DNA from: an uncultured Planctomycetales bacterium
Lineage (GTDB): Bacteria; Omnitrophota; Gorgyraeia; Gygaellales; Profunditerraquicolaceae
Direction: 5' to 3'
NCBI GenBank assembly: GCA_964645795.1
Contig: CAZYCL010000007.1
Coordinates: 26,896-90,895 of the forward strand
Length of the DNA: 64,000 nucleotides
This document shows positions 1-64,000 of this stretch, one piece after another. Position 1 is the stretch's first letter; the number at the start of each line of letters is the position of its first letter. The notes beneath the pieces were generated by a model. The model did not search any database and was not told the DNA's origin. It was given only the letters and a program-made list of their open reading frames with translations. The position numbers and the translations under genes are program-made.

Positions 1-341
1 CTGAACATCCAGGATAAAAACATTACCGGCAGGGAGTCAATGCTGCCGAATCCCACCGCCACGCAAGGCCTGAATTTAAGCACCAACATCAGGCTCTCAA
101 ACGCGCCTTTGATCAGATTATACAACGAACTGACCCCTTTGGCGTCAAAGGAAAAAGAAATATTGCCCGCGGATATCCGTTTTAGAGGATAACCGCTTGC
201 CTGGACGGGGCTTTTTTTCGGCACTACCAAAAGAAGCTCGGGGGCAGAACCGCTTTTCTTTAGCTGCTCCAGGAGACTTAAAGCCGGATAAATATGCCCG
301 CCGCTGGGCCCTGTAACGACCAGGATTCTTGCTGCCGCCTT
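1..341 (-). CDS. murG: UDP-N-acetylglucosamine--N-acetylmuramyl-(pentapeptide) pyrophosphoryl-undecaprenol N-acetylglucosamine transferase MurG, N-terminal part (gene runs off window start)
   Basis: Hand-translating the reverse complement from the ATG at 341 gives MRKAAARILVVTGPSGGHIYPALSLLEQLKK..., with the G-rich GGxGGH loop typical of the MurG N-terminus. It sits directly downstream of ftsW, as in dcw clusters. Confidence 0.8.
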
Positions 342-343
342 TC

Positions 344-1438
344 TCATGGATACTCCCCTGTCCGGGCGATATTCATCAATAATCCCACGCTTATCATGTC
401 GAATATAAGGGATGAGCCGCCATAGCTAATGAAGGGCAGCGGCAGGCCTTTCGTAGGAAGCAGGCCGCAGGAGACGCCGATATTGATTATCGCGCGTAGC
501 GATATCATCAACACCAGCCCCAGCGCCAGGAAGTAACCGAACTTATCGTTGGCATTCTTAACGATCTTCAGGCCCTGCACGATAAAAAACATGAACAGTA
601 TGATTATGGCCATCGTCCCCAGCAGGCCGAGCTCTTCGCCGATGATGGAAAAGATAAAGTCGGTGTGCGCCGCGGGCAGATAGAACAGCTTTTGCCTGGA
701 ATGACCCAGCCCTATCCCGAATAGCCCTCCGGAACCCAGGGCAACCTGGGACTGGATTATCTGGAAACCGCTGCCCTTTGCATCCAGCCAGGGGTTTAGA
801 AATGCCAGGATCCTCGCCCGCCGATAGGGGACCCTGAAGATCAAAAGATAGAGCGCCGGCAGGCTTATCAGAAACATGCTTACCAGATAGGTAACCCTGG
901 TGCCGGCTACAAAGAGCATGATGAATACCACCGCGGAGACCGCAATGGTGCTGCCCAAGTCAGGCTGCAGCAGATATAACAGAGAGATCCCTGCCAACAC
1001 CAGCACAGGCGGCAGGAACCCCTTGGTGAAGCTACGCATAAGCTTTTCTTTGCGGCATATGAAATCCGAAAGATATATTATCACCGCCATGTTAGCCAGC
1101 TCTGAGGGCTGAAAGCTCAGGAATTTAAAACGGAACCAGCGCTTGGCGCCTGCAACCTCCCGCCCAATTCCCGGGACCAGAACCAGAACCAAAAGGATAA
1201 ATGATACAATAAGCAAAGGCTTTGCATATGTTCTTAACCTCCTGTAATCATACATCATCGCCAGGGCCGCGCAGAGGGCCCCGATCAAAGCGAATACCGC
1301 CTGCCTCTTCAAGAAAAATGCGCTGTCCTTATACTTTTCCCAGGCGTATATGCTGGAAGAGCTGTAGATCATTACCAGCCCCACGCATAGAAGCGCTACT
1401 GCCGTAAAAAAAAGGTTGACCCTTACATTGCGGACCAC
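344..1438 (-). CDS. ftsW: SEDS-family peptidoglycan glycosyltransferase FtsW
   Basis: 364 aa polytopic membrane protein with SEDS motifs (GSGFQIIQSQVALGSGGLFGIGLG, PAAHTDFIFS). It lies between murD and murG. Confidence 0.9.
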   Translation of the reverse strand: MVRNVRVNLFFTAVALLCVGLVMIYSSSSIYAWEKYKDSAFFLKRQAVFALIGALCAALAMMYDYRRLRTYAKPLLIVSFILLVLVLVPGIGREVAGAKRWFRFKFLSFQPSELANMAVIIYLSDFICRKEKLMRSFTKGFLPPVLVLAGISLLYLLQPDLGSTIAVSAVVFIMLFVAGTRVTYLVSMFLISLPALYLLIFRVPYRRARILAFLNPWLDAKGSGFQIIQSQVALGSGGLFGIGLGHSRQKLFYLPAAHTDFIFSIIGEELGLLGTMAIIILFMFFIVQGLKIVKNANDKFGYFLALGLVLMISLRAIINIGVSCGLLPTKGLPLPFISYGGSSLIFDMISVGLLMNIARTGEYP

Positions 1439-2706
1439 TATCTACTCTCTCCCCCGATCTGCTCCACTATCTTTTTAAAAACCCTTCCCCTCTCTTCGTA
1501 ATCGCAGAACATGTCGTAGCTCGAACACATAGGAGATAAAAGCACGGTGTCGCCGGGACAGGCCGCTGCGAATGCCTTGCGCACCGCATCCTCAAGACTG
1601 CTTGCCTCATCAATCGGCAGGCCGCCTGCCAAGGCCTCCTTGATGATCGAGGCGGCCTCTCCAATGAGAATAGCGCGTTTAACTTTGTCTGAGCAAGCTG
1701 ACAGCAGCTTCCTGTAATCTATGCCCTTGTGCCTGCCTCCCGCGATCAGGAGCACAGGCCCGCGGATATTAGCCAACGCCCAGATCGTGCTTTCGACTGT
1801 CGTGGCTTTCGAATCATTGATGAACTTAATGCCTTTTATCTGGCCGACATGCTCCATGCGGTGCTCTATGCCATTGAAATCTTCCAGCACCCGCAACATG
1901 CCTTCATTCTTCAAGCCAAATACCGAACCCACCGCCAGGACCGCTGCGTAATTAGGGTTGATATCGCTGGACCCGGCGAAGTAAGCGACCCTGGCCTTAG
2001 TCTGGGAGACAAAACCCCTGACTACCTCGTCCTGCGCGTTAAGCACTGTATAATCGTCACCCTTTTGGTTGGCGAAGATCCTCTTTTTTGCCTCCAGGTA
2101 CTCCTGCATATCTTTATGTCTATCCAGGTGGTTAGGGCTGAAGTTAAGGATAACCGCTACCTTCGGCCGGAAGCTCTCGGTTCGTTCAAGCTGGAAAGAG
2201 CTGACCTCCAGGACCGCGTAATCACCCTCGCCCATCTGTTCTACCGCCGCCGAAAAAGGATTGCCGATGTTGCCGCACACAAAGACCTTCTTGCCCGCCG
2301 CCTCCAGGACCCTGCCTATCAGGGTCGTGGTAGTGGTCTTGCCGTTCGAGCCGGTCACGGCTATGACCGTGGCCGGGCAAAGCGACCAGGCAAATTCTAT
2401 CTCGCTGATAAGGCGTATCTTGGCTTCCAGCGCCCATTTGACCGGCAGGGCGTCATTCGGCACCCCGGGCGAGACGATCACCAGGTCGCTGCCCAAGACA
2501 AACTCCCGGCTGTGACTGCCCAACTCAAGGCGTATATTTTTAGAAGATAACTGACGGGCCTGATCGCGCATGCCCTTATCGTCTTTCTTGTCGCTAACCC
2601 GCACATCCGCTCCCAGCTTATAGAGAAGGTTAGCGCTTGCCAGCCCCGAACGGGCCAAGCCTATAATCGTCACCTTCTTGCCTTTGTACAGATGAATATT
2701 GCGCAT
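1438..2706 (-). CDS. murD: UDP-N-acetylmuramoylalanine--D-glutamate ligase MurD
   Basis: 422 aa with the Mur ligase P-loop GSNGKTTTTTLIG. Its dcw position is between mraY and ftsW. Confidence 0.95.
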   Translation of the reverse strand: MRNIHLYKGKKVTIIGLARSGLASANLLYKLGADVRVSDKKDDKGMRDQARQLSSKNIRLELGSHSREFVLGSDLVIVSPGVPNDALPVKWALEAKIRLISEIEFAWSLCPATVIAVTGSNGKTTTTTLIGRVLEAAGKKVFVCGNIGNPFSAAVEQMGEGDYAVLEVSSFQLERTESFRPKVAVILNFSPNHLDRHKDMQEYLEAKKRIFANQKGDDYTVLNAQDEVVRGFVSQTKARVAYFAGSSDINPNYAAVLAVGSVFGLKNEGMLRVLEDFNGIEHRMEHVGQIKGIKFINDSKATTVESTIWALANIRGPVLLIAGGRHKGIDYRKLLSACSDKVKRAILIGEAASIIKEALAGGLPIDEASSLEDAVRKAFAAACPGDTVLLSPMCSSYDMFCDYEERGRVFKKIVEQIGGESR

Positions 2707-2729
2707 ATACGGGAAAGCCGACTGAATAA

Positions 2730-3818
2730 TTAGCGGATCTTCAAGGTTGCTATCGTAAATAACGCCAGCAGGCTCGCTATGATCCAGAACCTGACGATCA
2801 CCTTGTTCTCGGGCCAGTTCATGAACTGAAAATGGTGGTGAAGGGGCGCTATCTTGAATATTCTCTTCTTGGTAAGCTTAAAGCTGGCTACCTGCAATAT
2901 TACGGACAAGGCCTCGGCCACAAAGATGCCCCCCACGATCACCAGCAGCATCTCCTTGCGGATAAGCAGCGCTACCGTGCCGAGTGCGCCGCCAAGGGCA
3001 AGGCTTCCGACGTCCCCCATGAAGATCGAGGCGGGATAACAGTTAAACCACAAGAAACCAAGCCCTGCGCCTATGATGCTGGAGCAAAAAATCGTCAACT
3101 CCGCACTCCCCTTTACGAAAGGGACAAGCAGATAGCCGCTGAACTTGATGTTACCGGTGATATAACAGAGTACCGCGAAGGCCAAAGCGACCATCACCAC
3201 TATCCCTATAGCCAGGCCGTCAAGCCCATCGGTGAGGTTTACGGCGTTAGAGGAACCGGCGATGACCAGGATCACAAATAGGATGTAAAGACCATCCAGG
3301 TCTATGCTTAAATTCTTAAAGAACGGAATATCTATGCGCGGCGAATTATTGAAATGCATGATGATAATCAGCCCCAGGACCGTGCCAAGCAGTATCTGAC
3401 TTGCCAGTTTTGCCAGGGGAGCCAGCCCCTTCGATCTCTTCTTAACCTGCTTGAGATAGTCGTCCGCAAATCCGGTTATGCCCAGCCAAAGCGTGCTGAA
3501 GATCACCGTCCATATGAACTTGCTGGTGAGGTCGGCCCACAGCAGCGTAGAGGCTACCACGCACACCAGGATCAGTATCCCCCCCATTGTCGGCGTGTCC
3601 TTTTTGTGCGAATGCAGCTCGTGGAGCCGCTGGCTGTCTTCAATCCGTATATTTTCCCCGATCTTCCATTCTTTGAGCTTCCTGATCATCAGCGGCCCGA
3701 TAATAAGGCTTATGAAGAACGCGGTGAGCGCTGCCATTGCGGACCTGAAGGTTATGTAGCGGAAAATATTGAGTGCCGATATGGCATCACTTAAAGGATA
3801 TAACAGGTTAAATAACAT
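2730..3818 (-). CDS. mraY: phospho-N-acetylmuramoyl-pentapeptide transferase MraY
   Basis: 362 aa integral membrane protein with MraY signature segments (NAVNLTDGLDGLA, HHHFQ). Synteny places it as murF-mraY-murD. Confidence 0.95.
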   Translation of the reverse strand: MLFNLLYPLSDAISALNIFRYITFRSAMAALTAFFISLIIGPLMIRKLKEWKIGENIRIEDSQRLHELHSHKKDTPTMGGILILVCVVASTLLWADLTSKFIWTVIFSTLWLGITGFADDYLKQVKKRSKGLAPLAKLASQILLGTVLGLIIIMHFNNSPRIDIPFFKNLSIDLDGLYILFVILVIAGSSNAVNLTDGLDGLAIGIVVMVALAFAVLCYITGNIKFSGYLLVPFVKGSAELTIFCSSIIGAGLGFLWFNCYPASIFMGDVGSLALGGALGTVALLIRKEMLLVIVGGIFVAEALSVILQVASFKLTKKRIFKIAPLHHHFQFMNWPENKVIVRFWIIASLLALFTIATLKIR

Positions 3819-5178
3819 TTGTCCTTAACACCTCCTCCATCTTCATGGAACGCGAGCCTTTTATTAATATTATATCATCGGGACCCGCAGCTAACTTCTT
3901 AAAAAGCACTGACGCGGCCTCTGCGCTTGAATCGCAAACGAACAGGTTCTTGCCGGAAAGGCCGCCTGCCCTTGCCGCGTCGGCCGCAATGACGGAAAGC
4001 CTGCCGACCGCAATCATTGCATCGCAGACCTTGGCCGCGCCTTGCCCGGCTTTCTTGTGGAGCAAGGCGGCATCCTTACCCAGTTCCAGCATATCACCCA
4101 TAACCAGGATCTTTCTCCCTTTTGCCTTGAAATCCGCCAAGGTCTTCAGTGCTTGAGCCATAGAGAAAGGATTGGAGTTATAGGTATCGTCGATGAACCT
4201 TGTATCCCTGAATTTAACAAGATTGAGCCTGCCCTTGGGAAATCTGAAATCGCTTAGCCTCGCGCTTATTTCTGAATGGCTCATTGCGAACATTCTGCCA
4301 AACGCGATCGCCATCAGGGCATTGTAAACATTGCAGGCCCCGGGAGTATTCAGGCTATAGCGGTGACGACGGCAGCTGAATCCTACCTTTGCCCCTTTGA
4401 CATTTACGCCATCGGCGCAAAAATCAGTCCTGCCTTTGACGCCGAAGCCGAGCACGAACTGGCCGCCGCGACGTAGCCGCTTTTCTCGGATGTCTTTTCG
4501 CAAAAAGCGGTCATCGTTATTAAGGAGCACGATCCCCACCGGCGACCTCCGGTATAGGCTGGATTTTTCTTTGTATACGCCGGCGAGGTCCCTAAAATAT
4601 TCGAGATGCGATTCTCCGATATTGGTGATTGCCGCCGCATCAGGCATAACCATATCCGCCAAATACCTTATCTCCCCAAAATGGTTTGTGCCCAACTCAA
4701 GGACCGCTATCTGATGGCTCTCATCCAGGCGTAACAGGGTAGCAGGCACCCCGATATGGTTATTTTTGGTCCCTTCGTTGCTCAGGACCCTGAATTTGGC
4801 AGACAACACCCAGGCGATCATCTCCTTGGCGGTAGTCTTGCCGTTGGAGCCGGTAACGGCGATAACCGGAATATCAAACTTCTTCCTGTGTGAGCTGGCG
4901 ATGGCAGCGAAGGCCTTGACGGTATTTGCAACCTTTATGCCGGCTGCCCCTTTTAAAACCGGGGGATCGAAATCTTCGGCGATAATGCAGCGGGCGCCTT
5001 TATTAACAGCTTCGGGGATGAAGTCATGGCCATCGAAGTTTTCTCCCCGGATAGCCAGAAAAATCTCGCCTTCCCTGATACTGCGGGTATCCGTGGACAA
5101 TCCGCGAAATCCTTCAGCGCCAGCCGCATTAAAAGGCTTACCACCGGTAACTTTTATTATCTGGTTTATATCAAGCAT
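3808..5178 (-). CDS. murF: UDP-N-acetylmuramoyl-tripeptide--D-alanyl-D-alanine ligase MurF
   Basis: 456 aa with the Mur ligase P-loop VTGSNGKTT and a murE-murF-mraY order. Confidence 0.9.
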   Translation of the reverse strand: MLDINQIIKVTGGKPFNAAGAEGFRGLSTDTRSIREGEIFLAIRGENFDGHDFIPEAVNKGARCIIAEDFDPPVLKGAAGIKVANTVKAFAAIASSHRKKFDIPVIAVTGSNGKTTAKEMIAWVLSAKFRVLSNEGTKNNHIGVPATLLRLDESHQIAVLELGTNHFGEIRYLADMVMPDAAAITNIGESHLEYFRDLAGVYKEKSSLYRRSPVGIVLLNNDDRFLRKDIREKRLRRGGQFVLGFGVKGRTDFCADGVNVKGAKVGFSCRRHRYSLNTPGACNVYNALMAIAFGRMFAMSHSEISARLSDFRFPKGRLNLVKFRDTRFIDDTYNSNPFSMAQALKTLADFKAKGRKILVMGDMLELGKDAALLHKKAGQGAAKVCDAMIAVGRLSVIAADAARAGGLSGKNLFVCDSSAEAASVLFKKLAAGPDDIILIKGSRSMKMEEVLRTNVI

Positions 5179-6614
5179 CTTCTGGCGACCTCTCGGTCAT
5201 CAAACGGTATCTTGGCGTCCTTTAATACCTGATAATCTTCATGGCCTTTGCCGGCCAAAAGCACTATATCGCCGCTGCCGGCAATGCCGAGCGCCTCTTT
5301 AATCGCCTCAGCCCTGTCCAGGATCAGGCGATAGTTATCTTTTAAGATCCCCTGCCTTATTTCTTGCGCGATAAAATCCGGGTCTTCAGAGCGGGGGTTA
5401 TCGCTGGTAATGATAACCAGGTCCGCCATTTCGCTGGCTACCCGGCCCATTTTCGCACGCTTTGACCTATCGCGCTCTCCTCCGCATCCAAAAACCACAA
5501 TAATCCTTTTCCTGGGCAGCTGCTGCAGGGTCTTCAGGACATTTCGCAGGGCATCTTCTGTGTGCGCATAATCCACAAAGACCGCATAACCCCTGTTGCT
5601 GGCGATTTTTTCCAACCTCCCCGGGACGACCCCGAACTCCTCGATAGCCGCCTTTACGGTCTCCAGGCTGAACCCCGATGTCAAGGCCCACGCAGCAGCT
5701 GCCAGAACGTTATACACATTATATTCGCCTATCAAGCACGTTCTGATCCTCTCTTGTTTCTTGCCGTAACTCAATGTAAACTCCGTATGCGTCAGGTCAA
5801 AGCTTATATCCTTTGCGCAATAGTCGGCTTTTTTGCGCATGCCATAAGTCTTAATCCTGGCTTTGGTCAGCCTCTTCAGGGCGGCTGCGCGGCCGTCATC
5901 GGCGTTGATTATCGCCAGGGACCCATTGGCCAGGCTTCTAAAGAGCATGGATTTGGCAGTAAAGTATCGGGCGGCCGTCTTATGATAATCCAAATGGTCC
6001 TGGGTAATATTGGTAAATATCGCCGAGCTAAAATCTATGCCCGCGGTCCTCTGCTGGTGGAGCGCATGCGAAGAAACCTCCATCGCCACATAGCTGACCC
6101 CGCAGCTTCTCATCTCTTCCAGCATCGCCTGAAGCTCGACAGGCCCCGGAGTCGTATTGGAAGCCGCAACGACCCTGTCCTTATAGCGGTAATTTATCGT
6201 CCCGATCACTCCCGGGACATGCCCCGCCTTCCTGACGATCGCCTCTATCAGATAGGTTACCGTAGTCTTGCCGTTTGTACCGGTAATACCCACCATATGC
6301 ATCCGACGCGAAGGATGCCCGTAGAATGCCGATGAGAGCAGGGCCGCGGCCTTCCTGGCATCTTTTACCTCCAATACGGCTACCCCTCTATATCCGCTCC
6401 GGATGCCCGAGCCCGTATCCCTCACTATCAGCCTGGCTCCGTTATTGATCGCCTCCTCTATATACATGTTACCGTCACCCCGGCAGCCCTTGATCGCGAT
6501 AAAGACAAAACCCTCCCCGACTTGCTTTGAGTTGGCAGCAACGCCCCTGACCACGAACTCATCCCCACTGCGCTGCTTAATGCCTGCCGAATGCAAAAGC
6601 TCTTTAATAGTCAT
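5166..6614 (-). CDS. murE: UDP-N-acetylmuramoyl-L-alanyl-D-glutamate--2,6-diaminopimelate ligase MurE
   Basis: 482 aa with P-loop GITGTNGKTT and a DNPR motif near the C-terminus. It lies between ftsI and murF. Confidence 0.9.
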   Translation of the reverse strand: MTIKELLHSAGIKQRSGDEFVVRGVAANSKQVGEGFVFIAIKGCRGDGNMYIEEAINNGARLIVRDTGSGIRSGYRGVAVLEVKDARKAAALLSSAFYGHPSRRMHMVGITGTNGKTTVTYLIEAIVRKAGHVPGVIGTINYRYKDRVVAASNTTPGPVELQAMLEEMRSCGVSYVAMEVSSHALHQQRTAGIDFSSAIFTNITQDHLDYHKTAARYFTAKSMLFRSLANGSLAIINADDGRAAALKRLTKARIKTYGMRKKADYCAKDISFDLTHTEFTLSYGKKQERIRTCLIGEYNVYNVLAAAAWALTSGFSLETVKAAIEEFGVVPGRLEKIASNRGYAVFVDYAHTEDALRNVLKTLQQLPRKRIIVVFGCGGERDRSKRAKMGRVASEMADLVIITSDNPRSEDPDFIAQEIRQGILKDNYRLILDRAEAIKEALGIAGSGDIVLLAGKGHEDYQVLKDAKIPFDDREVARRCLI

Positions 6615-8316
6615 TTAACGCCACCGACGCATGCGTTGGGTTTTTGGCCACCAGATACTTTATGGAATCTTTGGCTATGTTCTTGAACACGGGCGCGGCC
6701 ACTACTCCTCCGAAGTAATATGGCCTGGGCTCATCAATACAAACGACGATCGTTACCAAAGGGTCTTGCGCAGGCGCAAAACCTATGAATGAAGCGATGT
6801 ATTTGTCGTGAGAGTAGGCGCCGGAAGGTTCCAATTTTTGGGCGGTACCGGTCTTGCCGGCAGCGCTGAAACCCTCTATCCTGGCAAGCTTGCCGGTGCC
6901 CTCCTCGACTACGCCGGTAAGCATCTTGCGGACCCTGGAGGCAGTATCGATAGAGAGCACCTTGCGCACGAGAGCGGGGCCGTATTGCCGGATAGCCTGG
7001 CCGTTCTTGTCGCGGACCTCCTGAATAATATAAGGCTTCATCAGTTGACCGCCGTTGGCGATAACCGATAAAGCAGAAGCCAGCTGTATGGCCGTAACCC
7101 CGACCTCCTGCCCTATGGGTATGGAAGCCACGGATATCTTGGACCACTGACCCGGGTCCTTTACCATCCCGCTTATCTCTCCCGGCAACTCTATGCCGCT
7201 CTTTGCCCCGAAACCGAAGCGTCTTATGTAGTGGGTTATGAGGTCAGCGCCTAACAGCTGCGCCACCTTCGTTGTCCCTATATTGCTTGATTGCTCGATA
7301 ACCTCGCGGAAGCTCATCCAGCCGTGGGGCCGGTGATCGTGCAGGATATGGGTGGCCACGCGGTAAGAACCGTTCTCGCAGAAAAACCTGTCATTCTCTT
7401 TGACCTTGCCTTCCTCAAGGGCGGCAGAGGCGGTGACTATCTTGAACACTGAACCGGGCTCGAAAAGATCGCATATCGCGCGGTTGCGTATCTGGTCTTT
7501 GTTTGCCCGGCCGAATTCATTAAGGTCGTAATTGGGGCGGTTGGCTATGGCCAGGATCGCTCCCGTATGGGGGTCCATGACCACTACGCTTGCGGCCTTG
7601 GCATGAAAAGCCAGCATCGCCTTATCCAGCTCTCTTTCGGCTATATATTGGATGACCTCATCGATAGTAAGCACCACGTCAAAGCCGTCCTTGGGCAAGA
7701 CCATCCTCTCCCAGAGATCCAGCCTCTTCTGTCTGGCGTCCCTTAAAAATACCGCCCAGCCTGATTCGCCTCTTAAGTATTGGTCAAAAGCTGATTCCAG
7801 GCCTTCCAGGCCCCGGTTGTCCAGGCCGGCGAAACCTATAATATGGCTTGCCAGGTAGCTGTTAGGATAGCTGCGTTTGGTCTCCTTCAAAAAACCCAGC
7901 CCCTTGATGTTTAATTTTCTGACGGCTTCTGCCTGGTCCAGGCGCAATTTACGGGCAAGCCAGACAAATGATTTCTTGCGCCCAAGACGGTTACGCAGGA
8001 AGGACTGATCCAGCCCCAGCATCGCAGACAGCTTCTTTACGGCAAGCTCCTTATCCTTCGGCTTCATTTCGTTCGGCGCCGCATAAAGCGACTCCACAGG
8101 CAGGTTGATCGCAAGGGGCTTAAGGTTGGAATCGAATATCGTGCCCCTGACCGGCTCAAGCTCTACGAAGAGGTTGTGCTGTTTCCTGGCGATCTCGGCT
8201 AGATATGATGACCTGAAGAATTGGATGAAGAAAAGGCGGGAGATACAAATAACAAGAAAGAATAGAAATAATAAAAATACCGCCTCGCTGCGACGGCGAT
8301 AGTTGCTGATATACAC
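6604..8316 (-). CDS. ftsI: penicillin-binding protein (peptidoglycan D,D-transpeptidase) FtsI/PBP3-like
   Basis: 570 aa with an N-terminal TM anchor and a transpeptidase domain carrying SxxK (STIK-like), SxN and KTG(T) motifs (AAGKTGTAQK). It sits between ftsL and murE. Confidence 0.9.
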   Translation of the reverse strand: MYISNYRRRSEAVFLLFLFFLVICISRLFFIQFFRSSYLAEIARKQHNLFVELEPVRGTIFDSNLKPLAINLPVESLYAAPNEMKPKDKELAVKKLSAMLGLDQSFLRNRLGRKKSFVWLARKLRLDQAEAVRKLNIKGLGFLKETKRSYPNSYLASHIIGFAGLDNRGLEGLESAFDQYLRGESGWAVFLRDARQKRLDLWERMVLPKDGFDVVLTIDEVIQYIAERELDKAMLAFHAKAASVVVMDPHTGAILAIANRPNYDLNEFGRANKDQIRNRAICDLFEPGSVFKIVTASAALEEGKVKENDRFFCENGSYRVATHILHDHRPHGWMSFREVIEQSSNIGTTKVAQLLGADLITHYIRRFGFGAKSGIELPGEISGMVKDPGQWSKISVASIPIGQEVGVTAIQLASALSVIANGGQLMKPYIIQEVRDKNGQAIRQYGPALVRKVLSIDTASRVRKMLTGVVEEGTGKLARIEGFSAAGKTGTAQKLEPSGAYSHDKYIASFIGFAPAQDPLVTIVVCIDEPRPYYFGGVVAAPVFKNIAKDSIKYLVAKNPTHASVALNDY

Positions 8317-8365
8317 TCTATTTATCCGGGGTTAATGTAACCTGCCACTAGAGCAGGTTGAGTTA

Positions 8366-8740
8366 TCAAGGATTGAGGGTCCTGGCTTCGGCCTCTCTGC
8401 GAATATCAAACAGCCTGCCGAATACCGACTCCCTGATAAAGGCCTGGGGCTGCGAAACCTGCCTTTCTCTGGGCGCGGGGATCCGAACATACCTGCAGGT
8501 ATCCGGCATCTGAAACTCGCTGGACTCCGAGATCTTATTGCCCAAATGCACCAAAGAAGTCTTTTTCTCTATATTATATTTAAGCAGGCTGTTTTTGTTT
8601 GCGACGTTCTGGCAGGCCGTCTGCTTCTTCTGGCCGGTATAAGCCAGCCGGAAAACCTCGGTCTGCTGATAAACGTATAAGAGCGAGAACAAGGTGAGGA
8701 TGCAAGCTAGCGAAAGGAATTTGTTGACCGTATTTTTCAT
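8366..8740 (-). CDS. FtsL-like small bitopic cell-division protein
   Basis: 124 aa with a single N-terminal TM helix. It occupies the ftsL slot between rsmH (4-nt overlap) and ftsI. The call rests on position and topology only. Confidence 0.45.
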   Translation of the reverse strand: MKNTVNKFLSLACILTLFSLLYVYQQTEVFRLAYTGQKKQTACQNVANKNSLLKYNIEKKTSLVHLGNKISESSEFQMPDTCRYVRIPAPRERQVSQPQAFIRESVFGRLFDIRREAEARTLNP

Positions 8741-9645
8741 ATCTTCCTGGCTGCCCTGAGTTTGGCGCTCCTGCTGGCGCTGTTAACCGAGACTTCGTCC
8801 TGCGAAGGCGTCAAGGGTTTGCGGGTTACCACTTTAACGGCTCCTGCCTCGGCTGCCGAACGCAAAGTAAGCTTGACTATCCTGTCTTCCAGAGAGTGGA
8901 ACGATATTACGCATATCGCCCCGTCCGGGGACAAGAACTGCAAGGCATCCTGCAGGGCCCTCTCCAAATTCTCAAGTTCGCGGTTTACGGCGATACGTAC
9001 TGCCTGGAAGGTGCGGGTAGCCGGATGGATGCGCTGCTCTTTGTACCTGAATTTATGCGGTATCGCCCGCACGACTATATTAGCCAGCTGCTGGGTGGTA
9101 GCTATCGGCTGTCTCTGGCGTTCCTCTACCAACAGATGCGCAATCCGGTTGTGCCAGCGTTCCTGGCCGAAATTCTTTAATAGGGCGGAGATCTCTTCTC
9201 TGTTAAGGTTGTTTACCAGCTCATAGGCTGAAATATAGCTGGACCTGTCCATGCGCATGTCCAGAGGGCCTTCGTGCAGGAAACTAAAACCGCGGTGCGG
9301 ATCTTCAAGCTGATAGGAGGATATCCCCAAATCAAAAAGGATGCCGTCGACCTTATCGATACCCAGCCCCTTGAGGATCCCGGCGATCTCAATGAAATTC
9401 CCGTGCACGAATTTGCAGGAATCCGCGAATTCACGCAGCCTCACCCTCGCAACGGCAAGCGACTCCTCGTCACGGTCGATGCCTATCAGCAAACCTGCGG
9501 GAAGAATCCTTTCAAGGATCCCCCGGGAATGACCCCCGGTGCCCATCGTAGCATCGACAATGATTTTGCCCGGACCAAGATTCAGGTAACTCAGAGCTTC
9601 ACTGTACATAACCGGTATATGGTATTTGACCTTTTTTTCTTCCAC
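8737..9645 (-). CDS. rsmH: 16S rRNA (cytosine1402-N4)-methyltransferase RsmH (MraW)
   Basis: 302 aa with SAM-binding motifs (DATMGTGGHS, FDLGISSYQLE). It lies downstream of mraZ. Confidence 0.95.
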   Translation of the reverse strand: MEEKKVKYHIPVMYSEALSYLNLGPGKIIVDATMGTGGHSRGILERILPAGLLIGIDRDEESLAVARVRLREFADSCKFVHGNFIEIAGILKGLGIDKVDGILFDLGISSYQLEDPHRGFSFLHEGPLDMRMDRSSYISAYELVNNLNREEISALLKNFGQERWHNRIAHLLVEERQRQPIATTQQLANIVVRAIPHKFRYKEQRIHPATRTFQAVRIAVNRELENLERALQDALQFLSPDGAICVISFHSLEDRIVKLTLRSAAEAGAVKVVTRKPLTPSQDEVSVNSASRSAKLRAARKI

Positions 9646-9672
9646 GAGAGATTCTGTATTTTCATCAAGATA

Positions 9673-10110
9673 CTATACGTCCATTAGTTTCTCGGCGATC
9701 TCCTCGAAGGACTGCTGGGAGCTGCCGTAATACTCCTGCCAACAGTCCTTGGCCCAGATCTCGATACGGTTGGAGACCCCGACAATAATAACGTCTTTCT
9801 TGATGCCGGCGTAATCTTTAAGATACTGCGGAAGGAGTATCCTGCCCTGGCTGTCGAAGGTTATCTCGACGGCCCCAGAAAAGTAGAGTCGGTTGAAGGT
9901 CCGCGCCTGCTGCTTGGTAAAAGTTATGGATTTGAATTTATTTTCCTGGGTCCTCCACTCCTCTTCCGAAAACATAAACAGGCATTTGTCCAGGCCGCGG
10001 GTGGCGAAAAACTTTTCGAAGAAATGCGCCTTGGCTACTTCGCGGAATTTAGCAGGGAGGATAATGCGACCCTTGCGGTCTATCGTATGAAGGTATTCGC
10101 CGTAAAACAT
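9673..10110 (-). CDS. mraZ: transcriptional regulator MraZ
   Basis: 145 aa with duplicated MraZ/SpoVT-AbrB-like halves (DRKGRIILPAKFRE ... DSQGRILLPQYLKD). It is the first gene of the dcw cluster. Confidence 0.9.
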   Translation of the reverse strand: MFYGEYLHTIDRKGRIILPAKFREVAKAHFFEKFFATRGLDKCLFMFSEEEWRTQENKFKSITFTKQQARTFNRLYFSGAVEITFDSQGRILLPQYLKDYAGIKKDVIIVGVSNRIEIWAKDCWQEYYGSSQQSFEEIAEKLMDV

Positions 10111-10168
10111 TTCATAAGCCTTTGTTTAAGTATTAACGTGCGCCTTCCTCGGCGCGGCATGGCCTAAA

Positions 10169-10232
10169 CCACTTCCCTCCACTTTAATCCACCATGTATC
10201 ATAAATATATATAAAATAGGCATACTTGTCAA
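10169..10232 (-). promoter_or_regulatory. mraZ promoter and putative MraZ operator
   Basis: On the minus strand a TTGACA (plus 10227-10232) is followed by a TATATA-like -10 element. Downstream are three GTGG direct repeats at exact 10-bp spacing (plus-strand CCAC at 10169, 10179 and 10189), an arrangement like known MraZ operators. Confidence 0.5.
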
Positions 10233-10311
10233 TAAAAATATTCTTATAAGTTGATAAAACACAACGGTTAGTGGTAAAGTGGGGGCTAAACCGGCATATA
10301 TTGTGGTATGA

Positions 10312-11244
10312 TTAGGTGTAGCGGGAAAGGATTATCTTGGCGCAGGCTAAATCTTTTTCAATTTGTTCAATTAATTCTGAAGTAGAACCGAACTTGCGGT
10401 CTTCTCTTATCTTTTTTACGAACTGTATCTCCAGGTTTTTGCCGTAAATATTTTTCTTGAAATCGAATATATGGACTTCGACATGGCGGCTGTCGCCGTC
10501 AAGGCTTGGCTTTTTTTTCAACTTCCTTACCGTTGGCCTTATGCCTATATAGCAGACGCCGTTCAACTCATTTTCATCCACAACCACCCTGGCCGCGTAA
10601 ATCCCGTCGGGAGGCAGCACCTCATGATGCAAGTCGATATTGGCGGTAGGGAATCCCATCCTGGTGGCCAGGGAATCGCCGCGGATGACCGTACCAAGTA
10701 CGCATACCCGGCGGGAAAGCAGGCCCTCTGCCTGGGCGAGATGCCCCATGCTGATGAGCTTGCGTATATAGGTGCTGCTTATTGGGCGAGAGCCGCGGCT
10801 TTTGACCTTGACTGCCCTTAGGATAAAACCGCACTCGCGCGAGAGCCGGCGCAGCAATCTTATACCGCCGGCTGCGTTTTTACCGAAACGGAAGTTCTCT
10901 CCGACAAATAAGGCTTTGGCGCCGATGCCGGCGCACACCGTATCCCTTATGAATGAAAGGGGGCTGATGCGTGAAAAGCGGCGGCTAAAACGTATAACGC
11001 AACAAACGTCTATGCCTTCTTTTTCGATAAGCCTCAGGCGGTGCTCCAGCGAATAGATGCTTTTTTCGCCGCGCGGATGCGGCCAGAATGTCAAGACCAT
11101 ACTGGTGCCGCGGATATCGCCTGCCTTCTTTACCGCCTGGCGTAATATATCCAGGTGGCCTCGGTGCACGCCGTCGAAGACCCCCATCGCCACCACCGGA
11201 TCCCTGAACTTAGGAAGAACGCTTAGGCCGTAAAATACTTTCAT
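10312..11244 (-). CDS. ribF: bifunctional riboflavin kinase / FMN adenylyltransferase RibF
   Basis: 310 aa with an N-terminal nucleotidyltransferase domain (GVFDGVHRGH) and a C-terminal flavokinase domain. Confidence 0.9.
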   Translation of the reverse strand: MKVFYGLSVLPKFRDPVVAMGVFDGVHRGHLDILRQAVKKAGDIRGTSMVLTFWPHPRGEKSIYSLEHRLRLIEKEGIDVCCVIRFSRRFSRISPLSFIRDTVCAGIGAKALFVGENFRFGKNAAGGIRLLRRLSRECGFILRAVKVKSRGSRPISSTYIRKLISMGHLAQAEGLLSRRVCVLGTVIRGDSLATRMGFPTANIDLHHEVLPPDGIYAARVVVDENELNGVCYIGIRPTVRKLKKKPSLDGDSRHVEVHIFDFKKNIYGKNLEIQFVKKIREDRKFGSTSELIEQIEKDLACAKIILSRYT

Positions 11245-11250
11245 CTCGAT

Positions 11251-12222
11251 CTATCTTAAGCTGCTGCGTATCTTAGCAAGCACTTGCCTTCGCACCGAAG
11301 CCAGCGCCCCTTTTACGGTAGCCCCTGAGGCGGTCCTGTGTCCGCCGCCGTTGAAATGTGAAGCGATCTTGTTGACGTCTACCTTGCCCCGCGAACGCAA
11401 GTTCACGCGTATCTCGCCTTTGGAGCCGAATCGTTCGCGAAAGAGAACCGCCACTTCTACCCCTTTGACCGATCGGCAGAAACTCAATACATTCTCGCCA
11501 AGGTCGAAAGACCTGATATCTTTTTTCAAGAACTTGCGCCTCAGCTCGCACCATATGATCCTGCCCGAAGCCTCGCGCCTAATGCCACCCAACGCGCCGG
11601 CCAGAAGCTTCATATCCTTAAAAGGGATATCTTCGTAACAATAACGGTAAACCTGGGGCACGTCTATATCGAATTGGAGAAGTTCGGAAACCGCCTGATG
11701 GGTCAGGCCGGAGGTATTGGAGTACCTGAACGAGCCGGTGTCGGTAAGTATTCCTACATAAAGGGCCAGGGCAGCCTGACGGTCAAGGGCAACCCCCATT
11801 TCTTTATATAAACGGAATATCATCTCCGAACATGAGGAAGCGGACGGCTCGACCCAGCTTTGGTCGCCGAAGTTATCATTGCTTATATGATGGTCGATAT
11901 TGATTAGCGCCGAGCTGCTGCGGCGCAAAGCCGCTACCTTACCTGCGCGCGAAAGCTCCGAACAATCAAGTACGACCATACAATCAAAATCAATCCGGCT
12001 GCTTTTGGGCCCAAGCTTCTGTATCCGTGCGGCATCGGGCAGGAAATCCAGGCCGTAAGGCAGCGCGTCCTGATTTAAGGCCACCGCCTTCTTGCCCAGT
12101 TTATTTACCAGGCGCAGAAAACCTATCTGGGCCCCTATCGCGTCTCCTTCGGGGCTGGTATGCGCGGTGATCAGAAAATTATCTTTTTCTTTTACGGTTC
12201 GGATTACGCTTTCTAGACTCAA
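11251..12222 (-). CDS. nrnA: DHH/DHHA1 phosphoesterase, NrnA-like bifunctional oligoribonuclease/pAp phosphatase
   Basis: 323 aa with DHH motifs (ITAHTSPEGDAIG; NIDHHISN) and a C-terminal DHHA1 GGGH motif. Confidence 0.8.
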   Translation of the reverse strand: MSLESVIRTVKEKDNFLITAHTSPEGDAIGAQIGFLRLVNKLGKKAVALNQDALPYGLDFLPDAARIQKLGPKSSRIDFDCMVVLDCSELSRAGKVAALRRSSSALINIDHHISNDNFGDQSWVEPSASSCSEMIFRLYKEMGVALDRQAALALYVGILTDTGSFRYSNTSGLTHQAVSELLQFDIDVPQVYRYCYEDIPFKDMKLLAGALGGIRREASGRIIWCELRRKFLKKDIRSFDLGENVLSFCRSVKGVEVAVLFRERFGSKGEIRVNLRSRGKVDVNKIASHFNGGGHRTASGATVKGALASVRRQVLAKIRSSLR

Positions 12223-12655
12223 TTCCCCCTCTCTTTCTCCTCTTTGATGATACCGCCTTCTTCGGGGAGCGCGGCTGCTTTCTCAAAACAGCCTCCTCCT
12301 GCCTGCCGCCGCCGTTTTCCAGCCCCCTTATCTCATCCAGTATCTGTTGTATTCTTACGCTGTATTCGCTGGACATATCCTGCCGGAAGATGATCTCGGG
12401 AGAGAATTTGAGATTAATCCTCTCGGTAATCAGCTTACGGATGAACCCCCGGGCCGACTCCAGCGCCTGGCTTGTCCTCTTATAATCCTCCTCCTTGCCT
12501 AATACGCTGTAGGTGATCTTGGCATGCCGGTAATCGCCCGAAAGCTCTACGCCCGTAATGGTCACAAACCCCAGGCGCGGGTCCTTTAGTTCGCTATGCA
12601 AGATCGTGCTCACTTCCTGTTTTATGGCCTCTGCCACCCTGTCGTGTCTTAACAT
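12179..12655 (-). CDS. rbfA: ribosome-binding factor A with a Lys/Arg-rich C-terminal extension
   Basis: The N-terminal ~120 aa match RbfA (RVAEAIKQEVSTIL...DPRLGFVTITGVELSGDYRHAKITYSV). The last ~35 aa are highly basic. The gene overlaps nrnA by 44 nt. Confidence 0.85.
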   Translation of the reverse strand: MLRHDRVAEAIKQEVSTILHSELKDPRLGFVTITGVELSGDYRHAKITYSVLGKEEDYKRTSQALESARGFIRKLITERINLKFSPEIIFRQDMSSEYSVRIQQILDEIRGLENGGGRQEEAVLRKQPRSPKKAVSSKRRKRGGIESRKRNPNRKRKR

Positions 12656-12656
12656 G

Positions 12657-12938
12657 TTAGATCAGCTCCATTTCGTGGTTAATGACGTTTATCCCCGGGA
12701 AGATGCCGGCGAATTCAATCACCCTTGATAGCGCGCTGTTCATCGTGCGCCTGTCCCTCTCCACCCCCACGATCGCCAGCCTCGATCTCTGCCATTTATC
12801 CTCGTCGTCGATCTGGGTCACGGCGACATTGAAGGTATTGCGCAGGCGCGCTTTAAGGCTGTGCAGGACCATGCGCTTGTGCTTTAGGGAGTTGCTTTCG
12901 GGTATAAAGATCTCCAGCACCAATATGCCGACGGTCAT
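12657..12938 (-). CDS. DUF503 (YlxP-like) protein
   Basis: 93 aa immediately upstream of rbfA, where YlxP sits in infB-ylxP-rbfA operons. The motif LEIFIPESNSLKHKR is typical of DUF503. Confidence 0.75.
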   Translation of the reverse strand: MTVGILVLEIFIPESNSLKHKRMVLHSLKARLRNTFNVAVTQIDDEDKWQRSRLAIVGVERDRRTMNSALSRVIEFAGIFPGINVINHEMELI

Positions 12939-14209
12939 CTCTGCCGGATAAGCTCTTTAACATAGAGCTCTTCATCCTGCCTGCTGTGAATAAGCCCGTT
13001 CAACTTTGCGTAAAGCACCTTCTTTAATATCTGCCTGTAGTCCGGCCCGGGAAGGATGCCCATGCTCAACAGGTCATCGCCGGACAAAGCGATCCGGGTC
13101 CCGTTATATAAGCGCAAGAAATCGTTAATATTGCCGTGCAGAACGGGGTTTTTATGTGACGCTTTTATATAAACTATCACCTCGTAACTTAAAGGCTCAA
13201 GCATCTCATAGATCTTGGCGGGCTTTAACCCGGGTTTTTTGAGTTCGGATATGAATTTGGAAGGCATTTGTTTGCAGTTAAGCAGCCTCTTCTCTTCTCC
13301 GCTCCTCAGGGCCATTGCGCGGCAGATCTTGGATATATCCTGGCGGTCAAGCGGGCTCAATAAACCCATAAGATAGACCAACCATACATCCAGCCCCCTG
13401 CGCCGCGGCAGATTCTTTCTAAACCAGGTGATCTCTTTTTTAAGCGCTCTCAAGAAAGAAAAAATACCGCGCAGGCTGCGGATCCTGTGGCTGATAAAAC
13501 CAAAACCAGTAAGCTCTCCCAGGCGCTTCAGATATCTGGCAGGATCCTCTTCTTTAAGGATAAGGATCAGGTCGTCACGCAGGCGCTGCGGCTGCAGCTT
13601 CTGGAGCATGCCGCTGTTGACGGCGTCCTTTAGCAAGCATAATGTATGCGGCTCTATCTTGAAGCCGAATCGCTGCTCAAAGCGGATGGCCCTTAAGATG
13701 CGGCAAGGATCGTCTATGAAGCTTTTATCATGCATAACGCGTATAAGCCGGCGCTTAAGGTCATCCTTGCCCGAGAAATAATCTATTAATTTACCGAAAT
13801 GTCCGCAAGATATGCCCATAGCCATGGAATTTACGGTAAAATCCCTGCGTAAAAGATCGTCCTTCATCGTGCCGGCTTCGACGACCGGCAACTGTGCCGC
13901 GCCCGGATAACGCTCTTTGCGTGCCGTCGAGACGTCGATTTTAAGATGGGGCCTGTAGTGGATGGTCGCGGTCTTAAACCTGGCGTGGGAAGTAACTCTG
14001 GTCTTTAGCGCGGCGGCAAGCGCTGACGCGAATCTTATGCCGTCACCCTCGATCACGATATCAAGGTCAAAGTTATTCCTGCCCAGGATCAGGTCCCGGA
14101 CAAATCCGCCGACAAGATAAGCCGGCATATTCAAGCGGCCTGATATATCCCTGGCCAGATATACTACTTCTTTCAATTCTTTGGGCAGCTTCTTAAGATA
14201 GCTTTCCAT
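12935..14209 (-). CDS. CCA tRNA nucleotidyltransferase / poly(A) polymerase family protein
   Basis: 424 aa with a Pol-beta-like nucleotidyltransferase head (GGFVRDLILGR...DLDIV) followed by an RNA-binding body. Confidence 0.75.
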   Translation of the reverse strand: MESYLKKLPKELKEVVYLARDISGRLNMPAYLVGGFVRDLILGRNNFDLDIVIEGDGIRFASALAAALKTRVTSHARFKTATIHYRPHLKIDVSTARKERYPGAAQLPVVEAGTMKDDLLRRDFTVNSMAMGISCGHFGKLIDYFSGKDDLKRRLIRVMHDKSFIDDPCRILRAIRFEQRFGFKIEPHTLCLLKDAVNSGMLQKLQPQRLRDDLILILKEEDPARYLKRLGELTGFGFISHRIRSLRGIFSFLRALKKEITWFRKNLPRRRGLDVWLVYLMGLLSPLDRQDISKICRAMALRSGEEKRLLNCKQMPSKFISELKKPGLKPAKIYEMLEPLSYEVIVYIKASHKNPVLHGNINDFLRLYNGTRIALSGDDLLSMGILPGPDYRQILKKVLYAKLNGLIHSRQDEELYVKELIRQR

Positions 14210-14227
14210 ATCGACTTTTGAGCTCGG

Positions 14228-15115
14228 CTACTGACGCGGATGAAACATCTTATGTACGGATTTGAGCCTTTCCTTGTTTATATGCGTGTAGATCTGAGTA
14301 GTCGAGATGTTGGAATGCCCCAGCATCTCCTGGACCGAACGCAGGTCCGCCCCGTGCTCCAGAAGGTGCGTAGCGAACGAATGCCTTAGGATGTGCGGAC
14401 GGATGTTCTTCTTTATCCGGGCCTTGAGCGCGTACTTCTTGATCAGCTTCCACAGCGACTGCCGGGATATCCTTTTGCCGAAACGGCTCAAATACAGATA
14501 CTCGCTTTCCTTGTTCTTAAGGAAAGCGGGCCTTGCAGTCTGGAGGTAGCGCGAAATACTGGCCACTGCCTTCTTGCCCAGCGGGATCACGCGCTCCTTG
14601 CGGCCCTTGCCCAGGCAGCGCAGGAAACCAACGTCAAGGTTCAACCATTCGATCTTGAGGTTTACGACTTCCGAAACACGCATACCTGTGGCATAAAGCG
14701 TCTCCAGTATCGCCTTGTCGCGTATGCCAAGGATGGTATTGGTCTGCGGCTGACCGATAAGCGCCTCTATTTCGTTCAGAGAAAGCGTATCGGGAACTTT
14801 CTTCCAAAGCTTAGGCGATTCTATCAGGACGCTGGGGTCGTTCTTAAGGACCCTTTCCCTCACCAGGAAACGGTGAAACATCCTTATCGCAGCCAGCCTT
14901 CTGGCGATAGAATTTGCCGATATCCCGCGACCCTTCTGGTCGAGCATGAAATCGGTTATGTCGTTCTTGGCTATGCGGGATAGGGCCGTAATGCCGCCCT
15001 TTTGCATAAAATCCAGATAGACATTGAGGTCCTCCCGGTAAGAGGTGACGGTGTTGGAGGCAAGCCCTCTCTCCACAGATAAATAACTGAGAAAAGTATC
15101 GATAAGCTCTTTCAT
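14228..15115 (-). CDS. xerD: site-specific tyrosine recombinase XerD/XerC
   Basis: 295 aa with the catalytic R...HxxR...Y set (HILRHSFATHLLE...LGHSNISTTQIYTH). The size and domain layout are Xer-like. Confidence 0.8.
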   Translation of the reverse strand: MKELIDTFLSYLSVERGLASNTVTSYREDLNVYLDFMQKGGITALSRIAKNDITDFMLDQKGRGISANSIARRLAAIRMFHRFLVRERVLKNDPSVLIESPKLWKKVPDTLSLNEIEALIGQPQTNTILGIRDKAILETLYATGMRVSEVVNLKIEWLNLDVGFLRCLGKGRKERVIPLGKKAVASISRYLQTARPAFLKNKESEYLYLSRFGKRISRQSLWKLIKKYALKARIKKNIRPHILRHSFATHLLEHGADLRSVQEMLGHSNISTTQIYTHINKERLKSVHKMFHPRQ

Positions 15116-15132
15116 GCCCGGCTAATAATCTT

Positions 15133-15749
15133 CTACATCAGGAAAGGATTGCTGGCCTTCTCCATGCCGATGGTAGTCTTGGGTCCGTGCCCCGGGTAGA
15201 CCAGGGTATCATCATCAAGGGTAAAAAGCTTTTCTTTTATCGACCTGATAAGAAGGCCGCCGTCGCCTCCGGGCAGGTCCGACCTGCCTATACCCTGACA
15301 AAAAAGACTGTCCCCGGTAAAGACCGCTTTTTCTTTTGGTTTTTCCAGCAGAAGCGCTATCCCGCCGGGCGAATGCCCCGGTATATGCAGCACCTTTAAC
15401 CTGATACCCTCAAACTCTATTAGAGAACCGTCATCTACCGTTATTACCTTTGATTCGACCTTGGCGGGAAGGCTAAACATCCCGGAAAGATTAAGCATCG
15501 GATCATCAAGCATTGCGCGGTCCCGGGAGTGTATGTATATCGGCACGCCAAACCTGTCATCTGCTCCGATGTGATCGTAGTGGCCGTGGGTATTAACGAT
15601 TATGCCGGGCTTTAGTTTATGCGCTTCCAGCGCTCTGCGGACCTTCTTTTCTTCCGCTCCCGGGTCGATGATTATCGCCGCAGCGCTGTCTTTAGCGGCC
15701 AGCACATAACAATTGGACTCAAGCGGGCCAACCGATACGGCTTCCAAAA

Positions 15750-15753
<4 letters not shown>
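15133..15753 (-). CDS. MBL-fold metallo-hydrolase (glyoxalase II-like)
   Basis: 206 aa with an HxHxDH motif (NTHGHYDHIG) and downstream His/Asp ligands. Confidence 0.8.
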
Positions 15754-18539
<2,786 letters not shown>

Positions 18540-18555
18540 ACAACCCGATGCCCCT

Positions 18556-19584
18556 CTAATTAAGAAACCGTTTTAGCTCTTCGGCTACCAGGGCATGCCC
18601 GGCTTCGTTAAAATGAGGGTCCTTGCGGTAAAAAGGGAGCTCTTTATTCTTCTTATAGTAATCCCAGAAGGCGTGGTTGAGGTCGATAAAAACAAGCCCG
18701 TGGTTTTTCGCCCAGCGGCGGCACTTACGGGAAAACTCCTGCGGATCATCGGCCTTATCGTGCATCAGGTTGTAACGCGAAGGCACGGCCATGAGATAGA
18801 ACCTGCCGCCGTAACCCTTGACCTGCCTGGCTATTTTGAGGATATAGGAAGAAGTCGGCTCTGCCATATCCGGGAACTGCTCGCCAAACCCGGCCCCCCG
18901 ATGGCCGTTCTTTGCCCCCAGATGCCCTAACATATACCTTAGCTTCTGATAGGTCATGCCCAGGGCGCGCAGAAAAAAAGAACTGCGGTAGAGCTTAAGC
19001 CAAAAAGCCGCTCTCCTGCCCTCTATGGCAATGAGATCCTTATCCGCATTGAACTTGGCGCTGTAATTATAATAGCTGTCTTCGTAGATGTCGTTAGAGT
19101 ACAGGAGCATAAAGACTTTAACGGGCTTAAGTTCGGCAATGCGGTACTTCCATTGCAGATAATAGATCGACGGGCTGTATGCCCAGGCCGCGTAGTTCTT
19201 CAGACAAAGCCCGGGATGGCGTTTTTGCAAAATGCCGAAAAAACTGCTTTCGTAGGCCACTTCCCTGGGGCAGGTAAAAGAATCCCCGAGAAAAACTACC
19301 AGCCTTTCCCTGGGGCAGGGCCCGCAAGCTCCGCTCTTTGATGGATCAGAGTACAGCCCTTCCTTATCGAAATATATATGGTGGCCGCCGAATTCACCCG
19401 AAGGAGTATAACTGTAAAACAGGTAATCGGCGGGCTGCCGGTGATGAAATACGCGGTCAGGTATAACGGGCGTCTGACCGTAGCCGACGTTAATGGCCCT
19501 CAAAAGAGCTTCTGCGCCGGCAAAGCAAACTGCCAACACAACCATTGAAAGCAGGAGGTTGCAGATAACTAGTCTTTTTCTCAA
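18556..19584 (-). CDS. secreted SGNH/GDSL-type hydrolase family protein (possible O-acetyl-ester hydrolase/transferase)
   Basis: 342 aa with a signal peptide, a GDS block (VVFLGDSFTC) and a C-terminal DxxH block (DPHFNEAGH). The annotated start is TTG; an in-frame ATG lies 13 codons downstream. Confidence 0.55.
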   Translation of the reverse strand: MRKRLVICNLLLSMVVLAVCFAGAEALLRAINVGYGQTPVIPDRVFHHRQPADYLFYSYTPSGEFGGHHIYFDKEGLYSDPSKSGACGPCPRERLVVFLGDSFTCPREVAYESSFFGILQKRHPGLCLKNYAAWAYSPSIYYLQWKYRIAELKPVKVFMLLYSNDIYEDSYYNYSAKFNADKDLIAIEGRRAAFWLKLYRSSFFLRALGMTYQKLRYMLGHLGAKNGHRGAGFGEQFPDMAEPTSSYILKIARQVKGYGGRFYLMAVPSRYNLMHDKADDPQEFSRKCRRWAKNHGLVFIDLNHAFWDYYKKNKELPFYRKDPHFNEAGHALVAEELKRFLN

Positions 19585-19698
19585 GACGATAAAACTTTAT
19601 TTCATAATACCGCACAAAAAGCGTGCGGTATAAATTCGGCCGGACAACTTACGTTCGCTCGCTTACGCTCGCTACGTAAGTTGTGGCCTCATTTATTT

Positions 19699-19718
19699 AA
19701 TCGGGGCGACAGGATTTG
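19699..19718 (-). repeat. 20-nt duplicate of the tRNA-Pro 3' end (degenerate tRNA fragment)
   Basis: AATCGGGGCGACAGGATTTG occurs at 19699-19718 and again as the 3' acceptor/T-arm of the tRNA at 19803-19822. The first copy is followed by a degenerate T-arm-like sequence (GGCTCGCAAATCC versus GGTTCAAATCC). Confidence 0.5.
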
Positions 19719-19804
19719 CGAGCCGCCCTCTTAAGCTTCCCTGCGGCGAAGTCCCGTCCGTCAATCTTCATTCAAGACGGGAAACCTGTGCCTACGGTTA
19801 TAAA

Positions 19805-19879
19805 TCGGGGCGACAGGATTTGAACCTGTGACCTCAACGTCCCGAACGTTGCGCTCTAGCCAAGCTGAGCCACGCCCCG
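19805..19879 (-). tRNA. tRNA-Pro (anticodon CGG)
   Basis: The reverse complement folds as a canonical cloverleaf: 7-bp acceptor stem CGGGGCG/CGCCCCG, a D-arm, anticodon stem CAACG/CGTTG with loop TTCGGGA (anticodon CGG), and T-arm ACAGG-TTCAAAT-CCTGT. No CCA is encoded. Confidence 0.9.
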
Positions 19880-20245
19880 CGTACAAACGCGGCACCAATC
19901 CATTCTACCAGAAGGTAGATACTTGCCCATCATTTTGGGCAAGGTGCCGATAGGATTGGGTGCCTATATCTATCAGGCGGGGCACTTTGTCCTCCGATAG
20001 GCAAAGGTGCCCCGGTCATTTGCTATTACTAATTCTATTAAGAAACGATATTCTATTTATTCGAGCGGGCAATCCTCGCACCCCTTTTATGTTTTTAACA
20101 GCTTGTGGTAAACTTACCACTTCACTAGCGCCTTAAAAGGCGCTAGCTGTTAAGAACATACTACTCTTGCCTGATAAGTATTTAAGTGCGAGCTCTTTTC
20201 GAATATTTGTTTTAGTATACCAGAATTCCCGGGAATTATCAATAA

Positions 20246-20836
20246 TTAGAAGTTAACATAATGTCGGGAAGCGGCTCTTTTGGCCAAAATATCAAACTCC
20301 ACATTAACTTTGTCGGAGGGCCCCTTGAAGCCTAAAGTGGTATTCTTAAAGGTGTGGCCGATGATGTAGACGCTGAAGGCCCCGGGCTTGCTGCCCATTA
20401 CCGTAAGGCTTATCCCGTCGACAGCCACGGATCCCTTGGGAAGCAAAAAAGGCGCATATTTATTAGGCACCGCTATATCGAAATAATGATTGCCTTCCCT
20501 GAAACCTTTTTTACGGATAACCCCGGAGCAATCAACGTGGCCGGTGACGAAATGCCCGGAGATCCTGTCGCCAACCTTGAGGCTGCGTTCAAGGTTAACC
20601 TTGTCCGAGACCCTAAGATCGCCCAGGTTGGTCAGCCTCAATGTCTCGGGTATGACCTCGAATGATACCGAAAGTGCAGAGATCCTTACGGCAGTCAAAC
20701 ACGCGCCGTTGACCGCTACGCTTTCGCCTACGCACAGCCCCTGGATTGCGGCATCGGCCTCTATTTCTATCAAACAGGTCTTGCCTCTGTTTATGCTTTT
20801 TACCCTGCCCAGCTCCTCGATTATCCCGGAGAACAT
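20246..20836 (-). CDS. ribE: riboflavin synthase (alpha subunit)
   Basis: 196 aa with two lumazine-binding repeats. The N-terminus MFSGIIEELG is typical of riboflavin synthase. Confidence 0.9.
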   Translation of the reverse strand: MFSGIIEELGRVKSINRGKTCLIEIEADAAIQGLCVGESVAVNGACLTAVRISALSVSFEVIPETLRLTNLGDLRVSDKVNLERSLKVGDRISGHFVTGHVDCSGVIRKKGFREGNHYFDIAVPNKYAPFLLPKGSVAVDGISLTVMGSKPGAFSVYIIGHTFKNTTLGFKGPSDKVNVEFDILAKRAASRHYVNF

Positions 20837-20841
20837 CCTTC

Positions 20842-21936
20842 CTACCTCACGTAAGCCTCGATAAGCATATCTTCCCCGATACGCTTTAGAGAAACATCCT
20901 TTAGCCTGCGCGCCTGACTTATGCGTGCGGCGCCTTTGCCCATGACCGCGCCTACCGCATCTTTGCCGCCGATGATCTTGGGGCTGATAAAAAACATCAC
21001 CTTGTCGACCAAGCCTTCGTCAAAAAGGGAACCGATGAGCGTACCCCCTCCCTCCACGAGTATATTGCTTATATCCATCCTTGCCAGTTTTTTTAAAGCG
21101 TATGTAAGGTTTATCTGTCCGCCTTTTTCTTTGACTTCCAGGATCCTGGCTTTTGCCTCCAGCATCTTTCTATTTTCGGTCTCCTGACCGCAAGAGCTGG
21201 GAAGGGTCACCAGGATCACCTGGGCATTGGCAGAGAAAATGTTTGAGCCCACCGGAGTGCTCAATTGACTGTCTATTACGATCTTAACCGGGTGCTTCTT
21301 GGAGAACCACGCATCCAGGCGCGGATTGTCCCTTAAAACGGTATTGACTCCGACCATGATCGCGTCGTAATCCTTTCGCATGCGGTGGGCCAACCCCCTG
21401 GACTTATCGCTGGTTATCCATTTGGAGTCGCCGCCGGCGGTAGCGATCTTGCCGTCAAGGGATTCGGCTACTTTTACGGTTACAAAAGGAATTTTCTTGG
21501 TGATATATTTTATGAAAACCTCGTTGGCGCGCCTTATCTCTTTTTCCATTACCCCCACGACCACTTTGATCCTGTTTTGCTTTAACGCCTCGATGCCCTT
21601 GCCGTTATTGATGGGGTTAGGGTCGATCATCCCTATCACGACTTCTCTAACCTTGGCGCGTATGATCGCGTCCACGCAGGGGGGCGTCCTGCCGAAATGC
21701 CTGCAAGGCTCCAGCGTCACATAAAGTACGGAACCCCTGGCTTTATCGCCGGCATCCTCCAGGGCCAGGACTTCCGCATGAGCAAGCCCTACGCGCTTAT
21801 GGTATCCTTGTCCGACGATACGTCCATCTTTGACCACAACCGCCCCTACGACCGGATTGGGGCTGGTTAGGCCTTTTGCCTTTAAAGAAAGCTTCAGGGC
21901 CAGCTTCATGTAGTATTGATGATCTCTCATGGGCAC
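20842..21936 (-). CDS. ribD: bifunctional diaminohydroxyphosphoribosylaminopyrimidine deaminase / 5-amino-6-(5-phosphoribosylamino)uracil reductase RibD
   Basis: 364 aa with an N-terminal CMP/dCMP-type deaminase zinc motif (HAEVLAL...PCRHFGRTPPC) and a C-terminal RibD reductase domain. Confidence 0.9.
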   Translation of the reverse strand: MPMRDHQYYMKLALKLSLKAKGLTSPNPVVGAVVVKDGRIVGQGYHKRVGLAHAEVLALEDAGDKARGSVLYVTLEPCRHFGRTPPCVDAIIRAKVREVVIGMIDPNPINNGKGIEALKQNRIKVVVGVMEKEIRRANEVFIKYITKKIPFVTVKVAESLDGKIATAGGDSKWITSDKSRGLAHRMRKDYDAIMVGVNTVLRDNPRLDAWFSKKHPVKIVIDSQLSTPVGSNIFSANAQVILVTLPSSCGQETENRKMLEAKARILEVKEKGGQINLTYALKKLARMDISNILVEGGGTLIGSLFDEGLVDKVMFFISPKIIGGKDAVGAVMGKGAARISQARRLKDVSLKRIGEDMLIEAYVR

Positions 21937-22751
21937 CTCTGTTTGGCTTCTTTTAGCTTGATGACCAGCTCATACGGGACCTTGATGGAGCCTATCATTA
22001 CCTGAGGCTTGGCGTAACCATGACAGTCCGAACCGCCGGTGACAAGCAGGTTGTTCTTGCGGGCGATATCCAGGTAATAGTTAACCATGGACTGCGAATG
22101 TTCCGGATAGTAGACTTCAAGGCCGGCGATACCCATCTTAATGAATTCAAAGATGAGATCGTCGTCTTTGAGCAGATACGGATGCGCCAGGACGGGGATA
22201 CCACCGGCCCCCCTGATGATATCGATGGCCTCGCTGGGGGAAAACTTGAAGCCCAGCACATAGGCCGGGCACTGGTCACCGATGTACTTATGAAAAGCTT
22301 CGAATACGGAAGATGCCTTTGATTCTTTAACCATCGCACGGGCTACATGAAGCCTGCCTACCGTGCCGTTATTGGAAAATTCAAAGATGCTTTCAGGGCG
22401 CAAATTGACGCCCATGCCCTGCAGCTTCTGCACTATCTTATAAACCCTCTCTACCCGGTTTTGCTTAAGGGTCTTTAGTTTCTCAAGGAGGTTGCGGTCA
22501 TGGTGGTCGATAAGGTAGCCCAGGATATGTACCTCCAACCCCCTGTATTCGGCGCTAAACTCTATCGCCGGCAGCACTTCTACGCCCTTGCTCCTGGCCG
22601 CCTCCAAAGCCGGCCCTACCGCATCTACCGTATCGTGGTCGGTAATCGCGATGCAGTCCAGGCCCGCCTTTACGCTTTCGCCCACAAGCCGGTCCGCGGA
22701 AAAAGTACCGTCGGATACATTGGTGTGCAGATGAAGATCCGCAAACTTCAC
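21927..22751 (-). CDS. PHP-family metal-dependent phosphoesterase (TrpH/YciV-like)
   Basis: 274 aa with the PHP N-terminal His motif (DLHLHTNVSDG) and ITDHD. It overlaps nusB by 4 nt and ribD by 10 nt, so it sits inside the rib operon. Confidence 0.8.
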   Translation of the reverse strand: MKFADLHLHTNVSDGTFSADRLVGESVKAGLDCIAITDHDTVDAVGPALEAARSKGVEVLPAIEFSAEYRGLEVHILGYLIDHHDRNLLEKLKTLKQNRVERVYKIVQKLQGMGVNLRPESIFEFSNNGTVGRLHVARAMVKESKASSVFEAFHKYIGDQCPAYVLGFKFSPSEAIDIIRGAGGIPVLAHPYLLKDDDLIFEFIKMGIAGLEVYYPEHSQSMVNYYLDIARKNNLLVTGGSDCHGYAKPQVMIGSIKVPYELVIKLKEAKQRCP

Positions 22752-23164
22752 TTTTTTCTCTCCGTTTTGATCTTATCGAGTATGGCGTTGACGAACTTTC
22801 CGGCTTCCTGACCGGAATACTTCTTGGCCAGATCCACGGCTTCGTTGATGGAAACCTTGGGTGGGATATCGTCCTTTAACAAAAGCTCAAAACACCCGAT
22901 CCTCAGGATATTCCTGTCGAGCACCGCCATGCGCTCAAGCTTCCAATTGGAAGCAAAGGCCGATATCTTTTCGTCGATCCGGGCAAGATTTCGCCAGACC
23001 CCCAGGACAAGCTCCGTAGTAAATTCCATCTGCGCCTGGTCCAGCTTCTCTTCCTGCTGCTGCAACCAAAAACTATCCAGGCACTGCCCGGCATCCTCGC
23101 GGGTAATATCCATGCGATAAAGCACCTGCAGGGCCAATTCTCTGGCGCGGCTTCTTTTTCTCAT
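22748..23164 (-). CDS. nusB: transcription antitermination factor NusB
   Basis: 138 aa; the N-terminus RARELALQVLY and all-helical composition match NusB. It is linked to ribH, as in many genomes. Confidence 0.9.
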   Translation of the reverse strand: MRKRSRARELALQVLYRMDITREDAGQCLDSFWLQQQEEKLDQAQMEFTTELVLGVWRNLARIDEKISAFASNWKLERMAVLDRNILRIGCFELLLKDDIPPKVSINEAVDLAKKYSGQEAGKFVNAILDKIKTERKK

Positions 23165-23189
23165 ATCGATACCATTATCCGGTATGGAA

Positions 23190-23657
23190 TCATCTTATCT
23201 GAGAGAACAGATTAACCATCTCTATTGCGGAGACCGCCGCATCCCTTCCCTTATTGCCGTCCTTGGTCCCGGCGCGCTCTATTGCCTGTTCGATCGTATC
23301 GGCGGTGATTACGCCGAATATGACCGGGATGCCCGCGTCCTGTGAGACCGCCGCAACGCCCTTTGCGACCTCGGAAGCAACGTATTCAAAATGCGGGGTG
23401 GAACCGCGGATCACCGTTCCCAGGCAGATAAGCGCCTCATATGACTTTGACTTCGCCAGCCTTACGGCTACCGCCGGGATCTCGAAAGCCCCGGGGACAC
23501 GGACAACCCCTATGTCCTTTTCATCCGCACCGTGCCTTACAAGCGTATCAACGCAACCGCTGATAAGCTCTTTGGTGATGAAATCGTTAAAGCGCGAAGC
23601 GATAATGCAGAACTTTTTTCCTTTTGCTATCAGATTACCCTCGATCGTCTTTACCAT
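23190..23657 (-). CDS. ribH: 6,7-dimethyl-8-ribityllumazine synthase RibH
   Basis: 155 aa matching lumazine synthase throughout ([13 protein letters not shown]..., [21 protein letters not shown]). Confidence 0.95.
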
Positions 23658-23671
23658 CTTTCCCCCTTTCG

Positions 23672-24898
23672 CTAGATATTAAGATTGTGGCCGAGTTTCT
23701 CCTTCTTGGCCTTAAGATACTTATAGTTAAGCTCGTTTGGCTCGATCTCCAAGGGCAGGCGCTGGATGACCTTCAGGCCGTAGCCTTCAAGACCCACGAT
23801 CTTACGCGGGTTGTTCGTCAGGAGCATAATGTTCCTTACGCCCAGGTCTACCAGGATCTGGGCTCCGATACCATAGTCTCTCAGATCCGCCTTATGGCCG
23901 AGGGCTTCGTTGGCCTCTACCGTATCCAGCCCTTTATCCTGAAGATTATAGGCCTTGAGCTTCTCGATAAGCCCTATGCCGCGGCCTTCCTGGCTCATAT
24001 AAAGGATGACGCCGGCCTTTTGCTTTGATATGACGCGCATCGCCTCCTGGAGCTGCCGGCCGCAGTCGCAGCGAAGCGAACCGAATACGTCTCCCGTAAA
24101 ACATTCGGAGTGCACGCGTACAAATACCGGTTCGGATGAAATATCGCCCGTCACCAGCGCCGAGTGCACCTTGTTATTGGTCAGGTCCCTATAAAGGACC
24201 ATTCTGTATGTGCCGTATTCCGTGGGCAGGCTTGTTTCAACCAGCCTCTCAATCAGCCTCTCGCAACGCCTACGGTATTCTATGAGAGCGGCGATCGTAC
24301 ACATTTTAAGTCCATGCCTCTTCGAGAAATCGATCAACTGCGGCAGTCGCGCCATGGCTCCGTCGTCGTTCATGATCTCGCAGATCACCCCGGCAGGAAA
24401 CAATCCGGCCATACGCATAAAGTCTACTGCTGCCTCGGTGTGCCCGGCCCTGACCAATACCCCGCCTTTTCTTGCCCTTAAGGGGAAGGAGTGTCCTGGG
24501 CGGATGAGGTCTTCGGGTTTAGACAGCGGATTTGCCAGCACCTCGATCGTGCGGCTGCGGTCATAAGCGGAGATCCCGGTGGTAATACCCGAGGCGGCAT
24601 CAACAGACATCATCCAGGCAGTCGAAAACGGATCCTCTGCCTTGGTTCTTGCGGGATTAAACATCGGATCGAGCCCCAAAAACCTCAGGCGCTCCTCTTC
24701 CATGGGCACGCATATCAATCCGCGGCCGAACTTGGCCATAAAGTTTATGTCCTGAGGCCTGGCAAAAGAGGCAGCCATCACCAGGTCTCCTTCGTTCTCC
24801 CGCTCTTCGTCATCGATGACGATGACCATTTTACCTTTTTTCAGATCTTCCAATATTTCCGGGATTGTGTTAAACATGGATTCTTCCCTTAAAAACAA
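23672..24898 (-). CDS. ribBA: bifunctional 3,4-dihydroxy-2-butanone-4-phosphate synthase / GTP cyclohydrolase II RibBA
   Basis: 408 aa with an N-terminal DHBP synthase domain ([12 protein letters not shown]) and a C-terminal GTP cyclohydrolase II domain with the Zn motif CxCxxxxxC ([20 protein letters not shown]). Confidence 0.95.
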
Positions 24899-25133
24899 TA
24901 AACCCGAAGATGGTCTTCGGGTATAGGATCTCTTTAATCTTCTTTCGTCTAGACTTTGCGCAGGATGCGCTCGGATGCATCTGCGCGCCGCTTGCGCGGC
25001 GCTATCGGCTCTGGAATCTAACCAGATCTGCCATGCACATTATCGGTGTCTTGCGTGTGCAGGGCTCGCGGGCTTTCACCACCGGTTTGGAATTTCACCT
25101 CCCGCACGCCAGGTGCGGGACCCCGAAGATTAG
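24896..25133 (-). promoter_or_regulatory. FMN riboswitch (RFN element) with intrinsic terminator, leader of the rib operon
   Basis: The minus-strand sequence contains conserved RFN blocks: CTTCGGGGTCCCGCACC...AGGTGAAATTCC...ACCGGTGGTGAAAGCCCGCGAGCC...GATCTGGTTAGATTCCAGAGCCGATAGCGCCGCG...AGTCTAGACGAAAGAAGA. A hairpin ACCCGAAGACCATCTTCGGGT followed by TTTATTGTTTTT sits just before the ribBA RBS and start codon, consistent with transcription attenuation. Confidence 0.85.
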
Positions 25134-25140
25134 TTTAATA

Positions 25141-25168
25141 ATTTTACACGATTGGGGCAGGATTGTCA
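25141..25168 (-). promoter_or_regulatory. sigma70-type promoter of the rib operon
   Basis: On the minus strand, TTGACA (plus 25163-25168) is followed by 17 nt and then TAAAAT (plus 25141-25146), placing the transcription start just upstream of the riboswitch. The -35 element abuts the GT2 stop codon. Confidence 0.55.
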
Positions 25169-25170
25169 AC

Positions 25171-26001
25171 CTATTTAGCTTGCCCTCGTCTTGCCGGCTG
25201 CAGCAGCCCCCTTATGCCCCTGACGCAAGAAGCAAGGGCAAAGTACGGGATAAAAACCTTGTTCATGTTCTTGTAGTAAAACAGCAAACCGTTGCGCAGG
25301 CGAAAGTATTGGCTCCTATACCTGCCGCACTGACGGCATCCTCCGGATTCGGCCGCCAGGTGCACAAGAGATGCCCGAGGCTCAAAAAGTATCTTGTAAC
25401 CGTTTTTCCTCAACCGGTAGCAATAATCGGTGTCTTCAAGGACTCCCGTCCCCTTGAACCGCTTATCGAAGAACCCGGTCTTGGCAACCGCCTCCCTTGA
25501 GAACGAGCTGTTGCCTCCGGCAGCCGCATATACGTACTGGCGGGTTTGAGAGCCAAAATTGGTCGATATCGCCCCGGATGGCAATACCCTGGCTCCGGCG
25601 CAGGCCGATCCTTGCGGTTTCTCGCGGGGATCGATTACCCTGCCCGCAACGCAGCCGATATCTTTTTGATCATGAGCAAGGGCGTGATAGAAGACAAATC
25701 TCTCGCCCAGCATTACGTCGTCATCAATGAACAAAAGTATATCATTAACGCAGACCTCTATGCCCCGGTTCCTGGCGTTAGGCAGGCCTTTTTCCTTCAA
25801 GTGGATATATTTTATATTATCTTTATCGCAATCGAAGCATTCCTTGAGGGCGTTGCGGCAAGGCTCATCGCTCTGATCCACCACCACCACCTCCATATCC
25901 GGATACCCCTGCGATAACAGGTTTTTCAGGGTATTTAGCAGATATCCGGGGCGGTTGAGCGTGGGGATTATCACAGAAACTGAAGTGTATTTCATAATCA
26001 A
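25171..26001 (-). CDS. family 2 glycosyltransferase
   Basis: 276 aa with a GT-A N-terminus (VSVIIPTLNRPGYL) and a DxD-type motif (FIDDD). Confidence 0.8.
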   Translation of the reverse strand: MIMKYTSVSVIIPTLNRPGYLLNTLKNLLSQGYPDMEVVVVDQSDEPCRNALKECFDCDKDNIKYIHLKEKGLPNARNRGIEVCVNDILLFIDDDVMLGERFVFYHALAHDQKDIGCVAGRVIDPREKPQGSACAGARVLPSGAISTNFGSQTRQYVYAAAGGNSSFSREAVAKTGFFDKRFKGTGVLEDTDYCYRLRKNGYKILFEPRASLVHLAAESGGCRQCGRYRSQYFRLRNGLLFYYKNMNKVFIPYFALASCVRGIRGLLQPARRGQAK

Positions 26002-26087
26002 GGCAGGCTTTTGATGCTATGTTATCATAAGCCCGGGCACCTGACAATAAGTTTTCCGGCAAAATCAAATTATGCTATAATATTTTT

Positions 26088-26561
26088 ATGGCTAAAAGCA
26101 AATTGCGTGCCCTGAGGCGCCGGCTTGCATCACGGAAGCTGACCGTTTCCGTTGCGGAATCCTGCAGCGGCGGCCTGCTTTCTCAATTACTGACGAACGC
26201 ACCCGGCAGCTCTTCGTTCTTTTGCGCCGGACTGGTCCTTTACGCTAACCAGGCCAAGAGCAGGATTCTGAAGATCCCCCCGGCTCTCATCAAGAACTCC
26301 GGAGCGGTCTCCAGAGCCGTGGCGCTCAGGATGTCAGAATCGACCAGGCGACTTATGAAGACGGACCTTGGCGTAGGCATCACCGGCATAGCCGGACCTT
26401 CGGGAGGATCCGCGCGCAAACCCGTAGGAACGGTATTTATCGCCGTCTCCCGAGGCCCAAAGAACACCTGCAGGAGATTCCTTTTCCGCGGCAGCCGGTC
26501 AGCCGTGCGCAGCCAGGCCGCTCAAAAAGCCATCGATATGCTCTTAGGGCTTATAAAATGA
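26088..26561 (+). CDS. CinA C-terminal domain / nicotinamide-nucleotide amidohydrolase PncC-like protein
   Basis: 157 aa with the CinA C-terminal signature LTVSVAESCSGGLLSQLLT...GAS. Confidence 0.8.
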   Translation: MAKSKLRALRRRLASRKLTVSVAESCSGGLLSQLLTNAPGSSSFFCAGLVLYANQAKSRILKIPPALIKNSGAVSRAVALRMSESTRRLMKTDLGVGITGIAGPSGGSARKPVGTVFIAVSRGPKNTCRRFLFRGSRSAVRSQAAQKAIDMLLGLIK

Positions 26562-27133
26562 CCCGCGCCTTCATTGCCATAGAACTGCCTGAATACGTAA
26601 AGCAACAGCTTTTGCGCATACAGGATAAGCTTAAAACCACCGGCGCAGACGTTAAATGGGTGGAACCGAAAAACATCCACCTGACGCTGAAGTTCCTGGG
26701 AGAGCGCGACGATAAGAAGATCGCGCAAATACGCGACGGCCTCGGGCCCGCCTTGGAGGGCATCGGCGTTTACAAGGCAAGCCTTGCCTCTGTCGGCGCC
26801 TTCCCGGATGAACAATCACCCAGAGTGGTCTGGGCGGGGATCGAAGAAGGACGCGACCAAACGTCGCGCATCGCCAAAAGGCTGGAAGAGGCGATCTGTC
26901 TCCTGGGCATCCCCAAAGAAAAACGCCCGTTCTCCTGCCATATAACCCTGGGCCGGACAAGGAGCAACCTCAACCTTGGAAAACTAAGCAGCGCGATAAT
27001 AGAACTGCGATCTCAATCTCTGTGGGAAAACCCCGGGTTTGACGTAGAAAGCATCACGCTCTTTAAAAGCACGCTCTCGCCCCAGGGCCCTGCTTATGAA
27101 GCCCTCAAAGCAGTCAACCTTAAAGCCAGCTGA
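26558..27133 (+). CDS. thpR: RNA 2',3'-cyclic phosphodiesterase (2H phosphoesterase, ThpR/LigT)
   Basis: 191 aa with two HxT/S motifs of the 2H family (HLTLKFLGE; HITLGRT). It overlaps the upstream gene by 4 nt. Confidence 0.8.
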   Translation: MTRAFIAIELPEYVKQQLLRIQDKLKTTGADVKWVEPKNIHLTLKFLGERDDKKIAQIRDGLGPALEGIGVYKASLASVGAFPDEQSPRVVWAGIEEGRDQTSRIAKRLEEAICLLGIPKEKRPFSCHITLGRTRSNLNLGKLSSAIIELRSQSLWENPGFDVESITLFKSTLSPQGPAYEALKAVNLKAS

Positions 27134-27561
27134 AGCACCAGGTTAGTATATAACCCGGCGATGATATCATCAGCCATAATGCCTTTGGCGCCTTTGAGCT
27201 TCTGAAGGTGTCCGGCGGGGAATGGTTTGAGGGTATCGAAGATGCGGAATAGCAGAAATGCCAACACCGTAAGCCTTATGTCCTGAGGCACAAACAACAG
27301 GCTTATGAACATGCCGCTTACTTCGTCGATGACTATGTGAGGGGAGTCTTTTACCCCCAGCGCTTTCTCGGCCCTGCCCGAACAAGAGAAACCCAGGATA
27401 ATAAAGGAGGCGGTCAGCGCCAGATACAGCGTGCAATCACCCCTTACAAGACCGGCCAGCCACAGGGCAGCAAGGCTTGCGAAGCTTCCCGGTATAAAGG
27501 GCAGGTAGCCTACGTAGAAAAAAGTACTTATCAGCTCCGCAACTGCCGTTATAACGCGCAT
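27094..27561 (-). CDS. pgpA: phosphatidylglycerophosphatase A
   Basis: 155 aa membrane protein with PgpA motifs (PGSFASLAAL; IDEVSGMFISL; FRIFDTLKPFP). Confidence 0.8.
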   Translation of the reverse strand: MRVITAVAELISTFFYVGYLPFIPGSFASLAALWLAGLVRGDCTLYLALTASFIILGFSCSGRAEKALGVKDSPHIVIDEVSGMFISLLFVPQDIRLTVLAFLLFRIFDTLKPFPAGHLQKLKGAKGIMADDIIAGLYTNLVLQLALRLTALRAS

Positions 27562-27564
27562 CTT

Positions 27565-28143
27565 CTAAAACATCGATATTATCTTGCGGTTTTCCCAAAG
27601 GTAGGAAAATCCGGAATAAAGGGTAAGACCCACTGTCAAAAGCATCAGAAGGTAAATCGCCTGACGGAATATCGTCTCCCAGGCGGGGTTCCAGGTAAAG
27701 TAGGCCAGCATCGTTTCTTTTATCACTATAAAAACCAGTATCAAAAAGATCACCAGCATCTGGGATATCGTCTTGTGCTTGCCCGCCCTGGCAGCAGAGA
27801 GCACCTTGCCCTTGTTCAGGGCAAAAAGCCTGATTGAAGTGATCAGTATCTCGCGCGAGACGATGATCACGAACATCCAGGCCTCGATCAGCTGCATCTG
27901 CACGAACGCCGCGAATGCCGCCAAAACCAGGATCTTATCAGCGATAGGATCCATTAGCCTTCCGAAGTCGGTTACCATGTTCTTCTTCTGGGCGATCAGT
28001 CCGTCAAAGAAATCGGAAAGGGCGGCGAAGATGAAGAGCGCCAGGCTCAAAATCTTATATATCAAGCCGTGACAGAACAAGAAAAACATGAAGACGAACG
28101 TAAGCACTATCCTTAACATGGTAAGCTTATTGGCAATATTCAT
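27565..28143 (-). CDS. pgsA: CDP-diacylglycerol--glycerol-3-phosphate 3-phosphatidyltransferase
   Basis: 192 aa with the CDP-alcohol phosphatidyltransferase motif D(x2)DG(x2)AR...G(x3)D(x3)D (DFFDGLIAQ...DPIADKIL). It is adjacent to pgpA. Confidence 0.85.
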   Translation of the reverse strand: MNIANKLTMLRIVLTFVFMFFLFCHGLIYKILSLALFIFAALSDFFDGLIAQKKNMVTDFGRLMDPIADKILVLAAFAAFVQMQLIEAWMFVIIVSREILITSIRLFALNKGKVLSAARAGKHKTISQMLVIFLILVFIVIKETMLAYFTWNPAWETIFRQAIYLLMLLTVGLTLYSGFSYLWENRKIISMF

Positions 28144-28146
28144 ATT

Positions 28147-29391
28147 CTAGGCCTCTCCCACCAGATCATATTCCAACGTATCAGTGATGCGCACCTGCGC
28201 GAAATCCCCCGGAAAAAGCTTCCTGGAAGAGGAAACCGTCACCTCCCCGTCCACTTCCGGGGCGTCGTATTCGCTGCGACCAAGGTAAGCGCCCGACTCT
28301 TCTTCGTCTATCAGGACCCTGATCTTTTTGCCGATGAGCCTTTGGTTGAGCTCTTGCGAGATGTCCCTCTGCAGGCTCATTATAGCATTAAATCTGGAAA
28401 TTTTCACCTTTTTTGATATTTGTTTCTTGAATCCGAATGCCGGCGTGCCTTCTTCGCGAGAATATATAAAAGCCCCCAGCCTCTCAAACTTGACCTGCCG
28501 GACAAAGGATAAAAGCTCCTCGAACTCTTTTTCGCTCTCGGAAGGAAAACCGGTGATGACCGAAGTCCTTAGGGCCACGCCCGGCAACATCTTTCTTGTC
28601 TTTTCGATCAGGCGCATTATCTGTTTCTTTGAAACCTGCCTGTTCATCAGCCTCAGGATGCGGTCGTTTACGTGCTGGAAGGGTATATCCAGATACCTGC
28701 AAATACGGGGATTGTCCTTGATCAGCTTAAGAACGTCATCGCCTATCCTGGCAGGGTGCAGATACAAAAGCCTTATCCAGCCTATGCGGGGGGTGCGCTT
28801 TATAATCTGCCTTAAGAGGCGCGCCAGATCCGTCTTGGGACGGATATCCAGCCCGTAACCGGTAATATCCTGGCCGATGATATTAAGCTCCGCTACCCCC
28901 TGCTCGTTCAAAATGCCGGCTTTTTTGATGACGTCATCCATACCCAGGCTGCGGAATCTTCCCTTTATTTTCGGTATCACGCAATAACTGCAATGGTTGA
29001 CGCAACCTTCGCAGATCTTAAGGTAGGCGTAATGGGAAGGGGTGATGGGGTAACGATCTTCTGTGGAGTCGAAAGAAAGGCTGCCGACAAAAGCGTCAAC
29101 CTCGGGAAGCTCTGCGGCCAGGGCCTCCTTGTAGCGCTGACTCAAACACCCGTAGACAATGAGTTTTTTGAGCTTACCTTGTTTCTTTAAGTGGACGAGG
29201 TCGAGGATGGTGTCGATGGACTCGCGCTTTGCCTCATCTATGAAGGCGCAGGTATTGACTATCCCGATTTCAGCGTCTTTTATATCGGCTATCTGATAGC
29301 CCTTGGCCAAAAGTCGGCCCGCGATGCTCTCCGAATCTACAAGGTTACGCGGACAACCCAGGCTTATAATACCGACTGACTGCTTCATCAA
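28147..29391 (-). CDS. rimO: ribosomal protein S12 methylthiotransferase RimO
   Basis: 414 aa with an MTTase N-domain (GIISLGCPRNLVDSE), a radical SAM CxxxCxxC (CEGCVNHCSYC) and a C-terminal TRAM domain. The N-terminus is RimO-like rather than MiaB-like. Confidence 0.85.
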   Translation of the reverse strand: MMKQSVGIISLGCPRNLVDSESIAGRLLAKGYQIADIKDAEIGIVNTCAFIDEAKRESIDTILDLVHLKKQGKLKKLIVYGCLSQRYKEALAAELPEVDAFVGSLSFDSTEDRYPITPSHYAYLKICEGCVNHCSYCVIPKIKGRFRSLGMDDVIKKAGILNEQGVAELNIIGQDITGYGLDIRPKTDLARLLRQIIKRTPRIGWIRLLYLHPARIGDDVLKLIKDNPRICRYLDIPFQHVNDRILRLMNRQVSKKQIMRLIEKTRKMLPGVALRTSVITGFPSESEKEFEELLSFVRQVKFERLGAFIYSREEGTPAFGFKKQISKKVKISRFNAIMSLQRDISQELNQRLIGKKIRVLIDEEESGAYLGRSEYDAPEVDGEVTVSSSRKLFPGDFAQVRITDTLEYDLVGEA

Positions 29392-30323
29392 TCGATATTG
29401 ATGCCTTCGCGGGTAATGATGATGTTCTTGCGGGCCTGGCCTCTTCTGCCGATATTACCAAACAGCTTGCCGTTGACCTCCAGCTCCACGGCTCCGGCAT
29501 TGCCGACGGAAAGCTCGATCTTATCCTTGGCCTTCCAGCCTCCGAACCTCCCCTTTTCCAAAACGCGCTGGAAGACTAAACGGCCGTCTGTTTTAAGCGA
29601 TATCCAGCAGTTCTCTCTGGCCTTGATGACCAACCTTATGCCCGATGAGTAAGGAACGGACTGCCTGCCAGCGGACGGCTCTGATTTGGGCTTCTGGACG
29701 CTGGTCTGTCTTAACTCCTCTTTCTTTATCGCTATAGGCATTACCGAAGAGGACTTACCGGCCTTGGCCCTGGATTTAGTTGTTACGGCTTTCGCCTTGG
29801 TAAAAACCCACTTGCCGGCATTAAAGAGGGCAAGCGACAACAGCGCGGTAAGGACGATTGTGACAAGGGCCGGGATAATATTGACCCTGGGCCCGTCAGC
29901 AGGCTTGGTCTTATTGTCATCCGCAGAGGCAGCCGCCGATGCGGGCTTCTGTTGTAACGTCTTTAGCGGCGGGGGATAAAACACTTCTTCCTGCTCAAGT
30001 TTGGGCGCAGGCGGCACAGGCTCATGGAAGCCTTGAGGCTCTTCCATCCGGGTGCTGGGGATTATGCCCTGCGGCTCCTGATAATCGGGGATGTAATTCT
30101 TGGGGTCAACCCCCAGATAGTGACAGTAGAGTTTTAGAAAACCCTTAAGGTAGATCGGATTAAGGTCCGTGACCCCGTCGCCCTCCAGCGCCTGCAGGAT
30201 ATTCATATGGATCCTGGTCTTCTTGTGCACGTCCTCAAGCTTGATGCCTTTGCTTAAACGTACTTTCTTGAGTCTTTCGCCCGCTGATTCCATATTAGCG
30301 CTCCTCTTCCTGTCCCGGCACAA
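29388..30323 (-). CDS. rodZ: RodZ-like cytoskeleton protein (XRE HTH, TM helix, C-terminal RodZ domain)
   Basis: 311 aa with an N-terminal XRE-type HTH (LKKVRLSKGIKLEDVHKKTRIHMNILQALE), a Pro-rich linker, a single TM helix and a C-terminal beta-rich domain. Confidence 0.65.
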   Translation of the reverse strand: MCRDRKRSANMESAGERLKKVRLSKGIKLEDVHKKTRIHMNILQALEGDGVTDLNPIYLKGFLKLYCHYLGVDPKNYIPDYQEPQGIIPSTRMEEPQGFHEPVPPAPKLEQEEVFYPPPLKTLQQKPASAAASADDNKTKPADGPRVNIIPALVTIVLTALLSLALFNAGKWVFTKAKAVTTKSRAKAGKSSSVMPIAIKKEELRQTSVQKPKSEPSAGRQSVPYSSGIRLVIKARENCWISLKTDGRLVFQRVLEKGRFGGWKAKDKIELSVGNAGAVELEVNGKLFGNIGRRGQARKNIIITREGINID

Positions 30324-32505
30324 GATTCTTCTCTACCCAGGCTTCACGGTCGATCAGAATCTTACGCGGCTTGCTGCCTTCGAAAGGGCCGACCAACCCC
30401 TCCTGCTCCATCATATCGATCATGCGCGCTGCCCGGGTATAACCCAGGCGCATCCTGCGCTGAAGCACCGAAACAGAGGCCTGGTTACTTTCCATTACGA
30501 CCCGCACCGCGTCATCATAGAGCTCATCCTTCTCAGAGCTCGCCAGGCTCGTCTTGTGCTGCCCCTGAAGGATCTCTTCATCATAAACGGGCTCGCCCTG
30601 GGCTTTGATAAAATCTACCACCCTTTCGATCTCTTTATCGCTGACGAGCGTGCCCTGGACGCGAATAAGCTTGGATTCCCCCGGACGCAGGAACAGCATG
30701 TCGCCCCTGCCCAGGAGCTTATCCGCTCCGTTCATATCCAGCACCGTGCGCGAATCTACTTTTGAGGCGACCTTAAAAGAGACGCGCGCGGGAAGGTTGG
30801 CCTTGATCACGCCGGTAATAACATCGACCGAAGGCCTCTGCGTAGCCAGTATCAGATGTATCCCTACCGCCCGCGACAGCTGGGCAAGCCTGGTGACCGC
30901 GTTCTCGATCTGATCGCGCGCCACGCTCATAAGATCGGCAAACTCATCTACCACGACCACGATATAGGGGAGCTTTTCTTCTTTCTGGTTATATGCTTCG
31001 AGGTTGCGCGAGCCGGCTTTGGCCAGCCGCTGATAACGCTCCTCCATTTCATTTACCACCCAATTAAGCGCGGCAGCAGCTTTCTTGGCATCGGTCACTA
31101 CCGGACATAAAAGGTGCGGCATGCCGTTAAATGGCATCAGCTCCACCATCTTGGGATCGATCATCACAAACTTAAGGTCTACGGGAGAAGACTTATACAA
31201 TAAAGCCAGTATCAGAGAGTTTACGCAAACGGTCTTTCCCGAACCGGTGGTGCCGGCAATTAGTATATGCGGCATATCCCCGAGGTCAGTGACTACGGCC
31301 TGGCCGGTGATGTCCTTGCCCAGGGCTAACGCCAGTTTATACTTTGAATCCGCGAACTCGCGGGAAGAAAGCACTTCCTTTAAATAAACAAGGCTGCTCT
31401 GGCTATTGGGGACTTCAACCCCTACCCGGCCTTTACCCGGTATGGGAGCGATGATCCTGACCGACTGTGCCTTCATCGCCAGCGCAATATCATCGCTTAA
31501 GCTTACGATACGGTTAAGCTTGACCCCCGGTGCCGGATCAAGTTCGTAGCGGGTGATCACCGGCCCGCGCTCAATATCCGTCACTTTCACGGAGATGCTA
31601 AAATCCGCTAACGTCTCTTCCAGTATACGAGCGTTGGCTTGGAGGTCGTCCTTTATCTGGCGGGTCTCAAGGGGCGGCGCGGAATCAAGCAGCTCAAGGG
31701 AGGGAAGACGGTAATCGCCCATCTTCTCCTGCGGCCTGAACTTGGGCTCAGAGACCAGGGTGGGTTTTTCCTTTATCTGTATCCGGGGCTTAAGCGGCAG
31801 CGTCTCTTGCGCATCCGGCATGCTTATCCTGGGTTTGGGCTCGACAAACGACTCTATCTTCTCGATAAGGCCGGGTTTGCCCGCGCAGGCGCCTCTAACC
31901 CTGGCTTCCTCGGTCTTTATCCCCTGCGCTTGCGCGCTCTTATTCTTTCTCTTGATTGTCAGGAAAGGCGCAGCTAGGCCTCTTGTTTTCTGCGCGAAGC
32001 TTTTGAACAACGAAGAAATAAGGATATCGGTAACCAGGACCAGGGATAATACCGAGAGCGTGCCGAAGATTATGAAGCCCCCAAGCCTGCCGAAGTAGCG
32101 TCCGACAAATCCCGAGAGCGCCTGGCCCAGGAAGCCGGCGCGGCTGAAACTTAAAGAAGGATTTCCGGTATTTAAAAGACCGACCAGGGAGCTGGCCGAT
32201 AAAAGCAGCACCGCCAACCCCAGCATCTTAGGCAGGCGCATATCGGGTATCTGTTGACGGAAAAGCCTGTACCCCAGAAAAAGGATGAAGGCCGGGATCA
32301 AGTATGCTGCCCAGCCAAAAAGAAAAAAGAACGTGCCGGCAAGCCAGGCTCCGAAGCTCCTTATGAAGTTCACCGGGGGGTTGTTGGGATGCGAGGTATA
32401 AAACGGCAGGTCGAAAGGAGTAAAGGAAATCAGGCTTGCCAGGATTATCAGACTACAGGCAACCAGAATAAAGCCTTTAACCTCATTTACTCTTCTTTCT
32501 TTCAC
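30295..32505 (-). CDS. ftsK: DNA translocase FtsK/SpoIIIE
   Basis: 736 aa with N-terminal TM helices, a linker, a motor domain with Walker A (GTTGSGKT) and a C-terminal gamma (winged-helix) domain. Confidence 0.9.
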   Translation of the reverse strand: MKERRVNEVKGFILVACSLIILASLISFTPFDLPFYTSHPNNPPVNFIRSFGAWLAGTFFFLFGWAAYLIPAFILFLGYRLFRQQIPDMRLPKMLGLAVLLLSASSLVGLLNTGNPSLSFSRAGFLGQALSGFVGRYFGRLGGFIIFGTLSVLSLVLVTDILISSLFKSFAQKTRGLAAPFLTIKRKNKSAQAQGIKTEEARVRGACAGKPGLIEKIESFVEPKPRISMPDAQETLPLKPRIQIKEKPTLVSEPKFRPQEKMGDYRLPSLELLDSAPPLETRQIKDDLQANARILEETLADFSISVKVTDIERGPVITRYELDPAPGVKLNRIVSLSDDIALAMKAQSVRIIAPIPGKGRVGVEVPNSQSSLVYLKEVLSSREFADSKYKLALALGKDITGQAVVTDLGDMPHILIAGTTGSGKTVCVNSLILALLYKSSPVDLKFVMIDPKMVELMPFNGMPHLLCPVVTDAKKAAAALNWVVNEMEERYQRLAKAGSRNLEAYNQKEEKLPYIVVVVDEFADLMSVARDQIENAVTRLAQLSRAVGIHLILATQRPSVDVITGVIKANLPARVSFKVASKVDSRTVLDMNGADKLLGRGDMLFLRPGESKLIRVQGTLVSDKEIERVVDFIKAQGEPVYDEEILQGQHKTSLASSEKDELYDDAVRVVMESNQASVSVLQRRMRLGYTRAARMIDMMEQEGLVGPFEGSKPRKILIDREAWVEKNLVPGQEEER

Positions 32506-32532
32506 AATTTAAACAGTATAGCGAAAGAATAT

Positions 32533-34617
32533 TTATGAACCTTCGGCAGGGACCTGTTTCTTGCTTAAGTTTATACGCCCCAGCTCGTCGATATTGACTA
32601 CCTTGACCTTGATCTCGTCGCCGACCTTGACCACATCTTCGACGCTCTTGACAAAACGCTCGGATAGCTCCGAGACGTGGACCAGGCCCTCTTTACCCGG
32701 GGCTATCTCGCAGAACGCGCCGAAGTTGGTGACGCGCTTGACCTTGGCCGGATAAACCCTGCCCACTTCCACCTCATCGGTAATGGCCTTGATCATCCGG
32801 ATCGCCGCCTCTGACTTGGCGGGATCATCCGAGGCAACCATAACGCTGCCGTCATCCTCTATGTCGATAGAGGCGCCTGTCTGGGCGATTATCTTCTTAA
32901 TGTTCTTGCCCCCCGGACCGATCAGCTCGCCGATCTTCTCGGGATTAACCTTCAATACGTCTATGCGCGGGGCAAAACTGGAGAGCTGTTTGCGCGACTC
33001 GGAAAGGACGGCTTTCATCTTATCAAGGATAAAAATCCTTCCTTCCCTGGATTGCATAAGGCAGCTCGTAAGCAATTCAAAGCTTATGCCGTCGATCTTC
33101 AGGTCAAGCTGCACCGCCGTTACTCCGGACTTGGTCCCGGCGACCTTGAAATCCATATCTCCGAAATGGTCCTCAAGACCGGTAATATCGCTAAGTATCG
33201 CGCTCTTCTCGCCGTCTTTAACCAACCCCAAGGCGATGCCGGCGACCGCGTCTTTTATGGGCACGCCCGCATCCATTAACGATAGCGTCGCCGCGCATAC
33301 CGTAGCCATGCTTGAGGAACCGTTGGATTCAAGGATCTCGGATACGACCCTGACGGTATAAGGGAATTTATCTTTTGTGGGCATGACCACGGATAGGGCC
33401 TTCTCGGCAAGCGCGCCATGGCCGATCTCCCTGCGCCCCGGGCCGCGGATGGGGCCGGTCTCTCCTACGCTAAAAGGTGGAAAAGTGTAGTGGAGCATAA
33501 AAGTCTTATAGCTTTGCCCCTCCAGGGCCTCGATCATCTGTTCGTCATCTCCGGTACCAAGGGTAGTAACGGCAAGGCTCTGGGTCTGGCCGCGGGTAAA
33601 CAGGCTTGAACCGTGGGTACGCGGGAGAACCGAAACTTCGCATGTTATAGGCCTGATCTCTTTGAAATCGCGCTTATCTACACGCAAGCCGTCATCAAGT
33701 ATTTGCCTGCGCACCTGCTCCTGCTCCACCTGCACGAGGGCGGACTTGACGTCTTCGGCGTCAAATCCTTCTTCAGCAAACTTCTTTTCCAGTTCCGCGG
33801 AAAGAAGATCGACAGCATCCTCCCTGTCTTCTTTCTTGGATATCTTATATACCTCTTTCAATTTCTGCTTAGCCAATCCTTCGACCTTCTGCAAAAGCGC
33901 CGGATCAGTCTTCCTTAGTTCGATCTTGGCCTTTTCTCTTCCGAATTTCCTTTGAAACTCTACCAGCAGCTCAAGTATGCCCTTGGCGTTTTCCATGCCG
34001 AATTTGACCGCCTCCAAATACACTTCTTCAGAGACTTCCCTGGCCTTGGACTCCAGCATCATCACGCCCTTGGAATTTATTACCACCATTACCTCAAGCT
34101 CCGCCTTCTCAATCTGGGCATAAGTAGGATTCAATATAAATTGCCCCTCAACCCTGGCCACGCGACAGGCTGCCAGCGGCCCGTTAAAAGGTATATCGGA
34201 TATCATAAGCGCAGCAGAAGCTCCGATCAGGGCCAGCACATCCGGATCATTTTTTCCGTCGCTGGATAAAACTATCGCCACCACCTGCACGTCATTGAAC
34301 ATTCCTTTCGGGAATAGCGGGCGTATGGGCCGGTCAATGAGGCGGGACGTCAGTATTTCGCTCTCCGAAGGCCTGCCCTCACGTTTGAAAAATCCGCCGG
34401 GTATCCTGCCGGCGGCGTAAGTCTTCTCCTGGTATTCAACGGTAAGAGGGAAAAAATCCTGGCCTTCTCTTACCTGCTTGGACATACAAGCGGTCACCAG
34501 TACAACCGTGCCGCCATACTGCACGGTAACCGAGCCGCCTGCCTGCTTGGCCAGACTTCCCGTGCCTAAAACAAGCTCTTCGCTGCCGAATTTGTATTTG
34601 AGTTCGTTATTCTGCAT
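32533..34617 (-). CDS. pnp: polyribonucleotide nucleotidyltransferase (PNPase)
   Basis: 694 aa with two RNase PH domains, KH and S1 domains. It lies downstream of rpsO, the classical arrangement. Confidence 0.95.
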
Positions 34618-34651
34618 GTTTTTTTATTTTTTGTATGGATAAAACCGGAGA

Positions 34652-34930
34652 CTACTTTCTCAGATTAAGTTTTTCCAGAACTTCTTCGTATTTTTTGACG
34701 TCTCTTTTCTTAAGATAGCTGAGGAGCCGGCGGCGCCTACCAACCAAGGAAAGCAGCCCGCGGCGGGAATGGAAATCATTCTTGTGGTTCTTGAAATGAT
34801 CCCCCAGGGTGTTGATCCTCTCGGTAAGTATGGCGATCTGGACTTCCGTTGAGCCGGTATCGCGCGCGTGGGTCTTGAACTCATCGATGATCTTTTCTTT
34901 TCTTTCTTTCAACAAAACCAACTTTCTCAC
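34652..34930 (-). CDS. rpsO: 30S ribosomal protein S15
   Basis: 92 aa with S15 signatures ([17 protein letters not shown]...HSRRGLL). Confidence 0.9.
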
Positions 34931-35008
34931 CTCCTTAATATATTTGTCGAATCATTATACGCGAATTCCAATATTTAGTCAATAAATTCTCTATTATATA
35001 GGATCGGA

Positions 35009-35620
35009 TCAGAAAAGGTCTTCCATGGCCTTGCCGGCCACGTCTTTCATCGAGGGCATGGCAGTCGAGAACTTACTGTAGCCTGCGGGGAGCTCGAATA
35101 AGTGCGGTGCTTGCTTGCCTATGCGGATATTCCTGTACTCTACTGACCAGCTGCCGTTGACTGCGGCGCTCTTCACCGGAACGGCTAAATCCGGGATAAA
35201 CCACTGGTAAATAGTGTCTTTCCTTCCCTTATAAACATAAGTCACCTGGAATTTCTGGGCAGGCTTACCGTCTAATGCCTCCTGCCCCAAGGGCTTACGC
35301 TCTATCTCGCCTTCGATCCTGGCCGAAGAAGAAGCTAAAGTCTTGTAATCTATGGGCTGCTCCATATACATCTTTTCCGATGGCATGACCACCCACACCA
35401 GATTCTTGTCCGGACGGCTGATGCTTATGGCCTCCTGCATCTCTACGCGTATCTTATCGCCGCTTACGTATACTTTGCCGCTGGTCGAGTTACGGCCGCT
35501 TTTGGATACCATCTCTGCACAGAAATCGCTGGCCTGGCTGGCGCATCCGCCAAAAGCCAGCGTAACTGCCGCCAGGGCCAAAAAGCTTGCTAATCCCTTT
35601 CTCATCATATCTAAAGACAT
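35009..35620 (-). CDS. hypothetical lipoprotein
   Basis: 203 aa with a signal peptide plus lipobox (LAFGGC) and a beta-rich body. No confident family assignment. Confidence 0.5.
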   Translation of the reverse strand: MSLDMMRKGLASFLALAAVTLAFGGCASQASDFCAEMVSKSGRNSTSGKVYVSGDKIRVEMQEAISISRPDKNLVWVVMPSEKMYMEQPIDYKTLASSSARIEGEIERKPLGQEALDGKPAQKFQVTYVYKGRKDTIYQWFIPDLAVPVKSAAVNGSWSVEYRNIRIGKQAPHLFELPAGYSKFSTAMPSMKDVAGKAMEDLF

Positions 35621-35664
35621 AGTTTTATAATTTTAACACAAAATCTTATTTATGCAATCTATTA

Positions 35665-36453
35665 TTACGGGATCCCGAGCAATGCCCGGGCATTAAGCGA
35701 GAGTATCCTTTCCTTGAGCGCCTGCGGCACACCAAGGCCTTTTAAGCAGTCAAGGTCCTTTTTCTGGTCGACCAGCGGGAAGTCCGTGCCGAAAAGGATC
35801 CTGTCCGGAGGATGAGAGAGAATAAAGCTTTTGACCTCATCTGCGGGCAGATGTCCGAAGAAAAAAGCGGTATCTACGTATATATTCTTGCCTAAAATGT
35901 GCTTGCGCACCTCATCCCAGAGCTGAAACCCTCCGAAATGCCCTGCGATGATCTTCAGGCGCGGGAAATCAACGCTTAACTTCAATATTCTTTCCGGTGA
36001 AGAACGAACCAGCTTTGTTCCGGAAAGCTCCTTGCCGCAATGAAAAAGCACCGGGATCCCCAGGGCCTCCATCTCTTCATACACCGGGTAAAAAGAAGGC
36101 TCATCCACGTAAAAATCCTGGAACTCCGGCTGGAACTTCACCCCGTCCCCTCGCTTTTTTATCCTGGCCAGCTCCTGTTTCCAAGGCTCGTATTCCGGAT
36201 GCAGGGCGCAGAATACGCGAAGCCTTTCTGACCTCACGCCGAAAAGCCAGTCGTTTATCGAGGGGACCTGCTCGGGCTTCGTCGCTACTGCGCAGACCAC
36301 GCTTATATCGATGCCGTTCTTATCCATGTAGGCGCGCAGGGTATCAATGGTCGGCTCGCCGACAAGCTTGAGCCGGAAGGAATCTTCGAGGCTCTCTCTT
36401 GCCCTGTCGCTGACCTTATCCGGCCAGGCATGGGTATGGACATCGATGATCAT
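35665..36453 (-). CDS. amidohydrolase-2 (TIM-barrel metal-dependent hydrolase) family protein
   Basis: 262 aa with an N-terminal HxH (IDVHTHAW) and a C-terminal Asp ligand (FGTDFP). It overlaps the ACT gene by 1 nt and is the last gene of the ior/paaK operon. Confidence 0.75.
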   Translation of the reverse strand: MIIDVHTHAWPDKVSDRARESLEDSFRLKLVGEPTIDTLRAYMDKNGIDISVVCAVATKPEQVPSINDWLFGVRSERLRVFCALHPEYEPWKQELARIKKRGDGVKFQPEFQDFYVDEPSFYPVYEEMEALGIPVLFHCGKELSGTKLVRSSPERILKLSVDFPRLKIIAGHFGGFQLWDEVRKHILGKNIYVDTAFFFGHLPADEVKSFILSHPPDRILFGTDFPLVDQKKDLDCLKGLGVPQALKERILSLNARALLGIP

Positions 36454-36881
36454 TAGAAAGGAAGCTGGCCGTCAGCCAGTATCTTAAAGCCGCTCTTAGA
36501 AAGCAGGTTTGCGGCCTTTTTCATATTTTTGGCCTCAAACTCCAGACAGCAAACCCCGCGCCTCTCTACCCCCACAAAACCGTGCGCGTCGATTATGTTG
36601 ACTTTATTTTTAAGTAAAACAGAGGTGAGCTTATAGAGATTGCCCGGCTTGTCTTTTATCGAAATAAAGAGCGCCTCCTTAAGGGCGCAGGCAAAACCCT
36701 CATTTGCCAGGACCAGATGCGCTTTATCGGGATAATCAACCATCAGCTTCATCATGCCGAAATCTCCCCTGTCCTGGATGGTAAAGGCGACTATGTTGAT
36801 TTTTTTATCGGTAAGTATCCTGGTGACTGAATTGAGCCTGCCCGGACGATTGTCGATGAATACGTTCAATAACTTAGCCAT
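36453..36881 (-). CDS. ACT domain protein (paired with phenylacetate-CoA ligase)
   Basis: 142 aa with two ACT-like beta-alpha-beta-beta-alpha-beta halves. It follows paaK. Confidence 0.7.
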   Translation of the reverse strand: MAKLLNVFIDNRPGRLNSVTRILTDKKINIVAFTIQDRGDFGMMKLMVDYPDKAHLVLANEGFACALKEALFISIKDKPGNLYKLTSVLLKNKVNIIDAHGFVGVERRGVCCLEFEAKNMKKAANLLSKSGFKILADGQLPF

Positions 36882-36934
36882 GATCTTCCTCCCATCATTC
36901 TCTTGCTGACCAGCCTATCTTTTGTGGCGCGTCC

Positions 36935-36987
36935 CCAAACCCGCAACAGACAACCCGTAACCCGTAACACATAACACGTAACAAATA
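36935..36987 (-). repeat. tandem degenerate 9-bp repeats (ACCCGTAAC-like x5) in the paaK-ACT intergenic leader
   Basis: The plus strand reads acccgcaac...acccgtaac-ccgtaac-acataac-acgtaac just upstream of the ACT gene start at 36881. Confidence 0.4.
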
Positions 36988-36988
36988 A

Positions 36989-38299
36989 TTATATCTTAGT
37001 TCGATTATCAACCACGCGCTTGGCCTTGCCTTCGAATACCGGCAGGCTTCCGGGTTCATGCAACTCGACGATGGGGTTGAGGACTATGGAAGCGCGCAGG
37101 TTATCCTTAATCTTATCCTTTAGGGAATCGAGCTGCGAGATATCGCCTTTGAACATCTTAGAGTAGATCTCGGCCTTGACTATAAGCTTATCCAGGGCGC
37201 CGTCTTTCTCCAGGCATACCTGATAGTTATTGCCTACTTCCGGAATGCGCATTATCACTTCTTCTATCTGAGAAGGGAAGACGTTGACCCCGTTTACAAT
37301 AAGCATATCGTCGGTCCTGCCGACGATCCTGGAGAGCCTGCGGTGGGTCCTCTTGCAACGGCAGGGGCCCTTGTAGATCATAGCCAGGTCCCTGGTCCGG
37401 TAGCGCAGTATGGGGCTAGCTTTCCTTTTTAAAGTAGTAAGCACTATCTCCCCCTCTTTTTCATCACCCAGGCTCCTGCCGCTTCTGGGATCGATGATCT
37501 CCAGGATATAAGCGTCTTCCCAGGTATGCATCCCGCACTTATAGACACACTCGAAGCTCACCCCCGGACCGTTCATCTCGCTTAAACCGTAAGAATTATA
37601 GACGTCGATGGAAAAGAGCTTTTCGACCTTCTTGCGGGTATTCTCGGAGTACGGCTCAGCACCAAGATAGGCCTTTTTAAGACAGAAATCCTCCGTTTTG
37701 AAACCGAACTCATCGAGCTTGGAGGCGATATGCAGCATGTAGCTTGGGGTAGCATGGACTATGGTAGTACGGAAATCCTTCAGCAACTGAAGCTGGCGCA
37801 GGGTATTGCCGGGTCCGGCTGGTATGATGGTCAGCCCCACCCTCTCCGCCCCGTAATGCAATCCGAGCCCTCCGGTAAAGAGGCCGTAGGTCATCATATT
37901 CTGGAAAACGTCTTCTTTGGACGCGCCGCTGGCTACTATGCTGCGCGCCACCAGCTCTGTCCAGCTGTCCAGGTCGCTCTTAGTGTGATATATCACCGTA
38001 GGGGTGCCGGTGGTCCCGCTAGAGGTATGGACCCGGACCACCTCAGACTTGTTTACCGCCAGCAACCCTTCGGGATAACACTCTCTAAGGTCGTCTTTAG
38101 TGGTAAACGGGATCCTCTCCAGGTCTTCCAGGCTCTTGATGTCATCGCCGCAGATGATCCCCGCCCTCTTCAGCCGCCTTTTATAGAAATCGGTCTTTAA
38201 GGCCTGATGGACAGTATCGCGCAGCTGTTTTAACTGCAGGGTCTTAAGAGAGCTGCGCTCGATTGTCTCTAACTCGGCATCGCGGTATAGAAGCTCCAC
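36989..38299 (-). CDS. paaK: phenylacetate--CoA ligase family protein (PaaK/F390 synthetase-like adenylate-forming enzyme), copy 1
   Basis: 436 aa with AMP-binding core motifs (TSGTTGTPT; YGLSE) and PaaK-family length and N-terminus. Confidence 0.85.
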   Translation of the reverse strand: MELLYRDAELETIERSSLKTLQLKQLRDTVHQALKTDFYKRRLKRAGIICGDDIKSLEDLERIPFTTKDDLRECYPEGLLAVNKSEVVRVHTSSGTTGTPTVIYHTKSDLDSWTELVARSIVASGASKEDVFQNMMTYGLFTGGLGLHYGAERVGLTIIPAGPGNTLRQLQLLKDFRTTIVHATPSYMLHIASKLDEFGFKTEDFCLKKAYLGAEPYSENTRKKVEKLFSIDVYNSYGLSEMNGPGVSFECVYKCGMHTWEDAYILEIIDPRSGRSLGDEKEGEIVLTTLKRKASPILRYRTRDLAMIYKGPCRCKRTHRRLSRIVGRTDDMLIVNGVNVFPSQIEEVIMRIPEVGNNYQVCLEKDGALDKLIVKAEIYSKMFKGDISQLDSLKDKIKDNLRASIVLNPIVELHEPGSLPVFEGKAKRVVDNRTKI

Positions 38300-38300
38300 G

Positions 38301-38732
38301 CTATAACCCTTTCATCTCGTCTTTTCCTACCACTTTGATCTTGTGTTTCTTGAGGACCGTGATAGCCTTATCCGCATCCTCGAAACGAAAGACCAGAAGC
38401 GCTTTATCCGAGTGCTTTTCCACAAACCCGTACATATACTCAACGTTAATGCGGCCGGCCGACAGGATCTCCAGGATCCTTGCCAGCCCTCCCGGCTCAT
38501 CTGCCACCTCGACTGCCACGATATCCGTAAGATTGGCTACGAATCCGGACCCCTTTAACGCCTTCATCGCTTGCCGGGGTTTATCGACTACGATCCTTAA
38601 TATCCCAAACTCCTCGCTCTCGGCGACGGTCAGGGCGCGGATGTTAATCCTGCTCTTTCCCAAGAGATCGCAGACCTCGAATAACCGCCCCTTCCTGTTT
38701 TCGAGAAAAATTGAAATTTGAGTGAGTTTCAT
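38301..38732 (-). CDS. ACT domain protein (paired with phenylacetate-CoA ligase), copy 2
   Basis: 143 aa, paralogous in size and architecture to the 36453-36881 protein. It follows the second paaK. Confidence 0.7.
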   Translation of the reverse strand: MKLTQISIFLENRKGRLFEVCDLLGKSRINIRALTVAESEEFGILRIVVDKPRQAMKALKGSGFVANLTDIVAVEVADEPGGLARILEILSAGRINVEYMYGFVEKHSDKALLVFRFEDADKAITVLKKHKIKVVGKDEMKGL

Positions 38733-38758
38733 AACTCCTCCTTGATATTCGGGGACAA

Positions 38759-38826
38759 CAAGTCAGCGCGTCACCAAGTCAGCGGCACTCGACTGGTAAC
38801 CTGGTGACTTTGTGACCTGGTGACCG
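38759..38826 (-). repeat. two pairs of 10-bp direct repeats with 16-bp period in the paaK2-ACT2 intergenic leader
   Basis: CAAGTCAGCG occurs at 38759 and 38775; ACCTGGTGAC occurs at 38799 and 38815. A GTCACC/GGTGAC inverted relationship links the two pairs. Confidence 0.4.
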
Positions 38827-38830
38827 TTAT

Positions 38831-40132
38831 CTACATCACTCTTTTATCGACTACCCTCTTGGCCTTGCCTTCGCTCCTGGCGATGCTCTTAGGCTCGACA
38901 AGCTTTATCTTAGCCGATACGCCCAGTACCGACTCGATCTCCTTGCGGATCTTCTCGGATAGCTCCTGCAACTTCTTTATCTCGTCGGAGAAGAATTTAT
39001 TCTCCACCTCCACATGCACCTCCAGCTCATCAAGCCCGGCTGCCTTGCGCTCTACTACCAACTGATAATGCGGCTGCGTGCCTTCGATGCCCAGGAGCAC
39101 ATGCTCAATCTGCGACGGAAAAACATTGATCCCGCGCACGATTATCATATCATCGGTGCGGCCGGTGATCTTGGAGATACGCGGAGAAGTCCTGCCGCAG
39201 CGGCATTTGGCATAATTGATGTTTACGATATCGCGGGTGCGGTACCTTAACAGAGGGATGCCTTTCTTGGTAAGGGTCGTAATTACCAGCTCTCCGCTCT
39301 CGCCCTCTTTTACGTGCTTACCTGTTTTAGGGTCGATCACTTCGGGGTAAAAAACATCCCAAAAAATATGCAAACCGTTCTTATTGGCGCATTCCTGGGC
39401 CACGCCCGGACCGATGATCTCGGACAGCCCGTAGACATCGGTTGCCAGCATGTTCCAGGTCTTCTCTATTTCTTTGCGCATTTCGTTACTCCAGGGCTCG
39501 GCCCCGAATACACCCACTTCCCAGCTGGAGTCCCTGGGGTCAAGCCCCATTTCGCGCGCCTCCTCCGACATATACAGGCAGTAACTTGGGGTACATGCCA
39601 GTATCCGGGGCTTGAAGTCCGTCATAAGTTTAAGTTGCCGCTTGGTCTGGCCGGAAGAAGCGGGTATTATGGTAAGCCCCATCTTAAGCGCGCCGTAATG
39701 GAATCCTAATCCCCCGGTAAACAGGCCGTAGCCGTAGGCGATCTGAATAATGTCATCCGGTTTTGCGCCGGCACAGCAAAGGACCCGGGCCATCACCTCG
39801 CCCCAAAGATCCAGGTCTTCCCTGGTATAGCCGACTACCGTAGGATTGCCGGTTGTGCCGCTTGAGACATGCATCTCTTTGATTTCGTTTAACGGCAGAG
39901 AAAAGAGCCCGAAAGGATAATTATCGCGCATATCATCCTTGGTCGTAAAAGGCAGCTTTGTTATATCGGCGATGCCTTTTATATCCAGGGGCCCGACCCC
40001 GAAGCTGTTAAGCTTTTTCTTATACGCCGGACAGTGATTGTAAACATAGCTGACGGTATCGCGCAGGCGTTCAGACTGGATATTCTTAAGGTCTTCGCAA
40101 GCCATGCATTCGAACTTTTCGTTCCAGATCAT
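38831..40132 (-). CDS. paaK: phenylacetate--CoA ligase family protein, copy 2
   Basis: 433 aa with the same motif set as copy 1 (SSGTTGNPT; YGLSE). It overlaps iorB by 4 nt. Confidence 0.85.
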   Translation of the reverse strand: MIWNEKFECMACEDLKNIQSERLRDTVSYVYNHCPAYKKKLNSFGVGPLDIKGIADITKLPFTTKDDMRDNYPFGLFSLPLNEIKEMHVSSGTTGNPTVVGYTREDLDLWGEVMARVLCCAGAKPDDIIQIAYGYGLFTGGLGFHYGALKMGLTIIPASSGQTKRQLKLMTDFKPRILACTPSYCLYMSEEAREMGLDPRDSSWEVGVFGAEPWSNEMRKEIEKTWNMLATDVYGLSEIIGPGVAQECANKNGLHIFWDVFYPEVIDPKTGKHVKEGESGELVITTLTKKGIPLLRYRTRDIVNINYAKCRCGRTSPRISKITGRTDDMIIVRGINVFPSQIEHVLLGIEGTQPHYQLVVERKAAGLDELEVHVEVENKFFSDEIKKLQELSEKIRKEIESVLGVSAKIKLVEPKSIARSEGKAKRVVDKRVM

Positions 40133-40617
40133 GATCTCTTTCCTCTCCCCAGCAAAAATATCCTTTTGTTTTCTTGAAGGTTCTTTGCGCTGAATACCGC
40201 TTCAAGGCCCCTTATCCAGCTCTTCTCTTTTATCTTTAAATACCTTGATAGGATGCCTACCAGGAAAGTGTTCAAATAACGCCTGTCTTCTAAGGTCTTT
40301 TGCGCTTGCTCCAGGTATCGCGAAAGATCCCTGCCTGTCCCGGACTTAAGAAAGCCTCTCAGGCGCTCTCCTTCATCCTTATAAAATGATACCAGGTAAT
40401 GGGCCTGGCCACAAGGTATAAGTGGCGAATAAACCGCTTTGCCGAACCTCAGATGCGATTCAACCGAGCCGCCGCGCTGGGCCATGCCATGCACCTCGGA
40501 TTTCTTGACATGATATCCTTCATATACCGCTGCCCAGGCGCAGAGTTCGCTGGCGGTCAGGACCCCCTGGCCTCCTATGCCACAGAACAGTATATTGACC
40601 GTCTCTATATTCTTCAT
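40129..40617 (-). CDS. iorB: indolepyruvate:ferredoxin oxidoreductase subunit beta
   Basis: 162 aa with a pyruvate/ketoisovalerate oxidoreductase gamma-type fold signature (ILFCGIGGQGV). It lies immediately downstream of iorA. Confidence 0.8.
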   Translation of the reverse strand: MKNIETVNILFCGIGGQGVLTASELCAWAAVYEGYHVKKSEVHGMAQRGGSVESHLRFGKAVYSPLIPCGQAHYLVSFYKDEGERLRGFLKSGTGRDLSRYLEQAQKTLEDRRYLNTFLVGILSRYLKIKEKSWIRGLEAVFSAKNLQENKRIFLLGRGKRS

Positions 40618-40618
40618 C

Positions 40619-42349
40619 TTAAACGCCTCTTTTAGTCAGGGCGCCGAACTTGCATGCCTGGGTACAAAGGTTACAACCTGAACAGACCGAGCTGTCGATC
40701 TCTATGTAGCCATCCGCATCCTTGCGCAAGGCCGGGCAATCCATGGTTAAGCAGAGGTAGCATTTTTTGCAGGCATCCCTGGAAAAAACCGGCTGGGGGT
40801 CCCTCTTTCTCTTAATCAACTGGCAAGGGGCCCTGGCAATGATCACCGAAAGCCGGCCTTCACCGATACGCTTAATCACCGTCTCTTCAAGGGTCTTAAA
40901 ATCATATGGATCTACTACATCTACCGTATCCGCACCGCAAGCAAGGCAAAGGCTCTTAAGGTCTAGCTTCTGGGTCTGTTCGCCCCTGATCGTAAGCCCT
41001 ACGCCGGGATGCGGCTGGCTCCCGGTCATGGCAGTAGTGCCGTTATCGAGTATGAAAAGTAACCCCTTAGTCTTATTGTATGCCAGGTTTATCAGTCCGG
41101 CTATGCCGGTATGGATGAAGGTCGAGTCACCGATAACCCCGACCACGCCTTTACCAAGCACCTTGTTAAACCCTTCCAGAAAAGTCACGCCTGCCCCCAT
41201 GCACAAACATGTATGCAAGCTGCTTAACGGAGGCAGCGCGCCAAGCGTATAACAGCCGATATCTCCGGTTACTACGAGCTTAAGCTTCTTTAAGACCCAG
41301 AATACCATGCGGTGGGTGCAGCCGGTACACATCACGGGCTTGCGCGTGGGCAGGGCCTCTTCCTTCTTCTTTGAGCCCTTGACGATCAGGGGAACCATTT
41401 CCGGCCGCAGCTCTCCTACCCTAAAAGATGCGTCTTTTGACTTGAACTTTATCCCCAGCATGCGCAAATGTTCCTCTATGAAAGGCTCAAGCTCCTCCAG
41501 GCAGTACAACTGCCTGACTTGCCTGGCAAAACCAAGAACCTTTTTGTCCGGAAACGGAAAACTCATGCCGAGATTTAAAAAAGAAGCATCGGGATAACAC
41601 TCCCTGGCATACAAATAGGCTGCGGAGTTCGTAATAAAACCGATCTTGGCGCTTTTTAGCTCGACCTTATTCAAGGCAGAGGCCTCCGCATATTCCTTGA
41701 GCCTTATCAGGCGCTTTTCCAGTTCGATGTGGCGCAGGTAGGCGTTACGCGGCACCATCACGTATTTCTTGGGATCGAGCTTGAACTCTTTTGGCGGCTG
41801 CTTGTTCCGCTGGAGCTTGAAAAGATTCTCCTTGGTATGGGCAATGCGGGTAGTAAGGCGCACCAGCACCGGGGTATCAAATCGTTCGCTTATATCGAAG
41901 GCGGTCTTGACAAACTCCTGCGCCTGGCGGGGGCTGGATGGCTCGAGCAGGGGGATTTTCGCGGCTTTGGCAAGTAGCCGGTTGTCCTGCTCGTTCTGGG
42001 AAGAGTGTATGCCGGGATCATCGCAACTTACGATAACAAAGCCGGCATTCACCCCGATATAAGCCGAAGTCATCAGGGGATCCATGGCCACGTTAAGCCC
42101 TACGTGCTTTGAGGCATAGAGCGAGCGCAGACCCGCAATTGCAGAGCTTAAAGCCACCTCAAAAGCGACTTTTTCGTTTACCGACCACTGGACATCGACT
42201 TCTTTGAGGCCCGATAAATACTCCAGGATCTCCGAGGCAGGGGTACCAGGATAAGAGGCGGCAACCTTTAAGCCCGCTTCAAAAGCCCCTTGTGCCAGGG
42301 CTTGGTCACCGGACAAAAAAGCTGCCGCCCGAACGGATGGTTGCGACAT
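40619..42349 (-). CDS. iorA: indolepyruvate:ferredoxin oxidoreductase subunit alpha
   Basis: 576 aa with a TPP-binding region (GDSTFIHTG) and a C-terminal double 4Fe-4S ferredoxin motif (CKKCYLCLTMDCP ... CSGCNLCTQAC). Confidence 0.9.
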   Translation of the reverse strand: MSQPSVRAAAFLSGDQALAQGAFEAGLKVAASYPGTPASEILEYLSGLKEVDVQWSVNEKVAFEVALSSAIAGLRSLYASKHVGLNVAMDPLMTSAYIGVNAGFVIVSCDDPGIHSSQNEQDNRLLAKAAKIPLLEPSSPRQAQEFVKTAFDISERFDTPVLVRLTTRIAHTKENLFKLQRNKQPPKEFKLDPKKYVMVPRNAYLRHIELEKRLIRLKEYAEASALNKVELKSAKIGFITNSAAYLYARECYPDASFLNLGMSFPFPDKKVLGFARQVRQLYCLEELEPFIEEHLRMLGIKFKSKDASFRVGELRPEMVPLIVKGSKKKEEALPTRKPVMCTGCTHRMVFWVLKKLKLVVTGDIGCYTLGALPPLSSLHTCLCMGAGVTFLEGFNKVLGKGVVGVIGDSTFIHTGIAGLINLAYNKTKGLLFILDNGTTAMTGSQPHPGVGLTIRGEQTQKLDLKSLCLACGADTVDVVDPYDFKTLEETVIKRIGEGRLSVIIARAPCQLIKRKRDPQPVFSRDACKKCYLCLTMDCPALRKDADGYIEIDSSVCSGCNLCTQACKFGALTKRGV

Positions 42350-42383
42350 ACAACAATTTTAACAAAAATCCCAGACTTTACTA

Positions 42384-43781
42384 CTAAAACTTTATCTCCA
42401 GCTGCGACCTTATGAACATTGCCCTGTCCCGGTCTACGTACATATCGCCGGGGAAAAGGTACTCAAGCAGGACATAAGTGGAGACGTTTTTGTTGAAAGC
42501 ATAATCAAACTTTCCCTGCACCAGATGCCCTCTGGACTTATCGTCACCCGTAAATATGGCGCTGGCCGGAACGGTCTCGACTGCGCGCATGTAATTATAC
42601 CAGAAGGAAAGCTTGGATTTTTCGGTCGGCTGCAGGACCAGGCTTGTCCTTACGGCGCCTAAGTTTGTCCAATAGCAAAGTATCCCTGTTTCGCTGGCCA
42701 TACTCAAGGAATAAAGCTCCGATATGAAGGGGTAGCGGGAGAATAGAGGGTCCCATCCTTCATTGGTAGTCGTCCCCGGATTGTTGCCCGAAAGGTGGAT
42801 ATAGCCGATGCTTGCCTTGGGCTTGAACTTCGTATCGGGGAAATCCTTGTCGAAATAAGTATAGCCGCCGATAGCGCTCCTGGTCTCCTCGTCATAGGTG
42901 CCAAACTGGCCGGCAAGCTGGGAACGCAGGGCCCAGGTACCCATCTTGTATTTGGCATAAGCGCCCATGGTGTTGATGGTGCTGCCCAGCGCCTGATAAC
43001 CTGTGCCGCCTTCGTTGTCCTCTTTTTTCAAAATATAGTAGCTTTCCAGATTAAGGTCCTTGACAAGACCCTTGTTCTTCCAGTAAAGCACGTAAGCTTC
43101 TTCATCCGTAGTATTCAGTGACTGACGGGCCTTATCCAAACCGGGATTAGTATAGACGACTAAATTCGTAGGATTGATTATCGGCAGTATATCGTCGGTG
43201 CGCGGGTTGTTGATATAAAGGAAATCGAGCGTGTTTTCGTCATCAACCGCCCAGCTGGCCTTTACGGCATTGAAGTAGAAAGTCCGGGAGCCGTCATTGG
43301 GGGTGCCGTCATTAAAGAGGAAATCTTCTCCATACTGGCCCATGAGGTCCTGGCGACCTACGCGTAGATCCACCGGCGCATTAAGCACCTTCTTGATATC
43401 GGCGTAGAGGTTATCAAAAACCACCTCATTGATATCAAAGTGGTAGCCCTTTTTCATTATGGTCTTGTCGGTGGTAGTGCCGCCGTAATAAGGGTAAGCG
43501 CGGAATTCGTTAGTGAGCTTACCGTAAAGGCTTAAGTAATCGGTAAAATCAGCCTTACCCCATATGGAGGTCTTGATCCTGAAGAAGTTGCGGTTGTCCT
43601 TGGTGGCATTGTTCATGTCCCGCCAGTTCTTCCAGTACTCATGCCTTATCCTCTCATAGAAGCCGCCTTTAAGCTTTAAGCCGCCATCTTTTGACTCTGC
43701 CTCGCCGCCTCCGGCAAAAGCCGAAGAGCCGAAGAACACCACAGTCCCCATGGCTAACAACAGTATCTTCCTATAACTCAT
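42384..43781 (-). CDS. putative outer-membrane beta-barrel protein
   Basis: 465 aa with a signal peptide, alternating amphipathic beta-strand pattern rich in Y/G/N, and a C-terminal ...LEIKF aromatic terminus typical of OMPs. Confidence 0.5.
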   Translation of the reverse strand: MSYRKILLLAMGTVVFFGSSAFAGGGEAESKDGGLKLKGGFYERIRHEYWKNWRDMNNATKDNRNFFRIKTSIWGKADFTDYLSLYGKLTNEFRAYPYYGGTTTDKTIMKKGYHFDINEVVFDNLYADIKKVLNAPVDLRVGRQDLMGQYGEDFLFNDGTPNDGSRTFYFNAVKASWAVDDENTLDFLYINNPRTDDILPIINPTNLVVYTNPGLDKARQSLNTTDEEAYVLYWKNKGLVKDLNLESYYILKKEDNEGGTGYQALGSTINTMGAYAKYKMGTWALRSQLAGQFGTYDEETRSAIGGYTYFDKDFPDTKFKPKASIGYIHLSGNNPGTTTNEGWDPLFSRYPFISELYSLSMASETGILCYWTNLGAVRTSLVLQPTEKSKLSFWYNYMRAVETVPASAIFTGDDKSRGHLVQGKFDYAFNKNVSTYVLLEYLFPGDMYVDRDRAMFIRSQLEIKF

Positions 43782-43806
43782 CCACCCTCCTCCTTTTAAA
43801 TTGGCT

Positions 43807-45420
43807 TTAATTGCTATCGATATGCTTAAAACAACTATCTATATGCTCTTTCGGCAGTTTTTTCGTGAAAAAACTGACAAAGACTGCCGTTAATAAAGAA
43901 ATGGGGAGTATGACCACTATCGGGTCTACCACTACCCACGGGAAGCCTGTCAGGGTCGGTTTATTGAAGATAAATTTGCACAACCCCAGGGCTTCCGCTT
44001 CTTTCTGATGCACAAAAAGCAGCCAGAAGGCGCTTCCAAAGAACCCTACGAACATGCTCGAGATCGCCCCTGCCCTGGTCATGCCTTTCCAGAAAAGAGC
44101 GCCAATATAAGAGGGCAAGAACGTGGTAGCGCAAAGGCCGAAGAATATTGCCGTGGCTACGGCAATGACGCTGCCGGGCAGCTTATACCCTAAAATAACC
44201 GTCACCACTACTCCCAGTATGATCCCCAAGCGCGTAATAAAAACCGTCTTGGTATTTTGTTTGTTCTTGAATATCGCCTTATCGAAGAAATCGCGGCCGA
44301 TCGCCGTACCCATGGCATGGAACTGGGAGCTGGAAGTCGACATCGCCGCGCATAAGAGCGAAAGCATGAAGATATACACGAACCACGTCGGCATAGCGCT
44401 GTTTATATAGAGAGGGATGATCTTGTCGATGTTGCCTCCGGCTGCTGCCAGGGATATCTTGCCAAACGCCGGGTTATTCAGAAAGTAAACATTCGATAAA
44501 GCGCCGACCACAAATGCCACACCGGTCATCATAAGGATGAAGGCCCCTCCCACCGGTACGGCGCGGTTAAGCTCCTTATTGCTTTTTACGGTCATAAAAC
44601 GCACCGCCAGCTGCGGCTGGGTAAGCACGCCGATACCGACACCCATGACGATTGTCGAAACCAGCGTCCACCACAGGCTTGAGCCAAAAACAGGCATGCT
44701 GGCCCAGCCCTGATGACCTAGACCGACAAGATTGGAAGGCACCTTATCGACTATCGCGGCCAGAGACTGATGCGCCACCATTACTCCGCCGAGTTTCGTA
44801 TAACTAAAAACCAGAAGTATAAACATGCCGATGAACATGATCGAGCCCTGCAGGGCATCGGTATACATGACGCCCTTCAAGCCGCCGGCCAAAACATAGG
44901 CGGATATGATCAAGGCGTAGATCAAAAGGGCTACGTTATAATTGATAGTGGCGGAAAATGTCGCTTCGATGAAACGGGCCGCACCTATCAGGACCGCTGC
45001 CGAATAGATCGGCATGAATAAAAATATGACCAGGCCGCAGAAGCCCTGTATCAATACCGAATCGAACCTCCTGCCTAAAAGCTCGGGGAATGTGTGGGCG
45101 TCAAGGCTGTGGCCCATCTTGCGGGTGCGTTTACCGAAGAAGATAAAAGCGATGATGATGCCTACGAAGATATTAAGGAAGGTGAGCCACAAGAGGCCCA
45201 TGCCGAAGAACGCGGCTGCCCCGCCGAAGCCGATGATCGCAGAGGTGCTGATAAAGGTAGCCCCGTAGGAAAGGGCCATGATGAAAGGGTGGATGCTTCT
45301 TCCGGCGACGAGATAATCCAGGGCGTTTTTGGTGCGGCGGTAACCATAATAACCGAGGTACCCTATGATAAAAAGGTAAACCACGATTATGATGGTCAAC
45401 AACAGGATGTTATCCATCAT
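43807..45420 (-). CDS. sodium:solute symporter (SSS) family transporter
   Basis: 537 aa with about 13 TM helices. The N-terminal segment LVAGRSIHPFIMALSYGATFISTSAIIGFGG is typical of SSS/PutP/PanF-like carriers. Confidence 0.85.
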   Translation of the reverse strand: MMDNILLLTIIIVVYLFIIGYLGYYGYRRTKNALDYLVAGRSIHPFIMALSYGATFISTSAIIGFGGAAAFFGMGLLWLTFLNIFVGIIIAFIFFGKRTRKMGHSLDAHTFPELLGRRFDSVLIQGFCGLVIFLFMPIYSAAVLIGAARFIEATFSATINYNVALLIYALIISAYVLAGGLKGVMYTDALQGSIMFIGMFILLVFSYTKLGGVMVAHQSLAAIVDKVPSNLVGLGHQGWASMPVFGSSLWWTLVSTIVMGVGIGVLTQPQLAVRFMTVKSNKELNRAVPVGGAFILMMTGVAFVVGALSNVYFLNNPAFGKISLAAAGGNIDKIIPLYINSAMPTWFVYIFMLSLLCAAMSTSSSQFHAMGTAIGRDFFDKAIFKNKQNTKTVFITRLGIILGVVVTVILGYKLPGSVIAVATAIFFGLCATTFLPSYIGALFWKGMTRAGAISSMFVGFFGSAFWLLFVHQKEAEALGLCKFIFNKPTLTGFPWVVVDPIVVILPISLLTAVFVSFFTKKLPKEHIDSCFKHIDSN

Positions 45421-45435
45421 TCCTCCTTAGCGGTT

Positions 45436-45606
45436 TTACAGGCCTTCCGAGACCTTTTTCTGGTCGTCGACCCATTTCTTATCTTCGGCGTGCACGGGTT
45501 CTTCTCCTTTGTCCCAGTTTATCCAACCGTAAATGACGCAAAAGATAGAACTCAAGATACACAAGAGGTACGCTGACCAGACCTGAGGATCCTTTATTCC
45601 GATCAT
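45436..45606 (-). CDS. small membrane protein (putative symporter accessory subunit)
   Basis: 56-aa ORF MIGIKDPQVWSAYLLCILSSIFCVIYGWINWDKGEEPVHAEDKKWVDDQKKVSEGL, absent from the ORF track because it is under 60 aa. GGAGG lies 5 nt upstream of the ATG; it has one TM helix and ends 16 nt before the symporter start. Confidence 0.4.
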   Translation of the reverse strand: MIGIKDPQVWSAYLLCILSSIFCVIYGWINWDKGEEPVHAEDKKWVDDQKKVSEGL

Positions 45607-45725
45607 CCTTTCCTCCTTTTTGTTCCGATAGCTAAAGAAGAACGAAGATGCCTAAAAAGGCACAACTTAATTAAATATTATATAAATAAGCGGCCAAAAA
45701 AGCAAATAAATTTATTCCTGGCAGG

Positions 45726-47684
45726 CTAAACCTTATCCCCGTCAAAAGGGATCGCATCCTCTGCTTTTGTGACTCTTACGCCATCGCGTTCGCCGGGACC
45801 GGATGCCTTCTTGTCTTCGAGCAGGCCGCCCCTGGCCGCAGAGACATCATCGCTCTTGCCTCCGACTATCTGTTTTAGCTCATAGACTATTGTTTGTAAC
45901 GCTTCTGCCTGGGCGTTCAACTCTTCGGAAGAAGAAGCGGTCTCTTCGGCTGCCGAAGCATTCTGCTGGGTGACTTTATTAAGCTGGTCTACGCCTTTTA
46001 CTATCTGAGAGATGCCTTCCTTCTGCTCCTGACTTAAGGTATTTATCTGCGATACTATCTCCAGGACCTGGCGCGAGTGGTTCACGATGTTATTGAATGT
46101 CTCCACTACTTTCTGGGAGATGGCCGCCCCGTTCTTTACCTTAGAGATATTCTCTTCGATGAGCCTGGTGGTATCTTTAGCCGCCTCCGATGAGCGCTTG
46201 GCAAGGTTGCGCACTTCCTCGGCTACCACCGCAAAACCTTTGCCGTGCTCGCCGGCCCTGGCCGCCTCCACTGCCGCATTCAAAGCCAAGAGGTTGGTCT
46301 GGAAGGCGATCTCCTCTATGGTCTTGATTATCTTGGATATCTTGATACTGGAATTATTGATGTCTTCGGTTGCCACCTGCATCTCGCTGGTGATACTGGA
46401 GCCTTTTTCCGCGGCAGCATGGGCTTCCTGGACAAAACTATTGACCTTGTTGGTGCTTTCAGCCATATTCACGGACTGCGAGCTTATCTGGTTGATGGAA
46501 CCCGCGGTCTGCTCCAGGAATGCCGCCTGTTCGGAGGCATTCTGGGAAAGGTGCTGGCTGGCGGAAGAGGCCTGGCCTGCCGCGGAGCTCGTTTGTTTGG
46601 CCCCATCGATAAGGCTGCGGATTATCTTGTTGATCGGTCCGGTAATAGAACCCGTAACTACAAGGGCAATCAAAATGATCGCTATGCCGCCTATCAAAGC
46701 TATTACCCCGATGATCATACGGATGGCCTTTACCGACTGGAAAGCCTCGTTTACATCCCTTTCGGCGACCAGCGCCCAATCGAGCTTGCCGATCCTTACC
46801 GGCGCATAAGAAGAAAGAACTTTATTACCGAGATAATTCTTTACGATCTTCTGGCCCGAACTACCGGCAAGCGCCTCTTCTACCGGAACCGTATCTATCC
46901 TGCCCTTGGAAGGATCACGAAACGAGGCTTTTACCGAATGCTGCTGCGGATCGATAAAGGAATCCGAGCGCATCAGACGGTCCTTGCCGACAAGATAGGT
47001 CTCTCCGGTCTTTCCCAGGCCCTCGCGTTGGAACATTATTTTATTCAGCTGTTCATCAGAAACCTGCAGCGCGACATAGCCGATATGAGTGCCGGCTTCA
47101 TCGATAAGCTGAGAAAGCAAGAACTGCGCCGGAGCGCCGCCTAATGGCGCATAGGGCGCGAGATCGCTTATCACTACATCGTTTTCCTTAAGCTCCTGGG
47201 CCCCGGCAAAGACCTTGGCAAGCGAAGAGTTGGCTAAAAGCGGGTCAGTCACCTTCTTGCCCAGATCCTCTCTCTTCGTCACCGAATAGACTATATCTCC
47301 TTCATTGAGGATCAGGAGAAGATCGTTCCAGTCAAACTCGTCTTTATACGCCTTGAGTGTGGCTTCGTGCGCACCGACCATGGCTTCCCATACGGGGGTG
47401 AGGACATCGTAGCCTTGAGCGACTATCGAACGCAGGTCTTCGAATGCCTTAATGGTGCTAGCGCTCTTCTTGGCCACGATCAGCTGGCGGGACAGGGTAT
47501 CGTAGTACTGCTGGATCTGCGACTTCTTTACTTCGCGCAGGCTGTCCAGCTGGCCAAACACCTGTTTTGAGATCGCGCCCGAAGTATTATTAAGGGTAAG
47601 AAAACCCAGGATAGCAAAAGGAATTATCCCAACTACAAGAAAAGCTATCAGTAGCTTGGCGTTCAAACGCATACCTGCCAACAT
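45726..47684 (-). CDS. methyl-accepting chemotaxis protein with periplasmic Cache-type sensor
   Basis: 652 aa: TM1, a ~280-aa periplasmic domain, TM2, HAMP, and an MCP signalling domain with the conserved hairpin ([35 protein letters not shown]). Confidence 0.9.
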
Positions 47685-47733
47685 AACCCCCTCCTGGCTA
47701 AGAGTATATCCGAATAGTTAGCAAAACAACCTG

Positions 47734-48957
47734 CTAATACAAAGGCTCCAGCTCCACGGGATTCTCTTCCCGGGTCCTGGCCAACTCATCTCCCGGCTTC
47801 TCGGCGATGACCTCGAAAAGATCATACTTATCCTTCATCTGGGAAGACTTCTTGCCTATGCCTACGTAGGTAGGATGTATTCCCTGGTGGTCCCAGTCAC
47901 GCCAATACTCTTCTCCTACCAACAGCGTGAACCTGTGCCCCTCGAGGGCCTTGATAACCGCCACGTGGTCGAAGCTACCGGCGCGTTTTACCGCGTCGGC
48001 ATACTGAAAGATATCGACCCAGGCGGTAGCAGCGGCGTTGCCGGGTTTTTTATTATATGACTTTTCAAATTTATCCACGAACTCCTTTGATCCTTTATAT
48101 TTACTTGCCAGGTTATGGTCCCAGCAGTAAGTGGTGATAACGCCTTCCATGACCTCGGGACCGGCAGCCAGCCCCATGTGCAGCTCCATCAGGGGAACAA
48201 CTATATTCATATCCTTAGACAACCCCATTGAAGAAGCCTGCTTAAGGGAGTTGACCATGTCCGCTCCGAATTGGATCAATACTAACACGGTAGGTTTCTC
48301 GGTCTTGGCTTTCAGGAGCTCGTTTACAAAATTCTTGGAACCCAGCGGAGTGGCGATTTCAAAAGCGGTCTTTGCCCCTGCGGCCTCCAGCTGCTTCTTC
48401 ATGGAGTTAAGCACCGTAATACCCCAGGTATAATTGGCATAGATATATCCGTAGCTGGCGTTCCTGCCAAACCTCTGAAGCAACACCGGTGCAAGGGCCT
48501 TGGCTGATTGATGGGCGTTGTGATACCAGCGGAAGGTGTGCCGGTGGGCGTCTTTTCCGGTAGTATCATCTGAGTGGGTAAGACCGGCCATAAATACTAC
48601 GCCTTTCTCCTGGCAAACCTTGGCAATAGCGACGGCTTCCGAAGAAGCAGAGCCTCCGGTGATCATTACTGCGCCTTGCGCGATAAGGTCGCGCGCGTTC
48701 TTTCCCGCAACATCTGCGTTGGTCTGCGAATCCTTGGTGACGTAAGTCAATTTCTTGCCCAGGACCCCTCCCTTGGCATTGATCTCATCTATGGCAAGCT
48801 TATAGGCCTTCAACTCATCCTCGCCCTGATCTTTATAGGAACCGGAAAGCGGCACGCTTAGACCGATCATCGCCGTATCTTCTGCCTGAAGAACGCAAAA
48901 TTGTCCCAGGCTGAAAATCAGCCCCAAGAGCAAAAAACCCATAAAAAGCTTTTTCAT
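47734..48957 (-). CDS. ABC transporter substrate-binding protein, type-I PBP (branched-chain/amino-acid LivK-like family)
   Basis: 407 aa with a signal peptide and a Leu/Ile/Val-binding-protein-like fold. No permease or ATPase genes are adjacent. Confidence 0.8.
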   Translation of the reverse strand: MKKLFMGFLLLGLIFSLGQFCVLQAEDTAMIGLSVPLSGSYKDQGEDELKAYKLAIDEINAKGGVLGKKLTYVTKDSQTNADVAGKNARDLIAQGAVMITGGSASSEAVAIAKVCQEKGVVFMAGLTHSDDTTGKDAHRHTFRWYHNAHQSAKALAPVLLQRFGRNASYGYIYANYTWGITVLNSMKKQLEAAGAKTAFEIATPLGSKNFVNELLKAKTEKPTVLVLIQFGADMVNSLKQASSMGLSKDMNIVVPLMELHMGLAAGPEVMEGVITTYCWDHNLASKYKGSKEFVDKFEKSYNKKPGNAAATAWVDIFQYADAVKRAGSFDHVAVIKALEGHRFTLLVGEEYWRDWDHQGIHPTYVGIGKKSSQMKDKYDLFEVIAEKPGDELARTREENPVELEPLY

Positions 48958-48974
48958 CTCTCCTCCTCCTTTTA

Positions 48975-49008
48975 AAAGAATGGGCGGCCCACATAAAGTG
49001 GCCGCCCA
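48975..49008 (-). terminator. rho-independent terminator after the MerR-like gene
   Basis: Minus strand reads TGGGCGGCCAC-TTTAT-GTGGGCCGCCCA followed by TTCTTTTAAAA, directly followed by the RBS AGGAGGAGGA of the SBP gene. Confidence 0.55.
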
Positions 49009-49057
49009 TAGACTAAACCTGCGTTTTGCGGTGCGCTATTATCATTTGCTCTTAAGC

Positions 49058-49444
49058 TCATAACCTGCCTAATACAGGCCCGCCGCAGTTGCTCTCTTTG
49101 AATATTACGCAATTGTCCCTTTTTTCCGGAAGACAGCTTTTGATCTCCCAGCACTTCTTCTGGGAAAAAAGAAATTTTATGCTTTTTATATTGAACCCCT
49201 TGTCCCTTAACAGCCTTTTGATAAGTAAAAGCAGTTTCTTATCGCAATCGGAGTAATATCGGTCTTTTCCCAGGCGCACCGGCCTGATCAGCCCCTTCTT
49301 CTCCCACAGACGCAGTGTATTTATGGACACCTTGACTGCCTTGGCGATTGCGCCTATCGGATAAAGCGGCACATCTTCGAGGTTCTTAAGCCTGACCGGC
49401 TGTATCATTTTCATTAAATTAGCATATGATAACATGATTGTCAA
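49058..49444 (-). CDS. MerR-family transcriptional regulator with Cys-rich C-terminal tail
   Basis: 128 aa with a MerR HTH (YPIGAIAKAVKVSINTLRLWEKKGLIRPVRL...RYY) and a C-terminal CX5CX7CX9C cluster (CWEIKSC...C...C). The true start may be an internal Met. Confidence 0.7.
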   Translation of the reverse strand: MTIMLSYANLMKMIQPVRLKNLEDVPLYPIGAIAKAVKVSINTLRLWEKKGLIRPVRLGKDRYYSDCDKKLLLLIKRLLRDKGFNIKSIKFLFSQKKCWEIKSCLPEKRDNCVIFKESNCGGPVLGRL

Positions 49445-49508
49445 GTATCTATTAATGATATTGGCAGATTACCGATTTCGGATACAGTGGAGGTCCTCGT
49501 TATGCTGC

Positions 49509-49576
49509 GGGGACGGTTCTCGATCGAGAACCGTCCCCATATCTGGCTCCGATCGAGACGATCGAGAACCGTCCCC
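49509..49576. promoter_or_regulatory. 30-bp perfect palindrome plus a third half-site in the MerR-like/metG divergent intergenic region
   Basis: GGGGACGGTTCTCGATCGAGAACCGTCCCC lies at 49509-49538, and CGATCGAGAACCGTCCCC recurs at 49559-49576, preceded by GATCGAGA. The element sits 65-130 nt upstream of metG. Confidence 0.5.
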
Positions 49577-49640
49577 GGATCCAGACCGCAAGCCAGAAAT
49601 ATGTAGCCAAAAAAGGCTAATTCAGATACAATAATCCATC

Positions 49641-51272
49641 ATGGACGAAAAAAGAAAGATGCTTGTCACCAGCGCCCTGCCCTACGCCAACGGCAGTATC
49701 CATATAGGCCACCTTGTAGAGTATATCCAGACCGATATCTGGGTGCGCTTCCAGAGGCTTATCGGCAATGACTGTTACTATATGTGCGCCGATGATACGC
49801 ACGGCACCCCCGTAATGCTCTCAGCCAAGAAACAGGGGATCTGCGCCGAAGAGCTGATCGAAAGAATGCAACGGGAGCATGTTGCGGATTTTAAGGAGTT
49901 CGATATAAGCTTCGATAATTACTACACCACCAACTCTTCGGAAAACAAAAAGCTGTCGGAGTTCATATACCTGGAGGCCAAAAAGAACGGCGCTATCTAT
50001 GAAAAACAGATATCCCAGCTCTTCTGCGACAACTGCGGAATATTCCTGCCTGACCGCTTTATCCGCGGGACCTGCCCCGAATGCAAGGCCCCCGACCAAT
50101 ACGGCGACTCCTGTGAAAAATGCAGCGCCACATATTCACCTGTTGATCTCATCGGACCTAAATGCGCGGAATGCGCCAATACCCCCAGATCAAAACCTAC
50201 GGTCCACCACTTTTTTAAGCTTTCGGCTTTTTCCGAGAAGTTAAAACAGTGGATCGACGAGGAGGGACACGTCCAGCCTGAGATCCGCAATAAGCTGCAG
50301 GAGTGGTTTAAGCAGGGCTTAAAAGACTGGGACATCAGCCGCGATGAGCCCTACTTCGGCTTCAAGATCCCCGGCACCCAGGATAAGTACTTCTACGTCT
50401 GGATGGACGCGCCTATCGGCTATATCGCCACTACCCAGAACTGGTGCGCCAAATCGGGCCTGGATTTCGAGCGCATATGGAGGGGGAGCGAGTTCGAGAT
50501 CCATCATATAATAGGTAAAGACATTCTCTACTTCCACACCCTCTTCTGGCCGGCGATGCTCATGGCTTCAGGGTTTACGCTGCCGACAGGCATACACATC
50601 CACGGTTTCCTGACCATAAACGGCGAAAAGATGTCCAAGAGCAGGGGCACTTTTATCAGGGCGCGCGAGTACCTCGATAATCTGGACCCCGAGCTGCTGC
50701 GCTATTACTACGCCTCGAAGCTCTCATCTTCGATTGATGATATCGACATCAACTGGGATGATTTCGTATTCAAGGTCAACTCGGACGTCGTGAATAAAGT
50801 GGTCAATATCGCCAGCCGCCTGGGGGCGGTGGTCAACAAGAAGCTCGGCGGCAAGCTTTCGATAATGGATGACGAAGGAGAAATGCTGGTAAGAAAACTG
50901 CTGGCTTCCGGCGCCCAGATCAGAAAATACTATGACGATTTCGAATTTAACCGGGCAATGAAAGAGATCGTCTCGCTGGCGGACCTGACCAACGTCTATA
51001 TCGACGCCAAGGCCCCGTGGGATGCTGCCAAGAAAAATCCGCAGGGGGCCCTAGAGGCCTGCACCTGCGGATTGAATGCCTTACGCGTAATAATGACTTA
51101 CCTGAAGCCAGTACTGCCCAGGATCAGCCGGGGGACAGAAGAATTCCTGAACATCGGGCCTCTAACCTGGGAGGGTCTGGAGAATAAAATTCTTAACTGC
51201 CGCATCAATGCCTACGAGCACCTCGCCAAGAGACTCGACCCAAAACAGGTGGATTTCGCCCGGCCCAAGTAA
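49641..51272 (+). CDS. metG: methionine--tRNA ligase (short form, no C-terminal tRNA-binding domain)
   Basis: 543 aa with HIGH (NGSIHIGH) and KMSKS motifs and a zinc knuckle (CPECKAPDQYGDSCEKC...CAEC). Confidence 0.95.
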   Translation: MDEKRKMLVTSALPYANGSIHIGHLVEYIQTDIWVRFQRLIGNDCYYMCADDTHGTPVMLSAKKQGICAEELIERMQREHVADFKEFDISFDNYYTTNSSENKKLSEFIYLEAKKNGAIYEKQISQLFCDNCGIFLPDRFIRGTCPECKAPDQYGDSCEKCSATYSPVDLIGPKCAECANTPRSKPTVHHFFKLSAFSEKLKQWIDEEGHVQPEIRNKLQEWFKQGLKDWDISRDEPYFGFKIPGTQDKYFYVWMDAPIGYIATTQNWCAKSGLDFERIWRGSEFEIHHIIGKDILYFHTLFWPAMLMASGFTLPTGIHIHGFLTINGEKMSKSRGTFIRAREYLDNLDPELLRYYYASKLSSSIDDIDINWDDFVFKVNSDVVNKVVNIASRLGAVVNKKLGGKLSIMDDEGEMLVRKLLASGAQIRKYYDDFEFNRAMKEIVSLADLTNVYIDAKAPWDAAKKNPQGALEACTCGLNALRVIMTYLKPVLPRISRGTEEFLNIGPLTWEGLENKILNCRINAYEHLAKRLDPKQVDFARPK

Positions 51273-51285
51273 AGCCAAAGCTGCG

Positions 51286-52134
51286 TCAAAGCCTTGATTT
51301 CAGCTCAAACTCGTCTATTAAATCCCCGTTTATGTCTATGACCGAAACCAAAACCCTGTCTCCTGAATTATCCAACCGGCAGTAATGAAACTGTTTTATG
51401 AACTTCTGGCTGTAAGGCGAGTTGCGGGTTTTGTCGTAAAGCCGGGAGCCGGCACCTCCTGAAACGATAAAATATATGCCTTTATAAAGACACCTCTCGT
51501 AATTATGGCAGTGGCCGGAAAATACGGCATTGACCCGGTACTGCTCCAGCAAAGGCAGGATCTCATTGCGCCAACCCATTTCGTCTTCATGGTGCACTGA
51601 AGAGCTGGTAAACAGCGGCCGATGAAAGTTAACGATGATAAAGCTGGCAAGCGGCGAGTGCTTCTTGAGCGTATCCCTGAACCAACGGTACTGCTGTGAA
51701 TCCGCAGAAAACGCAGACTCACTGTCCAGGATGATAAAAAGGATATTGTTTTCTTTGACCGCATACCAGCGTTCGTTGTTGGGCAGTTTGAAGTTTTCGA
51801 AGTAAAGCGGGGAGTTGGCCTCGTGATTGCCGAGAGCCGGATAGTATTTGGCTACCCGGCGCATGGCATAGGTGATCTCGTTAAAAACCTCCCATTGGAG
51901 GTGGCTATGCCCGTCTTCAACCTGGTCGCCGAGCTGGAATACCGCTATGGGCCGCTCCCTTACCGCCGCGGCCACGATCTTCTTATGCACCTGCGGAAAA
52001 TGCTGGCTATCGCCCATAACCACTATGGGGCGTAAAAACGCTCCGTGCCAATAGAGCTGCCGCGCCACGAACACGCCGAATAATACGCAGGCCAACGCGA
52101 CAAAAAAACCTATCTTTTTTATCTTTGAGATCAT
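51286..52134 (-). CDS. calcineurin-like metallophosphoesterase
   Basis: 282 aa with an N-terminal TM/signal segment and metallophosphoesterase motifs (GDSQHF..., GNHE, GH). It overlaps lipA by 4 nt and is the last gene of the gcv/lip operon. Confidence 0.75.
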   Translation of the reverse strand: MISKIKKIGFFVALACVLFGVFVARQLYWHGAFLRPIVVMGDSQHFPQVHKKIVAAAVRERPIAVFQLGDQVEDGHSHLQWEVFNEITYAMRRVAKYYPALGNHEANSPLYFENFKLPNNERWYAVKENNILFIILDSESAFSADSQQYRWFRDTLKKHSPLASFIIVNFHRPLFTSSSVHHEDEMGWRNEILPLLEQYRVNAVFSGHCHNYERCLYKGIYFIVSGGAGSRLYDKTRNSPYSQKFIKQFHYCRLDNSGDRVLVSVIDINGDLIDEFELKSRL

Positions 52135-53018
52135 TTACCTGCCCCTGATAAATACCCCTCTGCCATATAGGAGCTGCGCACGTAGGGAGCGCTTTCCACG
52201 TGCCTGAACCCGCGCAGCAGCGCTTGCCTGCGGTAATCGTCAAAGACCTCCGGCCGGACATATTCGCGCACGGGATAATGCGCCCGGCCGGGAGCCAGAT
52301 ACTGACCGATACTCAGGAAGTCGCAATCCACCCTTCTTAAATCATCGAATACACTCAACACTTCATCGCGGCTCTCCCCTAACCCGAGCATTATCCCGGA
52401 TTTGGTAAAGATACGGGCGTCTAAAGATTTCACGGCCCTCAGGAGCCCAAGCGAACCAGCGTAATCCGAATCCCTCCTTACTAAAGGATAAAGCGAGCTT
52501 ACCGTCTCAAGATTATGCGCGATTATCTGTGGGCCGGATGAGCATACGGCCGCAATAGATTCCCTGGAAAGTTTAAAATCCGGTATAAGCACTTCGATCG
52601 TAACTGCGGGGTCCCGCCCTCTTATAAGACGGACGGTTTCAGCAAATATCCCGGCCCCTCCGTCAACAAGATCGTCGCGGGTCACGCTGGTGACCACGAC
52701 ATGACGCAAACCCAGCCTTGAAACCGCCTCGGCAATGCGCCGGGGCTCGTCTTCGTCAGGGGGCAAGGTGGCTCCTTTTTTCACGCCGCAAAAACTGCAG
52801 CTGCGCGTGCAGTACTTACCGAGTATCATAAAGGTTGCGTGACCCGCGCAAAAGCACTCGCCGATATTAGGGCAAAGCGCCTGCTCGCAAACTGTCTCAA
52901 GCCTTAAATCCCTTAAGATGGATTTTACGCCCAAGCAACCTTTCAGCGATATCTTTTTATTAAGCCAAGAGGGCCTGGTCGAGGCGGATCTTTTTGTGGT
53001 TCCAGTCAGGGTTGGCAT
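52131..53018 (-). CDS. lipA: lipoyl synthase LipA (radical SAM)
   Basis: Carries the LipA N-terminal motif (RPSWLNKKI...CEQALCPNIGECF) and the radical SAM motif CTRSCSFC. The longest ORF extends to 53129 and would overlap the upstream gene by 170 nt, so I chose the internal Met at 53018. The start is uncertain. Confidence 0.8.
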   Translation of the reverse strand: MPTLTGTTKRSASTRPSWLNKKISLKGCLGVKSILRDLRLETVCEQALCPNIGECFCAGHATFMILGKYCTRSCSFCGVKKGATLPPDEDEPRRIAEAVSRLGLRHVVVTSVTRDDLVDGGAGIFAETVRLIRGRDPAVTIEVLIPDFKLSRESIAAVCSSGPQIIAHNLETVSSLYPLVRRDSDYAGSLGLLRAVKSLDARIFTKSGIMLGLGESRDEVLSVFDDLRRVDCDFLSIGQYLAPGRAHYPVREYVRPEVFDDYRRQALLRGFRHVESAPYVRSSYMAEGYLSGAGK

Positions 53019-53781
53019 ATTTGGTCTCGATGAGCCGGCGGCAGAGAGATTCTTCTTCGGGAGCGAGGTTTTCCTGGATGAAAGAAACATCAAACTGCTG
53101 GGCAAAGGAGCGGATAAGCACCTCTTCAATAATGTCTTTATCCGGCATGCGCCCCAAAAGCTCGCTAAGGCTTGCGCAACCTAATGAGATATCTTGCGCC
53201 CAACCGCGCAGGTAGCGTCCAACCAGATCCCAATCGATGGAGCAAGGGATTATCCCGTGCTGAAACAGCTCCTGCCTCCTTCTCTTCTGGGCGTTCCCGC
53301 CTATCTTCTTTGAGCCGGCGACGATATCGTATTTTTCCCGAGATGCGCTGCAGATATGGTGAGGGATGCTTTGGCGGATAAAATCTTTGTCCTGCAGCGC
53401 GAAGTACGCCTCAATACCCAGGGACTCGTAGAAACGCAAAAGAAAAGCGCAGATATGCCGGTAAGAAACCAGGGTTTCCTGGGGCTCTCCGATATCCGCC
53501 TTGCGGCAGGCAAAGCTGTAGGTTATCTCGTCGTCATGAAAGAGTATGCCTCCGCCGGTCATCCTGCGCACCACCTCCACCCCGTCTTCCAGGCAGCGCT
53601 GCATATCGGCGACTACCCGCACATCCTGGGAGATACCGGCGCTAAAGGACGGGTTTTCCCAGCGATATACCCTGAACGTAGGGATCCCTTTCTGGCAGCA
53701 GGTGGTAAATATCACCTCATCCAGGGCCATATTATAAGCGGCGCTTGCGGGCTGGGAACGGATCAATCTGAATATTTTCAT
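52960..53781 (-). CDS. lipoate--protein ligase / octanoyltransferase family protein (LplA/LipM-like)
   Basis: BPL/LplA/LipB-family motifs (RRMTGGGILFHDDE; GSKKIGGNAQKRR lysine loop). The start was chosen at MKIFRL (53781) rather than the ORF-track start at 53841, which would overlap gcvPB. Confidence 0.7.
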   Translation of the reverse strand: MKIFRLIRSQPASAAYNMALDEVIFTTCCQKGIPTFRVYRWENPSFSAGISQDVRVVADMQRCLEDGVEVVRRMTGGGILFHDDEITYSFACRKADIGEPQETLVSYRHICAFLLRFYESLGIEAYFALQDKDFIRQSIPHHICSASREKYDIVAGSKKIGGNAQKRRRQELFQHGIIPCSIDWDLVGRYLRGWAQDISLGCASLSELLGRMPDKDIIEEVLIRSFAQQFDVSFIQENLAPEEESLCRRLIETKYANPDWNHKKIRLDQALLA

Positions 53782-53782
53782 G

Positions 53783-55240
53783 TCAACTCTGTTGCGGCTG
53801 CCAGCGCAGGTTCGGCTGGCGGGCAGCCAGCGTCTCATCAAGCCTCGTTACCGGAGCAGACCTCGGCGCCTGCTTGAGTGCCGATGGGTCTTTTTCGGCA
53901 AGCTCGGCGACCTCGATCATCGCCCGGATAAAGAGATCAAGGGTCTCTTTAGACTCGGTCTCCGTAGGCTCGATCATCAGCGCTTCTTTTACGATAAGCG
54001 GAAAATACACGGTCGGGGGATGAAGCCCCTTATCGATGAGGTACTTGGCTATATCGATAGCGTGCACTCCGTGCCTGGCCTGGCGCAAAGCCGAGAAAAC
54101 GCATTCGTGCATGCAGATCTTGTCATAGGCGATATCGTAGTATTGTTTCAGCTTGGCGCGGCAGTAGTTGGCGTTAAGCACCGCGTAGTCGCTTATCTGC
54201 TCCAGCCCCTCCCTGCCCAGATACATGATGTAGGCAAAAGCCTTTAGTATCACCGCGAAGTTGCCGTAAAAAGGCGCGACGTAACCGATGGAGCTCTTGT
54301 AATGATAATCCAAAGCGAAGCTGCCGTCGCAGCGCTTTATGACCCTGGGTATAGGCAGAAACTGCGCCAGCTTCTCGTTTGCGCCGACGGGCCCGGCGCC
54401 GGGGCCGCCGCCGCCGTGAGGGGTGGCGAATGTCTTGTGCAGGTTTATATGCACGACGTCAAAACCGATATCGCCGGGGCGGCATTTGCCCAGCATTGCG
54501 TTGAGATTAGCTCCGTCATAATACATTAGCGCCCCTACCGCATGGGCCATATCGCTGATCTCTTTTATGCGCGGGTTGAATATCCCCAGGGTATCCGGAC
54601 AGGTCAGCATCACCGCGGCGACATCCTCGTTGAGGCATTTTTTGTATTCCTCTAAATCCATATAGCCGTCTTCGGCAGTAGGGATGACGATGACCTGATA
54701 GCCGGCGATCGCGGCACTTGCGGGGTTGGTCCCGTGCGATGAATCGGGGACGATCACGTATTTACGACGGCTGCCCCGGGACTTATGATAAGCGGCTATA
54801 AGCATTACTCCGGTCAGCTCTCCGTGGGCGCCGGCAAGCGGCTGCATGGTAAAGGCGTGCATGCCGGTGATCTCGCACAGAAGCCTGTCCGTTTCATAAA
54901 GCACCTCCAGCGCCCCCTGCGCCAGCATCCCTCCTCCGGACAGCTGCGGCAGGAGAGGGTGCACAGAGGCAAACCCCTCAAGCGAAGCCAGGCGCTCGGT
55001 GAACTTGGGGTTATACTTCATGGTGCAGGAGCCAAGCGGATAAAAGTTGGTATCCACGCAGTAGTTTAACCGGGAAAGATTGGTGTAATGACGCACCACC
55101 TCCAGTTCGCTTACGTCAGCAAGCCTGGGCTGCTGGAGGCGGCAGTATTTGGTATCCAGTGGCGCCGGATCCGGCAGTTGAGAGGCCGCAAACAATGATG
55201 AGCCCATTCCTTCCTTATGTTTATCGAATATCAGCTCCAC
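53783..55240 (-). CDS. gcvPB: glycine dehydrogenase (aminomethyl-transferring) subunit 2, GcvPB
   Basis: 485 aa; a PLP-dependent P-protein C-terminal half with the PLP-lysine region (NLHKTFATPHGGGGPG). Confidence 0.95.
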   Translation of the reverse strand: MELIFDKHKEGMGSSLFAASQLPDPAPLDTKYCRLQQPRLADVSELEVVRHYTNLSRLNYCVDTNFYPLGSCTMKYNPKFTERLASLEGFASVHPLLPQLSGGGMLAQGALEVLYETDRLLCEITGMHAFTMQPLAGAHGELTGVMLIAAYHKSRGSRRKYVIVPDSSHGTNPASAAIAGYQVIVIPTAEDGYMDLEEYKKCLNEDVAAVMLTCPDTLGIFNPRIKEISDMAHAVGALMYYDGANLNAMLGKCRPGDIGFDVVHINLHKTFATPHGGGGPGAGPVGANEKLAQFLPIPRVIKRCDGSFALDYHYKSSIGYVAPFYGNFAVILKAFAYIMYLGREGLEQISDYAVLNANYCRAKLKQYYDIAYDKICMHECVFSALRQARHGVHAIDIAKYLIDKGLHPPTVYFPLIVKEALMIEPTETESKETLDLFIRAMIEVAELAEKDPSALKQAPRSAPVTRLDETLAARQPNLRWQPQQS

Positions 55241-57027
55241 TGGTCCTCCCGATCATTCTCTCCTGCGCTAATGCAACTCTGCGAACACCCGGAACAGAGA
55301 TCCGTATCGGATGCGCGATGCACCTGCAGCTTCCAGCGCATCAGGCGCTCGCTGGTCTTCATCCGTATCCTCCTGGAAAGATGGAGGAGCTTGACCGGCA
55401 AAGGCGTAAGCCTGTTATTATAATAATTGCGGTAAAGCCTCAGATAATAAGCGATCTCTTCTTTATCGGATAAATGAGAGTACAGATAAAAAATAACGTT
55501 GGATTCGTCTTTAACGGCGCCGGATACGGCGTCATTGGCCTTAAGAAAACCGTAGACGCGATTATAGGATTCGTTGATCTGGCATTTTTTCTCTTCCCAG
55601 CTTAACCCCCCTACCTCATCGAATGAGTAACTCCAGGCTTCCACTCCCGTCCTGAATGATTCGGCAAAATTATGGTAGCTTCTGACGTTAGTCAGCCCGT
55701 AATTGGCAGGAGACTTAAGCATAAGGCTGCCTTCCACCAAATAGAATCTGTTGATAAACACGCCGTCGATACTTGAGCGGTTATCGCTTATGAATTTTAC
55801 GGTAGCCCGGACATCCTCCTGGTTCTCGTGAGGCAGCCCCGCAATGATCTCCATCTCCGTCCAGATCCCCGCTTCATTGCACCAGGCCAGCTTGCGCCTG
55901 ACATCTTGAAGATCAACTTTTTTTTCTACGATCTCCAGCAGCCTGGGGCTGGCTGTCTCTAATCCGAATATCAGGCGGCAGGCCCCGGCCTTCCTCATTA
56001 GTTTAAGGGTCTGGGGGTCATCGAGGGTGGTGAAGTTGGCGCAGGCTGACCATATAATATCCAGGCCCGAATCCAATATCCGGTTACAGAAATCCTTGAT
56101 GAAACCGGCGGAAATATTGGTCTGGTTATCCAGGAGAAAGAAATACCGGGTGCCGTATTTGGCGCGAAGCTTTGCCAGGCTTGCTACCGCTTCTTGCGGA
56201 TCAAGATAATAGAGCTTGCTGTCGGCTGACGAAAGACAGAAGGAGCAGCGGTTGGCGCAGCCGTGTATGCTCTGAAAAGGCAGCATCAGGTTGCCGTCTG
56301 ACGGAAAACCTGCTGCGGGTATCCCGGCGAAAAATCCTGCCTCCTGCCAACGGTACCTTTCCAAAGGCAGGCCATCGAAACAGGGTGAGATAAGGACCTG
56401 GTGTTTGTTGGCAGGGTTCTTAAAAACCCTGCCATCCAGCGCGTAGGCCAGGCCCGGTATCTGCTCAAGCCCTACATCCCGTCCGTCTAGCTTTTGCAAC
56501 AACATCTCCAGGGGGATCTCTCCGTAACCCATCACCTGATAATCGATGATACCCAGGCTGTTGTAAAGCTCGAAGTTCTCGTAAATATATCCTCTTTGCA
56601 GCCACTCCCCTCCCGCTATTACGGTCTTACCGCCGCATCTGTGCTTAAAATAGGCGGAGATTAGCAACGACATGACAGACGAACAAAGGTCGTTGCTATA
56701 GACCGAAACCAGCAGTATATCCGTATTCTTGAGGTCCGTTTCTTCAAGATAGCGGCCTACGATATCATCAAGCGCCGGTTCTTGCCGGCCCTTAAGGTAA
56801 CGGACAAGCCGCTCTTGATCAAAAAACAGCCTGATCAGCTTATTCCTTACCCGCGGATAGTAATAATCATTGCCGCGGCAGTAGCCGCTAACATTAAGAT
56901 CGTGCTGGCTAATATCGTAGCCCTTCTTTTTTAGGAAAGCGTAGATGCAGCCCAGGCTCAAAGGCGGCAGCGTCTTATAATTGAGGAAAATATTAAAAGC
57001 GGGTGATTTTATGATCTTGATCTTCAT
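55231..57027 (-). CDS. B12-binding-domain radical SAM protein (class-B-like), function unknown
   Basis: 598 aa with an N-terminal Rossmann-like cobalamin-binding-type domain and a radical SAM core with CxxxCxxC (CANRCSFC). It is embedded between gcvPA and gcvPB, with a 10-nt overlap on gcvPB and 1 nt after the gcvPA stop. Confidence 0.75.
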   Translation of the reverse strand: MKIKIIKSPAFNIFLNYKTLPPLSLGCIYAFLKKKGYDISQHDLNVSGYCRGNDYYYPRVRNKLIRLFFDQERLVRYLKGRQEPALDDIVGRYLEETDLKNTDILLVSVYSNDLCSSVMSLLISAYFKHRCGGKTVIAGGEWLQRGYIYENFELYNSLGIIDYQVMGYGEIPLEMLLQKLDGRDVGLEQIPGLAYALDGRVFKNPANKHQVLISPCFDGLPLERYRWQEAGFFAGIPAAGFPSDGNLMLPFQSIHGCANRCSFCLSSADSKLYYLDPQEAVASLAKLRAKYGTRYFFLLDNQTNISAGFIKDFCNRILDSGLDIIWSACANFTTLDDPQTLKLMRKAGACRLIFGLETASPRLLEIVEKKVDLQDVRRKLAWCNEAGIWTEMEIIAGLPHENQEDVRATVKFISDNRSSIDGVFINRFYLVEGSLMLKSPANYGLTNVRSYHNFAESFRTGVEAWSYSFDEVGGLSWEEKKCQINESYNRVYGFLKANDAVSGAVKDESNVIFYLYSHLSDKEEIAYYLRLYRNYYNNRLTPLPVKLLHLSRRIRMKTSERLMRWKLQVHRASDTDLCSGCSQSCISAGENDREDQWS

Positions 57028-57028
57028 C

Positions 57029-58363
57029 TTAAGTAAGGACCGCCTCCAGGCTGCCGGCCAAGAGCAGTATCTCTTCCCTGGTCCTCTTCTCGGTCACGGC
57101 AACCAACAGGTAATTGTCCATGCCTTTATAGAATCTGCCCAAGGGGAAACCGCAGGCAAAGCCTTTATTGATCATGCGCTGCACCACTTCGTCGGCATTA
57201 CGCGGCAGCAGCACCGTAAATTCGTTGAAAGTGGGCGAACTGCGCTTGACTTGGACGCCCGGTATGCGCGAAATGGCGTCTTTGGCGAACTCGGCCTTGC
57301 TGTAATTAAGCCTCGCCAGCTCTTTCAGGCCGCTCCTGCCGACCAGCGAAGCGTATATCGTAAAACGCAAGGCGCAGAGGGCTTCGTTGGAGCAGATGTT
57401 GGACGTGGCCTTTTCCCTGCGGATATGCTGCTCACGCGTCTGCAGCGTCAGCACAAAACCCCGCCTGCCTTGCGAATCCGCGGTCGCGCCCACGATCCTG
57501 CCCGGCATCTGACGTACCAGCTCCTTTTTTGCGGCCATAAAGCCCAGATATGGCCCGCCGAAGGATAAGGGGATACCGAAGCTCTGACCTTCTCCGGTAG
57601 AGATATCAAACCCCATCTCGCCCGGAGATTTAAGCATGCCCAGCGCCACCGGATAAACGGATTGTATGGCCAGGGCACCGCAGGAGTGGACCTTGGCTAC
57701 CACATCGCTATGGTCATCGACGGCGCCGAAGAAATTAGGGTTCTGCAGGATCACCGCCGCGGTCCTGTCATCTAAATGCTTATAGAGCTGCTCACGGCAG
57801 CTTTGGCCGTGGACAACAGGTATCTCGACGAACTCAATGGAAAGATTGGAAGTGTAGGTGTAGAGCATGGTGCGGTAAAGCAGGCTTATGCCGCTGTCCA
57901 TGATTATCTTATTCCTGCCGGTAAGGCGCACGGCCATCATTGCCGCTTCATACAGGGCGGTGCCGCCGTCATAAAGGGAGGCGTTGGCTACATCCAGCCC
58001 CGTCAACTCGCAAACCGCGGTCTGAAACTCGTATATTGCCTGCAGCCAGCCCTGGGAGCATTCCGGCTGATAAGGGGTGTAGGCGGTGTAAAACTCCGCA
58101 CGGCCGGCCAGCGCATCCACTGCCGCAGGTATAAAATGATCGTAGAAACCGGCCCCGACAAAGCTGATAAGAGAAGAGGCGTTCTTAGCCGCCAGCGACT
58201 TAAGGTGTTCGCTGACCTCAAACTCTGACTTTCCTTTTGGTATATCGAATGAACGCGGGCCGAGCGCGGCGGGGATGTCCCTGAAGAGCTCATCGATAGA
58301 GCCGACACCAATGGCCTTAAGCATCTCTTTTACATCCCGGGGTGTATGGCTGATATAACTCAT
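57029..58363 (-). CDS. gcvPA: glycine dehydrogenase (aminomethyl-transferring) subunit 1, GcvPA
   Basis: P-protein N-terminal half. The start was chosen at MSYISHTPRDVKEMLKAIG (58363); the ORF-track start at 58423 adds 20 atypical residues and overlaps the upstream radical SAM gene. Confidence 0.9.
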   Translation of the reverse strand: MSYISHTPRDVKEMLKAIGVGSIDELFRDIPAALGPRSFDIPKGKSEFEVSEHLKSLAAKNASSLISFVGAGFYDHFIPAAVDALAGRAEFYTAYTPYQPECSQGWLQAIYEFQTAVCELTGLDVANASLYDGGTALYEAAMMAVRLTGRNKIIMDSGISLLYRTMLYTYTSNLSIEFVEIPVVHGQSCREQLYKHLDDRTAAVILQNPNFFGAVDDHSDVVAKVHSCGALAIQSVYPVALGMLKSPGEMGFDISTGEGQSFGIPLSFGGPYLGFMAAKKELVRQMPGRIVGATADSQGRRGFVLTLQTREQHIRREKATSNICSNEALCALRFTIYASLVGRSGLKELARLNYSKAEFAKDAISRIPGVQVKRSSPTFNEFTVLLPRNADEVVQRMINKGFACGFPLGRFYKGMDNYLLVAVTEKRTREEILLLAGSLEAVLT

Positions 58364-58388
58364 TCTATGATTATAACACTCTGGTCTT

Positions 58389-59420
58389 TTAAAGTAAATC
58401 CTTAGGAAGATTGCGGCCGTCAATAAACGAGAGCATGCCGAAATGCCTGATATTTCGCAGATACGACCCCGACTTGTATTCTGGACAGGATGCGCAAGGT
58501 ATCTGGCCAGACGCAGGAGACAGCCTTAAGAGCATGCGCTTGGCATAAATATACTTGCCGCCCCTAAGGCAGGCCGACAGGCCCTCCTCTAAGACATTTC
58601 CAAAATCCCCGTAGATGTTGCGGCAACAGCCAAGAAGCTTGCCGTCCCAGTTGATCTGCGGCGACCTCCAGAGCTGGTGGCAGAAGCCTGCGTTGGGGCT
58701 GTCGGGATAGCCTCTGATCGCCTGCGCGTCATTAAGCGGGGAATACTGCGGGTAGTCGTTAGGCGCGGCCTTAAAAGACATACCCAGCCCTGCGGCCATC
58801 TTCCGGGCAAGCGCAAGCTCTCCCTGGTTGTGCCCGAAAACTACGAACTTCCAGACGAGCTCGGGTTTCTTTTTGTTATATCTCTTCTTAAACCCGTTAA
58901 TAGCCCTGATGTTGGCAACCACCCTTTCCAGGTCCCCGTTCACATGATATATTTTATACACGTCGTTTGTGGCCCCGGATATGGAGACGGTCAGCAGATC
59001 GAAACCGCATCTAACCATGCAATCCAAAACGTCATCTGCGGCGTGATTTAAATTGACCCCGTTATTCGAATACAGGACAACGCCTTTCGAATAGGCGTAT
59101 TCGATGATGTCTTTCAGGCGGGGATTCAAAAAGATCTCGCCCCAGTTCGACAGCTCCACCCTGTTTATCCAGGGATTGGAATCGATTATGTGCCTGAAAT
59201 CATCAAAGCTGATGCTGCCGCGGCCGATGACGCTGTCAAAGAGCCCGTTCTCATCAGAGGCCAGCGCAGGACACCTGGCGCACTTAAGCTGGCAAAGGCT
59301 GGACGCCTCTATCCTTACCGTCCTGCCCAGCGTCCGGTGACCCAGATAATCCAGTAGCCTGCCGGGGACACCCAGGCATCCTTTTACCGATCTGATACCG
59401 CTTTCCGCCTTAGACATCAC
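58389..59420 (-). CDS. radical SAM protein with Cys-rich C-terminal (SPASM/twitch-like) region, function unknown
   Basis: 343 aa with CxxxCxxC near the N-terminus (CQLKCARC) and C-terminal cysteines (CHQLW...GCCRNIYGD...CASCPEY). It is embedded between gcvH and gcvPA and is paralogous in architecture to 62815-63780. Confidence 0.75.
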   Translation of the reverse strand: MMSKAESGIRSVKGCLGVPGRLLDYLGHRTLGRTVRIEASSLCQLKCARCPALASDENGLFDSVIGRGSISFDDFRHIIDSNPWINRVELSNWGEIFLNPRLKDIIEYAYSKGVVLYSNNGVNLNHAADDVLDCMVRCGFDLLTVSISGATNDVYKIYHVNGDLERVVANIRAINGFKKRYNKKKPELVWKFVVFGHNQGELALARKMAAGLGMSFKAAPNDYPQYSPLNDAQAIRGYPDSPNAGFCHQLWRSPQINWDGKLLGCCRNIYGDFGNVLEEGLSACLRGGKYIYAKRMLLRLSPASGQIPCASCPEYKSGSYLRNIRHFGMLSFIDGRNLPKDLL

Positions 59421-59426
59421 CGCGGC

Positions 59427-59816
59427 TCATTTAGACTGGCTTTCCAGATAACGCTCGTAAGAGGCCGCATCCATAAGAAGGGATTTTTCTTTTTCATCGG
59501 AGAACTCCATGACAAAAAAATGCCCCTTATCGTAAGGAGACTGATTTATCAGCTCCGGATGGGCGCCCAAAGATTCGTTGACCCCGCTTACGGTACCGGA
59601 TAACGGCGCGTAGACGTCCGAGGCGGCCTTTACCGACTCGACAGTCGCGCAGGACTTGGAACGCTCTAATTTTGCCCCTTTTTTGGGCAGCTCGACAAAA
59701 GTGATATCCCCAAGAGAGGACTGGGCATGATCGGTGATCCCGACGTAAGCGGTCGAACCCTCGATGCGCGCCCATTCGTGATCTTTGGTATACAAGAGAT
59801 TCTGTGGCACGTTCAT
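59427..59816 (-). CDS. gcvH: glycine cleavage system H protein (lipoyl carrier)
   Basis: 129 aa with a lipoyl-lysine motif context (CATVESVKAASDVYAPLSGTV). It overlaps gcvT by 4 nt. Confidence 0.9.
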   Translation of the reverse strand: MNVPQNLLYTKDHEWARIEGSTAYVGITDHAQSSLGDITFVELPKKGAKLERSKSCATVESVKAASDVYAPLSGTVSGVNESLGAHPELINQSPYDKGHFFVMEFSDEKEKSLLMDAASYERYLESQSK

Positions 59817-60913
59817 TGCTTAACCCCCTTTTTATAAAAAGGCTTCCTGACAACAACAGCCGGTATTTCGCTTGAGCCGTCGGTGACGATGACCCTGTCA
59901 CCTTCGGCAAGCTCAATGCTGACATACCCCATACCTATGCCTGTCGAAAGGCTGGGCGAAAAAGAACCGCTGGTAACCTTACCTATGGACCTGGAGCCTG
60001 AGCGGATATCAAAGCCGTGGCGGGGTGAACGCCTGGACTCCGCCTTAAAAAAGATCATGTGCCGGCCAACGCCCTCCTTTATCTGCTCGACAAGGGAGGT
60101 CTTGCCGATGAAATCCTTGGAAAAATCCAGGAACCTGGCAAGCCCTGCTTCCAACGGGGTATGCTCTCGGTCAATATCCTGACCGTATAAAGGATATCCC
60201 ATCTCCAGCCGCAGGGTATCGCGGCAGCCAAGTCCGGCTGGCTTTACCTGGCCGCCCTCCAGGAGATTATCCCAAAGCCTCAGGCCTGCGGCATTGGAAG
60301 AATAGATCTCAAAACCCATCTCGCCGGTATAACCGGTGCGGCTTATTATGACATCCTCGCCCAGCAATGCAAACTTGCCAAAACCATAGTACTTGAGCTT
60401 TTGCGTATCCGGACCCGCCAACTCCTTTATAACCGACAGGGATAGCGGGCCCTGCAGATCAAGCTTGGCCGTAGCATCTGAAATATTTCGCAAGGCAGCG
60501 CCCGGCTTCAGGTTTTGCCTAAGATGCCCTTCATCCGAAGAGATCGTAGCGGCATTGACTACCAGCATCCAGGATTTCTCCTCTAACCGATAGACCACCA
60601 AATCATCTATCACCGTTGCCTCGGGCGTCAACATAAAACCATAACGGCAGGTGCCCAAAGGCATGCCGACTATATCCTGGGTCACGATGCGATCCAGGCC
60701 GCTTTCTTGGGCATCGGCCTCAAGCATAAACTCTCCCATATGGCAGATATCGAAGACCGAAGCCTTAGTGCGGGTATGCGCGTGCTCCGCAAGAATGCCC
60801 TCATATTGAATAGGCATGAGCCATCCGCCGAAAGGGGCGAGCTTCGCGCCCAAAGACAGGTGTTTTTGGTAAAGGGGGGTTTTACGCAGGGGCTGGCAGT
60901 CCTGGGTTTCCAT
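59813..60913 (-). CDS. gcvT: glycine cleavage system T protein (aminomethyltransferase)
   Basis: 366 aa with the GcvT fold and an N-terminus typical of aminomethyltransferase (TPLYQKHLSLGAKLAPFGGWLMPIQY). Confidence 0.9.
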   Translation of the reverse strand: METQDCQPLRKTPLYQKHLSLGAKLAPFGGWLMPIQYEGILAEHAHTRTKASVFDICHMGEFMLEADAQESGLDRIVTQDIVGMPLGTCRYGFMLTPEATVIDDLVVYRLEEKSWMLVVNAATISSDEGHLRQNLKPGAALRNISDATAKLDLQGPLSLSVIKELAGPDTQKLKYYGFGKFALLGEDVIISRTGYTGEMGFEIYSSNAAGLRLWDNLLEGGQVKPAGLGCRDTLRLEMGYPLYGQDIDREHTPLEAGLARFLDFSKDFIGKTSLVEQIKEGVGRHMIFFKAESRRSPRHGFDIRSGSRSIGKVTSGSFSPSLSTGIGMGYVSIELAEGDRVIVTDGSSEIPAVVVRKPFYKKGVKQ

Positions 60914-60920
60914 ATCTTAG

Positions 60921-61658
60921 TTATTTTTTGCCTATAACTTTATCTTTTACCGGATATTTGCCGCAACAGAACTTTTCGCCTTCCGGACAGTACCCAAGCT
61001 CCAGGCACTTTGCCCCGGCTGCCCAGAAAACCGCAGGAAGCTTGGCTTTGCAGACCTTAAGCATCTCCTCGGCAAGCCTGCGTATCTCCCACTGCGCCCG
61101 CGCGCAACAGCGGTGCTTAAAGAAGTGCAGGAGCTCGCGGCAGTTCATGGTGACGACGATCTTGGTCTCGGCTGCCTGGGGGAGCACGAATCGCGCGTCC
61201 TGCTGAGCGGCCTCGCCGCTCGAACCGTATTTGGCCATAAAACCCAGGAGCCGGGTATAGCCTTCCTGGATTCGGCGCATCAGCCCCTCAAACTCCTTTT
61301 GGGCTTCGGGATCACGTTCGAGCGAGGGAGGGATAATATAATCAAAATCCTTCTCTTTAACGTAGCGCTGGCTCTGCTGGGAGTAAGATGCCAGGCGGTG
61401 CCTGACCAACTGGTGGGTAAGCGCGCGGGATACCCCCTCTATCGCGAAGGTGAACTTTACGTGCTCCAGGGGGCTTTCGTGGCCGGAAGAGACGACATGC
61501 CTTACAAAATCCTCCTGCTTTGCCGGATCGTGCTCAGTTGAAGCCAGGATATCCGCGGCGAACTTTTCGCTGTAGCACTGACGGCAGGCAGCATAGATGA
61601 CCGCGACGGCATTCTCGCTTACTTCCAGCAGTTTTAAATTAAGGCTTACTTTGGGCAT
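60921..61658 (-). CDS. thyX: FAD-dependent thymidylate synthase ThyX
   Basis: 245 aa with the ThyX motif RHRxxSxxxxSxR (VRHRLASYSQQSQRY). It ends 7 nt before the gcvT start. Confidence 0.9.
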   Translation of the reverse strand: MPKVSLNLKLLEVSENAVAVIYAACRQCYSEKFAADILASTEHDPAKQEDFVRHVVSSGHESPLEHVKFTFAIEGVSRALTHQLVRHRLASYSQQSQRYVKEKDFDYIIPPSLERDPEAQKEFEGLMRRIQEGYTRLLGFMAKYGSSGEAAQQDARFVLPQAAETKIVVTMNCRELLHFFKHRCCARAQWEIRRLAEEMLKVCKAKLPAVFWAAGAKCLELGYCPEGEKFCCGKYPVKDKVIGKK

Positions 61659-61667
61659 TTGGACGGA

Positions 61668-62702
61668 TTAACGGACAAATAACAACAATAAGAAATAGGC
61701 CAACATTACTATAAGCCCCAGCGGCAGACCGAACCTGGCCCACTCGGAGCTTTTGATCTTCAGCTTTCCGGCCGCAATGATATTGGGGATATTGCCGGGT
61801 ATAAGCATGCCTCCCGCTATCAATAGGCCGATGACCGCCGACTTTATCTGCACTATCCCCATGCTCGGGCCTATCTCTGCCGCGGCAAGGGTAGCGTTAT
61901 CAAGGACAGCCGAGACGATATTCAGCCAGTAAAGCCCCTGATACGGTATCTTCGATATATAGGCGTCGATGATGGGCTTAAAACCTTTGCCCAGAAAGAT
62001 CAGGGCCATTACGAACAAATAGACCTTGCCTGCCCTGATCACGACCTCCTTGACTTTCTCATCCTTACAGACGCCGATAGTATCTCCTTCCAGGCGCTTG
62101 GCCGGCATAAGCAGGGCCCCAAGCAGGCTGAAGAACGCCACGCCCGGTATAACGAAAATCCAAAGATGGTGGAACAAAAAGAAAAAGCCCGCGTTATAAG
62201 GATCGCATTTGAGCTTGGCGATGACAATGGTCGACAAGGGCTCTCCGATAGGCGTCAGGGCCGCGCCCATGCCGATAGAATAACAGGCCAGCACCACTAT
62301 CTTCAGCTCCAGCTTTCTCTCAAGGATAAGGCAGTTTATTATTCCCACCAGCACCAGCGCCGCAATGATCGCGGTTATGACGCTGGACAACAGCCCCAGG
62401 ACCGAGATCGCCAGAAAAACGAAAAGCTTAAGACCTATTGCATCCGCGAACCTGTTGACGTTATGGGTTATCTGTCTTTGAAAACGGTGAAAGAGAAAAC
62501 CCGCGGCCAGGACCGCCAGGGTTATTTTTACCGGCTCCAGCAGCGCTTCCTCTATCAGATGCAGGCTCCACTGGCTGGTTATAGTGACTGCCGCGCAGCC
62601 CATCACAAAGAGAAAGATCTCCAGCTCCTCTTCGACCTTTTTTATCAGGAAAGGGGCAAGTAATACCGTTGCTAGAATGAGGAATAGACCGGCAAACACC
62701 AT
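61668..62702 (-). CDS. hypothetical polytopic membrane protein (first gene of the thyX-gcv operon)
   Basis: 344 aa with about 9-10 predicted TM helices and no catalytic motifs recognised. It ends 9 nt before thyX. Confidence 0.5.
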   Translation of the reverse strand: MVFAGLFLILATVLLAPFLIKKVEEELEIFLFVMGCAAVTITSQWSLHLIEEALLEPVKITLAVLAAGFLFHRFQRQITHNVNRFADAIGLKLFVFLAISVLGLLSSVITAIIAALVLVGIINCLILERKLELKIVVLACYSIGMGAALTPIGEPLSTIVIAKLKCDPYNAGFFFLFHHLWIFVIPGVAFFSLLGALLMPAKRLEGDTIGVCKDEKVKEVVIRAGKVYLFVMALIFLGKGFKPIIDAYISKIPYQGLYWLNIVSAVLDNATLAAAEIGPSMGIVQIKSAVIGLLIAGGMLIPGNIPNIIAAGKLKIKSSEWARFGLPLGLIVMLAYFLLLLFVR

Positions 62703-62814
62703 ATTTTACCCTCCGTAAAGTTGAACTGCCTGATAAGCCCTGAAAGCGGGACAGCTTGGCGTGGACAAAACATCATTATTATAAGATATTTTTTTATTTT
62801 ATGGTATAAAAATA

Positions 62815-63780
62815 TTAAAATTTTACTGCGGATGCAGGGAAGCTCCCGCGCAGGATGCGCCTGAAAACATCCTTTATATAAATGCCTATAGGCGCATGGT
62901 ATTTTATGCAGTTTTTGCAGAGCGAAAACGAATCCAGAGAAGCCAAAAAGGCTTTTTGCCTGAATGAGACGGCCTTCTCGCCGCTCCAGACCAAAGGCAG
63001 CTCCTGGTCTATGATGCTGCCGATTAGAATACTATGGTTAGCGTCAAAACAACACGGGCTTACGTCGCCGTTAGAAAAGATCACCATCTCCTCAAGCGGC
63101 ATCCCGCAGCGCCTCCTTACGCAAAGCCCGTGTTTTTTCTGGATAACGGAACTCTCGGTTACCTGGCCGGCCCAGTCGTGAGAGACAGCCGAACGGACCG
63201 AAGCGCCTTTTACGCCTCGCAGCTTCTTCTTCCAGAAATCCAGGAAGGCCCCTGAGCCTCTTTTGTTCTTCCTGGTAATAATGCAGCCCACGTGAAACTC
63301 CGGGAGAGCGCTGTTGTTTTCATTTTTCAACTTTATAAGGTAATCGATGTTGGCGTGGGCCCTGTCAAAGCCTGCGCCGCGCTGGTACGCGTAGGCCTGC
63401 TGCTCCAGCGCGTCCGTCCAAATACCCAGCTCCACGTTATAAGGCCTGGGGCTGACCAGCCGCTTGATCATGGCCGGATCAAGTGAGCTAAAGTTAGTGC
63501 TGATCCAGGCCTTGCGCTTGAGCTTTAAATCAATGTAATCAAGGGCGTCGAATATCTTATTATACAAAAAAGGCTCTCCGAAAACATGGAGCCGCAGGGT
63601 AAGCTCGGCTTCGGCGGGGATCCAGACGCGGATCTGATCAATGATCTTTTTGAAGACCGCAAAATCCATATCCAGGGCAGGATAGACAGAGCCCCTGACA
63701 GGGCATATGCGGCATGCATAATTGCAGCGATTGGTCAATTCAATGGAGATCTTTGAGGGATAGGCGCGCGGCATAGGCAA
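62815..63780 (-). CDS. radical SAM protein with Cys-rich C-terminal (SPASM/twitch-like) region, paralogue of 58389-59420
   Basis: 321 aa with CxxxCxxC (CNYACRIC) and C-terminal CC...C...C cysteines. It shares the block order (IE...C3 motif...MDF..FKKII...GEPFL) with the gcv-embedded radical SAM. Confidence 0.75.
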   Translation of the reverse strand: MPMPRAYPSKISIELTNRCNYACRICPVRGSVYPALDMDFAVFKKIIDQIRVWIPAEAELTLRLHVFGEPFLYNKIFDALDYIDLKLKRKAWISTNFSSLDPAMIKRLVSPRPYNVELGIWTDALEQQAYAYQRGAGFDRAHANIDYLIKLKNENNSALPEFHVGCIITRKNKRGSGAFLDFWKKKLRGVKGASVRSAVSHDWAGQVTESSVIQKKHGLCVRRRCGMPLEEMVIFSNGDVSPCCFDANHSILIGSIIDQELPLVWSGEKAVSFRQKAFLASLDSFSLCKNCIKYHAPIGIYIKDVFRRILRGSFPASAVKF

Positions 63781-63825
63781 AGATGCCGGGGGCAGGTCGC
63801 TGCCCCCGGCATAAAACCAGTGTTA

Positions 63826-64000
63826 TTTCTTCTCAAGCCTGCCCGGGCCTCTTGCCCCGCAGCTTCTCTGCTCTCCCATAAGCGTCAGAAACTTACCGAA
63901 CTGCTCCGCCGAAAGGATACCCCTGATCTCCAGAACAGACTTCAACCGTTCATCCGTAAGCTCTGCGTTAGCGGCCTTAAGCTTTGCCTGCACGGCATCG
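63826..64000 (-). CDS. C-terminal fragment of a Spy/CpxP-like periplasmic protein (gene continues beyond window)
   Basis: The minus-strand translation reads ...AKLKAANAELTDERLKSVLEIRGILSAEQFGKFLTLMGEQR..., helical with LTxxQ-like repeats. Only about 58 aa are visible. Confidence 0.35.

Follow-up and report, generated by a model that had tools for sequence, protein, structure and literature searches.

A TrpH-type PHP phosphoesterase gene in an Omnitrophota riboflavin operon travels with nusB

The riboflavin operon of an uncultured Omnitrophota bacterium includes, between nusB and ribD, a gene for a PHP-domain phosphoesterase, which raises the question of whether its product serves riboflavin biosynthesis, as the neighboring genes would suggest, or the RNA metabolism to which NusB belongs. 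An earlier note on this DNA had favored the first possibility and proposed the protein as a non-HAD phosphatase for 5-amino-6-ribitylamino-uracil 5'-phosphate (ARPP, or ARAPDP), with an RNase AM-type enzyme cotranscribed with nusB as its alternative. Here, we address the question by combining an annotation of the whole 64,000-nt stretch (the window) with structure prediction, residue conservation, and the gene neighborhoods of related proteins.

The operon and its probable FMN riboswitch

The operon lies on the minus strand and reads promoter-like site, probable FMN riboswitch, ribBA, ribH, nusB, PHP, ribD, and ribE (Table 1), so that the order and the identities of the six genes are as the earlier note had given them. 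The overlap of the PHP gene with both of its neighbors likewise stood up. The TGA stop codon of nusB lies on the GTG start codon of the PHP gene (4 nt, GTGA), and the PHP gene shares 10 nt with ribD if the latter starts at GTG 21936, or 4 nt if it starts at the in-frame ATG 21930, which creates a canonical ATGA overlap with the PHP stop codon and is likely the ribD start. No convincing internal promoter for nusB-PHP was seen in a promoter scan, where promoter-like sites in the region were no more numerous than in shuffled controls. The window also encodes an NrnA-like DHH protein.

Table 1. Features of the riboflavin operon in the 64,000-nt window
Feature	Position	Strand	Evidence
Sigma-70-like promoter TTGACA-17-TAAAAT, ahead of the riboswitch	25141..25169	-	11/12 matches; consensus match only
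Probable FMN riboswitch aptamer, RF00050	24933-25134	-	58.1 bits, E 1.6e-12
Terminator-like hairpin ACCCGAAGACCATCTTCGGGT with U tract, 3' of the aptamer	24892..24922	-	
ribBA (DHBP synthase/GTP cyclohydrolase II)	23672-24898	-	ORF call, Pfam, NCBIfam; likely start ATG 24877, AAGGGAAG ahead of it
ribH (lumazine synthase)	23190-23657	-	ORF call, Pfam, NCBIfam
nusB (transcription antitermination factor)	22748-23164	-	TIGR01951, 144 bits (cut-off 88)
PHP-domain phosphoesterase (TrpH/RNase AM/Cv1693 family, 274 aa, PF02811)	21927-22751	-	Pfam, NCBIfam
ribD (deaminase/reductase)	20842-21936	-	ORF call, Pfam, NCBIfam
ribE (riboflavin synthase)	20246-20836	-	ORF call, Pfam, NCBIfam

The riboswitch match spans model positions 1 to 138 of 138, with two long insertions; its score lies below the RF00050 gathering score of 66.2, and the element was recovered with an E-value threshold instead. 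Same-position elements exceed the gathering score in related loci (9 of 10 from Omnitrophota and four further ones, 13 together; 79 to 115 bits). The hairpin and U tract following the aptamer are likely the expression platform of the riboswitch, as their predicted function. Placing the essential nusB, and in some phyla also ftsY, behind an FMN-sensing terminator raises a regulatory question of its own.

Family, fold, and active-site residues of the PHP protein

The product of the PHP gene belongs to the TrpH (COG0613) branch of the PHP superfamily. Its sequence matches the solved structures of RNase AM, Cv1693, and Bad1165 over the full length (E values of 1e-25 to 1e-30), and its AlphaFold model (pLDDT 92.2) contains the distorted (beta/alpha)7 PHP barrel together with the helical insertion domain. 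Foldseek aligned this model to 9ETK, 3E0F/3O0F, and 2YB1, all of them full-length chains, with TM-scores of 0.84 to 0.89 over 262 to 277 columns, and to 7UG9, a structure of E. coli RNase AM limited to its PHP domain, with TM-scores of 0.62/0.82 (query/target). A histidinol-phosphatase-like (HisK/HisJ) identity was ruled out (21.8 bits to NF004981, whose cut-off is 117; TM 0.33 to 2YXO).

Under closer comparison, the protein shares the two-domain fold of RNase AM (YciV/TrpH of E. coli and V. cholerae; TM 0.87 to 9ETK), although the relation by sequence amounts to about 100 bits only, with 31% and 23% identity to chains 9ETK and 7UG9, respectively. The pAp phosphatases Cv1693 (2YB1) and Bad1165 (3E0F/3O0F) stand for its best NCBIfam match, the 3',5'-nucleoside bisphosphate phosphatase model NF041577, and Bad1165 also shares its C-terminal TGGSDxHGxxKP motif; however, they are only 27 to 29% identical to it and occur in another genomic context, and the model score of 173.4 bits (E 5e-51) falls far short of the cut-off of 400. 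The RNase RNM model NF047791 gave 147.1 bits against a cut-off of 375. Judged by these sequence scores, the PHP protein is a member of the family but the equivalog of neither characterized enzyme.

We then compared active-site positions across sequence sets comprising 119 proteins from Omnitrophota, 91 fusions with NusB, 150 representatives from 50% clustering, and 25 others, taking the roles of the metal ligands and 5'-phosphate residues from published work (PMC9410882, PMC11528712). All nine ligands of the trinuclear metal center are present (H7, H9, D14, H39, E64, H75, H190, D242, and H244, for H13, H15, D20, H45, E72, H83, H198, D255, and H257 of E. coli RNase AM; PMC9410882), eight of them invariant in the 119 Omnitrophota relatives and D242 conserved in 118. 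The 5'-phosphate pocket is common to RNase AM as well: R99, R102, and R133, along with H135, align with E. coli R107, R110, and R141 and show no variation in any of the groups, so that the ligands and the pocket are invariant or nearly so and match the residues of E. coli RNase AM, Cv1693, and Bad1165. Neither the ligands nor the Arg triad change with linkage to rib genes, and we found no residue signature that sets the rib-embedded copies apart from the others: position 192 can be Y, H, F, G, or L, and Y192, R138, and D159 are Omnitrophota-specific residues that the other rib-embedded lineages do not share. One difference from RNase AM concerns the Arg after the His-Pro-Gly motif (R201 in E. 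coli), which touches the scissile phosphate there. A 2-residue deletion turns "AHPGR" into "AHPY" in the window protein, the same Arg is missing throughout the subfamily of 38 to 66% identity, and the protein instead carries Lys248, an invariant residue of a GxAKP motif. Since the scissile-phosphate Arg is absent, the substrate range may differ from that of the characterized enzymes.

nusB as the constant partner of the PHP gene

The gene order in the window is not due to chance: all 80 Omnitrophota species loci share ribBA-ribH-nusB-PHP-ribD-ribE, which is complete in 67 of them and truncated at a contig end in 13. The 4-nt overlap between nusB and the PHP gene recurs in 53 of the 80, and the tightest junction of the operon is the one between the PHP gene and ribD, with an overlap in 46 of 77 loci (most commonly 4 nt in the relatives) and a distance of at most 20 nt in 71 of 77. 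The survey of rib operons suggested in the earlier note gave a divided answer: all close relatives within Omnitrophota have the PHP gene in the rib operon, whereas the next-closest phyla have it with nusB or RNA-processing genes instead.

Average-linkage clustering of the representatives gave no clean clades, so gene contexts were sampled directly. A metagenome scan with a single protein, the Auribacterota PHP, found no close Auribacterota relatives, and a sample of 40 relatives from it showed 28 to 48% identity over the best aligned segment. Besides Omnitrophota, the PHP gene is rib-embedded in further divergent lineages. The order nusB-PHP-ftsY-ribD is found in an Auribacterota locus (L095) and in locus L096, the housekeeping gene ftsY lying in Auribacterota between the PHP gene and ribD, downstream of an FMN riboswitch, and a metagenome locus (L097) contains nusB-PHP-ftsY and no rib gene. 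In Planctomycetota, NusB and PHP are fused into one protein in at least 94 protein clusters (90% identity; taxon names Planctomycetota, Brocadiia, or Brocadia), with identities among fusions down to 35%. These fusions lie in the order ribH, NusB::PHP, ftsY, with ribD, ribE, and ribBA elsewhere, and no FMN riboswitch was found at the three fusion loci scanned. Throughout most nusB-linked loci, ribH is upstream. Two further contexts emerged: equally close relatives (46 to 49% identity) follow rny (RNase Y) and ymdB in Bacillota-type loci, the arrangement rny-(ymdB)-(spoVS)-PHP occurring in nine loci, and soil metagenomes show a third, unrelated context of Fe-S/HesB, Fur-rubrerythrin, and PHP, so that RNA genes do not accompany the PHP gene everywhere. 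Not one of 135 loci has the PHP gene adjoining rib genes without nusB; the constant partner of the gene is nusB, not the rib genes. Taken together, the conserved coupling and widespread natural fusion of NusB with an RNase AM-type PHP protein extend across at least three phylum-level lineages and appear to be previously undescribed, the literature searched for NusB with a PHP domain, or for COG0613 with riboflavin, having yielded nothing relevant. A model of the fusion protein (pTM 0.64) shows two domains joined by a disordered linker (pLDDT below 50) and no confident fixed NusB-PHP interface; as modeled, the two are tethered, which does not imply a defined complex.

These neighborhoods bear on the ARPP phosphatase that is the headline proposal of the earlier note. 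Under this reading, the PHP protein would dephosphorylate the ARPP made by RibD and its product would pass to RibH, which would add a fourth, nonhomologous solution to the "missing" riboflavin step. Its position in a riboswitch-controlled rib operon, in every Omnitrophota species and in divergent lineages, stands in its favor, as does the overlap with ribD. Unrelated, lineage-specific enzymes are known to perform this step, and the statement that the characterized ARPP phosphatases are HAD enzymes has been overtaken by the histidine-family phosphatase and the IMPase of Aquifex (PMC12051542; review PMC13151069). The further statement, that no HAD ARPP phosphatase is found here, is correct for the window, whose 56 ORFs searched against Pfam contain no HAD, His_Phos, or IMPase domain, and PHP enzymes can act as phosphomonoesterases, as Cv1693 does on pAp. 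However, the association with rib genes is in none of the 135 loci independent of nusB, and both the fusion loci, where ftsY follows and, in the three scanned, the riboswitch is absent, and locus L097 lack ribD, ribE, and ribBA. Because ftsY, which has no riboflavin role, is embedded in the Auribacterota operon in the same way, as is nusB itself, a position in the riboflavin operon is not specific evidence for a riboflavin function. Close relatives in rny-ymdB clusters weigh in the same direction, as do the lack of a residue signature in rib-embedded copies and the invariant Arg triad for a second (5'-) phosphate, for which ARPP, having one phosphate, offers no obvious use. With the known ARPP phosphatases (HAD enzymes YigB, YbjI, YcsE, YwtE, YitU, and AtPyrP2-type; histidine-family phosphatase and IMPase of Aquifex), the common ground is the proposed phosphomonoester hydrolysis and the rib-operon position of the PHP gene, whereas Pfam and NCBIfam return PHP types only, with no homology or fold kinship to the HAD, histidine phosphatase, or IMPase families, and no report places any of the known enzymes within the rib operon (PMC13151069). 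We consider an ARPP phosphatase improbable, and pathway annotation thereby loses a tempting, if weak, candidate for the missing phosphatase.

A putative nucleotide 5'-end enzyme linked to NusB

Since the PHP gene keeps company with nusB and in many cases forms a fusion with it, an enzyme trimming RNA or nucleotide 5' ends is likelier than a missing riboflavin phosphatase, and the alternative named in the earlier note, an RNase AM-type enzyme cotranscribed with nusB, is the better supported of its two proposals. Specifically, we favor, at about even probability, an RNase AM/TrpH-type 5'-phosphate-dependent 3'-phosphoesterase that is coupled to NusB and was carried into the rib operon with nusB; fold, ligands, synteny, and fusion are observed, and from there on we infer substrate and rRNA link. 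By homology, the trinuclear metal center would activate a water molecule for cleavage of the phosphate ester that a nucleotide bears on its 3'-oxygen; the 5'-phosphate of that nucleotide would be held by R99, R102, R133, and H135 in the cleft between barrel and helical insertion. An enzyme that cleaves at the 3' ester while gripping the 5'-phosphate would take nucleotides off the 5' end of 5'-monophosphorylated RNA or short oligoribonucleotides, release AMP and phosphate from pAp, or do both. NusB, translationally coupled to the enzyme here and part of the same polypeptide in Planctomycetota, would be the functional partner, and the most likely role would be the trimming or clean-up of RNA 5' ends, plausibly in maturation of the rRNA leader or 5' end, alongside NusB-dependent rRNA transcription. 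The PHP gene would thus be in the riboflavin operon because nusB is there: the ribH-nusB pair appears to have been retained across the nusB-linked lineages sampled, and the nusB-PHP(-ftsY) module would have been enclosed once ribD-ribE came downstream. We argue that the many fusion clusters and the 4-nt overlap in most Omnitrophota reflect selection on coexpression, and the repeated occurrence beside rny-ymdB speaks for RNA turnover or processing beyond pAp alone. Counting against this NusB-linked enzyme are the tight PHP-ribD junction within a unit that an FMN riboswitch of the terminator type controls as a whole, the upstream position of ribH in most nusB-linked loci, whose product consumes the product of an ARPP phosphatase, and the combination of NCBIfam scores far below the equivalog cut-offs with the absent scissile-phosphate Arg. 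In addition, the NrnA-like DHH protein could already cover hydrolysis of pAp and nanoRNA, and the modeled fusion offers no confident interface between NusB and PHP.

Alternatively, the protein could be a plain housekeeping pAp phosphatase or nanoRNase, comparable to CysQ, Orn, or NrnA and functionally tied to neither NusB nor riboflavin, adjacency and fusion being neutral relics of an old gene order. The best NCBIfam match, the retained active-site and 5'-phosphate residues, the soil-metagenome context free of RNA genes, and a NusB::PHP linker that is merely flexible all agree with this, and both pAp-phosphatase and diribonuclease activities are documented in the family (PMC11528712). Yet neutrality fits poorly with a fusion kept across so many clusters at such divergence, with the recurring nusB overlap and rny-ymdB neighborhood, and with an NrnA-like candidate already in the genome, so that we regard a housekeeping function as unlikely. 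Far more remote is a flavin-nucleotide activity other than ARPP hydrolysis, such as removal of FAD caps from RNA, induced alongside the rib genes at low FMN levels. E. coli RNase AM does take intact FAD off FAD-capped RNA, but this deFADding is inseparable from hydrolysis of 5'-phosphorylated RNA and uses the same residues (PMC9410882). While FMN-riboswitch control here and in Auribacterota would suit such a role, the riboswitch is absent from the three Planctomycetota fusion loci scanned, FAD caps are rare, and there is no specific sequence signature for it, making it highly improbable.

Returning to the NusB-linked enzyme, it is tempting to speculate that it is a NusB-tethered 5'-to-3' exoribonuclease, an unrecognized accessory of NusB/NusE-BoxA antitermination that would trim the rRNA leader or 5' ends cotranscriptionally, as one polypeptide with NusB in Planctomycetota and as a coupled pair, oddly under FMN-riboswitch control, in Omnitrophota and Auribacterota; we consider this possible but doubtful. 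Its linkage to nusB, by coupling or fusion, is unlike that of E. coli yciV, which adjoins the trp operon. SuhB, a protein of IMPase fold that joins NusB/NusE in the rRNA antitermination complex of E. coli, where its role is structural and not catalytic, may serve as a precedent by analogy for a phosphoesterase alongside NusB, being a phosphatase-fold protein recruited to the NusB machinery; its fold is unrelated to PHP, and the PHP protein is likened to it by the idea alone, not as a member of the complex. If the coupling is functional, it would link a 5'-to-3' exoribonuclease or pNp phosphatase to an rRNA antitermination factor and give a physiological role to a large uncharacterized TrpH branch in phyla without cultured models.

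Anatomy and control of the operon

The operon anatomy given in the earlier note is real, since the six genes, their overlaps and the FMN riboswitch were all found; all six are present on the minus strand in ORF calls and in Pfam and NCBIfam matches. The proposed 4-nt nusB/PHP overlap was borne out, nusB ending and PHP beginning within a shared GTGA. The 10-nt overlap described for PHP and ribD holds with a ribD start at GTG 21936 and not with the in-frame ATG at 21930, which yields ATGA and a 4-nt overlap, the commonest PHP/ribD overlap among relatives. It is likely that ribD truly starts at this ATG, its ATGA overlapping the PHP stop, rather than at the start of the longest ORF. Likewise, the true ribBA start is likely ATG 24877, which is preceded by AAGGGAAG, and not the longest-ORF start, TTG 24898, which falls within the terminator U tract.

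Positions of the operon genes and of other features in the window
Feature	Position	Strand	Basis
ribBA	23672-24898	-	ORF call, Pfam, NCBIfam
ribH	23190-23657	-	ORF call, Pfam, NCBIfam
nusB	22748-23164	-	ORF call, Pfam, NCBIfam
PHP-domain protein gene, 274 aa	21927-22751	-	ORF call, Pfam, NCBIfam
ribD	20842-21936	-	ORF call, Pfam, NCBIfam
ribE	20246-20836	-	ORF call, Pfam, NCBIfam
FMN riboswitch	24933-25134	-	58.1 bits, E 1.6e-12
Riboswitch with terminator-type platform	24892-25169	-	
tRNA-Pro(CGG)	19805-19879	-	
CinA-domain and LigT genes	26088-27133	+	
pgpA	27094-27561	-	
CDP-alcohol phosphatidyltransferase gene	27565-28143	-	
NrnA-like DHH/DHHA1 gene, 323 aa	11251-12222	-	NF053633, 126 bits (cut-off 350)
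rbfA	12179-12655		
ribF	10312-11244		

The FMN riboswitch noted ahead of the operon covers the full model but scores below the cut-off of 66.2 bits, and Rfam reports none in the window at its gathering score. The shortfall arises from two unusually long insertions in the aptamer (31 and 49 nt), and default annotation would therefore miss it. A promoter-like site (TTGACA-17-TAAAAT) lies ahead of the riboswitch; after the riboswitch, immediately before the likely ribBA ATG, comes a hairpin with a U tract. Of ten loci tested, nine have an FMN riboswitch above the gathering score ahead of ribBA, as do four further loci. The housekeeping gene nusB sits downstream of the riboswitch and its terminator-type platform, and the window showed no convincing internal promoter after them; in an Auribacterota locus (L095, 3597-7736), the housekeeping gene ftsY likewise lies behind a riboswitch.

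Immediately after ribE lies a tRNA gene, and nine of the ten Omnitrophota loci examined for it also have a tRNA there. Some 2 kb upstream of the operon are pgpA and a CDP-alcohol phosphatidyltransferase gene, which recalls the ribD-ribH-nusB-thiL-pgpA region of E. coli. A CinA-domain gene overlapping a LigT 2',3'-cyclic phosphodiesterase (2'-5' RNA ligase family) gene is divergent from the glycosyltransferase gene that adjoins the operon promoter; LigT or CinA genes also occur near PHP in the Bacillota loci L085 and L091.

Partners of the PHP gene across lineages

The nearest homologues of the window protein, at 61-69% identity, belong to Candidatus Omnitrophota. Scanning a single genome for each species gave 377 relatives, and gene order was examined in the best 80 of these (56-66% identity), all annotated as Omnitrophota or as unclassified metagenome-assembled genomes. 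The survey of related rib operons proposed earlier found the PHP gene in 80 of 80 Omnitrophota-type loci, with the order ribBA-ribH-nusB-PHP-ribD-ribE recovered by tblastn with the six window proteins in every case (67 complete, 13 cut by a contig end). The same core order is kept around more divergent proteins at 43-47% identity (P0124 and P0127, as well as P0393 and P0135, both annotated as Omnitrophota). In the 80 loci, nusB and PHP overlap in 53, always by 4 nt, while the tightest junction of the operon is PHP/ribD, with an overlap in 46/77 and a spacing, overlaps included, of at most 20 nt in 71/77.

The strongest argument for the earlier idea that the PHP protein is the missing ARPP phosphatase is this tight coupling to ribD; the FMN control of the operon, an upstream ribH in most nusB-linked loci and the variety of enzymes already known to carry out that step (PMC12051542, PMC13151069) also speak for it. 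The gene does lie in a riboswitch-preceded rib operon; the functional inference drawn from this fares worse, as the partner is nusB: PHP adjoined rib genes without nusB in none of 135 loci. Moreover, its location within the rib operon tells little about its function, because nusB and ftsY are embedded alike and play no riboflavin part.

Three of the closest non-Omnitrophota relatives are NusB::PHP fusion proteins by Pfam, and a search with one fusion returned at least 94 clusters at 90% identity carrying both domains. The fusions span 378-484 aa with mutual identity down to 35%; those with names come from Planctomycetota, Brocadiia or Candidatus Brocadia, and one is present on more than 50 contigs. 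Their loci run ribH, NusB::PHP, ftsY, without ribD, ribE or ribBA, and the three fusion loci scanned for an FMN riboswitch showed none. A structural model of a fusion shows two confident domains and a disordered linker of ~18 residues (pTM 0.64), so that the fusion is predicted to tether its domains rather than lock them together. In one Candidatus Brocadia locus (L090), a c-di-GMP-I riboswitch (3076-3186, minus strand, 53.5 bits) lies upstream of a tatC-like gene.

Auribacterota show the order FMN riboswitch, ribBA, ribH, nusB, PHP, ftsY, ribD, ribE, with overlaps at nusB/PHP and PHP/ftsY and a gap of ~175 nt before ribD. The arrangement nusB-PHP-ftsY-ribD recurs in metagenome locus L096, and L097 carries nusB-PHP-ftsY, between an upstream TIM-barrel gene and a downstream accC, on a contig without any rib gene. 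For this subfamily, nusB is the partner that persists, often with ftsY after it. The ribH-nusB pair is retained in all nusB-linked lineages examined, an adjacency widespread among bacteria generally. On the simplest history, a nusB-PHP(-ftsY) housekeeping module would have been enclosed once ribD-ribE arrived downstream, with later loss of ftsY from the cluster in Omnitrophota. In locus L116 (4707-7945), the order is nusB, murB, PHP and a Mur-ligase-like gene, murB parting nusB from the nearby PHP.

Two other contexts were seen. In nine loci, comprising Bacillota relatives at 46-49% identity and further metagenome loci, PHP stands in an RNA-decay context straight after rny (RNase Y), ymdB and spoVS. 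In soil metagenomes (L104-L114, L125), a further conserved arrangement places it after fumarase, an Fe-S cluster (HesB/IscA-like) gene and a Fur-rubrerythrin fusion.

What is new here is the coupling of PHP to NusB: in Omnitrophota and Auribacterota the two genes are coupled in translation, and in Planctomycetota they make one polypeptide; full-text literature searches found no paper linking NusB with a PHP domain. A 2026 review of riboflavin biosynthesis includes no PHP enzyme among those given for the ARPP phosphatase step (PMC13151069).

Fold, conserved residues and likely chemistry

PHP is the sole Pfam domain of the window protein. Among NCBIfam models it scores best with 3',5'-nucleoside bisphosphate phosphatase (173 bits, cut-off 400), followed by RNase RNM, that is, RNase AM (147 bits, cut-off 375). 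The only solved structures that it matches strongly, at E 1e-25 to 1e-30 over the full length, are those of RNase AM from V. cholerae and E. coli and of the pAp phosphatases Bad1165 and Cv1693. Superposed on its AlphaFold model (pLDDT 92), the structures 9ETK, 3E0F/3O0F and 2YB1 give TM-scores of 0.84-0.89 and histidinol-phosphate phosphatase only 0.33. Though divergent, the enzyme falls within a known family of 5'-to-3' oligoribonucleases and diribonucleases with strong pAp activity (PMC11528712). Its subfamily is large: in a representative search, members scored 210-313 bits against the query, versus ~100 bits for the proteobacterial enzymes.

An alignment of 390 sequences brought together the window protein and the four solved enzymes, 119 proteins from Omnitrophota, 91 fusions with NusB, 150 representatives from 50% clustering and 25 further sequences. 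Each of these groups shows no variation, or almost none, at the nine metal ligands and at R99, R102, R133 and H135; the three arginines correspond to E. coli R107, R110 and R141, which make up the pocket that takes the first nucleotide's 5'-phosphate (PMC9410882). Compared with E. coli RNase AM, the window protein lacks the Gly-Arg after the His-Pro motif (E. coli Arg201, a scissile-phosphate contact); this deletion is common to the whole subfamily at 38-66% identity, rib-linked or not, and the invariant Lys of a GxAKP motif may stand in for the lost Arg. No residue pattern marking the rib-embedded copies was found in the alignment.

Given the constant nusB partner, the invariant second-phosphate pocket and the lack of a rib-specific pattern, the window protein reads as an RNase AM/TrpH-type, 5'-phosphate-dependent 3'-phosphoesterase functionally coupled to NusB, its chemistry being assigned by homology. 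This agrees with the alternative in the earlier note, an RNase AM-type enzyme co-transcribed with nusB, which the fold and residue matches, the NusB fusions and the rny-ymdB context all favour. Such a pocket would suit pNp or 5'-P-RNA substrates, whereas the single-phosphate ARPP would have no obvious use for it; together with the absence of distinguishing residues in rib-embedded copies, this makes an ARPP phosphatase quite improbable. By analogy with E. coli RNase AM, which trims rRNA (PMC9410882, PMC11528712), and from the fusions and the rny-ymdB context, we infer a role in rRNA or RNA 5'-end processing. A flavin-cap (deFADding) role is a remote possibility.

It is somewhat less far-fetched, if still unlikely, that the protein is a plain pAp phosphatase or nanoRNase whose link to nusB is merely historical, a function that may already be covered by the NrnA-like DHH/DHHA1 protein. 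The latter, a candidate second pAp phosphatase/nanoRNase of the same genome by its sequence, is encoded between rbfA and ribF (bifunctional riboflavin kinase/FAD synthetase).

Follow-up and report, generated by a model that had tools for sequence, protein, structure and literature searches.

Two radical SAM (rSAM) genes embedded in a glycine-cleavage (gcv) operon of a Candidatus Omnitrophota bacterium are probably passengers devoted to glycan-type chemistry in an otherwise ordinary operon of that group. They occupy the gcvH/gcvPA (H/PA) and gcvPA/gcvPB (PA/PB) junctions in the 64,000-nucleotide stretch analyzed here (the window; Table 1). The arrangement most likely arose by insertion in a single lineage and does not reflect a new function in glycine cleavage, because relatives have the operon without the inserts and homologues of the inserts are found elsewhere in sugar-polymer clusters. 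We infer that they are passengers and propose that the ancestral unit would have been the usual Omnitrophota (thyX-)gcvT-gcvH-gcvPA-gcvPB-lplA-lipA operon, dedicated to glycine cleavage and lipoylation of the H protein, into which one lineage would have gained two extra genes at the ATGA stop/start overlaps of the H/PA and PA/PB junctions. The newcomers would use the transcription of the operon, and the one at PA/PB would also exploit the signals that once coupled translation at the gcvPB start; their predicted substrate would be a sugar, a sugar nucleotide, or a glycan- or lipid-linked molecule, not the glycine cleavage system (GCS).

Table 1. Features of the gcv locus, in the direction of transcription (all on the minus strand; positions in the window)
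Feature	Position	Strand	Evidence
Upstream radical SAM/SPASM gene, ~319-321 aa	62815..63774	-	SPASM 48.6 bits; CNYACRIC motif
AT-rich gap, 112 nt, upstream of DUF1646	62703..62814	-	GGAGGG just before ATG
DUF1646 membrane protein (first of the eleven genes)	61668..62702	-	PF07854, 391.7 bits, above Pfam cut-off
thyX, FAD-dependent thymidylate synthase	60921..61658	-	TIGR02170, 196 bits vs cut-off 87.9
gcvT, aminomethyltransferase	59813..60913	-	TIGR00528, 315 bits vs 235.85
gcvH	59427..59816	-	TIGR00527, 152.7 bits vs 115.85; VESVKAAS lipoyl-lysine motif
ATGAG remnant of ancestral gcvH-stop/gcvPA-start overlap	59426..59430	-	Junction comparison with L175-L177
Inserted 342-343-aa radical SAM gene, SPASM-like (twitch-like)	58389..59417	-	CxxxCxxC and PF13186
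Promoter-like TTTACT-17-(TG)TATAAT	58370..58398	-	Ends 7 nt before gcvPA ATG
gcvPA, native Omnitrophota gene	57029..58363	-	NF001696, 610 bits vs 364
Inserted class-B-type radical SAM gene, 598 aa	55231..57027	-	Rossmann N-domain and rSAM barrel
gcvPB	53783..55240	-	NF003346, 701 bits vs 441; GTG start
Ligase or transferase of the LplA/LipM family, with the catalytic domain alone	52960..53781	-	PF21948, 111.5 bits vs 27
lipA, lipoyl synthase	52131..53018	-	TIGR00510, 323.5 bits vs 310.25; PF04055, 60.7 bits
Metallophosphoesterase, last gene	51286..52134	-	PF00149, 49 bits; 4-nt overlap with lipA

The locus comprises eleven minus-strand ORFs between 51286 and 62702, in the order DUF1646, thyX, gcvT, gcvH, 343-aa rSAM, gcvPA, 598-aa rSAM, gcvPB, LplA/LipM-like, lipA, and metallophosphoesterase. 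Such a co-directional, close-packed run that includes gcv, lip, and thyX genes had been proposed in an initial sequence-only reading, and both the ORFs and the profile scores bear it out: the intergenic distances in operon order, computed with orthologue-supported starts, are 9, 7, -4, 9, 25, 1, -10, 1, -59, and -4 nt, and gcvT, gcvH, gcvPA, gcvPB, lipA, and thyX clear the curated Pfam and NCBIfam cut-offs. The LplA/LipM-like protein falls short of the LplA equivalog models (TIGR00545, 66.6 bits against 280) and could be either a ligase or a LipM-like octanoyltransferase. No convincing intergenic terminator was found on the minus strand within the operon, and we infer that the eleven genes are probably co-transcribed; the AT-rich gap ahead of DUF1646 is the likely promoter region of the unit, and an Rfam search of this gap matched no family, including the glycine riboswitch. 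The promoter-like site ahead of gcvPA, with 10 of 12 consensus matches and an extended -10, is a speculative candidate for an internal promoter, the scan that yielded it being overall not above chance (13 sites found against 10.1 expected). No Shine-Dalgarno sequence precedes the gcvPA ATG.

The clearest guide to the history of the operon comes from five related Omnitrophota loci (L175 to L179), whose GcvPA proteins are 81 to 83% identical to that of the window (79 to 83% for Omnitrophota GcvPA) and whose GCS genes are 67 to 83% identical to its own. In all five, gcvH and gcvPA overlap by 4 nt (ATGA) with no insert. Four of them (L175, L176, L177, and L179) reach far enough to display an uninterrupted gcvT-gcvH-gcvPA-gcvPB-lplA-lipA series, with the same genes in the same order as in the window at 58 to 83% protein identity, and in these the gcvPA/gcvPB junction is likewise a 4-nt ATGA overlap where the window has an rSAM gene; in L178, a 58-nt spacer that holds no gene separates gcvPA from the following gcvPB. 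The relatives and the window further share an overlap of lplA with lipA (about 20 to 59 nt) and the place of the lplA-like gene after gcvPB, and thyX adjoins gcvT in L176 as well. Unlike these relatives, the window has DUF1646 upstream and, downstream, the metallophosphoesterase, which is not found after lipA in the relatives and is a lineage-specific addition.

Both junctions retain scars consistent with this history. The ATGAG left over from the ancestral gcvH/gcvPA overlap is repeated at the present gcvPA start (58359-58363), and the duplication marks an insertion there; it is what an insertion between two overlapping genes needs if neither is to be broken. The first rSAM gene had been read as overlapping gcvPA, but this depended on taking the longest ORF, from a TTG at 58423; alignment with orthologues places the start at the ATG at 58363 (MSYISHTP against MSYIPHT), so that 25 nt separate the two genes. 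The 10-nt overlap described for the second junction does hold: the 598-aa gene starts 1 nt past the gcvPA stop and runs into gcvPB, whose GTG start lies at 55240 (VELIFDKHK against MKLIFEKHK). The inserted gene begins with ATGAAG, as the ancestral gcvPB start did, and gcvPB now begins with GTGGAG behind a new GGGAGGA lying within the 3' end of the 598-aa gene. Apart from the 5- to 6-nt ATGAG there are no boundary repeats, no mobile-element repeats flank the inserts, and no recombinase was found among the neighboring genes. The GC3 values of the inserts (0.665 and 0.616) fall in the native range (0.58 to 0.69), and thus, with no flanking repeats, nothing points independently to a recent horizontal transfer, which weighs against the passenger reading. 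The best homologues of the inserts are only 49 to 51% identical.

The sequence-only reading had placed two uncharacterized rSAM genes at these junctions, and this is right; one is SPASM-like and the other has a B12-type architecture. In the profile classification that it suggested, SPASM was detected in the 343-aa protein and the B12-binding domain (PF02310) was not detected by Pfam in the 598-aa protein; PF02310 is listed for a TPR-fused homologue of the latter (P0144). The 343-aa protein carries the rSAM motif CxxxCxxC as CQLKCARC, and its SPASM match (PF13186) scores 25.7 bits, above the 21.5 cut-off. The full seven-cysteine SPASM motif is absent from it; the family-invariant cysteines are C247, C265, C266, C309, and C312, and the family motif CX12GX4C(C)...CX2C matches the opening portion of that motif. 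Having only five conserved auxiliary cysteines, the family possesses a shortened SPASM domain that probably holds a single auxiliary cluster. No named rSAM/SPASM equivalog, among those considered including the W-cofactor maturase (TIGR04317), anSME, PqqE, and AhbD, was reached, the best being TIGR04317 at 66.1 bits against 380. An AlphaFold2 model (pLDDT 87.3) finds its best folds in BlsE, SkfB, DesII, SuiB, viperin, and BtrN, with EpeE and CteB also matched (Foldseek E = 2e-9 to 1e-5, TM ~0.45 to 0.58). The protein thus shares with SPASM/twitch enzymes an rSAM core and a C-terminal cysteine-rich auxiliary-cluster domain, but at 10 to 15% identity, with its five auxiliary cysteines, and in a family without a characterized member. 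BlsE, DesII, BtrN, and viperin act on sugars or nucleotides, and SkfB, SuiB, and EpeE are peptide maturases. The former matches favor a glycan reading, and the presence of peptide-modifying enzymes among the folds speaks against it.

The 598-aa protein (Radical_SAM, 74.4 bits) is predicted from its AlphaFold2 model (pLDDT 87.4) to have a class B architecture, an N-terminal Rossmann cobalamin-type domain followed by an rSAM barrel. The best folds are TsrM, OxsB, MgmA, CysS, TokK, and AprD4 (Foldseek E = 1e-18 to 1e-14, TM 0.5 to 0.57), those of TsrM, OxsB, TokK, and AprD4 matching over 500 to 600 columns, and a profile match to AprD4 reaches 1e-12. It resembles these class B enzymes in the Rossmann-like N-domain, the barrel, and the CxxxCxxC motif; it differs in its mere 13 to 18% identity, in the undetected Pfam B12-binding domain, and in reaching no NCBIfam equivalog, its best NCBIfam matches all being B12-binding rSAM families and all far below their cut-offs. 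AprD4 is a B12-free, non-methylating class-B-like enzyme, so that the fold is possible without B12. Both inserts appear to encode intact enzymes under purifying selection, judging from their alignments: the 343-aa protein keeps all 40 invariant residues of its family and the 598-aa protein every one of its own.

Both families are uncharacterized, and their conserved company elsewhere consists of glycan/polysaccharide genes and rSAM/SPASM arrays. The closest homologues of the 598-aa protein (43 to 47% identity) sit in clusters of multiple rSAM, glycosyltransferase, and flippase genes, where the accompanying glycan genes include GT1, GT2, GT4, Bac_transf, Polysacc_synt flippase, DegT, NeuB, and GDSL/ALGX. 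Among 68 genes within three positions of 598-family members, 31 encode rSAM proteins and 19 carry SPASM. For the 343-aa family, some members carry a fused GT4 or FkbM methyltransferase domain and GT2 is the commonest immediate neighbor (11 of 127), but the neighborhoods vary greatly (the 127 neighbors represent 144 Pfam families), and the glycan assignment for this family is therefore weak. Clusters such as L014 and L180 resemble the window in having 598-family genes beside rSAM/SPASM genes, one of which is distantly similar to the upstream 321-aa gene of the window. There, the rSAM genes directly adjoin glycosyltransferases, a flippase, and an initiating transferase, whereas the window has its three rSAM genes dispersed among gcv genes and lacks a nearby glycosyltransferase.

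Two interior insertions into one tightly coupled, conserved operon are an unlikely neutral outcome, which tells against a passenger status and suggests selection. One possibility is that the rSAM genes stay in the operon because their shared regulation is selected for, without any direct action on the GCS, their SAM-consuming and possibly cobalamin-dependent methylation drawing on the supplies or needs of the operon. Both the GCS and ThyX deal with 5,10-methylene-THF, LipA itself relies on Fe-S and SAM, and it would be useful for the genes to respond together to C1, SAM, or Fe-S status; moreover, the window and one related genome already group thyX with gcv and lipA, working translation signals have been kept or created at the PA/PB junction, and the 598-aa enzyme shares the fold of the methyltransferases TsrM, TokK, CysS, and MgmA. 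An unrelated but co-regulated function, which the sequence-only reading had also entertained, is compatible with the data. Nevertheless, the linkage occurs in no other genome examined, so any advantage is not general, and methylation in particular sits poorly with the undetected PF02310 and with the equally good match to the non-methylating AprD4. We regard such co-regulation as unlikely.

The more specific proposal of that reading, that the embedded enzymes modify GcvH or its lipoyl/aminomethyl arm or supply an alternative cofactor, taken here to cover the P-protein as well, draws on their placement between gcvH, gcvPA, and gcvPB at translational-coupling distances and on the fact that SPASM and class B rSAMs are often protein or peptide maturases (as among the NCBIfam matches, and SkfB, SuiB, EpeE, and MgmA among the folds recovered). 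It was to be judged by whether homologues keep company with gcv or lip genes in other genomes, and a neighborhood survey using tblastn, with all the gcv, lplA, lipA, and thyX proteins of the window as queries, recovered no conserved gcv linkage. Neither the 80 loci from GTDB genomes with a 343-family gene nor the 87 with a 598-family gene had gcvT, gcvH, gcvPA, or gcvPB within flanks of up to 10 kb; across the 167 loci the queries matched only a single lipA, which lies about 3 kb away from a 343-family gene. Since the homologues lack a conserved gcv/lip association and the relatives lack the inserts (absent at H/PA in five of five, with none showing one at PA/PB), the proposal fails on its own terms. 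GcvH is canonical, with a lipoyl-lysine region identical to that of the insert-free relatives (K63 and its surroundings are invariant in an alignment of six sequences, the window and the five relatives), and both families have glycan or multi-rSAM clusters as their conserved surroundings. Enzymes of the kind proposed would resemble the alternative lipoyl synthases LipS1/LipS2, rSAMs that act on the H-protein/lipoyl system, but none of the three extra rSAM proteins matched the LipS1/LipS2 (NF053743 or related) or LipA models at E <= 1e-3 or 1e-2, and a canonical LipA is present. A role in the GCS is thus very unlikely.

Very unlikely, too, is that the SPASM and B12-type pair matures a RiPP-type peptide whose precursor gene lies elsewhere. 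The top NCBIfam matches of the 598-aa protein do include ApyD and a RiPP C-methyltransferase family, and SkfB, SuiB, EpeE, and CteB are among the folds of the 343-aa protein, but all such scores are far below the family cut-offs (e.g., 77 bits against 750), the operon has no gap above 25 nt and hence no room for a precursor ORF, and the homologues are surrounded mostly by glycosyltransferases and flippases, with no precursors, proteases, or exporters. A chimeric assembly or decaying pseudogenes, for which only the oddity of the arrangement speaks, is effectively refuted, as contigs assembled independently from seven different sequencing runs match the window at 100% identity over the operon and its junctions, and the intact ORFs keep all family-invariant residues and yield confident models (pLDDT ~87).

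The passenger reading concerns the two embedded genes; the third rSAM gene lies outside the operon, set apart by the AT-rich gap. It had been described as a paralogue of an embedded gene, but BLASTP against the 343-aa protein gives only 27% identity over 86 residues (E = 6e-4), a similarity at the superfamily level only, and it is a separate gene, not a close paralogue. Its distant relatives adjoin 598-family genes in two loci (L014 and L095).

The eleven consecutive minus-strand ORFs with products named from Pfam and NCBIfam models run from a DUF1646 membrane protein to a metallophosphoesterase, with successive intergenic distances of 9, 7, -4, 9, 25, 1, -10, 1, -59, and -4 nt when gene starts are set by ortholog alignment and independent gene calls. 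With starts placed in this way, the 10-nt overlap of the 598-aa radical SAM (rSAM) gene with gcvPB, initially read from the sequence alone, is genuine; the companion overlap of the 343-aa rSAM gene with gcvPA turns out to be a longest-ORF artifact, the true gap being 25 nt. The arrangement is no chimera of assembly, since contigs assembled separately from seven sequencing runs match the window at 100% identity over the junctions, and the division/cell-wall (dcw) cluster at the start of the window identifies the latter as core chromosome.

Features of the window, with position, strand, and supporting model match (score versus cutoff where one applies) or remark
Feature	Position	Strand	Match or remark
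dcw cluster	344-9645	-	mraW, ftsI-type PBP, murE, murF, mraY, murD, ftsW
ribF and DHH/DHHA1 protein genes	10312-12222		after dcw cluster
tRNA gene	19805-19879	-	sole Rfam gathering-level match in the 64-kb window
metG and MerR/HspR-like regulator gene	49058-51272	+ (metG)	downstream of operon; metG convergent with operon end
Weak terminator-like hairpin	51297-51275		overlaps metallophosphoesterase stop
Run of 11 ORFs	51286-62702	-	members in the next 11 lines
DUF1646 membrane protein		-	PF07854, 391.7 bits
ThyX		-	TIGR02170, 196 versus 87.9
GcvT		-	TIGR00528, 315 versus 235.85
GcvH		-	TIGR00527, 152.7 versus 115.85
343-aa rSAM protein	58389-59417	-	SPASM, 25.7 versus 21.5
GcvPA		-	NF001696, 610 versus 364
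598-aa rSAM protein	55231-57027	-	PF04055, 74.4 bits
GcvPB		-	NF003346, 701 versus 441
LplA/LipB-type catalytic-domain protein		-	PF21948, 111.5 bits
LipA		-	TIGR00510, 323.5 versus 310.25
Metallophosphoesterase		-	last of the 11 ORFs
Candidate internal promoter	58370-58398	-	TTTACT-17-(TG)TATAAT, near-consensus extended -10
321-aa rSAM/SPASM gene	62815-63774		upstream of operon, 112-nt AT-rich gap between
321-aa rSAM-DUF1646 adjacency	61668-63774		rSAM/SPASM gene directly upstream of DUF1646
GC-rich hairpin	63781-63806	-	gccgggggcag...ctgcccccggc, between LTXXQ/Metal_resist stop and 321-aa rSAM start

An Rfam scan of the 64-kb window recovered no glycine riboswitch or other element at the locus, and none of the intergenic gaps yielded a convincing terminator on the minus strand in a pattern scan. 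The promoter scan was at chance level overall (13 sites versus 10.1 expected); we therefore predict co-transcription of the operon from its tight gene spacing. One of the sites ends 7 nt before the ATG of gcvPA, which has no Shine-Dalgarno sequence, and could be an internal promoter for a nearly leaderless gcvPA message.

Among the 120 best homologs of GcvPA (78 to 83% identity), every named one is from Candidatus Omnitrophota/Omnitrophica, and it is these matches on which the taxonomic placement is based. Of the five relative loci that we compared (L175 to L179), four (L175, L176, L177, and L179) share the gene order gcvT-gcvH-gcvPA-gcvPB-lplA-lipA, with 4-nt overlaps at gcvH/gcvPA and gcvPA/gcvPB and no gene intervening; in L176, thyX is directly upstream of the gcv operon. 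The closest relative (L178; 83%) keeps the gcvH/gcvPA overlap and has a gene-free spacer of 58 nt separating gcvPA from gcvPB. The gcv, lplA, and lipA proteins of the window are 55 to 83% identical to those of the five relatives, and these genes are hence native. Taken together with the insert-free relatives, this indicates that both rSAM genes are, by all appearances, lineage-specific insertions into an operon otherwise conserved across the phylum. A glycan cluster with a B12-rSAM, a GDSL gene, an rSAM-SPASM-GT fusion, GT1, GT2, and Wzy abuts gcvT in L179, so that the clade does have such genes in close proximity to its gcv operon; the rSAMs near the operon in L179 are not orthologs of those in the window. 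In L175, hydABC-like genes and hydG are found just downstream of gcv-lipA-lpd.

In the relatives, the H/PA junction reads ...aaATGAgctat..., with the TGA stop of gcvH overlapping the gcvPA ATG. The corresponding sequences of the window are ...tctaaATGAgccgcggtgATG(rSAM343) at the end of gcvH and ...atagaATGAgttat at the beginning of gcvPA; thus, ATGAG flanks the 343-aa insert on both sides. This doubling is the least duplication that lets a gene enter at such an overlap without damage to either neighbor. At the PA/PB junction, the 598-aa gene opens with ATGAAG, 1 nt past a TAA stop that is new in gcvPA. In its ancestral form, gcvPB starts with ATGAAg/a; gcvPB itself now starts in GTGGAGCTGATATTC, as against the ancestral ATGAAGCTTATTTTT, and is preceded by GGGAGGA, located within the 3' end of the 598-aa gene. 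At its N terminus (MKIKI), the 598-aa protein lacks two residues of the family consensus MxxKIKI, conservation is missing from its last ~60 residues, and the final 23 are of low confidence in the AlphaFold2 model, all of which we regard as consistent with remodeling of its ends during insertion. Boundaries of a mobile element or cassette were also sought, with repeats at chance level only and no direct or inverted repeats longer than ATGAG, and a composition-based signature of horizontal transfer could be rejected, the inserts having GC3 values (0.665 and 0.616) inside the native range of 0.58 to 0.69. The locus offers a clean, datable example of new genes entering a tightly coupled operon, by a route in which the ATGA stop/start overlap is the point of insertion and its duplication preserves the genes on either side.

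Neither embedded rSAM protein reaches an NCBIfam equivalog cutoff, and a sequence search of solved structures returned weak superfamily matches only. All three extra rSAM proteins (343, 598, and 321 aa) possess the CxxxCxxC motif; a LipS1/LipS2 or lipoate-related identity was discarded, as none of the three matches the LipS2 or LipA models. The 343-aa protein belongs to a family of more than 1300 clusters (E <= 1e-3; a flat 42 to 51% identity) spanning bacteria and archaea, with GTDB species representatives in Nitrospirota, Omnitrophota, Myxococcota, Bacteroidota, Cyanobacteria, Proteobacteria, DPANN archaea, and others. Its confident AlphaFold2 model (pLDDT 87.3) best matches the folds of BlsE, SkfB, DesII, SuiB, EpeE, viperin, and BtrN (E = 2e-9 to 1e-5; TM about 0.45 to 0.58), and the family-invariant cysteines, CX12GX4C(C)...CX2C, amount to a truncated SPASM or twitch-like domain. 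Among 127 immediate neighbors of family members, which are otherwise very diverse, GT2 is the commonest (11), with GT1, Polysacc_synt, methyltransferases, and rSAM at three each; fusions to a GT4 domain (P0004) and an FkbM methyltransferase domain (P0012) also occur.

The family of the 598-aa protein is smaller, with a best homolog at 49% identity, and includes TPR-fused Omnitrophica members. The best NCBIfam matches of this protein are all B12-binding rSAM families, with scores far under the cutoffs, and PF02310 was not detected by Pfam. Its likewise confident model (pLDDT 87.4) matches TsrM, OxsB, MgmA, CysS, TokK, and AprD4 over 500 to 600 columns (E = 1e-18 to 1e-14); at the level of the model, these fold matches confirm a class B architecture. 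Glycan-related genes surround several members: P0124 is flanked by a GT4-family (MraY/WecA-type) gene and a Kdo-transferase-type gene, in a cluster with GT1/GT2 genes, DegT, PIG-L, WbqC, and NeuB; P0126 closes a five-gene run of rSAM and rSAM/SPASM type, in a cluster with a Polysacc_synt flippase, three GTs, and an STT3-type oligosaccharyltransferase; P0122 is preceded, in order, by B12-rSAM, rSAM/SPASM, GT4/GT1, rSAM/SPASM, GT2, GDSL/ALGX, GT1, and Bac_transf; and P0123 adjoins a second family copy, an rSAM, and a GT1. Around 17 further members, the 68 genes within three positions include 31 Radical_SAM, 19 SPASM, 5 GT2, 4 GDSL, and 4 TPR. The closest homolog (P0121; L008:6057-10363) is located between hydG (TIGR03955, 450 bits) and hydE (TIGR03956, 332 bits) of an [FeFe]-hydrogenase maturation cluster, with a flippase adjacent, a second case of this family inside a cofactor-maturation gene run; the adjoining 344-aa rSAM, considered as a 343-family partner, is HydE. 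A tandem pair of family copies is present on one 5-kb contig (L181:1-2263), the upstream, partial copy being 51% identical to window residues 335 to 525.

The most economical account, and in our judgment the probable one, is a native gcv/lipoylation operon with two passenger rSAM genes from glycan-type/multi-rSAM families. The native Omnitrophota operon would have taken in these genes at two ATGA junctions, as passengers whose families elsewhere serve in glycan-type or multi-rSAM clusters. It is unlikely that their co-expression is adaptive, reflecting a C1, SAM, or Fe-S economy shared with ThyX, the glycine cleavage system (GCS), and LipA; this is a weaker variant of the passenger account and inseparable from it on these data. 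Very improbable is the proposal of the sequence-only reading that the rSAMs modify the GCS, in favor of which the physical embedding is the sole point left. The conserved gcv/lip linkage that it would entail is absent: when all operon proteins of the window were searched by tblastn against rSAM homolog loci with up to 10 kb of flank each (80 genome loci for the 343-aa family; 87 for the 598-aa family, comprising 80 metagenome and 7 context loci), none of gcvT, gcvH, gcvPA, gcvPB, lplA, and thyX was found beyond the window's own population, and the only match was a lipA in L022, ~3 kb away from a member of the 343-aa family. The sequence-only reading had itself set this outcome as its refutation. 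The lipoyl-lysine region of GcvH (VESVKAAS) is canonical and identical to that of all five insert-free relatives, and nothing in its sequence appears to hint at a changed substrate. Our literature searches found nothing joining gcvH with radical SAM/SPASM and, in the papers checked on Omnitrophota radical SAM or glycine cleavage, nothing bearing on this locus. We give still less credence to the idea that the embedded rSAMs were recruited to the glycine cleavage/lipoylation machinery, with their junction position reflecting selection for stoichiometric co-translation with the substrate; enzymes so recruited might add a new posttranslational modification to GcvH or P-protein or alter the lipoyl cofactor. 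Were a GCS-directed role true, it would bring to light a hitherto undescribed modification in a C1 enzyme complex that is conserved universally; on present evidence, new glycine cleavage or lipoate biochemistry is not indicated by the locus. A role of the rSAM pair in RiPP maturation is likewise very improbable, there being no precursor and the homolog contexts being at odds with it. The gcv/lipoylation operon is known already, as are both rSAM superfamily classes; what is new is the interleaved arrangement, so far from one population. The two rSAM families, both sizeable, are without a characterized member, the class B-type one being typical of multi-rSAM glycan clusters.

The 321-aa rSAM had been taken for a paralog of the embedded enzymes, a close relationship that does not hold for the 343-aa protein, with just 27% identity over 86 residues (E = 6e-4). 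Its adjacency to DUF1646 recurs: the closest homolog of the 343-aa rSAM (P0002; 51%) immediately precedes a 344-aa DUF1646 gene on its contig, and an rSAM-GT2-DUF1646 run is found 5 kb downstream of lipA in L179 (16782-19301), its DUF1646 being 72% identical. The hairpin preceding the 321-aa gene looks like a terminator, though its T-tail is poor; the LTXXQ/Metal_resist gene on its other side closes an ECF-sigma/anti-sigma run that is visible in L001. Past the upper end of the window, ~4 kb upstream of the 321-aa rSAM, the same genome (L001:97-1800) encodes a 567-aa FkbM-type methyltransferase (PF05050), the domain that also occurs fused in the 343-family member P0012.
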